A stretch of 32,000 nt of DNA. Origin: Candidatus Helarchaeota archaeon (lineage in GTDB: Archaea; Asgardarchaeota; Lokiarchaeia; Helarchaeales; RDOG01). Location: the NCBI GenBank assembly GCA_019058315.1, contig JAHPZH010000006.1:107052-139051 (forward strand). The letters run 5' to 3'. The notes under the pieces are model-generated. The model was not told the origin of the DNA. It made no database searches and saw only the letters and a list, made by a program, of their open reading frames with translations. Both the position numbers and the translations under genes were made by a program. This document shows, one piece after another, positions 1 to 32,000 of the stretch; positions within the stretch are counted from its first letter, which is position 1; each line of letters begins with the position of its first letter.

Positions 1-413
1 TGACTTGAATTTGTAAGTATTTCTGACATTCCTATTTTTTTTCTTTTTAAAAGAAATTCATCTTATGAATTAGTTACAATAATCATATAAAATTGATAAA
101 TTATTAATATTCCAATAATTATGGCTAAAATGATAAAAACTGGAATAAATAGAGGAAAATCCCTAGCTTTACTAAAGACTAATGGAATTGTTATAATAAA
201 CGGAATAGTAAATATAAAAAGTGTTATAAAATCATGACTTAAAGGAATTAGAATTATCTGTCGATTTACAATTTAAATCATAAATTTTCGACTATCCAGA
301 TTATTAATAAAAAAATTAAAAAATACAATTTAAATCACCAAATTTTTTTTAAAAATATACGATTTAAACTCCTCGTATTCTTTTCTAATTCCTTTTCTTA
401 AATAATTTGAATT

Positions 414-2651
414 ATGAGTTTAAATATATTTATTTCAATTAATTTAAGAATAATAATGAAGGAAATATCAAATAATTGCAAAACAGAATTAGAATTAGTT
501 TATGAAAATGATGAATCAACACCAAATAAGTTGTTGAGGAGGCTGAATTATCTTTGTTTTAAAAATGAAAAGTGCAAAGATAGAAAAATCTTCTCGCATC
601 CAATTTGTACTTATAATTGCTATAGAGATCTTTCAAATTTTGATAAAATTGATGAGATTTTTTTTATTAATGAACAATTTAAGATATGTTTTTATAAAAA
701 TCAAACTGAAATGTTAAAAGAATTATCAAATTATCTACTAAAAATAAAAAAAATAAATTTAAGACTTAATCTGTTTAATAATTCATGTGTAAATCGTGAA
801 ACTTGTCAAAATAAGTATCAGATTTTTTTAAAAAGAATATTTGGAAGTAAAACTAGAATAGGATTACTTTTATCTAACCCTATAAGAGCATACGTTGAAA
901 TTATAAACGAAATTCATGTAATTATTTCATTAATTGAGAAGAATAAAAACTGTAAAAAATGTTTGAATCACATTCTAGAGGATTTAAAAAAAATAGAAAT
1001 TTCAATAAATCGGCTCGAATTTTTTAAAAAATATATGAATTTAACACCTGCAGAAAAAAAAGATCCATTAGAAAGAATTTATTTAAAACTTTTTCAATTA
1101 AAAATAATACAGAGCGAAGAAAAGTTAACCGAAAGCTTTGAAACGAACAAAATAATTGATGAATATTCAGTAGGTCCGTATTTCATTCAAATTTATAATA
1201 ATAAGAGGAAAGAAGAGCTATTCTATAAATATTCGAAATCTATTACATCTAATGATTTAATAGGGAATTTTATTGATACAAATGCAGTTTTAAACGAAAA
1301 AATAAGATTTTTTACTTTAAATGAATTAATAAAATATAAATTGCATAAAATAACAAATCTTTTAGAATCAAATTATAGTAGTTTAAAATTAAACAAGGAA
1401 AAATTTGTTGAATTACTTTGTTTTGAGTCCATTGGATTAAATAAAATTATTCCTTTTCTATTAGATGATCTTGTTGAAGAAATATTTCTGGATAATCCTA
1501 TGTCAACCATATATTTAGATCATAGTAAATATGGTAGGTGTTTTACGAATATTAATTTTAATTCTAATGACATTGAAAATTTTAAAACTAAAATTAGATT
1601 GGAAAATAATTCATTACTCGATGAAAAACATCCATTTTTAAAAACAGATTTAATAACTGATTTTTTTAATATAAGAGTGGCATGTAATATTAGTCCTTTG
1701 GCCGCTGATGAATTTAATTTCGCAATTAGAAAATTAAGGAAAAATGTATTTTCTATTATTGAATTAATAAATCTTAATACAATTTCCTTTAAAGCTGCAG
1801 CGTATCTGTGTCTTTTATTATTTCATAGGAGAAATATTTTAGTAATTGGAGCACCAGGAGCAGGTAAAACAACATTGATTAATTCTTTAGATATTTTATC
1901 TCCAACAGAATGGCGAAAAGTTTATTTGGAAGATGTTATTGAGAGTATTACTCAATATAAATATGGAAAACATCAAGTTAGATTTCATGTTTCAGCAAAT
2001 TCTCAAGAAAATACTTTATTTTCAAAAAAAATTCAAGTTAGAGAGTCTCTTCATAGAACTCCTGACATGGTATTTATTGGAGAATTAATTCATAAAGAAA
2101 CTGTAAAAGCTTTTTTTTTCTTATTAAAAACTGGACTAAGATGTGGACTTGGAACCTGCCATGGAGAATCGCCTGAATTAATTATTCAAAGATGGATAGA
2201 GGATGATGAAATACCTTATAATTCTATTAAAAATCTTGATGTAATCGTACAAATCGCCAAAACAAAATTTGGAAGAAGAGTTATAAGAATTGCGGAGATT
2301 GGAAATAATAAACAAAAAAATAATATTGAAATCGTAAATTTATTTTTAAGAGACCCAGAAAATGATATTTTGAAATGTACTTTTAACTCATTAGAAGAAT
2401 TATTTAATAAATCACCTGTGATAGGGAAAATAAAAGAACTTTTAATAGAAAATATTTTAGAAAATAATTTTGTTGAAGAGTTAATGACCTATTATAAATT
2501 CTTTGAATTATTAAAAAATCACGAAATTTATGAATTGGATGATATTGTATCATATATTAAAAAATTCTGGGTCTTTAAAAAAAATTTTGAGATGCAACCT
2601 CAATTTTCATTTAAAAAATTAAATTCCCAGCTCCTAACTCTATTTGTATAA
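414..2651 (+). CDS. Type IV pilus/archaellum-type secretion ATPase (GspE/VirB11/FlaI superfamily) with a long atypical N-terminal extension
   Basis: The C-terminal ~270 aa carry Walker A VIGAPGAGKTTLINSL, an Asp-box/Walker B-like TPDMVFIGELI and a His-box-like GTCHGESPE. The N-terminal ~470 aa contain several Cys pairs (CFKNEKC, CTYNC, CVNRETC, CKKC) and no motif I recognise. The exact start is uncertain (M1 or M15). Confidence 0.7.
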   Translation: MSLNIFISINLRIIMKEISNNCKTELELVYENDESTPNKLLRRLNYLCFKNEKCKDRKIFSHPICTYNCYRDLSNFDKIDEIFFINEQFKICFYKNQTEMLKELSNYLLKIKKINLRLNLFNNSCVNRETCQNKYQIFLKRIFGSKTRIGLLLSNPIRAYVEIINEIHVIISLIEKNKNCKKCLNHILEDLKKIEISINRLEFFKKYMNLTPAEKKDPLERIYLKLFQLKIIQSEEKLTESFETNKIIDEYSVGPYFIQIYNNKRKEELFYKYSKSITSNDLIGNFIDTNAVLNEKIRFFTLNELIKYKLHKITNLLESNYSSLKLNKEKFVELLCFESIGLNKIIPFLLDDLVEEIFLDNPMSTIYLDHSKYGRCFTNINFNSNDIENFKTKIRLENNSLLDEKHPFLKTDLITDFFNIRVACNISPLAADEFNFAIRKLRKNVFSIIELINLNTISFKAAAYLCLLLFHRRNILVIGAPGAGKTTLINSLDILSPTEWRKVYLEDVIESITQYKYGKHQVRFHVSANSQENTLFSKKIQVRESLHRTPDMVFIGELIHKETVKAFFFLLKTGLRCGLGTCHGESPELIIQRWIEDDEIPYNSIKNLDVIVQIAKTKFGRRVIRIAEIGNNKQKNNIEIVNLFLRDPENDILKCTFNSLEELFNKSPVIGKIKELLIENILENNFVEELMTYYKFFELLKNHEIYELDDIVSYIKKFWVFKKNFEMQPQFSFKKLNSQLLTLFV

Positions 2652-2704
2652 TTTTATACCAGTTAAATTCTGCTGTTTATATATGAATTTCTAAATAAGT
2701 TAAC

Positions 2705-4273
2705 ATGAGTAATTATATTATAGAAAACGAAAAAAATCATTTATATAGTAGAATATGTAAAAGTATTTCAAAAATAAATTTATCTAAATTTATTTATTCA
2801 CGAATTAACAGTGAAAAACTAGAAATTGCTGCTAAACACCTATTCAACAAATACTTTTTATCTCCTCAAGAAATAATTTCGACATCCATATTTTTCTTCT
2901 TTTTATCAATAATTTTTTCAATAATTTTAACGATATTTTTTAAAACCTTCCTTTTTTTAATTGTTGGAATAGTGATTGGTTACATATCACATAATATGAT
3001 ATTAAACAAATTGATAATAGAATATGAAAATGAAAAATTATTAATTTTGCAATATGTTGACCTAACCTTTCAAGAATTTCTAATAATTTTAGCAACAACA
3101 AAATCAATATTTGATTCGATTTATTTTATATCTCAAGGGAATTACCCTTTAATTTCAAAAAAATTTCAAGAAATGATATGGAAAATTAATCAAGGTTCTG
3201 AACCTGAAGAATTACTTTATAATTTTGCCCTTAATCAACCTAGTAATTCTTTAAGAGAACGTATTCTAAATATAATTGCATCAAATTATTCTCAAGATAC
3301 AATTATAGAAGAATTAGAGAGTCATATTGTTGAAAAGGAAAATGAATATCAAAAATTTACAAAACAATTAGATAGCAAATTAATTTTAGTAATCGGAATT
3401 TGTTCTTTTCTACCACTATTATTCACAATTACAATTTTATTAAATGGATGGGAGAATAATATCTGGATTTTTATATTAATACCTTTTTTTTGGATTCTCC
3501 TCCGATATTTAAAAAGATCTTTGTTGAAATCAAAATTTATAATTTTCGGAAGCTTTGAAACCGTAAATTACAAAATTTCTAATAGAAATTTGGATAAAAT
3601 GAAATTGGAATTTGAAGAACTGATTGAATTTCTATCATTTTTTGGAAATTTTTTAAAAAGAAAATTTTCTATTGAAAGATCTTTTATCAATGCAGTTTTG
3701 AAATATAATGGGATTTTAAAATCCAAATTAATTAATTTTTTAAAATTAAATCTTTTCAATAATATGTCGTTTATAACTGCATGGGAAAAGTTCACTCAAA
3801 GTCTTTTAAATGAACCTTCTATTCAAATTTTAAATTTAATCAAACGAATGTTAATAAAAGATTCAATAAAAGCAGGAGATCAAATAATTTCTTTATTAAC
3901 TCAATTGAAAAAAAATCAAAATTTAATAAAAAAAAGGGAACTTGTTTACAAAACTCAACAATTTAAAATACAGTTAATATCTTTAATTTCGGGATTTATT
4001 TTAGGTTTATTAATTTCTTTAGCTCCAGTTTTTAGTCTCGCTTTTTCTTTTTCTAATATTGATTTAAAATTTCAAAATTTATTGTTAAAATCGGTAAATT
4101 ATTTGAATTTTTTACCCCTAATTTTAACCTTAGTTGCTATTTTAATAATCTCATCATATAATTTAGCCAAAATCATTAAAATAGCAAATCCGATAAAAAA
4201 TATAATTTTAACATTAATGATCTTTGGATGTACATGGTACATTTGTTACCTTTATTTATTTAATATGTTATGA
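2705..4273 (+). CDS. Polytopic membrane protein, FlaJ/TadC/PilC-like platform partner of the upstream ATPase
   Basis: It lies 53 nt downstream of the ATPase on the same strand. The 522-aa protein has hydrophobic helix clusters at about residues 60-95, 225-265 and 420-520, separated by soluble helical segments. This matches the architecture of T2SS-F/FlaJ proteins. No diagnostic motif was verified. Confidence 0.5.
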   Translation: MSNYIIENEKNHLYSRICKSISKINLSKFIYSRINSEKLEIAAKHLFNKYFLSPQEIISTSIFFFFLSIIFSIILTIFFKTFLFLIVGIVIGYISHNMILNKLIIEYENEKLLILQYVDLTFQEFLIILATTKSIFDSIYFISQGNYPLISKKFQEMIWKINQGSEPEELLYNFALNQPSNSLRERILNIIASNYSQDTIIEELESHIVEKENEYQKFTKQLDSKLILVIGICSFLPLLFTITILLNGWENNIWIFILIPFFWILLRYLKRSLLKSKFIIFGSFETVNYKISNRNLDKMKLEFEELIEFLSFFGNFLKRKFSIERSFINAVLKYNGILKSKLINFLKLNLFNNMSFITAWEKFTQSLLNEPSIQILNLIKRMLIKDSIKAGDQIISLLTQLKKNQNLIKKRELVYKTQQFKIQLISLISGFILGLLISLAPVFSLAFSFSNIDLKFQNLLLKSVNYLNFLPLILTLVAILIISSYNLAKIIKIANPIKNIILTLMIFGCTWYICYLYLFNML

Positions 4274-4313
4274 ATGAGATTTAATAAAGAATTATCTTGA
4301 ATATATTTAGAGG

Positions 4314-5204
4314 CTAATCTTGAGATTCAACAGATCTAGACCATTCATCAATTGCATTGGATAAAATTGAAACCAAATTTTCACGAAAAGTTGGATTTAT
4401 TGCTACCATAGAATAACAAGGAACACCTAATAATCGTTCAATTAATTTTGGTTTCATTGCCCTCGGCATATCTTGCTTATTAGCGATTCCAACCGTATGA
4501 AGTATTCTCTCTTGTTGTTTTTGTCTTATTATTTCTAAATATACCTTTTTTGTTTCCATCACATTTTCAACAGTACTATCTGTCACTAATAAGACAATGT
4601 TAGTTCCACGTAATAAAAAAGTCCATAAAGGAGTATATCTCTCCTGACCAGCAAAATCCCAAATTATTACTTCAAAACGGTCAGATAAACCAGTTAATCT
4701 TTTTACATCAACTGCAATTGTTGGATTATAATCTAATGGAACCTCAGTTCCTCTCATCAAATTAAGCATTGTTGTCTTTCCAACACCACCAAACCCTACA
4801 AGCGCAATTTTGATAATTCCCATTAATATTTTTTCTAGACTTGTATTAAAACCATCAAAAGCACTTGAATCCCTTCCATCCCAACCCAAAGCTTGTATAC
4901 CAAAATCTTCTACAAAAGAATCTCTTGTTCGTTTTAATCTCTCTCTCAATCCTAAGTCATCATCGCCTTCATCTGCACAAAAAACGAATAAATAATCCCT
5001 ATATCTTCCAGGTCCTGCAGTATAAACAAATTTTAAACGTCCAGTAACCACTGATTTAATTTCTCCTTCTGATAAAGACCCTGCAAATGAACTTACAGCA
5101 CTAAGAAAAACTGAGACAAGACTATCATCAACTTTAACGCTGCCATAGGTTTTATGGAATAAAATTGTTCCATCACTTCTGATAATGTAAACATGGTTTA
5201 TCAT
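4314..5204 (-). CDS. Small Ras/Arf-superfamily GTPase fused to an N-terminal longin/roadblock-like domain
   Basis: The C-terminal half has G1 LVGFGGVGKTT, G2 NPTIAVD, G3 WDFAGQERY and G4 NKQD. The N-terminal ~125 aa (MINHVYIIRSDGTILFHKTYG...LFVFCADEGDD) have the alternating beta/alpha pattern of longin/roadblock (MglB-like) domains. Confidence 0.75.
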   Translation of the reverse strand: MINHVYIIRSDGTILFHKTYGSVKVDDSLVSVFLSAVSSFAGSLSEGEIKSVVTGRLKFVYTAGPGRYRDYLFVFCADEGDDDLGLRERLKRTRDSFVEDFGIQALGWDGRDSSAFDGFNTSLEKILMGIIKIALVGFGGVGKTTMLNLMRGTEVPLDYNPTIAVDVKRLTGLSDRFEVIIWDFAGQERYTPLWTFLLRGTNIVLLVTDSTVENVMETKKVYLEIIRQKQQERILHTVGIANKQDMPRAMKPKLIERLLGVPCYSMVAINPTFRENLVSILSNAIDEWSRSVESQD

Positions 5205-5582
5205 ATTTTATTTTCTCCCATGCAATTACCTTTATAACTTATTTTTCTTTAAATAGCAATTTCTATGATAAATTCAAAGGCGTTTTGATATTTATTTAAT
5301 CCATAAATTTTCAATTCTCATTTAAAGGAAAACTTTAAACTTAATTTTAAATATTTTTATTTCGTTGATTTAAATTTATTGCATTATTTTCTTCTAAAAA
5401 AAAATAAATGTATCTTATGAATCTTAAGAAATTCTTCCTTTTTTTTGATCAAATTCTTCCTTAATTTTTTAATATCAGTAATTTGAGTAATTCGGATAAA
5501 GGAAAGAAACTTTTTTTAATTATTTTAAAATATTTGGTAAAATAATGATTTTTTATTTACATATCTAACTTGGGTATTTTAA

Positions 5583-6887
5583 ATGAGAGAAGTATTTTCT
5601 AATAATAAATTGCTTTACATGTATAATCACTTAAAAATAAATAATCCGAATAAAATTCCTGAAAAAATATATATTTGGGATGAAACACTTCGTGATGGTG
5701 AACAAACACCTGGAGTTAACTTATCATTTGAGCAAAAACTTAACATCGCAAAATTATTGGATGAAATTGGGATTAGCGTTATAGCTGTAGGTTTTCCGGC
5801 CGTTTCTGAATCTGAGAAAAAAATTGTTAGTGCTATAGCTAAAGAAAAGTTTCAGGCAAAAATAGCAGGAGCAGCTAGGGCTAAAAAAAGTGATATCGAT
5901 GATTCTCTTCAATGTGATATTGATGAAATTCCAATTTTCTTTCCAACAAGTAAATTGGCTTTAAAAAAAGTATTAAATAAAGATATTAATGATTCAATTA
6001 AAATTGTTTCAAACGCCATTGAATATGCAGTTGATCATGGTGTAATTACTGATTTCGTTGCAATGGATGCTACTAGAACTGAGTTTGAGACTCTTTTAAA
6101 ATTTCTTCATACAGCAATCAAATGTGGTGCGAATAAAATAATAATTGCTGATACTGTTGGAATAATGCGTCCATTATCCATGTCTAATTTAATTAAAAAA
6201 TTACGTGAGGATGAACTTATAAAAAAATCAACTATATCAATTCATGCCCATAATGACTTTGGGCTTGCAGTTTCAAATTCCTTGGCAGGAATAGAAATGG
6301 GAGCAAATTTTCCTCATGTCTGTGTAAACGGATATGGAGAAAGAAGTGGAAATGCTTCATTAGAAGAAATGGTTTTAGCTTTAGAAATATTATATAATAA
6401 AAAGACGCTAAAAAAAGAAAAAATATTCGAATTATCTAAATTAGTGGAGGAATATTTTGGCTTACCTATTTCTGTTCATCATCCAATAACTGGGTTTAAC
6501 AGTTTCTGTCATGAAAGTGGTCTACATGTAGATGCGATCTTACGAGGGGGACCTGAAACTATTGAACCTTTTGATCCAAGAATAATTGGTAGACAAAGAC
6601 ACTTTTACATGGGAAAATTCTCAGGAAGGAAAAATATAGAATGGATTCTCGATAAATTAGGAATTAAAGCAAATCCTGAACAAGTATTACAAATACTTTA
6701 TCAAGTTAAAAGCAAAGATATTAGCAATTCGATTAAAAAATCGAAAGCATTAATGGAATTATTTGAAGAAAAAATTAATCAAATATATAAAGCGTTTTCA
6801 GCTTTGGAATTTCTTAAAATCGTTGAATCTGTGACCAAACAAAAAATCTCTATTTCTAAATTAACCGAATATAATGAAATCATCTAA
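5583..6887 (+). CDS. 2-isopropylmalate / homocitrate / citramalate synthase family enzyme (HMGL-like DRE-TIM)
   Basis: Signature motifs are WDETLRDGEQTPGV and IHAHNDFGLAVSNSLAGIEMGA. At 434 aa it is shorter than LeuA forms that carry the full regulatory domain. The substrate cannot be assigned from sequence alone. The start may be the downstream M13. Confidence 0.8.
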   Translation: MREVFSNNKLLYMYNHLKINNPNKIPEKIYIWDETLRDGEQTPGVNLSFEQKLNIAKLLDEIGISVIAVGFPAVSESEKKIVSAIAKEKFQAKIAGAARAKKSDIDDSLQCDIDEIPIFFPTSKLALKKVLNKDINDSIKIVSNAIEYAVDHGVITDFVAMDATRTEFETLLKFLHTAIKCGANKIIIADTVGIMRPLSMSNLIKKLREDELIKKSTISIHAHNDFGLAVSNSLAGIEMGANFPHVCVNGYGERSGNASLEEMVLALEILYNKKTLKKEKIFELSKLVEEYFGLPISVHHPITGFNSFCHESGLHVDAILRGGPETIEPFDPRIIGRQRHFYMGKFSGRKNIEWILDKLGIKANPEQVLQILYQVKSKDISNSIKKSKALMELFEEKINQIYKAFSALEFLKIVESVTKQKISISKLTEYNEII

Positions 6888-6900
6888 ATTTTCCTAATTC

Positions 6901-7584
6901 TTAAATTATTTTAATAAATATAATCAATAAATTTCCTATTATTAAAGTAAATACGAAAAAGGTCATTATTTGTAAAATTTCTTTGCTTTTTTTTACTTTT
7001 AAACAAATATTATTGGATTTTTCTAGATGTATTTTATTTTTTAAGATTTTAGTATCCAAAGTCACCATAATTAATGAAAAAAAGAGTATACCTAATATTA
7101 GACATAAAATAAAATGTAAAAAAAGCTCGATTATTATGAATTGATTTGAAATTTGAACAAATAATTTAATATAATTGTCAAAAATGTAAATAATTGAAAT
7201 GATATTAAAAAAAAACAATATTTTTTTCTGAAATCGACAAGATTTGTTATGTCTAATAAATAAATCTTCTACGGATTTTTCATTTGAAATCCTTTTAATC
7301 GGACCTTTAATGGTATAATAAAGAATATTCAAATTAAATTCAAAAAAAATAATTGAAATAGTAAATATCAAAAAGAATAAGTCTGATTTTAAAAAATTGA
7401 TTCCTCCCATTCCTTCAAAACCTTTTTGCAAACCTAAAGAGTAATCAAAATGAATTAGTTCTACTAAAAAAAAGAAAATCAAAGAAAGATAGAAAGCGGA
7501 TGAGCTTAGAATTAAAAGTTTTTTTTCTTTTAGACTCCAAGTCTCTAAATATTCAGTTAATAATTTTTTATTGAAATTCCTCAT
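6901..7584 (-). CDS. Hypothetical polytopic membrane protein
   Basis: A 227-aa ORF with about six long Ile/Leu/Phe-rich hydrophobic segments. No recognisable motif. Confidence 0.45.
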   Translation of the reverse strand: MRNFNKKLLTEYLETWSLKEKKLLILSSSAFYLSLIFFFLVELIHFDYSLGLQKGFEGMGGINFLKSDLFFLIFTISIIFFEFNLNILYYTIKGPIKRISNEKSVEDLFIRHNKSCRFQKKILFFFNIISIIYIFDNYIKLFVQISNQFIIIELFLHFILCLILGILFFSLIMVTLDTKILKNKIHLEKSNNICLKVKKSKEILQIMTFFVFTLIIGNLLIIFIKII

Positions 7585-7795
7585 TTAATCTTTCCGGGAT
7601 AAAATTTTTTAAATATTTATTAAAAATAATTCAATTAAATTAAATAATATCGTGTTATTTACTATTTTGAATTAAAAATTAAATTTAAAATCGTAAATAC
7701 TTTTAAATTAATAGTCAATAATTATTTAACTTCCTTTAAGTAAAAAACATAAATACCAAGTTTTTAATTATTCTAGTCGAAACTGGTTGATATTA

Positions 7796-8059
7796 ATGAG
7801 CCTAATAAATGATATAATCATCCGACCTGTAATGACAGAAGCCGCATTTGATTTAATTGAAAAAGAAAATAAATTAACATTTATTGTTGATCGAAAATCT
7901 AATAAGACTACTATTAAATATGCTGTAGAAAAACTCTATAATGTTAAAGTAGACAAGGTGAATACTTTGATTCAAAGAGATGGAAATAAAAAAGCGTATG
8001 TGAAATTAGTTCCTGAAGATAATGCGTCTGATATTGCTACTAAACTTGGAATATTCTAA
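7796..8059 (+). CDS. rpl23: Large-subunit ribosomal protein uL23
   Basis: [51 protein letters not shown]...KKAYVKL matches the uL23 pattern. I prefer the ATG at 7796 over the in-frame TTG at 7787. Confidence 0.9.
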
Positions 8060-8063
8060 AGAA

Positions 8064-8069
8064 AGGTGA
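8064..8069 (+). promoter_or_regulatory. Shine-Dalgarno-like AGGTGA upstream of the TTG start of rpl2
   Basis: The sequence reads gaaAGGTGAaatataTTG, placing the purine-rich box 6 nt upstream of the start at 8076. Confidence 0.5.
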
Positions 8070-8075
8070 AATATA

Positions 8076-8789
8076 TTGGGAAAAAGAATACGTGTTCAAA
8101 GAAAAAATAGCCCAACTTTTAAAGCTAATACTCATAGAAGAAAAGGTAAAATTGCCCATCTTTCATTAAATGACCAAAATGTAACTGGTAAAATTATTGA
8201 TCTTGTTCATGAAAGCGGAAGAGGTGCTCCTTTAGCTCTAATAAATTTTGATAATGGAAAAAAGGTGTATATGTTAATTCCTGAAGGAGTATTTATTGGT
8301 CAAAAAATAGAAATAGGGGAAAAAGCTGCAATAAAAGAAGGAAATACATTACCACTAAAAAATATACCCGAAGGAACTCCTGTATTTAATATTGAATTAA
8401 AGCCAGGTGATGGAGGTAAATTAGTTAGAGCAGGTGGTACTTACGCTACGATAATATCTCGATCCTCGACAAAAATAATGATTCGTTTACCTTCTGGAAA
8501 GCTGAAAAGTTTTATTCCGACATGCAGAGCAACGATTGGAATTGTTGCAGGTGGCGGCAAACCCGAAAAACCAATTGTAAAAGCAGGAAAGAAATTTCAT
8601 ATGACAAAGGCTAAGCGGAAAAAATGGCCAATTACACGTGGAGTGGCAATGAATACTGTAGACCATCCTCATGGGGGCGGTGGTCATCAGCATATAGGTA
8701 AAAAAGGATCTACTGTATCTAGAAATGCACCACCAGGAAGAAAGGTAGGACTTATTGCTGCTCGCCGAAGTGGAAGAAAGAAAAAATAA
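8076..8789 (+). CDS. rpl2: Large-subunit ribosomal protein uL2
   Basis: Begins GKRIRVQRKNSPTFKANTHRRKG and carries the conserved VDHPHGGGGHQHIGK block and a basic C-terminus. TTG start. Confidence 0.95.
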   Translation: MGKRIRVQRKNSPTFKANTHRRKGKIAHLSLNDQNVTGKIIDLVHESGRGAPLALINFDNGKKVYMLIPEGVFIGQKIEIGEKAAIKEGNTLPLKNIPEGTPVFNIELKPGDGGKLVRAGGTYATIISRSSTKIMIRLPSGKLKSFIPTCRATIGIVAGGGKPEKPIVKAGKKFHMTKAKRKKWPITRGVAMNTVDHPHGGGGHQHIGKKGSTVSRNAPPGRKVGLIAARRSGRKKK

Positions 8790-8817
8790 AATAGTATGTT
8801 CTAATATATTTTGTCTA

Positions 8818-10368
8818 TTAAACACATGAAAAAATTATATTGCTTATATTCCCACCATAATCTTCATAAGTTGTTATATCACTTTCAGTAGGATTTACAT
8901 TATAATAAAGTGGGTTTGTATGCAAATAACTCAAGAATCTTTCGGGATTAATTTCTCTATAAGTCTCTGGATATTTTTTAAAGCGCCATTTCTTTTGCAA
9001 TGTAATTATTGACATATAATAAGCCCAGATCTGCTCACTGCTTAAAATAAGTTCGTTATTTTCATTAATTAATGAATATGGAGGTGGAAATATAGCTCTA
9101 TCAAAAAAATCCCAATTTTTAGTATTTAATTTAATTCCAAATTTTTCAGGATTAGAGAAAGGTTCTGTTCCAGGAGTAGGAATAAAAATAAAGCATATTG
9201 CGGTTTGAATTAAATCACTTTTATTTAAAAAATTTAGACATTTTAGATTATGTGTCATGGTTTCAACGTTTTCGCCTGGAAATCCAATCATCCAACTTGG
9301 GATTGAATTAATATTATGCTTCTTTACTTTTTTTAAAGCTTCATATTGAATATCCCACGAAGGTTTTCTCATATTTTTTAAAATTTTATCGGAAGCATTT
9401 TCTACTCCGATTGTAATAAAAGATTTTGGATGATCTGCTAGCATCTTGTTTATTAATTCTAAACGTTCATCATTTACTAAGTTTGCTCTCATCAGAACCA
9501 TCCCTAATGAATTATTAAAATTTAGTTCAGAGATTTCTTTAACTAATTCTTTAAAATTTTTTATTAAAGGTAAATTTGTATCTCCAAAATCAAAAAAGAC
9601 GTTATATTTTTCATTGAGCATTCTAATTTCATCAACGATAACATCAATAGATCTGAATCTTAATTTACGATTCCAAAAATGTGGATTTGCACAAAAAGTG
9701 CAATTATATGTACAACCCCTGCTACAATGAATTGAAAAATATAAGGGTTTTTTTAATTCGCTTTTTGGAATTAGATTAATGTTAATTCTTGGTAAATTTG
9801 CCAATTCCTCATCAGTTAATAAATTTCTATTAGGGTTTCTCTTCTTAGAATTAGTTGTACCTAATATGTTGGTGTAATCTTTTCCTTTAACTATCTTATT
9901 AACTAGTTCTAATGTTGTAAATTCTCCTTCACCTCTGACTACGACATCTAGAGCTCCATTAAATTCCTTTATGGTTTGAGTATCTAAAAAAGTAACATGT
10001 GGTCCACCAGCTATGGTAATAATCTCGGAATTAATATGTTTAAAAATCTGAAATGCTTTTTTCAAACCATTAATATATGGTGTATAAGCATATCCCCCTA
10101 CAATCTTTGGATCGTGTTTCTGAATTAAGAATTTAATTAAATCCGTTAGACTTTTTTTAGATTCGAAGTGAATGAAATCATAATAAGAAATTGCGTAACC
10201 CTCATGTTCTAGTAAAGATCCAATACTCATTATGCCATTAGGAATAGGTAAAAGTTTCATTTTACTTTGACTTGAAATTTTTTCAAAATATGTATAAACT
10301 AGGTCTAAAGAACGAATCATTGGTTTCACAGGAGGTAAAATAAAGAGAATATCTTTTTTTTCTGTCAT
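8818..10368 (-). CDS. B12-binding-domain radical SAM enzyme (substrate unknown)
   Basis: The CxxxCxxC cluster motif is in HCSRGCTYNCTFCANP. The preceding ~190 aa have a Rossmann-like layout (DILFILPP...GGYAYTP...IAGGPHVTF) typical of class B cobalamin-dependent radical SAM proteins. Confidence 0.8.
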   Translation of the reverse strand: MTEKKDILFILPPVKPMIRSLDLVYTYFEKISSQSKMKLLPIPNGIMSIGSLLEHEGYAISYYDFIHFESKKSLTDLIKFLIQKHDPKIVGGYAYTPYINGLKKAFQIFKHINSEIITIAGGPHVTFLDTQTIKEFNGALDVVVRGEGEFTTLELVNKIVKGKDYTNILGTTNSKKRNPNRNLLTDEELANLPRININLIPKSELKKPLYFSIHCSRGCTYNCTFCANPHFWNRKLRFRSIDVIVDEIRMLNEKYNVFFDFGDTNLPLIKNFKELVKEISELNFNNSLGMVLMRANLVNDERLELINKMLADHPKSFITIGVENASDKILKNMRKPSWDIQYEALKKVKKHNINSIPSWMIGFPGENVETMTHNLKCLNFLNKSDLIQTAICFIFIPTPGTEPFSNPEKFGIKLNTKNWDFFDRAIFPPPYSLINENNELILSSEQIWAYYMSIITLQKKWRFKKYPETYREINPERFLSYLHTNPLYYNVNPTESDITTYEDYGGNISNIIFSCV

Positions 10369-10550
10369 AAATCAAACCATTTGTATTTTTTTTTAAAATT
10401 CTTTAAATAATCTAAGAAATAATATAAAAACTACCAGTTTAACCCTACAAAATATAATGATAATGAAGTGACTTAAAAGAGAAAGAATTAATAATGATGT
10501 TAATAATAAATTATTAATTTTTACTTAATTGTGTAGAGTTGCTATATAAT

Positions 10551-10913
10551 ATGTCGTATGATGATTTAGTTAACAATATTATGGCGCAAAATCCGTCAAT
10601 TACGGCTATTGCTATCGAAAGTAACGGGGCAATCATTTATCAAACATCTAATTGGGATCTTTCGGGAGATATTTCATCGGTAATTGGTCTATGGAGCTCA
10701 AGTCAAGGTGGTGGATCACTCAATATTCAAGGAATTAAATATATTTGTTTAGAAGTAATCCCTGAACGTCTAATTGCTACAAATGTTCAAGGACAAGGAC
10801 ATATCGTAGCTTTTAAAGGAAATAGTGGGAATCGAATAATAACTTACGTAAGTCCCGATGGCGATGCACGAGGTGCTCTTGCAGTCTTAAACTCAATGGC
10901 TGCTTATATTTAA
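10551..10913 (+). CDS. Profilin (Asgard-type)
   Basis: About 120 aa with the profilin template: ITAIAIESNGAIIYQTSNW, SLNIQGIKYICLEV, NVQGQGHIVAFKG, IITYVSP, GALAVLNSMAAYI. ATG at 10551; the ORF track extends to a TTG at 10539. Confidence 0.75.
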   Translation: MSYDDLVNNIMAQNPSITAIAIESNGAIIYQTSNWDLSGDISSVIGLWSSSQGGGSLNIQGIKYICLEVIPERLIATNVQGQGHIVAFKGNSGNRIITYVSPDGDARGALAVLNSMAAYI

Positions 10914-11068
10914 TTTCAATTTTGTTATATTTTTTTATTTTCAACAAATTATTTAATAAAAAAATTTATTCTTACAATTTTTAATAATTTAGAATTATTT
11001 AATTTGAAAATAATTATTTATATTTTAAGAACACAAGATAACATTAGTAAGTTTTTAGGTTGGAAATT

Positions 11069-12013
11069 ATGAGCACTGATAGTAAATTCGTGATTATGTT
11101 AGAAATTACTAGTGGAGTTAGTGAAAGACTTCTATTTAATATGGAAAGTCTGAAAGATGATAATATTGTAGCAATAATGGATGAGATCCATGATGTAATA
11201 TGGTTATGGATGGGAAAAAACACAGGATTGGTTCAAAGAAGGGGATCTATGCGTGCAGCAAGAAGTTTAAAGGCTTATGGTCATGAAATAAGCCCTTATA
11301 TTGTTGGTAGAAAATTAAAAGATGTGTTAGATGTAAGAGGAGATTCTATTGAATCTGATGCGGAACAAAAACAAAGATTTGAACAAGTTTTAAATCTTTT
11401 TAATACCGAACATAATTTAAAATTCGAAGGCGTTCTTGCTGAATATACAGGTATTGGTGCAGGAGCATCTAATATTAAATATGGACTTACAACTGAACAA
11501 AGAAGCGAATTAGTAAAAGCGGCTCTTGCTGCACCAACTGCAGGAGATGATACCCGAAAAATTGAACAAATTGTTGGAGATTTTCGTCCGCCACCTCCAC
11601 CAGAATCAAGTACTGCAAAGGTTATCCCTAAATATCAAGAAAATGTATCTTCTGTTCCAATAAAAACAGCCCCCAAACCAGTTTCACCAACCCCTGCGAC
11701 CCCAACTAAGACAGTAACAATCCAACAAAGGGCCCCTATAGATGAAAACGTTTTAGGTGAAATTAAAGGGTCAATTTTAATAAATGCGATTTTAAGTAAA
11801 TTTAATGAACTTTTTGTAGGAGTCTCAAAAAGTCCTGATGGTTCAAAAACCTATAGCATAGAGGGTCCTAATGGTGAGACTTGTAAATTTAACATAAAAG
11901 GGTCTAATTTAAGTTTTTTGCCAGGATCTTGGGAGAAAATTGCTCCTAATATAAAACAAGAGATTCAAAAACTGTTTTTAGATCGTGTACAATTACTAAT
12001 TAAAAATAATTAA
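11069..12013 (+). CDS. Gelsolin/cofilin-fold domain protein with a proline-rich linker and a C-terminal domain of unknown function (1-domain gelsolin plus X architecture)
   Basis: The N-terminal ~100 aa fit the gelsolin repeat pattern: FVIMLEI...LFNMESLKDDNIVAIMDEIHDVIWLWMGKNTGLVQRRGSMRAARSLKAYG...RFEQVLNLF. A low-complexity linker follows, with PPPPP at 11588-11602 and a Pro/Thr/Ser-rich stretch. The last ~90 aa are mainly beta in character and have no recognised motif. Confidence 0.6.
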   Translation: MSTDSKFVIMLEITSGVSERLLFNMESLKDDNIVAIMDEIHDVIWLWMGKNTGLVQRRGSMRAARSLKAYGHEISPYIVGRKLKDVLDVRGDSIESDAEQKQRFEQVLNLFNTEHNLKFEGVLAEYTGIGAGASNIKYGLTTEQRSELVKAALAAPTAGDDTRKIEQIVGDFRPPPPPESSTAKVIPKYQENVSSVPIKTAPKPVSPTPATPTKTVTIQQRAPIDENVLGEIKGSILINAILSKFNELFVGVSKSPDGSKTYSIEGPNGETCKFNIKGSNLSFLPGSWEKIAPNIKQEIQKLFLDRVQLLIKNN

Positions 12014-12014
12014 A

Positions 12015-13787
12015 TTATTTTTTATTTTGATTTTGATACATTTGAATTAATTCATTTGTGGTTGTAGCATCTTCTGGATTTTTATCATATCTTATTTGTA
12101 AAAACCTTGGAAATCGAATAGATAAGCCTGAATTTTCTCTAAATTCTCCAAATGCTGCTGAATATGTAGGTGAAAGAGTTATTTCATCTCCCTTAATCTC
12201 AATTACGATATTAGGAGAAAAAAGCACATCAGGTTTTATTTCACTTGGTAATTCTACCCGAGGATCTTTTTCCTGAATTTTGAACGGATCTAGGAGTTCC
12301 ATAAAAGTTTTTAAGACCTCTTCAGTAAAACCAGATGCAATTTTACAAGTTGTTTTAAATAAATCTGTATCTTTATCATAAATTGCTCCAAATAAGGCTC
12401 CATAGAGCCCAGCCCATTTCCCACGTCCCATATTCCCCCCAACGACAACTAAATCAATTGAATCTCCTAGATTTTCTTGATATGAATGTTTAAATTTTAT
12501 CCACAAAAAGCCTCTTGCGCCTGCTTTGTAAATCGAATCTTTTTGTATTGATTTTGCTATAACTCCCTCACAACCATCTTTAATTGATTTATCAAAAAAC
12601 TCATGAAATGGGCTTGGAGAATCTACTATCAAGCTTTTAGCAGTAGATATACCATTGTTTTTTATCAATTTTTCTAAATTCTTTCTTCTTTCCAAATATG
12701 ATTCGTTTAAAAAGCTTTTTCCATTCAAAAATAATAAATCAAAAACGAATAATTTGACTTGATATTGCTCTTTGGCTTTATCAACATCATATTTTCTACG
12801 TCGATGCATTAATTCTTGAAATGGTTTAAACTTATTATTTGCTATATCATAAGCTACACATTCGCCCTCAATTATTAATTGATTAACATCGATGTCTTGG
12901 ATATATTCTCGAACATCAGGAAATTGTTCAGTTAATTTTTCGAGGTTTCTAGAATATAATACAATTTTTTCACCATCTTTATGAGCTTGTATTCGTATTC
13001 CATCATATTTATATTCCAGAGCACATTTCCCCCCCAATTTCTCTAAAATTTCTTCAGGTGTTGCCAATCTCTGTGCTAACATCATCCTAATAGGAGTTCC
13101 AATTTGGATTTTAATATTTTTAATAGCTAAAATACCCTTTTCCGCCAATTCTTTTGCTATATACCCTAAATCACAACGAACATTGTAAGCATTTTCAATT
13201 ATTTCTTTGTTTGCTTTTTCATCTGTGAAAGCAATAGCTAATGCTTCAATCATAGTCATTTCGGCAATTCCAACCCTAAGTTTTCCTTCTATTGTTCTAA
13301 TTATCCATTTAGCTTCCTTAGGAGAAGCATTACTAAGTAATGAAGCAAGAGACTTCATTTTACGTTCTTGAGACCCTGCTCCAGAATAGGTTCTCATGTT
13401 TTCAAATGTTGAATAAACTTGAGATATTGTTAATGGTTTTGGTTTAATAAGTGTCATTTGTTTTTTTCCTTTTAATGTCCCAACATAGGATCCTAAGTCA
13501 ATTGCTTTTTTTTCAGATGATAATCCACTTATTTTTTTTATTTGCCTTTCAATTTTTTTTACAGGAACCCCAAAAGATGTCGATATAGTTTTTATTGCCA
13601 ATTTTTCGGCCATGCCTATCTCTGGTTTTCCAATCCAACTCGGTTCTCCTAATGTTAAATAAATAATTATATCAATTAGTTCAGTTGGAGTTATTTTTAT
13701 TAAATCAACTAAATGGTCTATCATTTCTAACCTTTTAGTCGTATTTTCTAATTTTTCATATGTAGACACTAAGTCAAGGTATTTCAT
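12015..13787 (-). CDS. lig: ATP-dependent DNA ligase (Lig1 type)
   Basis: Motif I is EYKYDGIRIQAH (KxDG), followed by CEGVIAKS and LWIKFK. The N-terminus MKYLDLVSTYEKLENTTKRLEM is typical of archaeal ligases, so I prefer the ATG at 13787 over the TTG at 13799. Confidence 0.92.
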   Translation of the reverse strand: MKYLDLVSTYEKLENTTKRLEMIDHLVDLIKITPTELIDIIIYLTLGEPSWIGKPEIGMAEKLAIKTISTSFGVPVKKIERQIKKISGLSSEKKAIDLGSYVGTLKGKKQMTLIKPKPLTISQVYSTFENMRTYSGAGSQERKMKSLASLLSNASPKEAKWIIRTIEGKLRVGIAEMTMIEALAIAFTDEKANKEIIENAYNVRCDLGYIAKELAEKGILAIKNIKIQIGTPIRMMLAQRLATPEEILEKLGGKCALEYKYDGIRIQAHKDGEKIVLYSRNLEKLTEQFPDVREYIQDIDVNQLIIEGECVAYDIANNKFKPFQELMHRRRKYDVDKAKEQYQVKLFVFDLLFLNGKSFLNESYLERRKNLEKLIKNNGISTAKSLIVDSPSPFHEFFDKSIKDGCEGVIAKSIQKDSIYKAGARGFLWIKFKHSYQENLGDSIDLVVVGGNMGRGKWAGLYGALFGAIYDKDTDLFKTTCKIASGFTEEVLKTFMELLDPFKIQEKDPRVELPSEIKPDVLFSPNIVIEIKGDEITLSPTYSAAFGEFRENSGLSIRFPRFLQIRYDKNPEDATTTNELIQMYQNQNKK

Positions 13788-13801
13788 AAAAACACGCAAA
13801 A

Positions 13802-15064
13802 TTATTTATCTTGAAAGAAAAGACTTTGAATTTCTTTTAATGCAATTTTTTCGATAATTCTAGCAGAATAATTAGTATTTTTTGCTACATTTATAAGGTC
13901 ATCAAATTCGGGTTTTATTTGAATAATTTCTCCATTATTGTTTTTTACTATTTTTATTTTTATTTTCCATTTTTTATTATCTATATCAATTTTGATCTCT
14001 TTAATTTCTCGATTAAGAATAAATCTTTTACAAGGATAAACACGAACTCCTAAAGTTCCTGTTTCATTCATCAATATTTTTATTAACTCTTCTTGATTTA
14101 TTGAATTCGTAATAACTTTTATAATATGTCCTGGGCGATTTTTTTTAGTAATCATAGGAATTATACTTACATCCTTAGCATTACCTTCATCAATTAATTT
14201 TTTAATTGTATGACCAAGAATTTCACCTGAAACATCATCTATATTAGTTTCTAATACAATAATTTCATCAGTATCTGAAAATATTTCTTTTTGATAACCA
14301 GTTATAACCCTCATTATATTTGGAATATTGGAAAAGGTTTTTGAGCCAGCTCCATAACCTATAGATTTTATCTTCATATTAGGAAAGCTTGAAATTGATT
14401 TTATTTTTAAACTTGCTATAATTGCAGCTCCAGTAGGTGTAGTCAATTCTTCATTAATATCCCCACCAGTGATTTCAATATTATTTGAAGAAAGAATTTC
14501 TAATGTAGCAGGTGCGGGAGCTGATATTATACCATGAGAAAATTTAATCTTTCCACTACCAACTGCAACAGGTAATACAAACCAAGTTACATTATTAAAT
14601 AAATTTAAGCTTTCCAATGCTGTCGCTGATCCAATAGAATCAATTAATGTATCAGCTGAACCTGTTTCATGCAAATGTACTTTCTCTATAGTAGTATTAT
14701 GTACTTTAGCTTCAGTTTTTATCAAAGTCTTAACTATTGATAATGCATATTGTTTGGCCATATCTGTTAATTTTAAATTGTTTAAACATTTTTCAGTAAT
14801 TTTAATTAATTCAATTCCAGTTCGATGATATTTTTTTTCTGAAAATTTTATTTGAATTCTTTTTGCATGAAATTGCTCTATTTTATTATTATTTAAAGAT
14901 AGAGAAATATCTGAAACTCCTTCTAAATAGTCTGGTATAATTGATATATTATTCTGGATGGATTTAATATTGACCCCAAGATCTATTAAAGCACTTAGAA
15001 ATTTATCTCCTGATATTCCCGTAGTTTGACAGTCGATAATAGCGATATTTGGATTAGTCATCAA
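13802..15064 (-). CDS. larC: LarC-family nickel insertion protein (nickel-pincer nucleotide cofactor biosynthesis)
   Basis: The N-terminal IAIIDCQTTGISGDKFLSALIDLG signature of the DUF111/LarC family. 420 aa, a single unfused-frame polypeptide. Confidence 0.8.
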   Translation of the reverse strand: MMTNPNIAIIDCQTTGISGDKFLSALIDLGVNIKSIQNNISIIPDYLEGVSDISLSLNNNKIEQFHAKRIQIKFSEKKYHRTGIELIKITEKCLNNLKLTDMAKQYALSIVKTLIKTEAKVHNTTIEKVHLHETGSADTLIDSIGSATALESLNLFNNVTWFVLPVAVGSGKIKFSHGIISAPAPATLEILSSNNIEITGGDINEELTTPTGAAIIASLKIKSISSFPNMKIKSIGYGAGSKTFSNIPNIMRVITGYQKEIFSDTDEIIVLETNIDDVSGEILGHTIKKLIDEGNAKDVSIIPMITKKNRPGHIIKVITNSINQEELIKILMNETGTLGVRVYPCKRFILNREIKEIKIDIDNKKWKIKIKIVKNNNGEIIQIKPEFDDLINVAKNTNYSARIIEKIALKEIQSLFFQDK

Positions 15065-15074
15065 TATGAATCAC

Positions 15075-15887
15075 TTATTTATCTTTTAATTTATTTCTAA
15101 ATGAAGCTACACGATTTGCAATTTTTGCTGCCATAACTCCTGCTCCAAATCCATTATCTATATTAACTACTGCAATTGGAGAACAAGAACTTAGCATTGA
15201 ATTTAATGCACTAAACCCTTTCTCACTAACACCATAACCTATAGAAGTAGGAACTCCTATTACTGGAACATCTATAAGGGAGGAAACAACACCTGCTAAT
15301 AAACCTTCAAAACCCGCACAAACCACAACAACATCTACTTCTGCATCAATTAATTTCCTTAAAGGTGGAAAAATTCTATGTAAACCAGCAATACCTACAT
15401 CATATGAAGTAAATGTTGAACATCCCATAGACTTACAAATAATTTTAATTTCTTCAGCAATGGGAATATCTGAAGTACCAGCGGTAATTATCCCAATTTT
15501 ACCTCCTTTATCTTCAATTTGATATCCCTTTTTCTTTACTACTATTAATTTCGCTAATTCATGTACTTCAATTTCTAAGTCTTTTGGTAAAATATTTTGG
15601 ATTTCAATAGTATGTTCATTTGAAATTTTTGTCATTATAGAGAGATTTTTAGTTTGGGCAATTTTTATTGCAATTTGAGCTGCTTGTTTTGGATTTTTGC
15701 TTGCACTATAAACTATTTCTGGTATTCCAGTTCTAAGTTCCCTTTCCATATCTATATTAACAAAATCTTCTATACTAATTATTCTATTTGCTTTTAATAA
15801 TCTTTCAGCCTCATCAATTGAGATTTTCCCATTTTTAAAATCTTCTAAAATTTCTCTCGAAGTCTTCATTGTTCTTATTTTCTCCAT
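15075..15887 (-). CDS. larB: LarB-family (PurE-like) pyridinium-3,5-biscarboxylic acid mononucleotide synthase
   Basis: PurE-like core KIGIITAGTSDIPIAEE...VVVVCAGFEGLLAGVV...PVIGVPTSIGYG. Located 10 nt upstream of larC. Confidence 0.8.
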   Translation of the reverse strand: MEKIRTMKTSREILEDFKNGKISIDEAERLLKANRIISIEDFVNIDMERELRTGIPEIVYSASKNPKQAAQIAIKIAQTKNLSIMTKISNEHTIEIQNILPKDLEIEVHELAKLIVVKKKGYQIEDKGGKIGIITAGTSDIPIAEEIKIICKSMGCSTFTSYDVGIAGLHRIFPPLRKLIDAEVDVVVVCAGFEGLLAGVVSSLIDVPVIGVPTSIGYGVSEKGFSALNSMLSSCSPIAVVNIDNGFGAGVMAAKIANRVASFRNKLKDK

Positions 15888-16026
15888 TTTTAAGTTTTAA
15901 TTGTTATAAAATCTCAAATAAATTTCTTATTTAATACTTTAGAAGTAAATTAAAATAATAAATTTCTAATTTTGTTTATATTAATTGAGCGTAGATTTTC
16001 GCATTATGTTATTAAATATTTAAATT

Positions 16027-16485
16027 CTAGTGATTATGTTTATGTTTAAAAACTCTTTTTTTCTCTTCTGATAATAATGGCATAAAAATCTTTTTAATGG
16101 ATTTTATTTCTGGTCGTTTTTCTAATTCTTCACTCAAAGTGTCTATTGATTGTCCTTGCCCTCGAACAGCCATAACCAACATACAGTTTTCTCCGTCTAA
16201 ATGGATATGTAAAGTTGCATCTATTACATCATAATATTGATGTTGAATTTCGGTTAATTCATCCATAACTCCAGGTCTTTCTTCATGATTTAATATACAA
16301 GTGATTGAACCAGCTTTTAAATTTCCTCCTTCTGCCAATTCTACACTTTTTTCCTCTATATAATCCCTCATAATCTTTCTAATTGTGTCTGATCTCGACA
16401 TGTCCTTTTTTTTAATTATTTCATCAAACTCATTTAACAAAGTTTCTGGTAAAGAAACCGTAAATCGTTGATATTTTTTTTTCAA
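16027..16485 (-). CDS. nikR: Nickel-responsive transcriptional regulator NikR (ribbon-helix-helix plus metal-binding domain)
   Basis: The N-terminal RHH is RFTVSLPETLLNEFDEII...RSDTIRKIMRDYI. The C-terminal domain has the H-x-H-x5-C nickel site pattern (LHIHLDGENC) and a His-rich tail HKHNH. Confidence 0.8.
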   Translation of the reverse strand: MKKKYQRFTVSLPETLLNEFDEIIKKKDMSRSDTIRKIMRDYIEEKSVELAEGGNLKAGSITCILNHEERPGVMDELTEIQHQYYDVIDATLHIHLDGENCMLVMAVRGQGQSIDTLSEELEKRPEIKSIKKIFMPLLSEEKKRVFKHKHNH

Positions 16486-16528
16486 ATCATTTTCCTCCCA
16501 AATTGTTCAAATTTTTTAATAAAATAAA

Positions 16529-17251
16529 TTATTTCAAGCATAATACCGCAACAGGTGTGGATGCTTTTCTCCATTGTGCCATCTTTGAATCTGGGTCATA
16601 AGACATGGATATTTCTTTTCTTCCATGATTTCCTACTATCATTATAAGAGAATTTGGTGCTGCTTGTTTATACATACTCAACATCCACTTATCTGTCCTA
16701 TGGATTAATCTTTTAATTAAGTTCTCAGGAGGACCACGTTTATAAATTGGATTTTGATATAAATTTTCGAAATCTAGGAAATGTATCCATTGAAAATCAA
16801 ATCTATTCAAATATTTGGAAGCAGATACCCACGTATTTGTATCCATCTTAGTGGGAATAACTTTTGATGTTCCTGCATAAGTTATAAGATCTTCTTGTCT
16901 ACCAATCATTAGAGTTGTTTTGGAATTTTGATTTAAATATGACATAAGATTAAAATCTTTATTTTGAAGATCTCCATGAAAAATTTGGTGTAAAACCTCA
17001 TTAGCAAGAGGTTGCTCAGTTTCTAATAATATTAAAGCTTTAGATTGACTTATGACAAATTCGGGTTTGTGAACCACAATCTCAAATAATCCAAAGTTAT
17101 CTAACATTATCAAAATAATACGTTCTATTGGGGGAGTCTTCATTTGAATGGGTTCAGGTAAATTATTTGGAATTGTGATGCCAAATAAGTGTAAAATAGT
17201 TGAAGTTAGTGCTGGCATTGGTGCATTAATTGATGGTAAATCATCACTCAA
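16529..17251 (-). CDS. Hypothetical protein, possibly a divergent alkaline-phosphatase-superfamily (type I phosphodiesterase-like) fold
   Basis: A 240-aa ORF. Weak resemblances only: ILIMLDNFG, IHFLDFENLY, MIVGNHG. Usual metal ligands appear partly substituted, so the family assignment is tentative. Confidence 0.35.
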   Translation of the reverse strand: MSDDLPSINAPMPALTSTILHLFGITIPNNLPEPIQMKTPPIERIILIMLDNFGLFEIVVHKPEFVISQSKALILLETEQPLANEVLHQIFHGDLQNKDFNLMSYLNQNSKTTLMIGRQEDLITYAGTSKVIPTKMDTNTWVSASKYLNRFDFQWIHFLDFENLYQNPIYKRGPPENLIKRLIHRTDKWMLSMYKQAAPNSLIMIVGNHGRKEISMSYDPDSKMAQWRKASTPVAVLCLK

Positions 17252-17414
17252 GATTAAATCAAACCCTTTTAATCTTTCTTTATTAACTATATTTTGAGAT
17301 TATTTGTTCCTTATTTATTTTTTTAAAAATATATTTTTTGTGTAATAAGAAAAAAAAGATATTTTAAAGTATTAAGCAAAATAATACAGAATAATCATAT
17401 TTTAATGAGTAAAA

Positions 17415-17540
17415 TGGAGCCTCAGCCGGGGAACGATCCCGGGACCTTTGCCTTTCTGGCAGATATTATTACCAGGGCAACGCTTTACCGTTGAAATTTT
17501 CAGATCGGCATGATTTTTCTACCAACTGAGCTACTGAGGC
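17415..17540 (-). tRNA. tRNA-Thr(GGU) with two introns (about 34 nt in the D-arm, 16 nt at 37/38); CCA encoded
   Basis: The reverse complement reads GCCTCAG-TA-GCTC-AGTTGGTA-GA[~34 nt]GC-G-TTGCC-CTGGTA[16 nt]A-GGCAA-AGGTC-CCGGG-ATCGTTC-CCCGG-CTGAGGC-T-CCA. The anticodon intron (17469-17454) sits in a BHB with central helix CTGG/CCAG and bulges TAA/AAA. Confidence 0.8.
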
Positions 17541-17550
17541 GTAAATTTAA

Positions 17551-17707
17551 TGGTGCGGGGGATGGGAGTTTCACCAAAATATATAATATTTCGGATTCGA
17601 ACCCATGAACTCCTACGAGACAGGATCTTAAGTCCTGCGCCGTTCGGCACGTTTGTATGACCCCATACAAGTTGTCTCTTTTGTTTTACCAGCTTGGCTA
17701 CCCCCGC
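17551..17707 (-). tRNA. tRNA-Leu(UAA) with two introns (about 40 nt in the D-loop, 28 nt in the T-loop); CCA encoded
   Basis: The reverse complement reads GCGGGGG-TA-GCC-AAGCTGGT..[~40 nt]..GGC-G-CAGGA-CTTAAGA-TCCTG-TCTCGTAGGAGTTC (long variable arm)-ATGGG-TTCGAA[28 nt, 17595-17568]T-CCCAT-CCCCCGC-A-CCA. Confidence 0.8.
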
Positions 17708-17817
17708 AAGGGTATTTTATAATATTTATTTTTAGTTTACAAACTATATTCTTTTCTAAATTGATTACTCAATATAATTTTTAATGAGATTTTCATATTT
17801 AAGATTTAGAATTAAAG

Positions 17818-18016
17818 TGCCGAAGGAGGGCTTTCCGTCCAAATTCTAGTAGCTATTTGGTTTCGGACCCTCGATCTCCGGAATACGCGTTTATGGAGCT
17901 AAATCCGATAACTTTATGAGTCCGGCGCGTATTCTTCTTGATCATAATAGATCAAGATTTCTAACCAGGTTTCTCTCCAAGAAAGCTGAGCTTTCCGGGA
18001 CCTAAGCTACTTCGGC
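17818..18016 (-). tRNA. tRNA with CAU anticodon (elongator Met or Ile2), apparently four introns; no encoded CCA; atypical T-loop
   Basis: The reverse complement reads GCCGAAG-TA-GCTTAG[~32 nt]CCTGGTTAGA[~31 nt]GC-G-CCGGA-CTCATA[~31 nt]-TCCGG-AGATC-GAGGG-TCCGAA[30 nt, 17861-17832]G-CCCTC-CTTCGGC-A. That is 199 nt for a tRNA of about 75 nt. The exon borders in the D-arm and anticodon loop are approximate. Confidence 0.55.
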
Positions 18017-18123
18017 TATGTTAATTCTTACAAGCTTTATTAAAATAACCTTAGTTTATAGAGTTTACTATTATTTATATTAAACCTTTTTCTTAAAGAA
18101 ATGAGTAAAACTAATTAAATGAA

Positions 18124-18199
18124 TGGAGCCTCTGGGGGGATTCGAACCCCCGACCATTGGCTTACAAGGCCAGCGCTCTACCAACTGAGCCACAGAGGC
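18124..18199 (-). tRNA. tRNA-Thr(UGU), intron-less, CCA encoded
   Basis: The reverse complement reads GCCTCTG-TG-GCTC-AGTTGGTA-GAGC-G-CTGGC-CTTGTAA-GCCAA-TGGTC-GGGGG-TTCGAAT-CCCCC-CAGAGGC-T-CCA. 76 nt. Confidence 0.95.
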
Positions 18200-18214
18200 A
18201 TTATTTAGATGATA

Positions 18215-18323
18215 TGGTGGGAAAGGTGAGATTTGAACTCACGATCCCGTGGTTTCTTTTTGATCCTTTACAATTTTCGGATATCCCAAGCCACGAATCA
18301 TAGCCAAGCTAGACCACTTTCCC
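18215..18323 (-). tRNA. tRNA-Pro(UGG) with a 31-nt intron at or near 37/38; CCA encoded
   Basis: The reverse complement reads GGGAAAG-TG-GTCT-AGCTTGGCTA-TGAT-T-CGTGG-CTTGGG[31 nt]A-CCACG-GGATC-GTGAG-TTCAAAT-CTCAC-CTTTCCC-A-CCA. Confidence 0.9.
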
Positions 18324-18328
18324 ATATT

Positions 18329-18552
18329 TGGTGGGGTTGAAGGGATTTTCACCGAAATTTCGATTATTTCGGATTTGAACCCTTGATAAGTCCTCTGGAT
18401 AAAACTCGTTCATCCAAACGAGTTACTCCTAGTGGTACGCTCCAAAATTACATCATCTGGAATCAGTATTTTTATTCTATTTTTCTGGAGCCCGTTGTCA
18501 TACCGTGTTTTCTTAAGCTCACAATATGTGAACACATCTAGACCACAACCCC
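18329..18552 (-). tRNA. tRNA-Trp(CCA) with four introns (D-loop ~30 nt, 37/38 61 nt, variable region ~28 nt, T-loop 28 nt); CCA encoded
   Basis: The reverse complement reads GGGGTTG-TG-GTCT-AG[~30 nt]CACGGTA-TGAC-A-ACGGG-CTCCAG[61 nt, 18484-18424]A-CTCGT-[variable region plus ~28 nt]-AAGGG-TTCAAA[28 nt, 18373-18346]T-CCCTT-CAACCCC-A-CCA. The 37/38 and T-loop introns sit in canonical BHBs (CTCC/GGAG and TTCA/TGAA central helices). The other two borders are approximate. Confidence 0.7.
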
Positions 18553-18585
18553 TTTTTATTCAGCTTTTTTAGGAGGTTTTTATGT

Positions 18586-18742
18586 GAGAAAATAATATTT
18601 TACCGTGTTCGGAACGAGAACGGATGGTTCCATTGGCCTATGGCCGACCACGAATGATCAGCTAACTGGATTTCTCGTTGGCTCTCGCACAACAGAAGTT
18701 CCAATAACGCACCAAATGTTTAATTCGGCATATTATTTCCTC
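18586..18742 (-). other. Bulge-helix-bulge processing structure enclosing the permuted 5S
   Basis: A 13-bp outer stem pairs 18742-18730 (GAGGAAATAATAT) with 18598-18586 (ATATTATTTTCTC). The 4-bp central helix is GCCG (18729-18726) / CGGT (18605-18602). The 3-nt bulges are AAT (18725-18723) and AAA (18601-18599). Confidence 0.55.
18600..18723 (-). rRNA. 5S rRNA gene, circularly permuted (3' half encoded upstream of the 5' half, joined by a UUCG loop)
   Basis: 18650->18603 reads TGGTCGGCCATAGGCCAATGGAACCATCCGTTCTCGTTCCGAACACGG, a 5S 5' half. 18723->18655 supplies the 3' half, ending GCTGATCA, which pairs with the TGGTCGGC start across the TTCG at 18654-18651. Rotated, the sequence is about 120 nt with all five 5S helices. 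See the finding for details. Confidence 0.6.
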
Positions 18743-19143
18743 TTTTTCTAAGGCGCCATAAATGTTTTCCGTTTTATTAATCATTTTCCATAATTTAAAT
18801 TTAAACTTCAATTTTTAAAAATTCTAAAGAATTAATTTAAAATTTTTCTCCATTACTTTTAACTTATTCTAATTTGAAATTTTATGTAAGCTATTAAACC
18901 AATAATTTATTATTTTCATCATATAACTTAATGCTTGACGATTTTAAATATTTGGAATAAAATCCAACTGTGTATTATTAACTTAAAATTATTAGTTTCT
19001 TAAAATAAAATAGAAAAATATTCATAAATTGATTTTGTATTCAAAAAATATATCTAAAATTTTTCTAAATTTGTTAAAATTAATAAAATTAGGTGAATTT
19101 TACATCCCTATATAATTCAATCAAATAATAATTGTGATTAAAG

Positions 19144-20292
19144 ATGGCTAATGGCACTCCCTCAATTCCTGGATTAACCCCACAAACAGATTATTTTACT
19201 ATGATTCTTCAAGTTGTTTTTTATGTTTTCTTCTTTATCTTTATGTTTTATGGTCAACGTATCCAAATGTGGACTTGGTTAAAAACTATAGAAAATGCAG
19301 TTGCAAAGTTGCAATATATGGCTCATGAGGGTAGAGAAATAACTATAAATATGATTAAGAATATTGCGAAACCGGAGACCGATCCTAGAAGTCTTGTGGG
19401 ACAATTTCTGGAATTCTTCATTGTCCAACCTGTAGAAAAAGATCCCGCAGGAGTCATAAGAAGATTAGAACATGTTCTTGATGTTCGTGAATCTAGATTT
19501 AAAGAGCATGTTAAAATCTTAGCACCTAATGTCAATAAGGATGAAGCTGCAAATATTGAAAATACATTAGAAGCTGCATTATCTGTCAATTTAATTTATC
19601 GAATTGTAAAACATTTTTACTTATTGGGTAAAAAGACCAAATCAATGATGGTTATTATGCAGATTCAAATGCAATTAAGTCTTATATTGAGAATCGCAAA
19701 AGCAATAATGGAGGCTTTAAAAGCTTTTTCACAAGGGAAACCAATTGGAGATGGTTTGGGACCTTTAGTTATTGCAAATCTTTATCATCGATATAAAAAT
19801 TCTCAAAATGAACCAAAGACAATACTTGATTACACAGAAGATATCACAGTCCATGAATTAGAAATTGAAGATAGACATGCATTTTTAGTTCGAGCCACAG
19901 GTCCTGGAGCTAGAGTAGGAAAACCAGGTAAAGCTGTTCAAAAGCTAATGGATGAATATCAAGATAAAATCAAACGTTTATTCATGATAGATGCTGGTTT
20001 AAAACTTGAAGGTGAAAAAACTGGGGATGTGATTGAAGGCGTTGGTGCAGTTATAGGAGGACCCGGTGTTGAAAAATATAAGATTGAAGAAAGTGGTGTA
20101 AAATATAATCTACCAATGGATGGTTATGTAGTAAAAGAATCCGAAATTGATGCATACGGTCCAATGAAACAAGATATTTCAAAATCTGTAAATAAAGTAA
20201 TTGAAATGTTAAAAAATGGAATTCAAGAGCGAACAGAAAAAGGTGACACTATTATCATCTGTGGTGTAGGAAATACTATCGGAATCGGATAA
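19144..20292 (+). CDS. Conserved archaeal membrane-anchored protein of unknown function (possibly DUF1512 family)
   Basis: 382 aa with an N-terminal TM helix (MILQVVFYVFFFIFMFYGQRIQ). A soluble domain follows with Gly-rich blocks GDGLGPLVIANLY, VRATGPGARVGKPGKA and EGVGAVIGGPGVEKY. The family name comes from memory of the family length and N-terminal pattern and has not been verified. Confidence 0.45.
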   Translation: MANGTPSIPGLTPQTDYFTMILQVVFYVFFFIFMFYGQRIQMWTWLKTIENAVAKLQYMAHEGREITINMIKNIAKPETDPRSLVGQFLEFFIVQPVEKDPAGVIRRLEHVLDVRESRFKEHVKILAPNVNKDEAANIENTLEAALSVNLIYRIVKHFYLLGKKTKSMMVIMQIQMQLSLILRIAKAIMEALKAFSQGKPIGDGLGPLVIANLYHRYKNSQNEPKTILDYTEDITVHELEIEDRHAFLVRATGPGARVGKPGKAVQKLMDEYQDKIKRLFMIDAGLKLEGEKTGDVIEGVGAVIGGPGVEKYKIEESGVKYNLPMDGYVVKESEIDAYGPMKQDISKSVNKVIEMLKNGIQERTEKGDTIIICGVGNTIGIG

Positions 20293-20304
20293 GGGGCAAT
20301 ATTA

Positions 20305-20937
20305 ATGTCTTTAAATGGCGAAAAAAAATCTAAAAGTAGTAGTATATTTCAAGCACTTAGTACTATATTATTTATTATAAGTTTTTTTCTTATTTTATCT
20401 GCTTTTGGATTAATACCAAATTTTCCAATGGATCAAAATTTTTTGACTTATGGTATGATCTTATTAGTACCTGCGTTTCTATTTTTAATTTTAAGTGTTT
20501 TAACAGGAGTGAGCAAAGAAGTTAAAAAATTAGAAGAATTTACAACAATAAAATGCCAAAATTCTTCATGTCAATATGTTTTAATCAGGGATTTTAATAA
20601 AAAAGACTTTGTGTTTAAAGAATTGGAAGCATCTTGTCCAAAATGTAATTCAACAATGTATATAACAGATATTTCTTCTATTCCTACAAAGAAGATTAAA
20701 GAAGATACTAAGAAAGAAATTCGCTCAAAAAAACCAAAACTTGATAAAAAAGAAAAGAATTATAAAACGATAACCACTTTTAAATGTGAAAATTCAGACT
20801 GTGATTTTATTAAAACAAGAAATTTTGAAATAAATGATTATATTTTTAAAAAAATTGACGATAGTACTTGTTCAAAGTGTGGTTCGACTTTATATATTTC
20901 TGAAATAAGCCATTTAATTCCAAAAAAAGTTTCTTAA
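20305..20937 (+). CDS. Membrane protein with two tandem zinc-ribbon modules
   Basis: Two N-terminal TM helices are followed by a duplicated module: IKCQNSSCQYV...ASCPKCNSTMYITDIS and FKCENSDCDFI...STCSKCGSTLYISEIS. A Lys-rich linker separates the copies. It starts 12 nt after the upstream gene. Confidence 0.6.
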   Translation: MSLNGEKKSKSSSIFQALSTILFIISFFLILSAFGLIPNFPMDQNFLTYGMILLVPAFLFLILSVLTGVSKEVKKLEEFTTIKCQNSSCQYVLIRDFNKKDFVFKELEASCPKCNSTMYITDISSIPTKKIKEDTKKEIRSKKPKLDKKEKNYKTITTFKCENSDCDFIKTRNFEINDYIFKKIDDSTCSKCGSTLYISEISHLIPKKVS

Positions 20938-21027
20938 TCTTTGATTAGAAATAAATTATTTGAATTAAAATAGTTCTTTTTAGTTTGCATATAAAGCATT
21001 TAAGTCTTTGAAACTCCTATTTTTTTT

Positions 21028-21501
21028 ATGAAAAAAAAATTCTCTTTAGTAGGTTTCTCTGGAACATTTGGACCTCTTCATATTGGACACAAACAACTGT
21101 TTAGAAAAGCATTTGAGGTTAGCGAGAAAGTGATGGTAGGAATTACAGATGATTCCATGACAATAAAAAAAGAGTGTGCCGAATTAATAGCACCATATTC
21201 GGAGAGAAAAGCAGCAATTATAAATTTTTTAAAAGAAGAAGGATATTCAGAAAATGTAATTTTTATAAAATTAACTGATAATTATGGTCCAGCTATTGAG
21301 GACAAAGGGTTAGAAGCATTAATTCTAAGTAAAGAGACTGCCTATATGGGAGATAAAATAAATGAAATTCGAAAAGAACGAAATTTGAAACCTTTAGATT
21401 ATGTCACTGTAGATTTAATTCTTGCAAAAGATGGAAAACGCATTTCTTCAACCCGAATTAGAAAAAAAGAGATAGATCCTGATGGAAATGTTTTAGAGTG
21501 A
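21028..21501 (+). CDS. coaD: Archaeal-type phosphopantetheine adenylyltransferase (cytidylyltransferase fold)
   Basis: GTFGPLHIGHKQL (HxGH) near the N-terminus and ISSTRIR near the C-terminus. 157 aa, with the layout of archaeal PPAT (COG1019-type). Confidence 0.75.
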   Translation: MKKKFSLVGFSGTFGPLHIGHKQLFRKAFEVSEKVMVGITDDSMTIKKECAELIAPYSERKAAIINFLKEEGYSENVIFIKLTDNYGPAIEDKGLEALILSKETAYMGDKINEIRKERNLKPLDYVTVDLILAKDGKRISSTRIRKKEIDPDGNVLE

Positions 21502-21560
21502 AGTTTTAATGTTATTTTTTATTATTCAATGTATTGAATTTTTAATATAGTTGAAATTAA

Positions 21561-23108
21561 ATGTCTAAAAATCTTATAGCAGTATCAGAAGCTGAAATAA
21601 CAATCCTTAAAAGTTTGAAAAAACTCGGAGGAAAAGCTAGTCCCGAACAGATTGCTGACCATGCTAATTTACCTTTAATTAAAGTTAAATCAAGTAAATC
21701 CTTTCTTTGGGATAAAGGATTAATAGATTTTAAAGATTCGGAGATAATCAATTATTACGCAACTAATGAGGGAGTTAATTATGCAATTAGTGATTTACCT
21801 GAAATTCAAATAATTAATTTTCTAAAAAATAATCCCAAATCTAATATACAAAGTATGAATAAAAAAATAGAAAGGCAAATTCTCAATATTGGGATAAAAT
21901 GGGCAAAGAAAAAAAAATGGATCTCAACAATTAAGGAAGATAATGAAACTAAATTTGTTCTTACAAAATCAGGGAAAAAAATTAACCTACCTCTCGAATC
22001 AAAAATATTAAAAATCTTTTCATCAGCTGAGATTAGTCACACTGAAGAATCTTTAATGGATGCATTTCCAAGTTTGAAAACAAATATATCGCCTCTTACA
22101 GAATTGAAAAAAAGAAATCTAATTAAATCTAAAAAGAAAGTTAAATCTATTTTCATAATTAAAGATTTCAATTTCAATGATTTAACTACTAAACAAATAA
22201 CAAAATTAACTAGAGATGATATATTAAGCGGTTCTTGGAAATCTGCAAAAATAAAACCATATAATATTTCTAGTTCACCTCCCGTAATTTATCCTGGAAA
22301 GAAACAACCCTATTTAGAATTACTCGATGAAGTTCGTGAAATACTTGTTGGAATGGGCTTTCAAGAAGAAATTGGCCCTATTGTAGAGGCAGAATTCTTC
22401 AATTTTGATGCATTATTTCAAGCTCAAGATCATCCTGCACGTGAAATTCATGACTCTTATATTCTAAAATTTCCCCAATTTGCAAATCTTAAAAGGAATT
22501 CTTATATAACAAATGTAGAACAAACGCATGTTGATGGTTGGGAAACTGGATCAATTGGTTGGGGGTCATTTGATTTTGAATTGTCTATGAGATTAATTCT
22601 TCGTACACAAACTACTGCTGTTTCAATTAGAAAGCTTATTGAAGTTAATGAACCTCCTATCCGCATGTTTTGTCTTGATAAAGTATTTAGACCTGATGTC
22701 TTGGATGCAAAGCATGCTGTTGAATTTCACCAACTTGAAGGAATAGTTCTTGGTGAAAATTTAAATTTAAGACAATTATTAGGTGTTCTTTCACAATTTG
22801 GAAAAGAATTAGGGTTTGAAGATATTAAATTTAAACCTGGGTATTTCCCATTTACTTGCCCTAGTGTAGAAGCTTTTGTTAAGCACCCAAAGCTTGGATG
22901 GATTGAAATTCTCGGCAGTGGTCTATTTCGTCCCGAGGTTTTGATCCCACTGGGTGTTGATTATCCCAAAGTTCAATGCATCGCATTTGGAATCGGAATT
23001 GGTCGTTTAGCAATGATTAGACTAGGTTTAGATGATATCAGAGAGCTTCATTCTCAGAATTTGAATTATTTACGAAATACATCAGTAGTAATTTCGAAAA
23101 AAATGTGA
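21561..23108 (+). CDS. pheS: Phenylalanine--tRNA ligase alpha subunit
   Basis: Class II motifs FRPDVLDAKHAVEFHQLEG and AFGIGIGRLAMIRLG. The long N-terminal winged-helix region is typical of archaeal/eukaryotic PheS. Confidence 0.92.
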   Translation: MSKNLIAVSEAEITILKSLKKLGGKASPEQIADHANLPLIKVKSSKSFLWDKGLIDFKDSEIINYYATNEGVNYAISDLPEIQIINFLKNNPKSNIQSMNKKIERQILNIGIKWAKKKKWISTIKEDNETKFVLTKSGKKINLPLESKILKIFSSAEISHTEESLMDAFPSLKTNISPLTELKKRNLIKSKKKVKSIFIIKDFNFNDLTTKQITKLTRDDILSGSWKSAKIKPYNISSSPPVIYPGKKQPYLELLDEVREILVGMGFQEEIGPIVEAEFFNFDALFQAQDHPAREIHDSYILKFPQFANLKRNSYITNVEQTHVDGWETGSIGWGSFDFELSMRLILRTQTTAVSIRKLIEVNEPPIRMFCLDKVFRPDVLDAKHAVEFHQLEGIVLGENLNLRQLLGVLSQFGKELGFEDIKFKPGYFPFTCPSVEAFVKHPKLGWIEILGSGLFRPEVLIPLGVDYPKVQCIAFGIGIGRLAMIRLGLDDIRELHSQNLNYLRNTSVVISKKM

Positions 23109-23218
23109 ATTTTTAAGTCCAGCTTAAGAATAATATTTGTCTACATCTACACTTTAAAAAACATATTTTTTATTTTTCATAACATTAATTATGAGAATTT
23201 TAAACAAAAACTTAATTT

Positions 23219-25423
23219 TTGGTGAAAATTATTAAAATTGAATCATTAAAGATCCCAGAATCAGTAAAAAATATTTTAAAACAGGAAAAATATATTGAGC
23301 TTTACCCTCCTCAAGCAGAAGCGATAAAAAAGGGAGTGCTAAATGGAAGAAATTTAGTTCTTGCAATACCAACTGCATCTGGTAAAACTCTAATTTCTGA
23401 GTTAGCTATGTTAAAATCCATAATAGAAAAAAATGGAAAGGCAGTTTATCTAGTTCCATTACGTGCTCTAGCAAATGAAAAATATGAAAGTTTTAAAAAA
23501 TGGGAAAAAATAGGTGTGACGGTGAATATTTCCACTAGTGATTATGATAATAAAGACCCATGGCTAAAAAAATATCAATTAATCATAAGCACAAACGAAA
23601 AATTTGATTCTTTGATAAGACATCAAGTAAAATGGATTAATGATATAACTGTATTTGTCTTTGATGAAGTTCATTTAATGAATGACCCTCAACGAGGACC
23701 TACTTTAGAAATTTTAATTACGACGATAATGCAATTTGTTAAAAATGCACAAATTATTGCTCTTAGTGCTACAGTACAAAATGCAGAACAAATTGCTGAA
23801 TGGCTGAATGCATCAGTTGTCATTAGTGATTGGCGCCCAGTTAAATTAAATGAGGGAGTATATTTCGATGATTCTATTTATTTTTCGGATAAACAAGTAA
23901 AATTATCAAAGATTTATTCAGATCCTATTGTTGATATAGTAGTTGATACGATTAAAAATAAAAAACAAGCTTTAATATTCACAGATACGAGACGTTCTGC
24001 TGCTGGAATAGCAAACAGAATTTCAAAATATATTCTTAAATATTTGAAAATATCAGATCGAAGGGCGCTAGAATCAATCGCAAATCAAATTTTATCTATA
24101 GGAGAGAAGACCAAGATTCGCCAAAAATTAGCTGATCTAATCATTAAAGGCGTAGCATTTCACCATGCTGGTCTTATTTCAGGACAGCGAAAACTAATTG
24201 AAACATCTTTCAAAGATAATAAAATAAAAATTATATGTGCCACTCCGACTTTGGCAGCAGGGGTTAATTTACCTGCCCGAAGAGTCGTTATTTCTAAATA
24301 TACTAGGTTTGATGTTAATTTTGGCCCACAACCTATTCCAGTTTTAGAATATAAACAATTTGCGGGAAGAGCTGGAAGACCAAAATATGACACAGAAGGC
24401 GAGTCAATATTGATTTCTAATACCGAAAATGAAAAAGAGTTTCTAATGAATAATTACATATTAGGTGAACCAGAACCAATTAATTCCAGATTAATACAAG
24501 AATCTGTTTTGAGAACTCATATATTAGCATTAATAGCACGAGGTACAGGACTAGCAAAAAAAGATATTGAAAATTTTATAGAAACTACTTTTTTGGCACA
24601 TCAAAGTATTTTTGATGATTTTTATTCAATAATAGATAATGTGATTGATTTTTTAATGGATGAAGAATTAATTGAACAAAAAAATAATCTTCTTATTCCT
24701 ACAAAATTAGGAAAAAGAATTGCTCAGTTATATATTGACCCCAAAAGTGGAATAATTTTAAAAAATGCGATTTTAAATCTTAATGATGCCAATATTAATA
24801 CAGTAGGAATTTTACACTTAATAACGCGAACCGAGGATATTCCTAAGTTATATTTGAGAAAAAAGGATTATGAAGAATTAAAACCATTCATTATTAAACA
24901 CTTGGACGACTTTTTCTTTGATATTGAAGAAAATGAATGGATTTTTTCTGAAATGAAAGTTGCTTCTTTAATATATCTATGGATAAACGAAGTAGATGAA
25001 AATACAATAATATCTAAGTTTGGTATTGGTTCAGGAGACATCCATAGATACGTTGAATTATATGATTGGTTAATTTATGCTTTTCATGAAATTGCTAAAT
25101 TATATAAAAGAACGAAATTGAAAGAATTTGTGAAAAATTTACAAATGAGAATAAAATATGGTATTAAAGAAGAATTATTAGAATTAGTTAGTTTAAAAGG
25201 GATAGGTAGGGTTAGAGCCAGAATTCTTAATAATCATGGATATACTTCAATTGACTTATTGAAAAAAGCTAAAGAGAAAGATCTAATGAGATTAGAATAT
25301 TTTGGTCCTGAATTAATAAAATCCATTTATGAACAAATAGGAGTGACTATTGGGAAATTAACATCAAGTTCTACACAAGATAAACTTAAATTAAACCAAA
25401 AAAGCATTGATGACTATATTTAA
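23219..25423 (+). CDS. hel308: Hel308/Hjm (Ski2-like) DNA helicase
   Basis: Motif I AIPTASGKT, motif II VFDEVH, motif III LSAT, then HHAGL and motif VI QFAGRAGRP. The C-terminal helix-hairpin-helix is LVSLKGIGRVRARIL. TTG/GTG start region. Confidence 0.85.
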   Translation: MVKIIKIESLKIPESVKNILKQEKYIELYPPQAEAIKKGVLNGRNLVLAIPTASGKTLISELAMLKSIIEKNGKAVYLVPLRALANEKYESFKKWEKIGVTVNISTSDYDNKDPWLKKYQLIISTNEKFDSLIRHQVKWINDITVFVFDEVHLMNDPQRGPTLEILITTIMQFVKNAQIIALSATVQNAEQIAEWLNASVVISDWRPVKLNEGVYFDDSIYFSDKQVKLSKIYSDPIVDIVVDTIKNKKQALIFTDTRRSAAGIANRISKYILKYLKISDRRALESIANQILSIGEKTKIRQKLADLIIKGVAFHHAGLISGQRKLIETSFKDNKIKIICATPTLAAGVNLPARRVVISKYTRFDVNFGPQPIPVLEYKQFAGRAGRPKYDTEGESILISNTENEKEFLMNNYILGEPEPINSRLIQESVLRTHILALIARGTGLAKKDIENFIETTFLAHQSIFDDFYSIIDNVIDFLMDEELIEQKNNLLIPTKLGKRIAQLYIDPKSGIILKNAILNLNDANINTVGILHLITRTEDIPKLYLRKKDYEELKPFIIKHLDDFFFDIEENEWIFSEMKVASLIYLWINEVDENTIISKFGIGSGDIHRYVELYDWLIYAFHEIAKLYKRTKLKEFVKNLQMRIKYGIKEELLELVSLKGIGRVRARILNNHGYTSIDLLKKAKEKDLMRLEYFGPELIKSIYEQIGVTIGKLTSSSTQDKLKLNQKSIDDYI

Positions 25424-25514
25424 AAAAAATAAATTCCAATTTAATAGAGATTTTAACAATGTTCTTAGCCAATTCAGTTTTTTACTAATAATGAATAAAT
25501 TTGGAGTATAAGGT

Positions 25515-27176
25515 ATGCCAACTTTAAATTTCAGTTATAATGATTTATGTAAATTAATAGGAAAGAAAATTGAAAAAAAACAGCTTGAAGAGCTAATATT
25601 ATTAAATAAAGGTGAGGTAGAGGACTGGATAGATGATGAAATGACTGTAGAGGTAACGAGTGATAGAGTAGATTTATTATCTGTTGAAGGTATTGCAAGA
25701 GCTATAAAAGGTTTTTTAGAAATCGAATTGGGCATACCCAAATATCCAGTTCAAAAATCAAATGTAAAACTTTCAGTTGATGAAGCGGTAAATCAAGTAA
25801 GACCATTTGTCGTAAGTGGAATAATAGAAGATGTAGAATTAACAGATACAAGTGTTGCTCAACTCATGCAAATGCAGGAAAAATTACATACAACTCATTG
25901 CCGTAATCGTCGGAAAGCATCGATAGGAGTACATGATTTGGATAAAATTAAACCTCCAATTACATACACAGCTAAAAAACCAGAAGATATATATTTTATT
26001 CCGTTACAAGAATCTAAAGCTATGGATGGAAATGAAATCCTTCGCAAAGTTAAAAAAGGGATTGAATATGCACCCCTCATCCAAAATTCTCCAGTATATC
26101 CACTAATTATAGATTCTGAAGAAACTATTCTTTCACTTCCTCCTATTATAAATTCTGTAGATACAGCGGTAGATCCAGATACAAGAAATTTATTTTTTGA
26201 AATTACTTGTTTGGATGAGCAAGTAGCACTTATTGCATTGAATGTTCTTCTATGTAATATAAGTGAAAGAAGAGGAACTATAAAAACAGTTGAAGTAGAA
26301 TATCATGATGGTCGAATTATAAATCTTCCAGATTTAACCCCTCAAACAAAGACTCTCCACTTAGATTATACAAATCAAGTCCTTGGTTTAAAATTGAATT
26401 TAAAAGAACTTAATAAATTGATTAAAAAGTCTAGAATGGAAGCAAATCCAAAGGATAAAAATACTGTCGAAGTTTTAGTACCATCTTTTAGGTCAAATAT
26501 TCTTCATGAAATTGATTTAATCGAGGATATTTCAATTGCATATGGCTATAATAAGTTTATAACCGATTTACCCCAAGTCATTACAATAGGTAAAGAAAGT
26601 AAAAAAGCGATATTTACTCGAAAAATCAGGGAATTAATGGTCGGTTTTGGATTTCAAGAAGTATCTAATTATATAATGACCAACAAGGAATATTTATTTT
26701 CAAATATGAATTTAAAAGAAGATGAAATAGTAGAAATCGCAAATCCAGTCAGTACAACCTATTCTGTACTTAGAAATAGTCTCATCCCTAGTATGCTAAA
26801 TTTCCTGAAAAATAATTTACATGCTGTATATCCTCAAAAAACCTTCGAAACTGGTGATGTAGTTATTGTTGATAAAAAATCTCAAACAAAAACTAATACT
26901 TTAAGCAGATTATGTGCAGCTATTACGAGTTTTTCAATTTCCTTTGAAAATATTCAAGCAATATTATTTTCACTTTTTCAAAATCTAGACTTAAAAAACA
27001 TAAAATTAGAATCCGTCGAACATAATAGTTTCATTCAAGGGCGCGTTGCCGAAATTCATGTAAATAATAAAAAAATTGGAATAATTGGTGAAATTTCCAT
27101 ACCCGTACTTAAAAATTTCGCCTTAGAAAATCCTGTTGCATTATTTGAAATTAATTTAGATAATTTATTGAGTTAA
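25515..27176 (+). CDS. pheT: Phenylalanine--tRNA ligase beta subunit (archaeal type)
   Basis: 553 aa. The N-terminus MPTLNFSYNDLCKLIGK, the B3/4-like block DRVDLLSVEGIARA and the class-II-like C-terminal core fit PheT. A GGAG lies 9 nt upstream of the ATG. Confidence 0.9.
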   Translation: MPTLNFSYNDLCKLIGKKIEKKQLEELILLNKGEVEDWIDDEMTVEVTSDRVDLLSVEGIARAIKGFLEIELGIPKYPVQKSNVKLSVDEAVNQVRPFVVSGIIEDVELTDTSVAQLMQMQEKLHTTHCRNRRKASIGVHDLDKIKPPITYTAKKPEDIYFIPLQESKAMDGNEILRKVKKGIEYAPLIQNSPVYPLIIDSEETILSLPPIINSVDTAVDPDTRNLFFEITCLDEQVALIALNVLLCNISERRGTIKTVEVEYHDGRIINLPDLTPQTKTLHLDYTNQVLGLKLNLKELNKLIKKSRMEANPKDKNTVEVLVPSFRSNILHEIDLIEDISIAYGYNKFITDLPQVITIGKESKKAIFTRKIRELMVGFGFQEVSNYIMTNKEYLFSNMNLKEDEIVEIANPVSTTYSVLRNSLIPSMLNFLKNNLHAVYPQKTFETGDVVIVDKKSQTKTNTLSRLCAAITSFSISFENIQAILFSLFQNLDLKNIKLESVEHNSFIQGRVAEIHVNNKKIGIIGEISIPVLKNFALENPVALFEINLDNLLS

Positions 27177-27189
27177 TATTTTTTATAAA

Positions 27190-27897
27190 ATGGTGTTTTT
27201 TATTTCTGTGCAAGGTTTAAATTTTATAAAATTATGCCAAAAAATTGTCCAGAATTCAAAGAAGAATTTTTGGAGACTAAGAAAATACAAGTTATCCCCA
27301 AAGACCAATATTATTTCAGTCTCTAAAAAATTGAAAGTTGCCCCTGTGCTTATTATTCGTGAAATTCTTAAAAGAAGAGAGTATTCTAGAAACGATATTA
27401 ATAAAATTTTAAGAAAAGAAATTCCTGCACCATCAGAATTAGAAGAATTAATCGATTTAGCTTGCAGAAATGATCCAGTATATTCTCCTTTAGGGCTGGA
27501 ACTTTCTCGAGAGCGTGGAGAAGAAGGAGAAAATCTGATCAAATTGTGGTTAGAATCAAAAGAGTTGAAATTTGAGCGAGATTTAGGTAGTGGTATTTCC
27601 TTTCCCGATTTCTATTTAGAAAAACCGATAAATATCTTTGGAAATCATATTGATTGGATTGAAAGCAAATGTTATTTTGGCGAAAAAGACGAATTAATTG
27701 AAGATGAAGAACAGTTTAAAAGATTCGATTCAATGGGAAAAGGAGTAATTATTTATTGGTTTGGATTTGAGAAAAAAACTAAACGATTTATGATATCTGG
27801 AATGGATTTCAGAAAACTTCTCCCAGATCAATTAAAATCAAAAGTCGATTCATTACTTAACTTTGTACCTAAAGAATTTAATCATTTAATAAATTAG
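27190..27897 (+). CDS. PD-(D/E)xK nuclease-fold protein resembling eukaryotic CDIN1/C15orf41 (TPD domain), with an N-terminal helical/HTH-like region
   Basis: The block SFPDFYLEKPINIFGNHIDWIESKCYFGEKDE...GKGVIIYWFGFE contains the D...E-x-K catalytic pattern. From memory it lines up with the human CDIN1 block TPDFIL...HWIESKASFGDE...VIYWYGF. The start is uncertain. Confidence 0.5.
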   Translation: MVFFISVQGLNFIKLCQKIVQNSKKNFWRLRKYKLSPKTNIISVSKKLKVAPVLIIREILKRREYSRNDINKILRKEIPAPSELEELIDLACRNDPVYSPLGLELSRERGEEGENLIKLWLESKELKFERDLGSGISFPDFYLEKPINIFGNHIDWIESKCYFGEKDELIEDEEQFKRFDSMGKGVIIYWFGFEKKTKRFMISGMDFRKLLPDQLKSKVDSLLNFVPKEFNHLIN

Positions 27898-28057
27898 ATA
27901 TCAAAAATCTAAATTATTTACTTGTTCTTTTTATAAAAATTCGGTTTTCTTTATTTTTTATTATTAAAGTCGAAAATTAAATTCATTTGCGTTATTCTAG
28001 GAGTTTTTAACTGTTTCTCAAATAAAATTTGTGAAAATTATTAAATAGTGAAAATTA

Positions 28058-28645
28058 TTGGAAGATAAATACATTTTTGAAATACAAGAAAAACAGCAGA
28101 AGATTGAAGCTGTAAAACAAGATTTTGAACGAGAAGTATTAAAAAAGATTGGAGATGTACTAATACACGAAATAGGTAATATAATTGAGAAACATAATCT
28201 TGAACATGGTATTCAGCATTATAAAATTTTCAATATTGCATTTCCAAATTATTTAAAATTAATGTTTAATCTATTTAATAAGAACAATTTGTTAAGTGAA
28301 ACTGCATTATTTTACGTTTTTTTGAATCTTAAAAATTTACCAACAGAATATGAAAAAAAATATGAACAAAACATTCAAATAATTTTAAAAATTCTCAAGG
28401 ATTCCTCAGATATTAAAAATTTAATTTTAGTAAGTTCAGAAAATACTAATGATACACAATTTTGGGTAAAAGTTCAAGTTCCAAAAAAATTAGCGCCTCA
28501 ATTGGAACAACTGGGAGATAATGCCTCATACTTTTTAATTTATGGAGTTTTAGCAATAATTAAATGGCTAGATCTATTAAGCCCAAAATTTCTACCAGAA
28601 TTTAATAATTACGAAAAATATTTTCAAAATTATTTAATAAGTTGA
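28058..28645 (+). CDS. Hypothetical protein
   Basis: A 195-aa ORF with a TTG start, helical and Lys/Glu/Asn-rich. No motif recognised. Confidence 0.4.
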   Translation: MEDKYIFEIQEKQQKIEAVKQDFEREVLKKIGDVLIHEIGNIIEKHNLEHGIQHYKIFNIAFPNYLKLMFNLFNKNNLLSETALFYVFLNLKNLPTEYEKKYEQNIQIILKILKDSSDIKNLILVSSENTNDTQFWVKVQVPKKLAPQLEQLGDNASYFLIYGVLAIIKWLDLLSPKFLPEFNNYEKYFQNYLIS

Positions 28646-28649
28646 AAAA

Positions 28650-29357
28650 TTAAGTCAATTTAACGACAGCTGTTCCAGCTATTGATTGCCGTTCTCTCTT
28701 CATTTCAAATTCTATAATTTTATTTGAATTTTCTTTTTTTAATTCAACAACTATTTTTTCATTTGGATTTGCCCAAATCTTGACGGCTCCTTCTTCAATA
28801 CTTAAAAAATTTACTTTCTCAACACCTTCAGCTTCGAAATCAATTATTTTTTTGATATCTTTAATTTTTTCGTCTTCAAACTTGTAATTTAATTTAAAAT
28901 TCAATTTTGCATTTAATAAATTCTTTTTTAATGAATCCTCATCAATTTTTTCATCTTTTAATAATAATTGTCCAAAGATAAGTGGTGTATAGGTGTATTG
29001 TTTTAATTCTAAATTCACAGTTTTATCGGTCTCATTTTTTTCTATAATTTTTGCTCGACTAACAATTGTATCTTTGGGACGACAACTTCCAATAAATTTT
29101 ATTTCGATTTTTTCAATAGCTTCTGATGAATTCGCCCAATCTGTTAAAGCTTGTTGCATATAAGCTGCAAAAAATAATCCATGAGCGATAACACCATTTA
29201 AACCAGTCCGCCATGCTGCCCAATCGTCCATATGAATGGGATTTCTATCACCAGATGCATAACCATATTCTCTTATCATCTTACGATTCAAAGATTCTTT
29301 AACAAGTGGTGTGATTTCATCCCCTACTTTAATTTCATTAAACTTTGGTAGAACCAA
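28650..29357 (-). CDS. MaoC-like (R)-specific enoyl-CoA hydratase/dehydratase hotdog protein with an inserted ~90-aa module
   Basis: The MaoC signature is ASGDRNPIHMDDWAAWRTGLNGVIAHGLFFAAYM. The terminal hotdog strands IIEFEMKRERQSIAGTAVVKL are separated from the core by a Lys/Glu-rich insert. Confidence 0.75.
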   Translation of the reverse strand: MVLPKFNEIKVGDEITPLVKESLNRKMIREYGYASGDRNPIHMDDWAAWRTGLNGVIAHGLFFAAYMQQALTDWANSSEAIEKIEIKFIGSCRPKDTIVSRAKIIEKNETDKTVNLELKQYTYTPLIFGQLLLKDEKIDEDSLKKNLLNAKLNFKLNYKFEDEKIKDIKKIIDFEAEGVEKVNFLSIEEGAVKIWANPNEKIVVELKKENSNKIIEFEMKRERQSIAGTAVVKLT

Positions 29358-29464
29358 AAAATCATCTCTGTAAATTTAATTAAATTCATTTAAAATAAAA
29401 TAGAGTAATTTAAATTATAAAATATTTTTGATTTTTTTATAAAATTAAAAAAAAGAAAATATAA

Positions 29465-30148
29465 TTATTTTATAGCTACAGTTCCAGTTCCTACTATTGA
29501 GTCTCTATTCCTAACTATTCCGAATTTGAATTTTTCACCCTTCTTTTTACCGATAAATTCTGCAGTTACTTTATCCTTGCCTGCTCTAAGCCAATCGCGT
29601 ACAAGAGGCTCATCAGCCATTAAATCTTTCCGACGAGTGTCAATACCTTTTGGCTCAAATATTAATTCGTGTTTCTTTTCACCTGTCGCCGTAAAATCAA
29701 TATTGATTTTAATTGGAGTCTCTGCCAATACCTTTAGGATTTCTTCATCGCTCAAATTAGATTTTGCTTTACCTCTTAAATAATAGGTTTTTGTTGTGGT
29801 AATTATATCTAAATCAGCCAGTTTTTCGCCGTCTTTTTCATATTTCTTTGTAACAATGGCCTTAAATTCTACAATATCTCCAGGTCTGGTCATACCAGTC
29901 ATTCGTCCACCGTATTTCCTAACATTTTCGGCGCCAACCCAATCAACTAACATTTTACCAATCATCGCATGAGTATATAATCCATGTGCTATTACTCCTT
30001 TATTGAATAAACCGGCAAATTCGTCCTGATGAATAGGGTTCTGATCTCCTCCAGCGTCAGCATAAACTTTAAATTCTGCTCTCATTAAAGGTCCGTATGT
30101 CATTGAAGTTCCCATTTCTCCTTCTTTAAGTTCATCCCAATTTACCAT
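29465..30148 (-). CDS. MaoC-like dehydratase hotdog protein (paralog of the downstream gene, same inserted module)
   Basis: The signature is AGGDQNPIHQDEFAGLFNKGVIAHGLYTHAMIG, and the terminal strands are FKFGIVRNRDSIVGTGTVAIK. I place the start at ATG 30148 (MVNWDEL), which is preceded by GGAGATGAT overlapping the upstream stop codon. The ORF-track start at 30193 would overlap the upstream gene by 34 nt. Confidence 0.75.
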   Translation of the reverse strand: MVNWDELKEGEMGTSMTYGPLMRAEFKVYADAGGDQNPIHQDEFAGLFNKGVIAHGLYTHAMIGKMLVDWVGAENVRKYGGRMTGMTRPGDIVEFKAIVTKKYEKDGEKLADLDIITTTKTYYLRGKAKSNLSDEEILKVLAETPIKINIDFTATGEKKHELIFEPKGIDTRRKDLMADEPLVRDWLRAGKDKVTAEFIGKKKGEKFKFGIVRNRDSIVGTGTVAIK

Positions 30149-30159
30149 AATATCATCTC

Positions 30160-30630
30160 CTAATCTTGAAGGTTGAAACCTCCTTTTTGACAAACTACTC
30201 CGATTTCAGAAATACAGACTGTCTTACCAACTTTTGATTCATCGCTACTCGCCACAACTTTTGATACAGCTTCTAAAGCCATAACAAGCATTCCATTTGA
30301 TTTTACTTCGATACTTTTTATACTCGGAACAGTTTCTACCTTATCTCCATCCTTAAGAGGTGGGGCACCTTTTGGAAAAGTATATACTTGTCCTCCATGC
30401 AGAATTGCTAAAGGATTGGTAATAATACCCGATCCATCCGCATTTTTTGCACTCCCAGCACCTCCAAGAGCTGGAAAAACGTACGCATTCGCATAAGCTG
30501 GATGTGCAATGGGATCATCTCCAAAAAATTCAGGTTGTGTAGCTCCAATGCTTTCAGCAAACGCAACTAATTTTTTCTTCTTAATTTTAAATTTAGTTCC
30601 TTTCAAAGTTTGACCAATTAATCCCGACAT
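30160..30630 (-). CDS. MaoC_dehydrat_N / HadA-like non-catalytic hotdog subunit
   Basis: LIGQTLKGTKFKIKKKKLVAFAESIGATQPEFFGDDPIAHPAYANAYVF fits the N-terminal-type hotdog family. This family partners MaoC catalytic subunits, as in HadAB/HadBC. Confidence 0.6.
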   Translation of the reverse strand: MSGLIGQTLKGTKFKIKKKKLVAFAESIGATQPEFFGDDPIAHPAYANAYVFPALGGAGSAKNADGSGIITNPLAILHGGQVYTFPKGAPPLKDGDKVETVPSIKSIEVKSNGMLVMALEAVSKVVASSDESKVGKTVCISEIGVVCQKGGFNLQD

Positions 30631-30810
30631 TGTTAATCAACTCAAAATTATTTTTTATTTGCTAATGTTTTTCAATACTATTTTGAGATTTTAATTTTTT
30701 TTGTCATATTTCGAATATATGAAGTCAAGGAAATGGGAAGATTTCTCTAAAAAAAATATTAAAAAGTAAATACTTTTGAAAAAATTTTTATCCAACTAAT
30801 CAAATATTAT

Positions 30811-31102
30811 ATTTGGATGAAGGAATAATCTTCTTCATCGAGGACCAATTGAAAAAATGATGATATTTGGTGCAAAAAAAGAAGTACATCCGGACAGAAA
30901 CTACTACTAATCCATAGATGGGCTCTTCTTGATGATAATGGTGAGTGCCTAGAGATGAAAGGAAGTCAGCTTACCCAGGTGGAATACAAGTAGTTTCCTT
31001 TAAGCTGGTGGTAATCCCTACATGAGAGAACTTGCCAGAGGATTGGACTAATGTCTAACAGTGAAGGTAGGAGTTAGTGTTTAGGGGTACAGCCAGCTCC
31101 CC
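30811..31102 (+). ncRNA. Candidate structured non-coding RNA, class unknown
   Basis: This stretch is noticeably richer in G+C than any other intergenic DNA in the window. It has no ORF above about 16 codons and a dense series of perfect local helices. It ends in a GGGG...CCCC hairpin followed by T7. The strand is inferred from that T-tract. Confidence 0.3.
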
Positions 31103-31109
31103 TTTTTTT
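31084..31109 (+). terminator. Hairpin plus T7 tract (candidate archaeal terminator of the upstream RNA)
   Basis: GGGGTACAGCCAGCTCCCC is followed by TTTTTTT (31103-31109). Confidence 0.35.
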
Positions 31110-31965
31110 AATTGACAAGGATATCAAGACAAACATGATTTACATGGGGACGATAAGATTTTATAAATTCTATATGGTCTAATTTAGCCTTTTTATTCAT
31201 TTCTTTGTTAATAGAAGAAACATCTTCTAATAAAATTTCGGGAGGATCTGAATCTCTTAAAAGTCCTTCATAATGAATTATGCATTTTTCTGGATTTAAT
31301 ACCTGAAATGCAGTGGGTAATGCATCTTTAGGGGATGGCAATAATCCCATAATTATTCTATCTGCTTTTTCTTTGATTTTCAAAGCCTCAGTCTTACAAT
31401 CTCCTAAAATTGGAATAATTTTATCCGAAACTTTATTAATTTGAATATTTTCAACTAAGTAATTATAAGCAATTGGATTCATTTCAAAAGCAAATATCTT
31501 TTTTGGATTAGCTAATCTTGCAATATTAAGGCAAAAATAACCTATTCCAGCAAAAAAATCAAAAATAATTTCATTTTCTTTAACTAATTTGGGATATCTT
31601 TTTCGCTCATTTATGTTTCCTTTAGCAAACATTATTTTACTTACATCCAGTTTATACAAGGTCCCATGTTCTTTATGAATTGTTTCAGTTGACTTTCCGA
31701 CGACTAATTCAATTTGTGGAGTTCGAAATTGACTATAAATTGCACCTTTATTGAGACAAATAGCATCGCAATTCGAAACAATATTTTGAACAGCTTCAGC
31801 AATAACTTTCTTATTTTTCCATAATTGGTTCTTAAGGTTTAATATAACAATTGTACCAATTTGTTGGAAACCCGAAGGAAGGAATTTCATCTCATTTTCA
31901 TTTAAAATTCCTTTTAACGCTTCTCGCAACTTTTTTTTAAAAGAACTCTTCACTTCAATAACCAA
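31108..31965 (-). CDS. Trm5/Taw2 (Met-10+) family tRNA position-37 modification enzyme (m1G37 methyltransferase or wyosine aminocarboxypropyltransferase)
   Basis: YKLDVSKIMFAKGNINERKR, the SAM-binding FDFFAGIGYFCLNIA and DRIIMGLLPSP. The 285-aa size and layout resemble the short Taw2-type members. TTG start. Confidence 0.75.
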   Translation of the reverse strand: MVIEVKSSFKKKLREALKGILNENEMKFLPSGFQQIGTIVILNLKNQLWKNKKVIAEAVQNIVSNCDAICLNKGAIYSQFRTPQIELVVGKSTETIHKEHGTLYKLDVSKIMFAKGNINERKRYPKLVKENEIIFDFFAGIGYFCLNIARLANPKKIFAFEMNPIAYNYLVENIQINKVSDKIIPILGDCKTEALKIKEKADRIIMGLLPSPKDALPTAFQVLNPEKCIIHYEGLLRDSDPPEILLEDVSSINKEMNKKAKLDHIEFIKSYRPHVNHVCLDILVN

Positions 31966-32000
31966 TTTCCATCTAATGAAGGAAAATAGATGAATCTAAA

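Follow-up and report, generated by a model that had tools for sequence, protein, structure and literature searches.

The gene for a short profilin and that for a single-domain gelsolin protein of the Asgard GelX/1DGelX class form a genuine gene pair for actin regulators, conserved in its lineage, in the stretch of Helarchaeota DNA analysed here (32,000 nt, referred to as the window). The profilin gene adjoins the GelX gene in all 17 Helarchaeota-type loci that have enough flanking sequence, and the locus tags agree with this. Folds, domain architecture, synteny and conservation were observed or computed; what the two proteins do to actin, their separate transcription and the spacer role of the proline-rich linker are inferred. 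The explanation that we favour as a whole (probability about 0.7) is that of a conserved actin-regulator pair whose members would be transcribed separately and coupled mainly through their shared substrate rather than by docking, with the Pro-rich segment of GelX acting primarily as a family-wide inter-domain spacer. The run of five prolines (PPPPP) within GelX would then be a recent elaboration, specific to the sub-lineage, of an RPxxP motif of greater age; weak docking of profilin may come with it, but is not needed to account for the locus.

The first-pass annotation had read the two genes as an actin-dynamics module in which a poly-proline tract recruits the profilin. The predicted folds, the tract, the C-terminal domain and the two genes as a unit were all borne out; PPPPP proved to be poorly conserved, and docking on it is at best plausible. 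The GelX class itself was already known, and the gene pair, a lineage-specific GelX peptide and the confidently folded C-terminal domain X, which lacks structural relatives, are what is added here; each is independent of docking, and we found no description of any of the three in the literature searched. Asgard archaea possess actin, profilins and gelsolins, and this locus, with its naturally paired profilin and GelX, offers a concrete test case. The positions of the features are collected in Table 1.

Table 1. Features of the profilin–GelX locus (positions are those of the window)
Feature	Position	Strand	Basis
Profilin gene, 120 aa plus stop	10551..10913	+	phmmer to solved Asgard profilins; homologue starts
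T-rich block (T7 at 10930-10936), putative archaeal oligo-T termination signal	10914..10943	+	Conservation
Conserved GelX upstream region, putative own promoter and 5' UTR	10974..11068	+	Window compared with locus L004
GelX (1DGelX-class) gene, 314 aa plus stop	11069..12013	+	44 full-length homologues
Gelsolin-homology domain, residues 1-112	11069..11404	+	AF2 model, Foldseek
LKDV, residues 83-86, Asgard WH2-like motif	11315..11326	+	Conservation, bioRxiv 10.1101/2025.11.30.690169
Lineage-specific conserved insert, residues 134-190, candidate binding peptide	11468..11638	+	Alignment conservation
Pro-rich inter-domain linker, residues 172-221	11582..11731	+	24% Pro
PPPPP run, residues 174-178	11588..11602	+	Inside conserved [FY]RPxxP motif
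Domain X, residues 222-314, compact alpha-beta4-alpha	11732..12010	+	AF2 model
ATP-dependent DNA ligase, convergent with GelX, 1 nt from GelX stop	12015..13799	-	Conserved neighbour

The upstream gene encodes a short Asgard profilin

Both genes are recorded as 'hypothetical protein' in the public records examined. The open reading frames and the 155-nt spacing between them were as first annotated, except that 10539 is the TTG at which the mechanical profilin frame opens; ATG 10551 is the likelier start because homologues begin with MSYD... (MSY/MSF), and the product then has 120 aa, in agreement with the profilin of about 120 aa that had been proposed. Searches with phmmer matched it to solved Asgard profilins (5zza_P from Odinarchaeota, E = 2.2e-17; 5yed_A, 1.7e-13; 5zzb_A, 8.5e-13; 7pbh_A, 1.9e-10; 6yrr_A, 4e-4), and a profilin family profile gave E = 3.3e-24. 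The Pfam model PF00235 aligned to residues 1–119 (model positions 1–121 of 127) with E = 1.2e-4 and 22.7 bits, narrowly missing the gathering cutoff of 25 bits. The similarity runs over the full length of proteins with an experimentally shown profilin fold and actin regulation: the window profilin is colinear with the Odin (5ZZA), Loki (5YED/5YEE/5ZZB), Heimdall (7PBH) and LC3 (6YRR) profilins and shares with them the conserved blocks NW, IQGxKY and TNVQGQGHIV. Like the Odin profilin it is a short form with no N-terminal extension, and unlike the Odin protein, which has L at position 3, it carries Y3. Judged by its sequence, it is a short profilin of the Odin/Loki type, and it is predicted to buffer actin monomers.

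GelX carries a predicted gelsolin fold and belongs to a known Asgard class

The mechanical GelX frame likewise opens upstream, at TTG 11060; the start was set at ATG 11069 because homologues begin with MS.D.KF.... The modules of the protein are, in order, the gelsolin domain, a peptide of about 57 residues ending in [FY]RPxxPxxSS, a Pro-rich segment that is probably an extended spacer, and domain X. Neither Pfam nor NCBIfam matched GelX, whole or in pieces; PF00626, which had been suggested together with PF00235 as an HMM check, gave no match at E ≤ 1 with whole GelX or at E ≤ 10 with residues 1–114, and the sole sequence match was a weak one to villin (E = 0.26). A profile of Helarchaeota GelX proteins found no PDB sequence at E ≤ 1, and ProGel was reached by a broader profile of distant GelX proteins (E = 6.7e-5). 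The gelsolin/cofilin fold that had been claimed for this domain is supported by structure prediction. An AF2 model of residues 1–112 (pLDDT 70–88) matched gelsolin domains in Foldseek, with probability 1.0, TM 0.76 (target-normalised) and rmsd 3.8 Å to Thor ProGel (7c2f_B), and all 15 matches with E ≤ 0.001 were gelsolin-family structures. The most conserved stretch of the domain is a long helix at residues 54–70, in which R57, R58, G59, M61 and R62 are invariant. Around LKDV, which has been named as a conserved Promethearchaeota WH2 motif (bioRxiv 10.1101/2025.11.30.690169), L83 does not vary, and conservation reaches at least 90% at R81 and D85. The long helix and LKDV should be the elements of the gelsolin domain that engage actin.

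Relatives of GelX were found by profile search in 123 representative clusters across Asgard lineages. The Helarchaeota profile recovered distant GelX proteins at E~1e-38, aligning to the Gel as well as the X stretch, and individual HMMs for Gel and for X, made from the Helarchaeota-type clade, matched MK-D1 P0228 (1.7e-26 for Gel, 1.9e-13 for X) as well as L. ossiferum P0246 and Hod P0047. Through both domains, profiles tie the window protein to its MK-D1 (DSAG12_02234) and L. ossiferum relatives. It also resembles Thor 1DGelX (KXH72031.1) and Lokiarchaeum GelX in having a single gelsolin-homology domain that a long linker joins to a C-terminal domain X, the comparison with the Thor protein being one of description and not of sequence. 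By its architecture and its MK-D1 and L. ossiferum relatives, the window protein is a member of the GelX/1DGelX class, which includes Thor 1DGelX and Lokiarchaeum GelX and is confined to Asgard archaea (PMC7444086; bioRxiv 10.1101/2025.11.30.690169). Unlike those two proteins it has a PPPPP run and a conserved profilin neighbour. Thor 1DGelX binds rabbit actin with a Kd of 7.7 µM, nucleates at 0.1 µM, and severs and bundles independently of calcium (PMC7444086), and in L. ossiferum a GelX was recovered together with Lokiactin by co-immunoprecipitation (bioRxiv 10.1101/2025.11.30.690169). By analogy with the Thor protein, the window GelX would probably sever filaments and nucleate or bundle them according to dose, with no calcium control.

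GelX contains a lineage-specific insert and a compact C-terminal domain

The helical segment that had been noted after the gelsolin domain was recovered as a helix at residues 142–154. It turned out to be part of a highly conserved 57-residue insert that AF2 left mostly unmodelled (pLDDT <50 except for this helix). The insert has the consensus YGLxxxQRxxLVxAAxxxxxxGDDxRxIExIxGxF-R-P-x-x-P-x-E-S-S-T-A, with 17 of 59 alignment columns invariant, and it is limited to the Helarchaeota-type clade; Loki and Hod members of the GelX class lack it. Only chance-level matches were obtained against PDB and Pfam. A WH2-like reading of its 'LVKAAL...RKIE' segment was dropped since the spacing is unfit, and LKDV is the better candidate for such a motif.

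As a separate observation, PPPPP sits in a [FY]RPxxP motif whose position is conserved, in contrast to the remaining linker; this argues for a specific partner and against a pure spacer. The occurrence of the insert and of the profilin adjacency in the same clade hints at a link more direct than a shared substrate.

Domain X corresponds to the C-terminal domain of about 90 aa that had been described as unknown. It is predicted with confidence (pLDDT 91.6, pTM 0.81) as a compact fold, which differs from the coiled coil modelled by I-TASSER for Thor 1DGelX (PMC7444086) and from a published description of the domain as disordered (bioRxiv 10.1101/2025.11.30.690169). Foldseek returned nothing with E<0.1 in PDB or with E<0.01 in BFVD, and a domain X profile matched no PDB sequence. 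Three possible relatives were considered and rejected: CENP-N, the best PDB Foldseek match (E = 0.15), ARPC2 (E>0.6, probability ≤0.25) and profilin (hhalign probability 0.5%). Proteins of MK-D1, L. ossiferum and Hodarchaeota contain homologous X domains. That domain X might bind the side of F-actin is an idea of Akil et al. (PMC7444086). Apparent domain-X-only proteins are mostly gene fragments, and P0150 and P0154 are genuine X-first proteins whose C-terminal domain is not profilin-like.

The proline-rich linker: spacer or profilin dock

The PPPPP tract is present where it had been annotated and is encoded by ccg cca cct cca cca. The linker that contains it is 24% Pro, compared with 0.9% for the Gel domain and 3.67% for the ORFs of the window; outside PPPPP it is of PxP/PT type, with Pro runs of at most 1. 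Shuffling of residues 172–221 produced a run of at least five prolines in 1.5% of cases (p = 0.015). The run is mildly unexpected given the composition of the linker; measured against the background of the proteome, it is highly so. We examined its conservation in 167 proteins of GelX architecture, each having both Gel and X domains. Their linkers have a median length of 82 aa and 15.6% Pro, compared with 2.6% in the domains, and the longest Pro run is 1–3 in 157 of the 167. A run of five occurs in 7, all of them closest relatives, and the tract is therefore not conserved across orthologues as the proposed module would have it. Other orthologues have one to four prolines in the [FY]RPxxPxxSS motif, with RPxVPxESS, QGDxPSxSS and RDAxPI as variants beyond the closest relatives; in the pair at locus L002, GelX reads FRPNVPPESS and the profilin MATDLG...KGLSL. 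The Loki, MK-D1 and Hod GelX proteins have Pro-rich linkers though no profilin gene lies beside theirs. A similar composition is found in the Pro/Ala-rich linkers of the E2 subunit of 2-oxoacid dehydrogenases, and the distant-GelX profile aligned its linker to that of an E2 succinyltransferase (9njt_A, E = 0.0019); the two proteins are unrelated, and the likeness serves only as a model of how an XP-rich spacer behaves. The Pro-rich linker is more likely a spacer than a dock for profilin.

The main alternative is that the neighbouring profilin docks on PPPPP or, more broadly, on the RPxxP/Pro-rich region, with GDFRPPPPPESSTAK as the candidate docking peptide. GelX would then bring profilin–actin to a filament end or to a nucleus of its own making, as a primitive counterpart of the poly-proline recruitment by formin FH1 or Ena/VASP. 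Several observations speak for this. PPPPP lies within a positionally conserved motif and outside the variable spacer, and runs of this length are scarce in the shuffled linkers. Thor 1DGelX nucleates at a low dose (PMC7444086), and the profilin-recruiting nucleation machinery of Asgard archaea has been stated to be still undiscovered, with no known machinery using profilin–actin via poly-proline contacts (PMC9433394). The start of the window profilin, MSYDDLVNNI, resembles the MSYSDDLNSL of heimProfilin without its N-terminal extension, which is the poly-proline-binding form.

The profilins themselves provide a further argument. Profilins that bind poly-proline have an aromatic platform formed by the N-terminal and the C-terminal helix (W3, Y6, W31, H133 and Y139 in the human protein). 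Aromatic residues at all three positions that we tentatively mapped to it (Y3, Y30 and Y119) occur only in profilins of the window's sub-lineage, which is also the one with GelX motifs extended as far as PPPPP or PSPPP; profilins of the sister clades have 0–2 of the three. These clades, with the same neighbourhood but neither the aromatic platform nor the Pro run, are built-in negative controls. The mapping is tentative. An hhalign comparison with four eukaryotic profilins placed Y/F3 opposite human W3 and L6 opposite Y6, over the N-terminal half only and with a probability of 13.8%; it replaced a MAFFT alignment of Asgard profilins with human profilin-1 that was visibly wrong. Y30 stands opposite heimProfilin W53, which contacts poly-proline and is treated as the equivalent of human W32 (PMC8410842), whereas hhalign sets human W31 opposite I29, an ambiguity of one residue. 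At the C-terminus, Y119 is part of 'MAAYI', which was likened to the eukaryotic 'LADYL' by eye, not by alignment. The association between aromatics and prolines also has exceptions: one locus (L023) combines a three-aromatic profilin with a GelX that reads QAAPPEE, and another (L006) a two-aromatic profilin with a GelX having no Pro run. Since the whole correlation comes from one clade, it counts as one evolutionary event.

Other evidence stands against docking. GelX has a single tract of only five prolines; most known profilin ligands offer at least six prolines or more than one tract, and a short tract on its own binds with mM affinity. Most orthologues that keep the profilin neighbour lack the tract, and Pro-rich linkers are general to GelX, including lineages with no profilin gene nearby. 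The closest solved homologues, the Odin and Loki profilins, did not bind VASP poly-proline (PMC8410842). GelX does share with formin FH1 and Ena/VASP, the eukaryotic poly-proline recruiters of profilin–actin (PMC9433394), a Pro tract beside actin-binding elements in one chain, in a class with reported nucleation. It differs from them in having one five-Pro tract instead of multiple longer ones, in lacking FH2, EVH1 and EVH2 domains, and in the poor conservation of its tract, a candidate dock, among orthologues. We therefore regard docking in general as plausible but rather unlikely. Its most specific form, in which the GelX RPPPPPE docks on a co-evolved platform of Y3, Y30 and Y119 while actin subunits are held by the gelsolin domain together with the conserved peptide beside it, so that GelX is the missing Asgard profilin–actin capture factor, is unlikely. 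If true, it would mean that an archaeal poly-proline delivery of profilin–actin to a nucleating or severing protein arose independently of, or before, formin and VASP.

The overall layout of GelX can also be compared with that of Abp1/drebrin-like proteins, in which an ADF-H domain is followed by a helical/charged region, a Pro-rich region and a small C-terminal domain. This is an analogy that implies no homology, and domain X, for which neither Foldseek nor Pfam gave a match, does not belong to the SH3 domains.

Conservation and transcription of the gene pair

Of the 17 pairs, 5 are tandem, all in the sub-lineage of the window, and 12 are divergent. The gene on the upstream side varies (radical-SAM/L2 or PmbA/TldD). 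The pair persists through inversion of the profilin gene and replacement of the far-side gene, down to 46% GelX identity, which bears out the reading of the two genes as a unit. One may still argue that the adjacency has no functional meaning: two actin-related genes would have stayed together by common descent in a single order-level clade, and the Pro tract would have arisen by compositional drift of a low-complexity linker. All 17 loci do come from one clade, no profilin was found beside the Loki or Hod GelX genes (MK-D1 included) in the loci examined, and the proline count of the motif covers the range from 1 to 5 without a break. Against this stand the survival of the pair through these rearrangements and the prediction that both products act on actin. 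In L. ossiferum, moreover, the locus tags of Pro2 and 2DGel2 are two apart, which suggests that profilin–gelsolin linkage may recur. We consider a meaningless adjacency very unlikely.

On its other side GelX adjoins the DNA ligase gene, which as far as known is not part of the actin module. A partnership of GelX with the ligase, perhaps in some actin-linked process that involves DNA or the chromosome instead of general cytoskeletal regulation, is barely credible. The two genes adjoin each other in several lineages, converging in Helarchaeota, co-directional with gaps of 57–119 nt in L. ossiferum, MK-D1 and locus L018, and with the ligase first in Hodarchaeota, and they lie 1.6 kb apart in L021, but their orientation differs among lineages, L020 and L022 have no ligase, no known mechanism joins the two, and the sole biochemical data on the GelX class concern actin.

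Within the preferred reading, that of a conserved pair coupled through actin, profilin and GelX would most likely be made from separate transcripts and be inherited and regulated jointly. The spacer between them (10914-11068 in the window) ranges from 141 to 557 nt among the tandem loci. Its T-rich block, ATTTTGTTATATTTTT, is kept in the window and in two other loci (L004 and L005) despite the differing length of the remaining spacer. A scan for sigma-70 promoters and hairpin terminators, which has no bearing on archaea, stayed at background (11 sigma-70 sites against 9.9 expected). The region upstream of GelX is nearly identical in the window and L004 and contains a TATA-like TTTATATTTT (11017-11026) and AGGTTGG (11057-11063). 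Because the spacer varies, a T-rich block and a GelX upstream block lie within it, and most relatives are divergent, the pair is probably not an operon.

Gene models and identity of the two proteins

The two open reading frames share a strand and have mechanical starts at TTG 10539 and TTG 11060. Since the N-termini of homologues matched ATG 10551 (MSYDD...) and ATG 11069 (MSTDSKF...), we took these starts; the proteins are then 120 and 314 aa long and the spacer is 155 nt, in agreement with the arrangement described in the first-pass annotation. The window is AT-rich (GC 0.22-0.32). Relatives of both proteins were found in MAGs whose label is Helarchaeota or, in a few cases, Hodarchaeota, Promethearchaeota or Lokiarchaeota, and in every named record both were annotated as 'hypothetical protein'.

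Features of the window discussed in the text
Feature	Position	Strand	Detail
Arf/Roc/Ras-type small GTPase, 296 aa	4314-5204	-	domain residues 131-261 (Pfam)
Profilin, 120 aa	10551-10913	+	
GelX, 314 aa	11069-12013	+	
Conserved insert of GelX	11468-11638	+	residues 134-190; YGLxxxQRxxLVxAAxxxxxxGDDxRxIExIxGxF-RPxxPxESSTA
ATP-dependent DNA ligase	12015-13799	-	convergent, 1 nt from GelX stop
LarC-type nickel-insertion protein (PF01969), AIRC/LarB-type protein (PF00731), NikR-like regulator	13802-16485	-	
tRNA-Thr(TGT)	18127-18199	-	Rfam and ARAGORN
tRNA match, 106 nt	18218-18323	-	Rfam; no ARAGORN call

Sequence homology identifies the 120-aa protein as a profilin, as first proposed: solved Asgard profilins were matched, although PF00235, which covers the protein end to end, stays just below its Pfam cutoff (22.7 bits versus 25, E = 1.2e-4). 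The phmmer search of PDB sequences returned the Odin (5zza_P, 2.2e-17), Loki (5yed_A and 5zzb_A, both about 1e-13), Heimdall (7pbh_A, 1.9e-10) and LC3 (6yrr_A, 4e-4) profilins, and a profile from 22 family members improved the PDB match to 3.3e-24. The window profilin would be expected to bind actin.

GelX belongs to an Asgard class with one gelsolin domain, a linker and a C-terminal domain X. No Pfam or NCBIfam model matched it, whole or in parts, so the proposed gelsolin domain was not recovered with PF00626; the fold itself was supported by structure prediction. In an AF2 model based on a 43-sequence alignment, residues 1-112 reached pLDDT 70-88, the middle was unmodelled (pLDDT <50 except for helix 142-154) and the C-terminal domain was confident. 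Foldseek matched the N-terminal domain to gelsolin domains, first Thor ProGel (7c2f_B, target-normalised TM 0.76, probability 1.0), followed by Heimdall, Thor and Loki 2DGel, villin, adseverin and gelsolin G2/G3, and a profile of 39 distant GelX members matched ProGel (E = 6.7e-5). The clade's GelX profile retrieved 123 representative clusters, many of 250-320 aa and matched in two stretches. Separate HMMs for each part found 167 proteins containing both Gel and X domains; both were detected in Prometheoarchaeum MK-D1 DSAG12_02234, one Lokiarchaeum ossiferum protein and one Hodarchaeota protein. Thor 1DGelX (KXH72031.1), to which GelX is likened on its architecture and its MK-D1 and L. ossiferum relatives, has been shown to bind actin, to sever and bundle it and, at low dose, to nucleate it, all independently of calcium (PMC7444086). 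Residues 83-86 of GelX (LKDV) were conserved; LKDV is the Asgard WH2 motif according to a 2025 preprint (bioRxiv 10.1101/2025.11.30.690169).

Modelled alone, domain X (residues 222-314) formed a compact helix, four-strand sheet and helix (pLDDT 91.6, pTM 0.81), in contrast to earlier descriptions as 'coiled coil' by I-TASSER (PMC7444086) and as 'disordered' (bioRxiv 10.1101/2025.11.30.690169). It had no significant structural neighbour in PDB or BFVD and no profile similarity to profilin. In two homologues from the profile search (P0150 and P0154) domain X sits N-terminal in another two-domain protein, where a Pro/Ala-rich linker connects it to a conserved C-terminal domain (about 90 aa, IPSTSY...QKIIVIPLFSPYA) that resembles nothing in Pfam or PDB and is not similar to profilin. 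Judged by this occurrence in another kind of protein, domain X looks like a mobile module.

The GelX insert, confined to the Helarchaeota-type clade, had 17 invariant columns out of 59, with GDDxRKIExIVG and QRxxLVxAA near-invariant. It lacked a confident AF2 model and had no match in PDB or Pfam. When a segment is this conserved yet lacks a predicted fold, it is typically a peptide that becomes structured on binding a partner; candidate partners include actin, profilin and domain X.

Conservation of the gene pair

The pairing held within the clade: the profilin gene adjoined GelX in all 17 loci with enough flank, window included. Three loci were from genomes, nine from metagenomes and five from contig look-ups, and the compared set contained near-duplicates (L002 and L007; L011 and L012). 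The genes were in tandem in the window, L004, L005, L023 and L024 (spacer 141-557 nt), with a B12/radical-SAM gene beyond profilin, and divergent in the other 12 loci (spacer 88-514 nt), with PmbA/TldD beyond profilin where visible (L001-L003, L006). As orientation and flank differ between the two arrangements, the pair has persisted through an inversion and a switch of flanking gene; it was maintained down to about 46% GelX identity. No profilin was found within 3 kb of GelX in L. ossiferum, MK-D1, two other Loki-type genomes and one Hodarchaeota MAG, so profilin adjacency coincides with the conserved insert. Neither pair nor insert was described in the literature on Asgard gelsolin, profilin, poly-proline and Helarchaeota, which is weak evidence since subscription papers were thinly covered.

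In most genomes the pair is not an operon. The spacer of tandem loci varied in length, with a conserved T-rich block right after the profilin stop, and the window and L004 share almost the same sequence over the last ~95 nt upstream of the GelX start, including a TATA-like element. Judging from these sequences, profilin and GelX are probably transcribed separately.

In L. ossiferum, profilin B35_Pro2 (GNAMCCOK_02587) and the two-domain gelsolin B35_2DGel2 (GNAMCCOK_02589) have tags two apart (bioRxiv 10.1101/2025.11.30.690169, Supplementary Table 3), so profilin-gelsolin linkage may recur outside Helarchaeota with another gelsolin type.

Role of the proline-rich region

We favour, with a probability of roughly 70%, a co-inherited pair of actin regulators: profilin and GelX would both work on one shared actin pool, and the proline-rich region would chiefly be a spacer separating the gelsolin module from domain X. 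The first-pass annotation had instead suggested that profilin docks on the PPPPP tract of GelX, which we consider unlikely. The tract does sit inside a conserved motif, at the end of block 134-190 and outside the variable spacer, as docking would have it; however, it is single and short. Outside the tract the linker has PxP/PT-type sequence (24% Pro over the whole linker), and a run of five arose in 1.5% of shuffles at the linker's own composition. The tract is also conserved only in part, a further point against docking. Among 43 aligned orthologues PPPPP was limited to the closest relatives (at least 72% identity), other motifs being RPSPPPESS, RPAPPPESS, RPxVPxESS, QGDxPSxSS, YRPPPEKSS or RDAxPI, and only the fourth proline of the run, P177, was at least 90% conserved. 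Linkers were Pro-rich almost throughout the 167 GelX-architecture proteins (median 15.6% Pro versus 2.6% in folded parts), which makes the proline-rich spacer a class trait; the longest run was 1-3 in 157 of them and five in 7, all from this sub-lineage, so PPPPP developed recently from an RPxxP motif that is older. The linker in the distant-GelX profile aligned with the Pro/Ala-rich swinging-arm linker of E2 succinyltransferase.

Poly-proline binding does vary among Asgard profilins, as the first-pass annotation noted: profilins of Loki, Odin and Heimdall LC2 did not bind VASP poly-proline, and weak binding (0.25-0.5 mM) is seen for those of Heimdall LC3 and a Thor archaeon, the LC3 contacts including Y52, F147 and W53, the last equated with human W32 (PMC8410842). 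The window profilin was nearest to the non-binders, which argues against docking. The aromatic pattern of the sub-lineage's profilins points the other way. All five tandem loci had Y or F at position 3, which tentatively aligns to human W3 (profile-profile alignment with eukaryotic profilins), Y at position 30, which aligns to heimProfilin W53 (hhalign puts human W31 one residue earlier), and Y at position 119, where 'MAAYI' resembles eukaryotic 'LADYL' by eye only; divergent-clade profilins had 0-2 aromatics at these positions. The window profilin starts MSYDDLVNNI, compared with MSYSDDLNSL in heimProfilin after removal of its N-terminal extension. The GelX motif of the tandem loci was PPPPP in three, PSPPP in L024 and QAAPPEE in L023, and L006 combined two aromatics in profilin with no Pro run in GelX. 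This co-occurrence is a suggestive coincidence within one clade only, equivalent to a single evolutionary event, with exceptions. Profilin-recruiting nucleation machinery has been described as 'yet to be discovered in Asgard archaea' (PMC9433394). Ranking below both the shared-pool and docking readings, neutral adjacency of profilin and GelX seems improbable, and a link of GelX to its DNA ligase neighbour highly improbable.

Other genes in the window

The ligase is found next to GelX much more broadly than profilin is (window, L001, L004-L006, L016-L019, L021, L024). It is convergent to GelX in Helarchaeota, co-directional after it in L. ossiferum, MK-D1 and L018 (gaps 57-119 nt), before it in a Hodarchaeota MAG and 1.6 kb away in L021; L020 and L022, probably paralogues, have no ligase. 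The LarC, LarB and NikR-like genes downstream of the ligase, kept in L004-L006, look like a lactate-racemase-cofactor (nickel-pincer) cluster. Both tRNA matches fall in an ORF-free stretch (17251-19144); ARAGORN would be expected to miss the 106-nt match if this were an archaeal tRNA with an intron. Positions 1-4300 have the lowest GC of the window (0.22) and encode a T2SSE/FlaI-type secretion ATPase domain, within a protein of 745 aa, as well as an ORF of 522 aa without a Pfam match. The GTPase, five genes from profilin, is one of the eukaryotic-signature proteins typical of Asgard archaea, and its first 130 aa or so form an N-terminal extension without a Pfam match; co-immunoprecipitation with Lokiactin recovered an Arf GTPase (bioRxiv 10.1101/2025.11.30.690169).

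Follow-up and report, generated by a model that had tools for sequence, protein, structure and literature searches.

The closest described counterparts of the locus studied here are the tRNA genes of the Asgard Atabeyarchaeia and Freyarchaeia (Valentin-Alvarado et al., 2024, PMC11291895), in which introns interrupt 92-95% of tRNA genes, more than half of the genes contain several introns, many non-canonical sites are used, and the genes with four introns include a 231-nt Trp gene and a CAU (Ile2) gene (Supplementary Data 4 therein). The six-gene tRNA array described here (positions 17415-18552) lies within a 32-kb stretch of DNA, referred to throughout as the window. It shares with these Asgard genomes the multi-intron genes, the many non-canonical sites, the maximum of four introns per gene and the under-detection of genes by tRNAscan-type tools, while it differs in belonging to a Helarchaeota-like lineage with 28% GC, whose intron load is known from 32 kb alone. 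The intron-rich phenomenon is not new, because it was published for the Atabeyarchaeia and Freyarchaeia in 2024; the window extends this Asgard habit of tRNA genes saturated with bulge-helix-bulge (BHB) introns to a Helarchaeota-like lineage, and adds exact presence and absence of introns among five close relatives, shared intron families and BHB statistics. A first-pass annotation had placed four introns in one gene at or beyond the extreme known from the Thermoproteales, which holds against that group but not against the Asgard archaea, for which such genes were already tabulated (PMC11291895, Supplementary Data 4).

In the Thermoproteales up to three introns per tRNA gene and intron transposition have been described (Sugahara 2008; Fujishima 2010; reviewed in PMC4090602). 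The likeness extends to short introns with BHB, hBH or HBh' motifs that interrupt the D-arm, anticodon, variable region and T-loop, to near-identical introns shared between different tRNA genes, and to reliance on a broad-specificity (alpha-beta)2 endonuclease, which we likewise assume here. Compared with these TACK hyperthermophiles, the array has four introns in each of two genes, and gain and loss are visible between genomes whose neighbour protein is 84-95% identical. Several non-canonical introns per gene with BHB-like junctions and AT-rich sequence are also found in Cyanidioschyzon merolae and algal nucleomorphs (PMC3728597; Kawach 2005), but those are eukaryotic nuclear or nucleomorph genes, whereas the context here is plainly archaeal, with CCA encoded in five of the six tRNA genes. 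The window encodes an archaeal ribosomal protein L2, an archaeal-type PheRS, Hel308, an Arf/Roc-type GTPase and a weak profilin match, and the nearest homologues of the neighbour genes are named Ca. Helarchaeota (95%, 86% and 83% identity). Judged by these genes, the host is an Asgard archaeon; its Helarchaeota-like lineage falls within Lokiarchaeia sensu lato and is marine or sediment-dwelling.

Re-parsing of 17415-18552 reproduced the gene order, minus-strand orientation and anticodons of the first-pass annotation (Trp(CCA), Pro(UGG), Thr(UGU), CAU, Leu(UAA) and Thr(GGU)), its gene lengths (224, 109, 76, 199, 157 and 126 nt) and its mention of some very short spacers, which measure 5, 15, 107, 110 and 10 nt. 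About 13 introns with up to four per gene had been proposed; comparison with relatives also gives 13 (4, 1, 0, 4, 2 and 2 in gene order), the Trp and CAU genes having four each, and the sequence removed from each gene (147, 31, 0, 124, 69-71 and 50 nt) agrees with the surplus calculated earlier. Five of the six genes contain introns, and four contain at least two. The proposed sites likewise stood for the D-arm or D-loop inserts in four genes (Trp 15/16; CAU 15/16 and 23/24; Leu D-loop; Thr(GGU) 23/24), for the T-loop inserts in three (59/60 in Trp, CAU and Leu) and for a variable-region insert in Trp, now placed at 43/44. Inserts at 37/38, claimed for four genes, were found there in Trp, Pro and Thr(GGU), while the CAU insert lies at 38/39 or 37/38, so that the many non-canonical sites amount to 9 or 10 of the 13. 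The exons of all six tRNAs are collinear, which distinguishes the genes from split or permuted tRNA genes, and CCA is encoded in five of the six, the CAU gene being the sole exception. A regex scan of the 32-kb window found no further tRNA-like T-arms outside the array. With default settings ARAGORN detected the intronless Thr(UGU) gene alone among the unspliced forms, and the Rfam tRNA model matched Thr(UGU) and, with a 34-nt insert, Pro, missing the rest of the array. After splicing in silico ARAGORN accepted all six sequences, as Trp, Pro, Thr, Met(CAU), Leu and Thr. We consider it highly likely (probability of roughly 0.9), judging from the sequence comparisons set out below, that the array comprises six functional tRNA genes, five of them interrupted by 13 short, protein-spliced archaeal introns.

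The comparison set consisted of the window and four syntenic relatives (L011-L014; neighbour protein 84-95% identical) obtained by protein search and contig look-ups; a further candidate, L003, showed no synteny. Across the five genomes 426 of 467 exon columns are invariant, the corresponding counts being 198 of 321 for introns and 94 of 193 for spacers, and between the window and L013 the exons are 97.5% identical and the introns 75.9%. The insert blocks coincide with indel differences and low conservation in the four independent related assemblies. Base composition follows the same partition (58% GC in exons, 34% in introns and 28.5% in the window). RNAalifold applied to the spliced alignments of the five genomes gave 143 cloverleaf pairs, of which 9 have changed on both sides and are still paired. 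The exons are under purifying selection, with stem changes that compensate one another. The predicted mature T-loops of CAU (UCCGAAG) and Thr(GGU) (AUCGUUC) are unusual, and both are conserved. These data bear on the possibility that the array consists of tRNA pseudogenes in decay, broken up by many insertions, with functional copies poor in introns located elsewhere in the genome, to which the failure of default ARAGORN and Rfam on most array genes and the two non-standard T-loops would lend some colour. We regard it as very improbable, given exons that are 91% invariant with nine double-sided compensatory changes while inserts and spacers drift, a CAU gene whose 75 exon positions are all invariant in the five genomes despite four inserts, conservation of the unusual T-loops themselves, inserts placed at BHB-competent sites far above chance, and complete Asgard genomes of the same architecture that have one gene copy per anticodon (PMC11291895). 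That the inserts are assembly or chimera artefacts might be suspected from the metagenomic origin of the contig, but the same architecture recurs in five assemblies that are independent of one another and come from different projects, as well as in contigs from several further sediment metagenomes, and in the source sequencing run a single 77.6-kb contig spans the region at an even depth of 19.7, leaving an artefact with almost no credibility.

Textbook BHB motifs had been described at several of the blocks, and strict hBHBh' motifs are indeed present at Trp 59/60, Leu 59/60 and Thr(GGU) 37/38. On its own a strict scan recovered just 3 of the 13 introns among many chance matches; central-helix (H) complementarity was therefore tested at the independently inferred sites. 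At least three of the four central pairs form at 10 of the 13 sites (null mean 2.9) and all four at 5 of the 13 (null mean 0.46), and none of 5000 random placements matched the observed counts. Counted over all five genomes, 57 of 67 introns reach three or more of the four pairs. Three inserts are without a clear motif, namely the CAU anticodon-loop insert, Thr(GGU) 23/24 and the Leu D-loop insert at its 41-nt edges. The identification of the inserts as introns, already made in the first-pass annotation, is borne out by exons that are kept, inserts that diverge, exact presence and absence, and central helices above chance; by this evidence the inserts are genuine archaeal BHB introns.

The tRNA-Trp(CCA) gene (18329..18552; minus strand, as for all features below) encodes CCA, is reduced to 77 nt by removal of its four introns, and has orthologues in all four syntenic relatives. 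Intron 1 (18508..18537, 30 nt, D-loop 15/16) has a relaxed BHB in which H forms 3 of 4 pairs (GTCT/AGAA), together with an inner hairpin whose sequence differs in each genome, and it is precisely missing from L014; the intronless L014 allele led us to replace the edges initially drawn for this insert, which had given the loop AGATGGTA. Intron 2 (18424..18484, 61 nt) occupies the canonical 37/38 site with a complete central helix (CTCC/GGAG, 4/4) adjoining the anticodon stem; a second copy of GGAG means that it may consist of a nested 44-nt intron and a 17-nt mini-intron. Its layout recurs in the distant Trp gene of L008, which also has an intron at the site of intron 3 (18390..18417, 28 nt, 43/44; BHB with H 3/4, an outer helix of 3 bp and an inner helix of 8 bp). 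Intron 4 (18346..18373, 28 nt, T-loop 59/60) carries a strict hBHBh' motif (h 5, H 4, h' 7) and is found only in the window and L013, being precisely missing from L011, L012 and L014.

Trp intron 2 also invites comparison with the pre-tRNA-Trp intron of Euryarchaeota, which houses a box C/D guide RNA (Clouet d'Orval 2001; Singh 2004; cited in PMC4090602). The 37/38 intron of the array is likewise long, it contains a conserved CUGA-N6-AUGAUGU motif, with the two boxes six nt apart, and 9-10 nt of it are complementary to the anticodon loop. A box C/D sRNA would be expected to have C, D', C' and D boxes and guides that set C34 or U39 five nt upstream of a D box. A terminal C or D box, a second guide and an Rfam snoRNA match were sought in the intron and not found, and since the terminal boxes are absent we did not adopt a box C/D sRNA reading. 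The complementarity to the anticodon loop could simply reflect BHB or alternative pairing.

The single intron of the tRNA-Pro(UGG) gene (18215..18323; Rfam tRNA score of 45.6 bits with the insert) lies at 37/38 (18254..18284, 31 nt, h 7, H 3/4). Its junction is confirmed by a DNA contig in run X2 with an intronless Pro-like gene whose exons are joined exactly at 37/38. The tRNA-Thr(UGU) gene (18124..18199) has no intron in this genome, while at 59/60 the orthologous gene of L011, L013 and L014 is interrupted by a 31-nt intron with a strict BHB.

The tRNA(CAU) gene (17818..18016), of elongator Met or Ile2 type, contains four introns. Intron 1 (17970..18001, 32 nt, D-loop 15/16, H 3/4) has an inner helix with compensatory changes (TCCC..GGGA to TTTC..GAAA). 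A model with two 16-nt introns around a 4-nt CAGC exon, which would have brought the gene to five introns, was rejected by means of the relatives: GCTCAGC is not conserved in them, and the D-arm insert is therefore a single 32-nt intron. Intron 2 (17929..17959, 31 nt) interrupts the D-stem at 23/24 (H 3/4). Intron 3 (17883..17913, 31 nt) lies in the anticodon loop at 38/39, or at 37/38 with U38; no BHB was recognised at its inferred edges, and no other intron of the array is as well conserved. Intron 4 (17832..17861, 30 nt, T-loop 59/60) has a complete central helix (TCCG/CGGA, 4/4) with h 5 and h' 6, and the motif is near-strict in that h' carries a 1-nt bulge.

The D-loop intron of the tRNA-Leu(UAA) gene (17551..17707) has uncertain edges within 17643..17687. 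The best BHB fit gives a 43-nt intron (17643-17685; TGGT AA/A ... GCCG AA/C, the slash marking the cut; H 4/4), the alternative being a 41-nt intron (17647-17687) at whose edges a convincing BHB is absent; ARAGORN accepts the spliced tRNA either way. Leu intron 2 (17568..17595, 28 nt, T-loop 59/60) has a strict hBHBh' motif (h 5, H 4, h' 9), is 79% identical to Trp intron 4 and is missing from L014. In the tRNA-Thr(GGU) gene (17415..17540) intron 1 (17484..17517, 34 nt) interrupts the D-stem at 23/24 (or 22/23), with no standard BHB found at the inferred edges, and intron 2 (17454..17469, 16 nt) is at the canonical 37/38 site with the strict hBHBh' motif.

The five arrays contain 12-15 introns each, and eight introns are precisely present or absent among them (Trp 15/16, Trp 59/60, the Pro D-loop, two in the Pro T-loop, Thr(UGU) 59/60, the Leu D-arm and Leu 59/60), the intronless alleles being equal to the predicted spliced sequence. 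Some introns are moreover alike at different genes or positions. The T-loop (59/60) introns of Trp, Leu and L014 Pro are 79-86% alike, and the L013 Pro T-loop intron and the CAU 23/24 intron belong to one sequence family (77% alike, with long identical blocks and matching H partners GTTC and GTTA), against a background of ~60% identity between unrelated introns. With at least two intron families in different tRNA genes and positions, introns have been gained and lost, and these sequence patterns indicate that some introns of the array are mobile, apparently by transposition to sites able to pair with the intron 3' end. Mobility and shared families are also what self-splicing group I or II introns or miniature transposable elements would display. 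However, the inserts are short (16-61 nt), far below the size of a ribozyme core, and have neither ORF nor ribozyme core; no insert matched an Rfam intron family; terminal inverted repeats and target duplications are absent beyond what BHB pairing needs; and the junctions fit BHB geometry, which makes either kind of element exceedingly improbable. With BHB introns of this kind, the five relatives, whose orthologous genes differ by exact gain or loss and whose two intron families occupy different genes and positions, form a natural experiment in which the mechanism of archaeal tRNA-intron transposition therefore becomes testable.

Metatranscriptome contigs (Logan) touching the array are mostly unspliced (Trp, 18321-18494; Leu and Thr(GGU), 17415-17682; depth ~2) and could represent precursors or carried-over DNA. 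Spliced tRNA joints were not found in Logan contigs of ordinary metatranscriptomes. Two RNA contigs without the Trp D-loop intron are ambiguous between partly spliced RNA and an intronless strain. We infer splicing of the array tRNAs, and BHB cut-and-join is shown to operate in vivo in the lineage by the neighbouring 5S RNA described below. In the mechanism we propose, array precursors would be transcribed, probably as Trp-Pro-Thr, CAU and Leu-Thr units, and the exon-intron junctions would fold into strict or relaxed BHB motifs. A broad-specificity splicing endonuclease would then cut two nt 3' of each strand of the 4-bp central helix, and an RtcB-type ligase would join the exons. The candidate enzyme is an (alpha-beta)2 EndA with an L1 loop, the type reported in Asgard archaea (PMC5829648), and from this literature we infer, by analogy, a broad-specificity endonuclease in this lineage. 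Besides the (alpha-beta)2 type with the L1 loop, epsilon2 endonucleases are able to cut relaxed motifs. Two K01170 genes are reported in Atabeyarchaeia. Neither EndA nor RtcB is encoded within the 32-kb window.

EndA might act on the BHB-bearing inserts only, the three motif-less ones (the CAU anticodon-loop insert, Thr(GGU) 23/24 and possibly the Leu D-loop insert) being handled otherwise, whether by ordered splicing that creates the motif, by alternative helix-bulge half-motifs or by another nuclease. At these sites the central helix forms just 2 of 4 pairs in all five genomes. The 3' end of CAU intron 3 (CGCGTAT) complements ATACGCG spanning the 3' end of intron 2 and the next exon, and in Thr(GGU) intron 1 the exon GGTA and the intron 3' GGTA can each pair with the intron TGCC, giving two alternative helix-bulge half-motifs; the unusual conservation of the CAU anticodon-loop intron points in the same direction. 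Separate handling nonetheless seems to us unlikely, although it deserves more weight than any other alternative considered here, as (alpha-beta)2 EndA enzymes accept relaxed hBH and HBh' motifs (PMC5829648, PMC4090602), the scan held bulge size fixed, and the splice positions of the three inserts, set by the cloverleaf alone, may be off by 1-2 nt. The intron load of the array also explains the incomplete tRNA sets that standard tRNA finders report for such genomes.

5S rRNA is usually held to bypass the archaeal circularisation pathway. Just upstream of the array, at 18586-18742, lies a 5S rRNA locus with leader and trailer BHB elements in which the gene is circularly permuted (18600..18723), the 3' half (18723-18655) preceding the 5' half (18650-18600), while the natural ends are bridged by a UUCG tetraloop that closes helix I (hairpin 18643-18662). 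The leader side (18724..18742) consists of an h' strand GAGGAAATAATAT (18742-18730), H GCCG (18729-18726) and the bulge AA/T, with the cut between 18724 and 18723; the trailer side (18586..18605) consists of H CGGT (18605-18602), the bulge AA/A and an h' strand ATATTATTTTCTC (18598-18586), with the cut between 18600 and 18599. The two sides pair through H (CGGT/GCCG) and through h', a 13-bp helix, and because an outer helix h is absent the element is of HBh' type. In L015-L018 the sequence of h' is wholly different and its complementarity is retained, a case of complete covariation. The RNA joint between 18600 and 18723 is present in four metatranscriptomes from four studies, each contig measuring 154 nt, equal to the 124-nt circle plus k-1, and it is absent from DNA runs covering the site. 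We consider it highly likely that the 5S gene is permuted and its RNA ligated at the BHB.

The arrangement resembles the permuted tRNA genes of C. merolae and Thermofilum and the permuted SRP RNA of Thermoproteus (PMC4731332), in which the 3' half also precedes the 5' half, a BHB arises by pairing of leader with trailer, and the RNA is ligated exactly there; the circular Thermoproteus SRP RNA likewise has its natural termini bridged by a short loop. Here the molecule is 5S rRNA. Low-level 5S circles joined end to end are known from Sulfolobus and Halobacterium (PMC3326292), and permuted organellar 5S genes are also known (PMC4267664), while the literature searched yielded no report of a permuted or obligately circular archaeal 5S. 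We lean towards a ribosome-bound mature 5S rRNA in the form of a covalently closed circle of 124 nt, in which a UUCG tetraloop caps helix I and loop C is ligated, the circle being the functional end product. If true, neither a circular 5S rRNA in nature nor a permuted 5S gene in Archaea would have a precedent. As a proposed reading, the permutation would extend across the whole Helarchaeota/Loki-type clade, and cut-and-join would be obligatory for the core translation RNAs, both 5S and the tRNAs, the latter with 12-15 introns per six genes in active turnover. A permuted gene with RNA ligated at a BHB implies that 5S rRNA here depends on the circularisation pathway and may act as a circle, which bears on ribosome assembly and on the reach of EndA/RtcB substrates in the closest archaeal relatives of eukaryotes. 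Rfam and nhmmer applied in genomic order matched the 5S 5' half only; such genomes appear 5S-less, and the permuted gene therefore matters for genome annotation.

Scans of genomes and metagenome contigs for the DUF1512 neighbour returned ~50% identical relatives with normal 5S genes. Once rotated, the permuted 5S sequences can be aligned with normal 5S genes over their full length and adopt the same fold, 16 of 32 pairs being compensatory. After alignment to normal 5S genes, an earlier model of the 5S RNA as end-to-end with a 20-nt linker was dropped in favour of the UUCG-capped helix I.

The six tRNA genes on the minus strand of window positions 17415-18552 form a real, functional and intron-saturated array. 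Read from 18552 to 17415 they are Trp(CCA), Pro(UGG), Thr(UGU), CAU, Leu(UAA) and Thr(GGU), with lengths of 224, 109, 76, 199, 157 and 126 nt and intervening spacers of 5, 15, 107, 110 and 10 nt. On the unspliced array default ARAGORN calls the intronless Thr(UGU) gene alone, and the Rfam tRNA model recovers Thr(UGU) and Pro with a 34-nt insert. Removal of 13 blocks (4, 1, 0, 4, 2 and 2 per gene in array order, amounting to 147, 31, 0, 124, 69-71 and 50 nt) leads ARAGORN to call Trp, Pro, Thr, Met(CAU), Leu and Thr; GC content is 58% in the exons and 34% in the inserts. An alternative parse of the CAU D-arm as two 16-nt inserts was rejected, as the relatives show a single 32-nt insert, and the window total is therefore 13. 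The gene lengths, insert count and insert sizes agree with those of the first-pass annotation.

The comparison rests on an alignment of the intergenic region of the window with four syntenic loci obtained through homologues of the neighbouring DUF1512 gene (L011, L012, L013 and L014; 95%, 88%, 86% and 84% protein identity), in which the set of six genes and the genes flanking it match. Across the five genomes 426/467 exon columns are invariant, compared with 198/321 for inserts and 94/193 for spacers, while identity to L013 is 97.5% in exons and 75.9% in inserts, and to L014 92.1% and 71.6%. Nine of 143 cloverleaf pairs have changed on both sides yet still pair, for example in the Trp and Thr(GGU) acceptor stems and the Trp and Pro T-stems of L014. 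Eight inserts show exact presence or absence, and alleles lacking an insert have exactly the sequence predicted after splicing. The Trp D-loop insert is absent in L014, the Trp T-loop insert is confined to the window and L013, a 37-nt Pro D-loop insert to L011, and Pro T-loop inserts to L013 and L014; an additional Leu D-arm insert is unique to L014, where the Leu T-loop insert is missing. In the Thr(UGU) T-loop, L011, L013 and L014 have a 31-nt insert, so the "intronless" gene of the window has intron-bearing orthologues. In total there are 18 distinct sites, with 12-15 inserts per array. In two distant loci (L002 and L008, ~52% neighbour identity) the Trp gene carries inserts at 37/38 and 43/44 only, so these two are old and the D-loop and T-loop inserts younger.

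Several features of the predicted mature tRNAs vary or are unusual. The 3' CCA is encoded in 5/6 genes, the CAU gene lacking it (..GGCA-CTT, 17815-17818); that of the Trp gene is encoded in the window and L013 and absent from L011, L012 and L014. The Thr(GGU) T-arm (17425-17441, minus strand) has the unusual predicted T-loop AUCGUUC (A54, U58), and the CAU T-arm (17826-17872, minus strand), split by a 30-nt intron at 17832-17861, is predicted to yield UCCGAAG, in which C55 replaces the near-universal U55. Both loops are kept in 5/5 genomes.

Most insert junctions coincide with bulge-helix-bulge (BHB) motifs, scored as exon, central helix H (4 nt), bulge (2/1), inner helix h', then h', H (4 nt), bulge (2/1) and exon. 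Strict motifs that include the outer helix h (hBHBh') are found at Trp 59/60, Leu 59/60 and Thr(GGU) 37/38, and CAU 59/60 is strict except for a 1-nt bulge within h'. At the 37/38 sites of Trp and Pro the outer helix and H are present, Trp 43/44 has h of 3, H of 3/4 and h' of 8, and Trp 15/16, CAU 15/16 and CAU 23/24 are of the HBh' type with H of 3/4. Among the 13 junctions, all inferred independently, 10 have at least 3/4 pairs in the central helix and 5 have 4/4, compared with means of 2.9 and 0.46 when same-length inserts were placed randomly within the same genes (0/5000 trials matched the observed values). Over the five genomes 57/67 introns, including every polymorphic one, have at least 3/4 H pairs, and the intron strand of H tracks its exon partner (TGAA with TTCA/TTCG, CGGA with TCCG, GAAT with GTTC/GTTA, GCTA with TAGC). 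AA directly precedes the 3' cut at 7/13 sites, or 8/13 with the 43-nt Leu edges. Together the conserved exons, divergent inserts and BHB junctions support the intron interpretation of the first-pass annotation.

Three of the 13 introns lack a clear BHB explanation. For the Leu D-loop intron the edges are uncertain: removal of 41 or 43 nt yields an ARAGORN-valid tRNA, and the 43-nt option (TGGT AA/A ... GCCG AA/C) gives a perfect H. At Thr(GGU) 23/24 the intron TGCC can pair with either exon GGTA or GGTA at the intron 3' end. The third, the 31-nt CAU anticodon-loop intron (17883-17913, minus strand), interrupts the gene at 38/39, or at 37/38 with U as nucleotide 38; no BHB was recognised in it and it is the best conserved intron of the array. 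The complement of its 3' end (CGCGTAT) is ATACGCG, a stretch that crosses the 3' splice site of the CAU intron before it (17929-17959, minus strand), from the 3' end of that intron into the following exon. This hints that splicing of the CAU 23/24 and anticodon-loop introns is coupled or ordered. Sequences close to those of the anticodon stem and loop (TCGGA; CTCCATAA) also occur within the anticodon-loop intron.

The Trp 37/38 intron (18424-18484, minus strand) is nearly invariant over its 3' two-thirds in the five genomes. It carries CUGA-N6-AUGAUGU, a K-loop-like C'/D' pair, and a 9-10-nt stretch complementary to the anticodon loop. It also has two GGAG copies, either of which could act as the BHB central strand, and the intron may therefore be nested, with 44 nt inside a 17-nt mini-intron; the two-GGAG layout is also present in the distant Trp gene of L008.

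Some introns are related to each other across sites. One family comprises T-loop introns of Trp (window), Leu (window and L011) and Pro (L014), which share 79-86% identity. In another, the L013 Pro T-loop intron and the CAU 23/24 intron are 77% identical with long identical blocks; the baseline for unrelated pairs is near 60%. The partner of the latter family is GTTC at one site and GTTA at the other. Shared intron families combined with presence/absence conform to the pattern known as intron transposition in Thermoproteales.

RNA evidence was drawn from Logan contigs of ordinary metatranscriptomes. Unspliced contigs at a depth of ~2 cover Trp (18321-18494) and Leu plus Thr(GGU) across the 10-nt spacer (17415-17682); the latter includes a 268-nt contig from RNA run X24 (minus strand) that extends from the Leu D-loop intron interior to the Thr(GGU) end. 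Such contigs represent either precursors or DNA carry-over; a precursor in X24 would be dicistronic. In RNA run X33, the Trp D-loop intron is missing from two contigs of two strains (reading TGGTCTAG/CTCGG, junction 18505/18538), in which the introns at 37/38 and 43/44 are still present. DNA runs contain several sequence variants of the Trp D-loop intron, and no form without it was seen in them; the X33 contigs may therefore be partly spliced RNA from which the D-loop intron was removed first, or they may derive from intron-less strains. In DNA run X2, one contig carries a Pro-like gene that lacks the intron and is joined exactly at 37/38. We infer that the array tRNAs are spliced.

In vivo evidence for BHB cut-and-join in this lineage comes from the novel element of the locus, a circularly permuted 5S rRNA gene (18586-18742, minus strand). 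The Rfam 5S model matches the 5' half only (18555-18651; 21.6 bits, under threshold), and upstream of that match the sequence looks like the 3' half. In distant relatives the equivalent place beside DUF1512 is occupied by a normal 5S gene (65-73 bits), which L011-L019 all lack. In four metatranscriptomes from four studies a 154-nt RNA contig runs over 18600-18723 and then back through the 124 nt, joining 18600 to 18723. Its length equals 124 + k-1, the signature of a circular sequence, and the contigs are broken at differing rotations. Leader and trailer coverage is absent from these four metatranscriptomes, and the 18600/18723 joint was not found in DNA runs covering the site, where the DNA continues into the leader. 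The RNA joint restores normal 5S order (..CCGAACACGGUAA/UUAAAC..) and falls exactly in a BHB formed by trailer and leader, with H of CGGT and GCCG, bulges AA/A and AA/T, and a 13-bp h' pairing ATATTATTTTCTC with GAGGAAATAATAT; lacking an outer helix, it is of the HBh' type. The natural 5S ends are bridged by a UUCG tetraloop capping helix I (GCTGATCA-TTCG-TGGTCGGC, 18662-18643). The circle may be the ribosomal form, a reading that the tetraloop cap and the absent precursor coverage favour.

The permuted layout is kept, with covariation, across a Helarchaeota/Loki-type clade, being common to L011-L014 and the more distant L015-L018 (58-64% neighbour identity, one labelled Lokiarchaeota). In L015-L018 H is conserved, h' differs wholly in sequence with complementarity kept, and the helix I cap is UUCG, UGCG, UUUC or UUUG. 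After rotation, the sequences line up with normal 5S genes from end to end and have the 5S fold in common; 16/32 pairs have changed on both sides. Minor end-to-end 5S circles occur in Sulfolobus and Halobacterium (PMC3326292), permuted 5S is known in organelles (PMC4267664), and Thermoproteus SRP RNA is permuted and circular (PMC4731332). 5S has been stated not to use the circularisation route (PMC12918454), and the literature searched contained no archaeal 5S described as permuted or obligately circular.

Protein-dependent splicing best accounts for the array: EndA would cleave within the bulges and RtcB would then ligate. Asgard archaea are reported to have an (alpha-beta)2 EndA with an L1 loop conferring relaxed specificity, and the incomplete tRNA sets of Asgard MAGs were previously suspected to hide disrupted genes (PMC5829648). 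Intron saturation of tRNA genes is itself already published: introns interrupt 92-95% of the tRNA genes in complete Atabeyarchaeia and Freyarchaeia genomes, with more than half of the genes carrying multiple introns and many of the introns non-canonical (PMC11291895). Supplementary Data 4 of that study tabulates genes with four introns, among them a Trp gene of 231 nt and a CAU (Ile2) gene, so the initial claim that four introns per gene lies at or beyond the known extreme is out of date. The present array, which belongs to another Asgard lineage, adds population-level intron gain and loss.

The host is a Helarchaeota-like Asgard archaeon, judging by the Candidatus Helarchaeota name that NCBI gives the nearest DUF1512-protein homologues (95%, 86% and 83% identity); the exact protein is found on a 77.6-kb Logan contig from a sediment metagenome. 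The window (28.5% GC) encodes archaeal ribosomal protein L2, ATP-dependent DNA ligase, LarB, LarC, NikR, archaeal PheRS alpha and beta, a Hel308-type helicase, the DUF1512 protein, an Arf/Roc-type small GTPase, a weak profilin match and a TRM5/TYW2 methyltransferase. Candidate eukaryote-like cytoskeleton/trafficking genes lie at 4314-5204 (minus strand), 10539-10913 and 11060-12013 (both plus strand), and include an Arf/Roc/Ras-family GTPase domain. The profilin match scores 22.5 bits, under the Pfam cut-off of 25, and adjoins a 317-aa ORF that has a proline-rich linker, matches nothing in Pfam and, by eye, may be gelsolin-like. The TRM5/TYW2-family tRNA methyltransferase gene is at 31108-31965 (minus strand), and in L015 its counterpart (6786-7637) lies directly within the DUF1512 gene cluster, a loose linkage of tRNA-modification genes to the RNA-gene locus. 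Between the 5S leader and the DUF1512 gene, strongly conserved non-coding blocks at 18850-19060 (minus strand; e.g. TTGGATTTTATTCCAAA and AATTTTAAATTAATTCTT) may represent divergent promoters or a small RNA.

What the first reader, a model, noticed from the sequence alone, without database searches (positions are those of the whole stretch)
18586..18742. Circularly permuted 5S rRNA gene enclosed by a canonical bulge-helix-bulge motif
On the minus strand, 18650->18603 reads UGGUCGGCCAUAGGCCAAUGGAACCAUCCGUUCUCGUUCCGAACACGG. This is a textbook 5S 5' half: helix I strand, CAUAG loop A, helix II strand and CCGAAC loop C. What follows is AT-rich spacer and then tRNA-Trp, so there is no 3' half downstream. 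The missing half lies immediately upstream (18723->18655): UUAAAC-AUUUGGUGC-GUUAUUGGAACUUCUGUUGUGCGAGAGCCAACGAGAAAUCCAGUUA-GCUGAUCA. Its last 8 nt pair with the first 8 nt of the 5' half (helix I, two G.U pairs). A UUCG loop (18654-18651) joins them covalently. Rotated, the sequence is about 120 nt and forms helix II (GCCAAUG/CAUUUGGU with one bulge), helix III (CCG/CGG), helix V (AUUGGA/UCCAGU) and helix IV (UUCU-GUUG/CAAC-G-AGAA). The new ends fall inside the conserved CGGAAGUUAAGC segment. A 13-bp stem (18742-18730 with 18598-18586) clamps them together. Next to it is a 4-bp helix GCCG/CGGU flanked by 3-nt bulges AAU and AAA on opposite strands, each 3' of the central helix. This is the same geometry as the tRNA-intron BHBs next door. 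Cutting after the second bulge nucleotide and ligating gives a 124-nt circle. Its junction CACGGUAA-UUAAAC recreates the conserved segment in register. This implies that 5S maturation here needs the tRNA splicing endonuclease and ligase, followed by opening at the UUCG loop, or that a circular or permuted 5S sits in the ribosome. The same ATGCCGA...ACGGTAAA module also occurs in the D-arm insert of tRNA-Thr(GGU) (17512-17484). I am not aware of a described permuted archaeal 5S gene.
Basis: partly seen in the sequence, partly recalled or inferred. Interest (0 to 1): 0.9.

Follow-up and report, generated by a model that had tools for sequence, protein, structure and literature searches.

The report
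Circularly permuted 5S rRNA gene
This Asgard archaeon, like many of its relatives, encodes its 5S ribosomal RNA with the back half before the front half, flanked by a tRNA-intron-type cutting signal whose cut-and-join would restore the normal sequence, most likely as a closed RNA circle.

Summary
Window 18742->18586 (minus strand) holds the 3' part of a 5S rRNA, a UUCG tetraloop, then the 5' part. It is enclosed by a 13-bp stem, a 4-bp helix and two 3-nt bulges.

Rfam finds no 5S here at its threshold. A covariance model built only from ordinary archaeal 5S genes that I permuted in silico matches 18724->18601 end to end (48 bits, E 2e-10).

The arrangement is a conserved family. I found about 17 distinct versions in contigs labelled Hel-, Loki-, Baldr-, Odin- and Njordarchaeota and in unlabelled metagenome contigs. 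The stems differ in sequence but stay complementary. The cut site shifts by 1-3 nt between lineages, yet the rejoined linker is 8 nt in 16 of the 17 (L108 is the exception).

The gene sits beside a DUF1512 gene. Bathyarchaeia and Methanomethylicia carry a normal 5S at that same position, so this is the ancestral 5S locus.

Cleavage by the splicing endonuclease, ligation by RtcB and the final topology are inferred, not shown. A circle is the most likely product. No prior description was found in the searched literature. It is a new variant of permuted RNA genes and BHB-dependent rRNA circularisation, and is of high interest.

The parts
18756..18764 (-). A/T-rich TATA-like element (CAUUUAUGG) about 14-22 nt upstream of the outer stem. 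It is a putative archaeal promoter, so the transcript would start at or just before the stem.
   Evidence: Read from the sequence. Similar A/T-rich boxes lie 20-35 nt upstream of the stem in the other lineages. Inferred only; no archaeal promoter tool was available.
18730..18742 (-). 5' strand of the 13-bp outer (clamping) stem, GAGGAAAUAAUAU.
   Evidence: It pairs with 18598-18586. Across lineages the outer stems differ in sequence but stay complementary: 9.3 of 10 pairs within a lineage against 4.1 of 10 across lineages.
18726..18729 (-). 5' strand of the 4-bp central BHB helix, GCCG.
   Evidence: It pairs with CGGU at 18605-18602. The ortholog L120 has GUCG/CGGC, with both changes keeping the pairs.
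18723..18725 (-). 5'-strand 3-nt bulge AAU. The predicted cleavage is between 18724 and 18723.
   Evidence: From the geometry. The cut position follows the standard BHB rule (after the second bulge nucleotide), which rests on established knowledge. Cleavage was not tested.
18655..18723 (-). 3' part of the 5S rRNA: the rest of the CGG-to-helix II linker (UUAAA), the helix II 3' strand, loop A, helix V, loop E, helix IV, loop D, and the helix I 3' strand (GCUGAUCA, 18662-18655).
   Evidence: Once rotated it aligns end to end with colinear archaeal 5S. It adds 21 bits to the permuted-model score. The helices show covariation.
18651..18654 (-). UUCG tetraloop that covalently caps helix I where an ordinary 5S has its two ends.
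   Evidence: In loci found without requiring this loop, the cap is UUCG in 7 cases and UGCG in 2.
18600..18650 (-). 5' part of the 5S rRNA: helix I 5' strand UGGUCGGC, loop A CAUAG, helix II 5' strand, loop B, helix III with loop C (CCGAAC), and the first three linker nucleotides (UAA).
   Evidence: RF00001 3'-truncated hit of 25 bits, E 6e-4. R1 alignment.
18602..18605 (-). 3' strand of the central BHB helix, CGGU. Its CGG is also the 3' strand of 5S helix III, so the BHB and helix III exclude each other.
   Evidence: The BHB-constrained fold is -49.3 kcal/mol against an MFE of -51.6 kcal/mol.
18599..18601 (-). 3'-strand 3-nt bulge AAA. The predicted cleavage is between 18600 and 18599.
18586..18598 (-). 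3' strand of the outer stem, AUAUUAUUUUCUC.
18600..18723 (-). Predicted excised and ligated product: a 124-nt RNA (120-nt 5S plus the UUCG cap) with junction ...CACGGUAA|UUAAAC...
   Evidence: The junction falls in register with CGGAAGUUAAGC of colinear 5S.
18330..18552 (-). Multi-intron tRNA-Trp(CCA) gene about 33 nt downstream. It is the first gene of a tRNA cluster on the same strand (to about 17415).
   Evidence: Read from the sequence. A tRNA-like GGGGUCGUGGUCUAGA... sequence also follows the permuted 5S in L119, L120 and L122. The gene model was not fully verified.
19144..20292 (+). DUF1512 gene, divergently placed about 400 nt away from the stem. It is a syntenic marker of the ancestral 5S locus.

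Best explanation
This is the organism's functional 5S rRNA gene, written in circularly permuted order. The organism is an Asgard archaeon of the Helarchaeales/Lokiarchaeia group.

Gene layout. A short independent transcript starts at the outer stem. It runs through the 3' two-thirds of the 5S (from the middle of the helix III-helix II linker to the 3' strand of helix I), then a UNCG tetraloop, then the 5' third (helix I 5' strand to the CGG of helix III).

Proposed maturation. The leader and trailer pair into a 13-bp stem. A 4-nt leader segment (GCCG) displaces the helix III partner of CGG(U) and forms a 4-bp helix flanked by two 3-nt bulges. This is the substrate geometry of the archaeal tRNA-splicing endonuclease. 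Cutting after the second nucleotide of each bulge releases a 124-nt piece. RtcB-type ligation then joins its ends (2',3'-cyclic phosphate and 5'-OH). The join rebuilds the conserved CGG-8 nt-helix II segment and lets helix III form.

Proposed product. Helix I is already closed by a stable UNCG loop and no spacer is left over. The most likely mature form is therefore a covalently closed circular 5S rRNA.

What is shown and what is inferred. Shown: the permuted order, the 5S identity, structural constraint on all five helices, conservation and covariation of the stem and BHB, register-restoring junctions, and location at the ancestral 5S locus. Inferred: transcription start, EndA cleavage, ligation and final topology.
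For: (1) 5S identity. A model (R1) built only from four colinear archaeal 5S genes that I permuted in silico hits window 18724->18601 over all 125 positions (48.1 bits, E 2e-10). The 5' part alone gives 26.8 bits. RF00001 on the native order gives 21.6 bits and finds no 5S at its gathering score. The rotated sequence aligns end to end with colinear 5S, with 27 invariant columns.

(2) A conserved family. The same architecture occurs in two Baldrarchaeota MAGs and in at least 10 metagenome lineages. It also occurs in 7 loci fetched purely through the neighbouring DUF1512 protein: L119-L122, L123 (labelled Odin), L124 (labelled Njord) and L125. R1 scores range from 46 to 102 bits.

(3) Structural constraint. 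Over 15 natural permuted genes, 90.7% of cells are paired against 34-45% in slid controls. 29 of 40 pairs show changes on both sides. Helix I is 99% paired.

(4) The BHB. The central helix is 4 of 4 pairs in all 11 sequences tabulated, with covarying positions, and likewise in the 7 protein-fetched loci. Outer stems show 9.3 of 10 pairs within a lineage against 4.1 of 10 across lineages. Leader shuffles reach the observed quality in 0-3 of 2000 trials for 11 of 14 loci.

(5) The junction. The cut lies 1, 2 or 3 nt after CGG in different lineages. The other end compensates, so the linker is 8 nt in all 18 sequences analysed this way; L108 is the one exception.

(6) Ancestral locus. Colinear 5S genes of Methanomethylicia, L117 and a Bathyarchaeia contig (L126, RF00001 70.6 bits) lie directly beside the DUF1512 gene, where the permuted gene lies in many Asgard loci.

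(7) No colinear 5S was found in any sequenced stretch around a permuted gene.

(8) The helix I cap is UNCG in all 9 loci that were found without requiring it.
Against: There are no RNA data of any kind. Cleavage, ligation and circularity are inferences.

The rest of this genome could not be scanned for a colinear 5S. My genome-collection pattern had a spacing that this lineage does not match.

No inner BHB helix is evident, and forming the BHB requires melting the base of helix III. The BHB conformer is 2.3 kcal/mol above the MFE.

The 3' part alone gets no hit from RF00001 or R1. For this AT-rich copy, much of the support therefore comes from pairing with the 5' part and from its orthologues.

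Two lineages (L097, L081) have short proximal stems that are individually weak. L108 does not fit the simple scheme.

Some Asgard MAGs (Borr-, Jord-, Kariarchaeum) are reported with ordinary 5S genes, so the trait is not universal in Asgard.
Confidence: 0.8

Rival explanations
1. Same permuted gene and BHB processing, but the circle is only an intermediate. A nuclease opens it in or next to the UNCG loop, giving a conventional linear 5S with ends at helix I. Permuted tRNA genes yield linear tRNAs in this way.
For: There is precedent: permuted tRNA genes of Cyanidioschyzon merolae mature through cleavage and re-ligation (cited in PMC4267664). Circular pre-16S/23S rRNAs are re-linearised in several archaea (PMC12918454 background). 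Opening at the loop would leave only 0-4 extra nucleotides.
Against: The linker is a 4-nt UNCG tetraloop in all 9 lineages found without requiring it, mostly on a C-G closing pair. This looks like a selected structural cap, not a variable spacer that gets removed. No enzyme is known to measure 5S ends the way RNase P and tRNase Z measure tRNA ends (own knowledge). Archaeal ribosomes can retain circular 23S.
Confidence: 0.2
2. The BHB is cut but the ends are not ligated. The ribosome would carry a linear, permuted 5S with a nick between helix III and helix II and a capped helix I.
For: Brown-algal mitochondrial 5S rRNAs are permuted in the final RNA, not only in the gene. The linker nucleotides would be conserved for protein binding even without ligation.
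Against: The cut position wanders by 1-3 nt between lineages while the summed linker stays at 8 nt. This is what one expects if only the joined sequence matters. In archaea, BHB-excised RNAs with apposed 2',3'-cyclic phosphate and 5'-OH ends are as a rule circularised by RtcB (tRNA introns, pre-16S/23S; and own knowledge).
Confidence: 0.1
3. The locus is a rearranged, non-functional relic or an accessory copy, and a normal colinear 5S elsewhere supplies the ribosome.
For: Only 32-53 kb of this genome could be inspected. Some Asgard MAGs have ordinary 5S genes.
Against: The arrangement is conserved across lineages whose neighbouring protein is only 53-64% identical. Compensatory changes occur in every helix and in the BHB. 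The gene occupies the ancestral DUF1512-linked 5S locus. Each copy has an upstream A/T-rich box. No colinear 5S was seen in any of about 20 contig stretches that carry a permuted gene.
Confidence: 0.03

Closest known systems
Circularly permuted tRNA genes. Cyanidioschyzon merolae: Soma et al. 2007, cited in PMC4267664. Archaeal cases in Thermofilum: Chan, Cozen and Lowe 2011, from my own knowledge and not checked here.
   Same: The 3' half lies upstream of the 5' half in one transcript. The leader and trailer form a BHB. Cutting and ligating rebuild the natural sequence at the break.
   Different: The RNA here is 5S rRNA, not a tRNA. The natural ends are joined by a conserved 4-nt UNCG cap and not by a removable spacer. 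The circle is therefore probably the end product and not an intermediate. The trait spans several classes of a superphylum.
BHB-dependent excision and circularisation of archaeal pre-16S and pre-23S rRNA. This includes the permuted 23S of Pyrococcus (PMC7758197) and circular 23S in mature ribosomes (PMC12918454).
   Same: A processing stem made of leader and trailer carries a BHB. EndA and a ligase produce a circular rRNA species. A circular or permuted rRNA can function in the ribosome.
   Different: Those genes are colinear, and the permutation or circle arises only at the RNA level. Here the gene itself is permuted and ligation is needed to restore an internal conserved segment. PMC12918454 states that 16S and 23S 'but not 5S' use this route.
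Permuted mitochondrial 5S rRNA of brown algae (mtPerm-5S; Valach et al. 2014, PMC4267664).
   Same: It is a 5S rRNA whose helix I is a closed hairpin with its ends elsewhere. Standard 5S models also miss it.
   Different: In the algae the ends sit in the three-way junction (between the alpha and gamma domains), and the RNA stays linear and permuted. There is no BHB and no ligation, and the setting is an organelle. Here the break is between helices III and II and is flanked by a BHB that predicts resealing.
Ordinary archaeal 5S rRNA genes (Rfam RF00001).
   Same: All motifs are present: CAUAG, CCGAAC, the CGG-8 nt linker, and a loop D/E region of archaeal type. All five helices are present, and the gene has the same genomic neighbour (DUF1512).
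   Different: The order of the parts is rotated. RF00001 scores the native sequence at 21.6 bits, below its 38-bit gathering score, and finds nothing in any permuted locus.

Membership tests
5S rRNA (RF00001) | Conserved loop and linker motifs (loop A CAUAG, loop C CCGAAC, CGG-AAGUUAAG linker) at the right spacing. | tested here: met
   After rotation the sequence aligns without gaps through these motifs to colinear archaeal 5S. The R1 alignment agrees. The linker is 8 nt after in-silico ligation.
5S rRNA (RF00001) | Five helices around a three-way junction, supported by covariation. | tested here: met
   Over 15 permuted genes, 90.7% of cells are paired and 29 of 40 pairs have double changes, well above the slid and shuffled controls. 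The window copy forms 32 of 38 pairs.
5S rRNA (RF00001) | Colinear order that scores above the Rfam gathering threshold. | tested here: not met
   21.6 bits against a 38-bit threshold, with only the 5' part aligned. The 3' part alone gets no hit.
5S rRNA (RF00001) | Incorporation into the large ribosomal subunit. | not testable with these tools
   This needs RNA or ribosome data.
Substrates of the archaeal splicing endonuclease (BHB motif) | Two 3-nt bulges on opposite strands separated by a 4-bp helix. | tested here: met
   GCCG/CGGU with bulges AAU and AAA. The same geometry occurs in every lineage examined, although in L108 the best BHB encloses an extra 33 nt.
Substrates of the archaeal splicing endonuclease (BHB motif) | Flanking helices on both sides (hBHBh'). 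| tested here: inconclusive
   The outer helix is present and covaries. No inner helix is evident next to the 5'-strand bulge, read from the sequence. The motif is therefore a relaxed hBH/BHL type.
Substrates of the archaeal splicing endonuclease (BHB motif) | Actual cleavage by EndA, leaving 2',3'-cyclic phosphate and 5'-OH ends. | not testable with these tools
   This needs an in vitro cleavage assay or RNA end mapping.
Permuted RNA genes matured through a BHB (permuted tRNA type) | The 3' part precedes the 5' part in one unit, and the BHB junction restores the natural sequence. | tested here: met
Permuted RNA genes matured through a BHB (permuted tRNA type) | A circular intermediate whose intervening sequence between the natural 3' and 5' ends is removed. 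| not testable with these tools
   Here the intervening sequence is a conserved UNCG tetraloop. This argues against removal but does not test it.
Archaeal circ-pre-rRNA pathway (16S/23S) | A colinear gene whose leader-trailer stem carries the BHB, with spacer left in the circle. | tested here: not met
   A stem with a BHB is present. However, the gene is permuted, and the excised piece is exactly the 5S plus 4 nt, with no spacer.
Brown-algal mitochondrial permuted 5S (mtPerm-5S) | Ends located in the three-way junction, with no resealing. | tested here: not met
   The break here lies between helices III and II and is flanked by a BHB. For comparison.

The most novel reading that the evidence does not exclude
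Several classes of Asgard archaea (contigs labelled Hel-, Loki-, Baldr-, Odin- and Njordarchaeota) have no colinear 5S gene at all. Their ribosomes would carry a covalently circular 5S rRNA, made from a permuted gene by the tRNA-splicing endonuclease and RtcB. An essential ribosomal RNA would then depend on the splicing machinery for its topology. The permutation would have arisen once, in place, at the ancestral DUF1512-linked 5S locus.
Probability: 0.5. Interest if true: 0.93.

Novelty: new variant of a known kind. Interest (0 to 1): 0.88.

Why it matters
5S rRNA is universal, and its gene is regarded as trivially recognisable. If this reading is right:

- Standard annotation (Rfam RF00001) silently misses the 5S gene in these Asgard lineages. 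This affects 'high-quality MAG' calls that require a 5S.
- An essential rRNA depends on the tRNA-splicing endonuclease and ligase to become a continuous molecule.
- The ribosomes of close archaeal relatives of eukaryotes may hold a circular 5S. This would extend recent findings of circular 23S.

The idea is directly testable in cultured Asgard archaea by RNA-seq, RNase R treatment and cryo-EM. The permuted model also gives an immediate annotation fix. The conserved 5S-DUF1512 linkage across TACK and Asgard archaea points to an uncharacterised protein that may act on 5S.

Tried and rejected
- RF00001 and R1 on the 3' part alone (18655-18723/18724) gave no 5S hit. This part is only recognisable together with the 5' part or by alignment.
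- My single genome-collection scan used a CCATAG-to-CCG spacing of 15 nt, but this lineage has 14. The window's own genome and close relatives could not match, so the question of a colinear copy elsewhere in the same genome stays open. The scan did happen to find the Baldrarchaeota permuted genes.
- The metagenome pattern required TTCG. Loop conservation in those hits is therefore not independent evidence, and I rely on the 9 loci found by other routes.
- A 10-sequence training alignment that included bacterial 5S was discarded, because MAFFT misaligned helices II, IV and V. R1 was built from 4 archaeal sequences only.
- Single-sequence MFE folding does not reproduce the 5S fold or the BHB and was not used as evidence.
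- I could not derive a consistent splice-site BHB for the tRNA-Thr(GGU) D-arm insert from the shared GCCG/CGGU+AAA strings. I left this as a string-level coincidence or lead.
- L108 does not fit. Its best BHB encloses 157 nt with an extra 33-nt hairpin.
- A tandem 5S array was rejected, because no 5' part lies upstream and no 3' part lies downstream.
- A protein-coding explanation was rejected, because there is no ORF of 80 aa or more in 17252-19143.
Full report
**1. The observation**

- Outer stem: GAGGAAAUAAUAU (18742-18730) pairs with AUAUUAUUUUCUC (18598-18586), 13 bp with one G.U.
- Central helix: GCCG (18729-18726) pairs with CGGU (18605-18602).
- Bulges: AAU (18725-18723) and AAA (18601-18599). 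Each lies 3' of its central-helix strand.
- Between them: 69 nt of 5S 3' sequence (18723-18655), UUCG (18654-18651), and 51 nt of 5S 5' sequence (18650-18600).
- Helix I: GCUGAUCA/UGGUCGGC, 8 bp with two G.U.
- Cutting after the second nucleotide of each bulge releases 124 nt.
- No ORF of 80 aa or more overlaps 17252-19143.

**2. Is it a 5S, and does the rotation matter?**

Rfam at gathering threshold finds only two tRNAs in the whole window and no 5S.
- With relaxed thresholds RF00001 gives 21.6 bits (E 0.068). Only model positions 1 to about 50 are truly aligned.
- The 5' part alone is a significant 3'-truncated hit (25 bits, E 6e-4, model 6-51).
- The 3' part alone gets nothing.

The tools cannot score an arbitrary rotated sequence against Rfam, so I turned the test around.
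- I took four ordinary colinear archaeal 5S genes that Rfam recognises at 74-89 bits: three Methanomethylicia and L117.
- I permuted them in silico by cutting at CGGAA|GU and capping helix I with UUCG.
- I built covariance model R1 with the textbook 5S pairs.
- R1 contains no natural permuted sequence. It matches window 18724->18601 across all 125 positions at 48.1 bits, E 2e-10.
- The 5' part alone gives 26.8 bits and the 3' part alone gives none. Placing the 3' part upstream therefore adds about 21 bits, largely through helices I and II, which bridge the two parts.
- The rotated sequence aligns end to end with colinear archaeal 5S. The junction CGGUAA|UUAAAC sits on CGGAAGUUAAGC without a gap.

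**3. It is a conserved family**

My one genome-collection scan used a 5'-half pattern. It returned three colinear Methanomethylicia 5S genes and two Baldrarchaeota MAGs whose 5S is permuted in the same way: 3' part, UUCG, 5' part, flanked by GGUGCGGCAUCC/GGAUGCCGCACC, CGUG/CACG, and bulges AAA/GAA.

A metagenome scan with a pattern specific to the permuted order returned about 75 ordinary (mostly bacterial) 5S genes. It also returned at least 10 distinct permuted lineages.

A simple BHB finder located, in each lineage, a 4-bp helix with two 3-nt bulges and an outer stem of 6-16 bp. The excised length is 119-127 nt.

Rfam found every colinear 5S in a 20-locus panel at 65-89 bits. It found no 5S in any permuted locus.

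**4. Orthologous loci fetched without any RNA pattern**

The neighbouring gene (19144-20292, DUF1512) has its best named homologues in MAGs labelled Helarchaeota (95, 86 and 83% identity).

I fetched the contigs that encode seven homologues:
- L119, 95% identity, GCA_013375355.1
- L120, 86%
- L121, 64%
- L122, 63%, labelled Lokiarchaeota, GCA_011365055.1
- L125, 56%, labelled Helarchaeota
- L123, 53%, labelled Odinarchaeia
- L124, labelled Njordarchaeota

All seven carry a permuted 5S within 2 kb of the DUF1512 gene, with R1 scores of 46-82 bits. None has an RF00001 hit. Each has the stem and BHB.

The control L126 (labelled Bathyarchaeia) has a normal colinear 5S (RF00001 70.6 bits) directly upstream of DUF1512. 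R1 gives only split hits there.

**5. Covariation**

Fifteen natural permuted genes were aligned to R1.
- 90.7% of cells are paired, against 34-45% when partners are slid by 1-3 columns and 66% in shuffles.
- 29 of 40 pairs have changes on both sides.
- Helix I, the capped one, is 99% paired, with 7 of 9 pairs compensatory.
- This alignment is fitted to the model, which favours the structure. An independent MAFFT/RNAalifold run also recovered helices II-V with 20 compensatory pairs.

For the processing signal:
- Outer stems share only about 29% identity between lineages. They form 9.3 of 10 pairs within a lineage against 4.1 of 10 when strands are swapped between lineages.
- The variable position of the central helix covaries (U-A, C-G, G.U). 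L120 has GUCG/CGGC where the window has GCCG/CGGU.
- Shuffling the leader reproduces a BHB of the observed quality in 0-3 of 2000 trials for 11 of 14 loci. L040 (15 of 2000), L081 (58) and L097 (204) are weaker, and the last two have extended distal stems.

**6. The junction argument**

The cut falls 1 nt (Baldr, Odin, Njord, L040), 2 nt (L118, L032, L069, L076, L081, L097) or 3 nt (window clade, L065, L125) after the helix III CGG. The 5' end of the excised piece shifts in the opposite sense. After joining, the segment between CGG and helix II is exactly 8 nt (AAGUYAAG-like) in every one of these lineages. L108 is the only one that does not fit. Selection therefore acts on the joined sequence and not on the position of the ends. 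This is the strongest sequence-level argument for ligation.

**7. Mechanistic details and caveats**

- The 3' strand of the central helix is the CGG that pairs in helix III of the mature RNA. The BHB and helix III are therefore alternative conformers. The leader tetranucleotide mimics the helix III 5' strand. The BHB-constrained fold is only 2.3 kcal/mol above the MFE.
- No inner helix next to the 5'-strand bulge is evident. The motif has canonical 3-4-3 geometry but is of the relaxed hBH/BHL kind.
- The cap on helix I is UUCG in 7 and UGCG in 2 of the 9 lineages found without requiring it. It mostly sits on a C-G closing pair.
- A conserved 4-nt UNCG loop with no spacer looks like a permanent structural cap. 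I therefore rank a circular mature 5S first, re-opening at the loop second, and an unligated nicked RNA third. None of these steps is shown here.
- An A/T-rich TATA-like box lies upstream of the stem here (18764-18756) and in the other lineages. This suggests an independent short transcript, but it is inference only.

**8. It is the ancestral 5S locus**

tblastn shows a DUF1512 gene directly beside the colinear 5S of Methanomethylicia (L002-L004), L117 and L126. It also lies beside the permuted 5S of Baldr, Njord, L065 and the Hel/Loki clade. The orientation is inverted in the Hel/Loki clade and in L065. The permuted gene therefore replaced the colinear one in place. Together with the covariation, this argues strongly against a silent relic. 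A tandem duplication followed by loss of the outer halves is a plausible origin, but this is inference.

**9. Organism**

The window comes from a 77.5-kb Logan contig (SRR14802573). The same DUF1512 protein is also encoded on a 314-kb NCBI contig. GC content is about 28%. The window carries an Arf/Ras-family GTPase and a profilin-like gene, and the nearest named homologues are labelled Helarchaeota. These features fit an Asgard archaeon of the Lokiarchaeia/Helarchaeales group. Neighbours of two unlabelled lineages also point to Asgard: the L081 C25 peptidase has only Asgard-named hits, and the L076 CysRS is nearest to sequences named Njordarchaeales and to generically labelled 'Thermoproteota'.

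**10. Comparison with what is known, and novelty**

Literature searches found no archaeal permuted 5S or BHB-processed 5S. Terms searched: 'permuted 5S', 'circularly permuted 5S', 'circular 5S', and 5S with Asgard, Lokiarchaeota, Helarchaeota or Prometheoarchaeum.
- A 2026 paper states that 16S and 23S 'but not 5S' rRNAs are excised and circularised (PMC12918454).
- Known relatives in kind are permuted tRNA genes matured through a BHB (cited), BHB-dependent circular or permuted 23S, and brown-algal mitochondrial 5S. The last is permuted at loop A, stays linear and has no BHB.
- This finding combines these themes in a new RNA class and a new clade, so I rate it a new variant of a known kind.
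- The trait is not universal in Asgard. Borr-, Jord- and Kariarchaeum MAGs are reported with ordinary 5S genes.
- Subscription-only literature was not searched.

**11. Limits**

All evidence is at the DNA level. The rest of this genome could not be searched for a colinear copy. Taxon labels are those given by sequence depositors.

Noticed in passing
window 19144-20292 (+); L002-L004, L117, L126, L005, L065, L119-L125: A DUF1512 (PF07431/PF23542) gene lies next to the 5S gene in very different archaea. These include Methanomethylicia, Bathyarchaeia-like contigs, and contigs labelled Baldr-, Njord-, Odin-, Hel- and Lokiarchaeota. The linkage holds whether the 5S is colinear or permuted. This suggests a functional tie between this uncharacterised protein and 5S rRNA.
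   Followed up: partly
window 17415-18552 (-): A cluster of six or so tRNA genes lies directly downstream of the 5S. Most carry one to three inserts at non-canonical positions (D-arm, anticodon, T-arm). ARAGORN finds only one of them and Rfam finds two. Two different tRNAs carry similar T-arm inserts (about 18372-18347 and 17594-17570).
   Followed up: no
window 17482-17516 (-): The D-arm insert of tRNA-Thr(GGU) contains AUGCCGA...ACGGUAAA. These are the same central-helix strands plus the AAA bulge as in the 5S BHB. I could not derive a consistent splice-site geometry from them.
   Followed up: partly
window 10539-10913 (+) and 4314-5204 (-): A profilin-like protein (Pfam E 1.3e-4, just under the cutoff) and a 296-aa Arf/Ras-family small GTPase. 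Both are eukaryotic signature proteins typical of Asgard archaea.
   Followed up: no
window 8076-8789 (+): A ribosomal protein uL2 gene stands alone, away from any ribosomal protein operon. It is flanked by unrelated genes (a radical SAM/B12-binding gene on the other strand).
   Followed up: no
L108 about 510-700 (-): One metagenome lineage has a permuted 5S (R1 50.7 bits) whose best BHB (UGCC/GGCA) encloses 157 nt. The extra 33 nt form a perfect hairpin (AAAUUCGG-CGAA-CCGAAUUU) next to the junction. This may be a nested insert or a second processing step.
   Followed up: no
L076/L106, L005, L123: The permuted 5S genes of some lineages have 61-69% GC, while the surrounding contig stretch is at 37-40% in L076, L106 and L005 (L123 surroundings not measured). 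This is the usual signature of thermophily in structural RNAs.
   Followed up: no
window 21028-27176 (+); L123 1-5088: The neighbourhood of DUF1512, a small ORF, a CTP_transf_like gene and the PheRS alpha/beta genes is shared between the window and the Odin-labelled contig.
   Followed up: no
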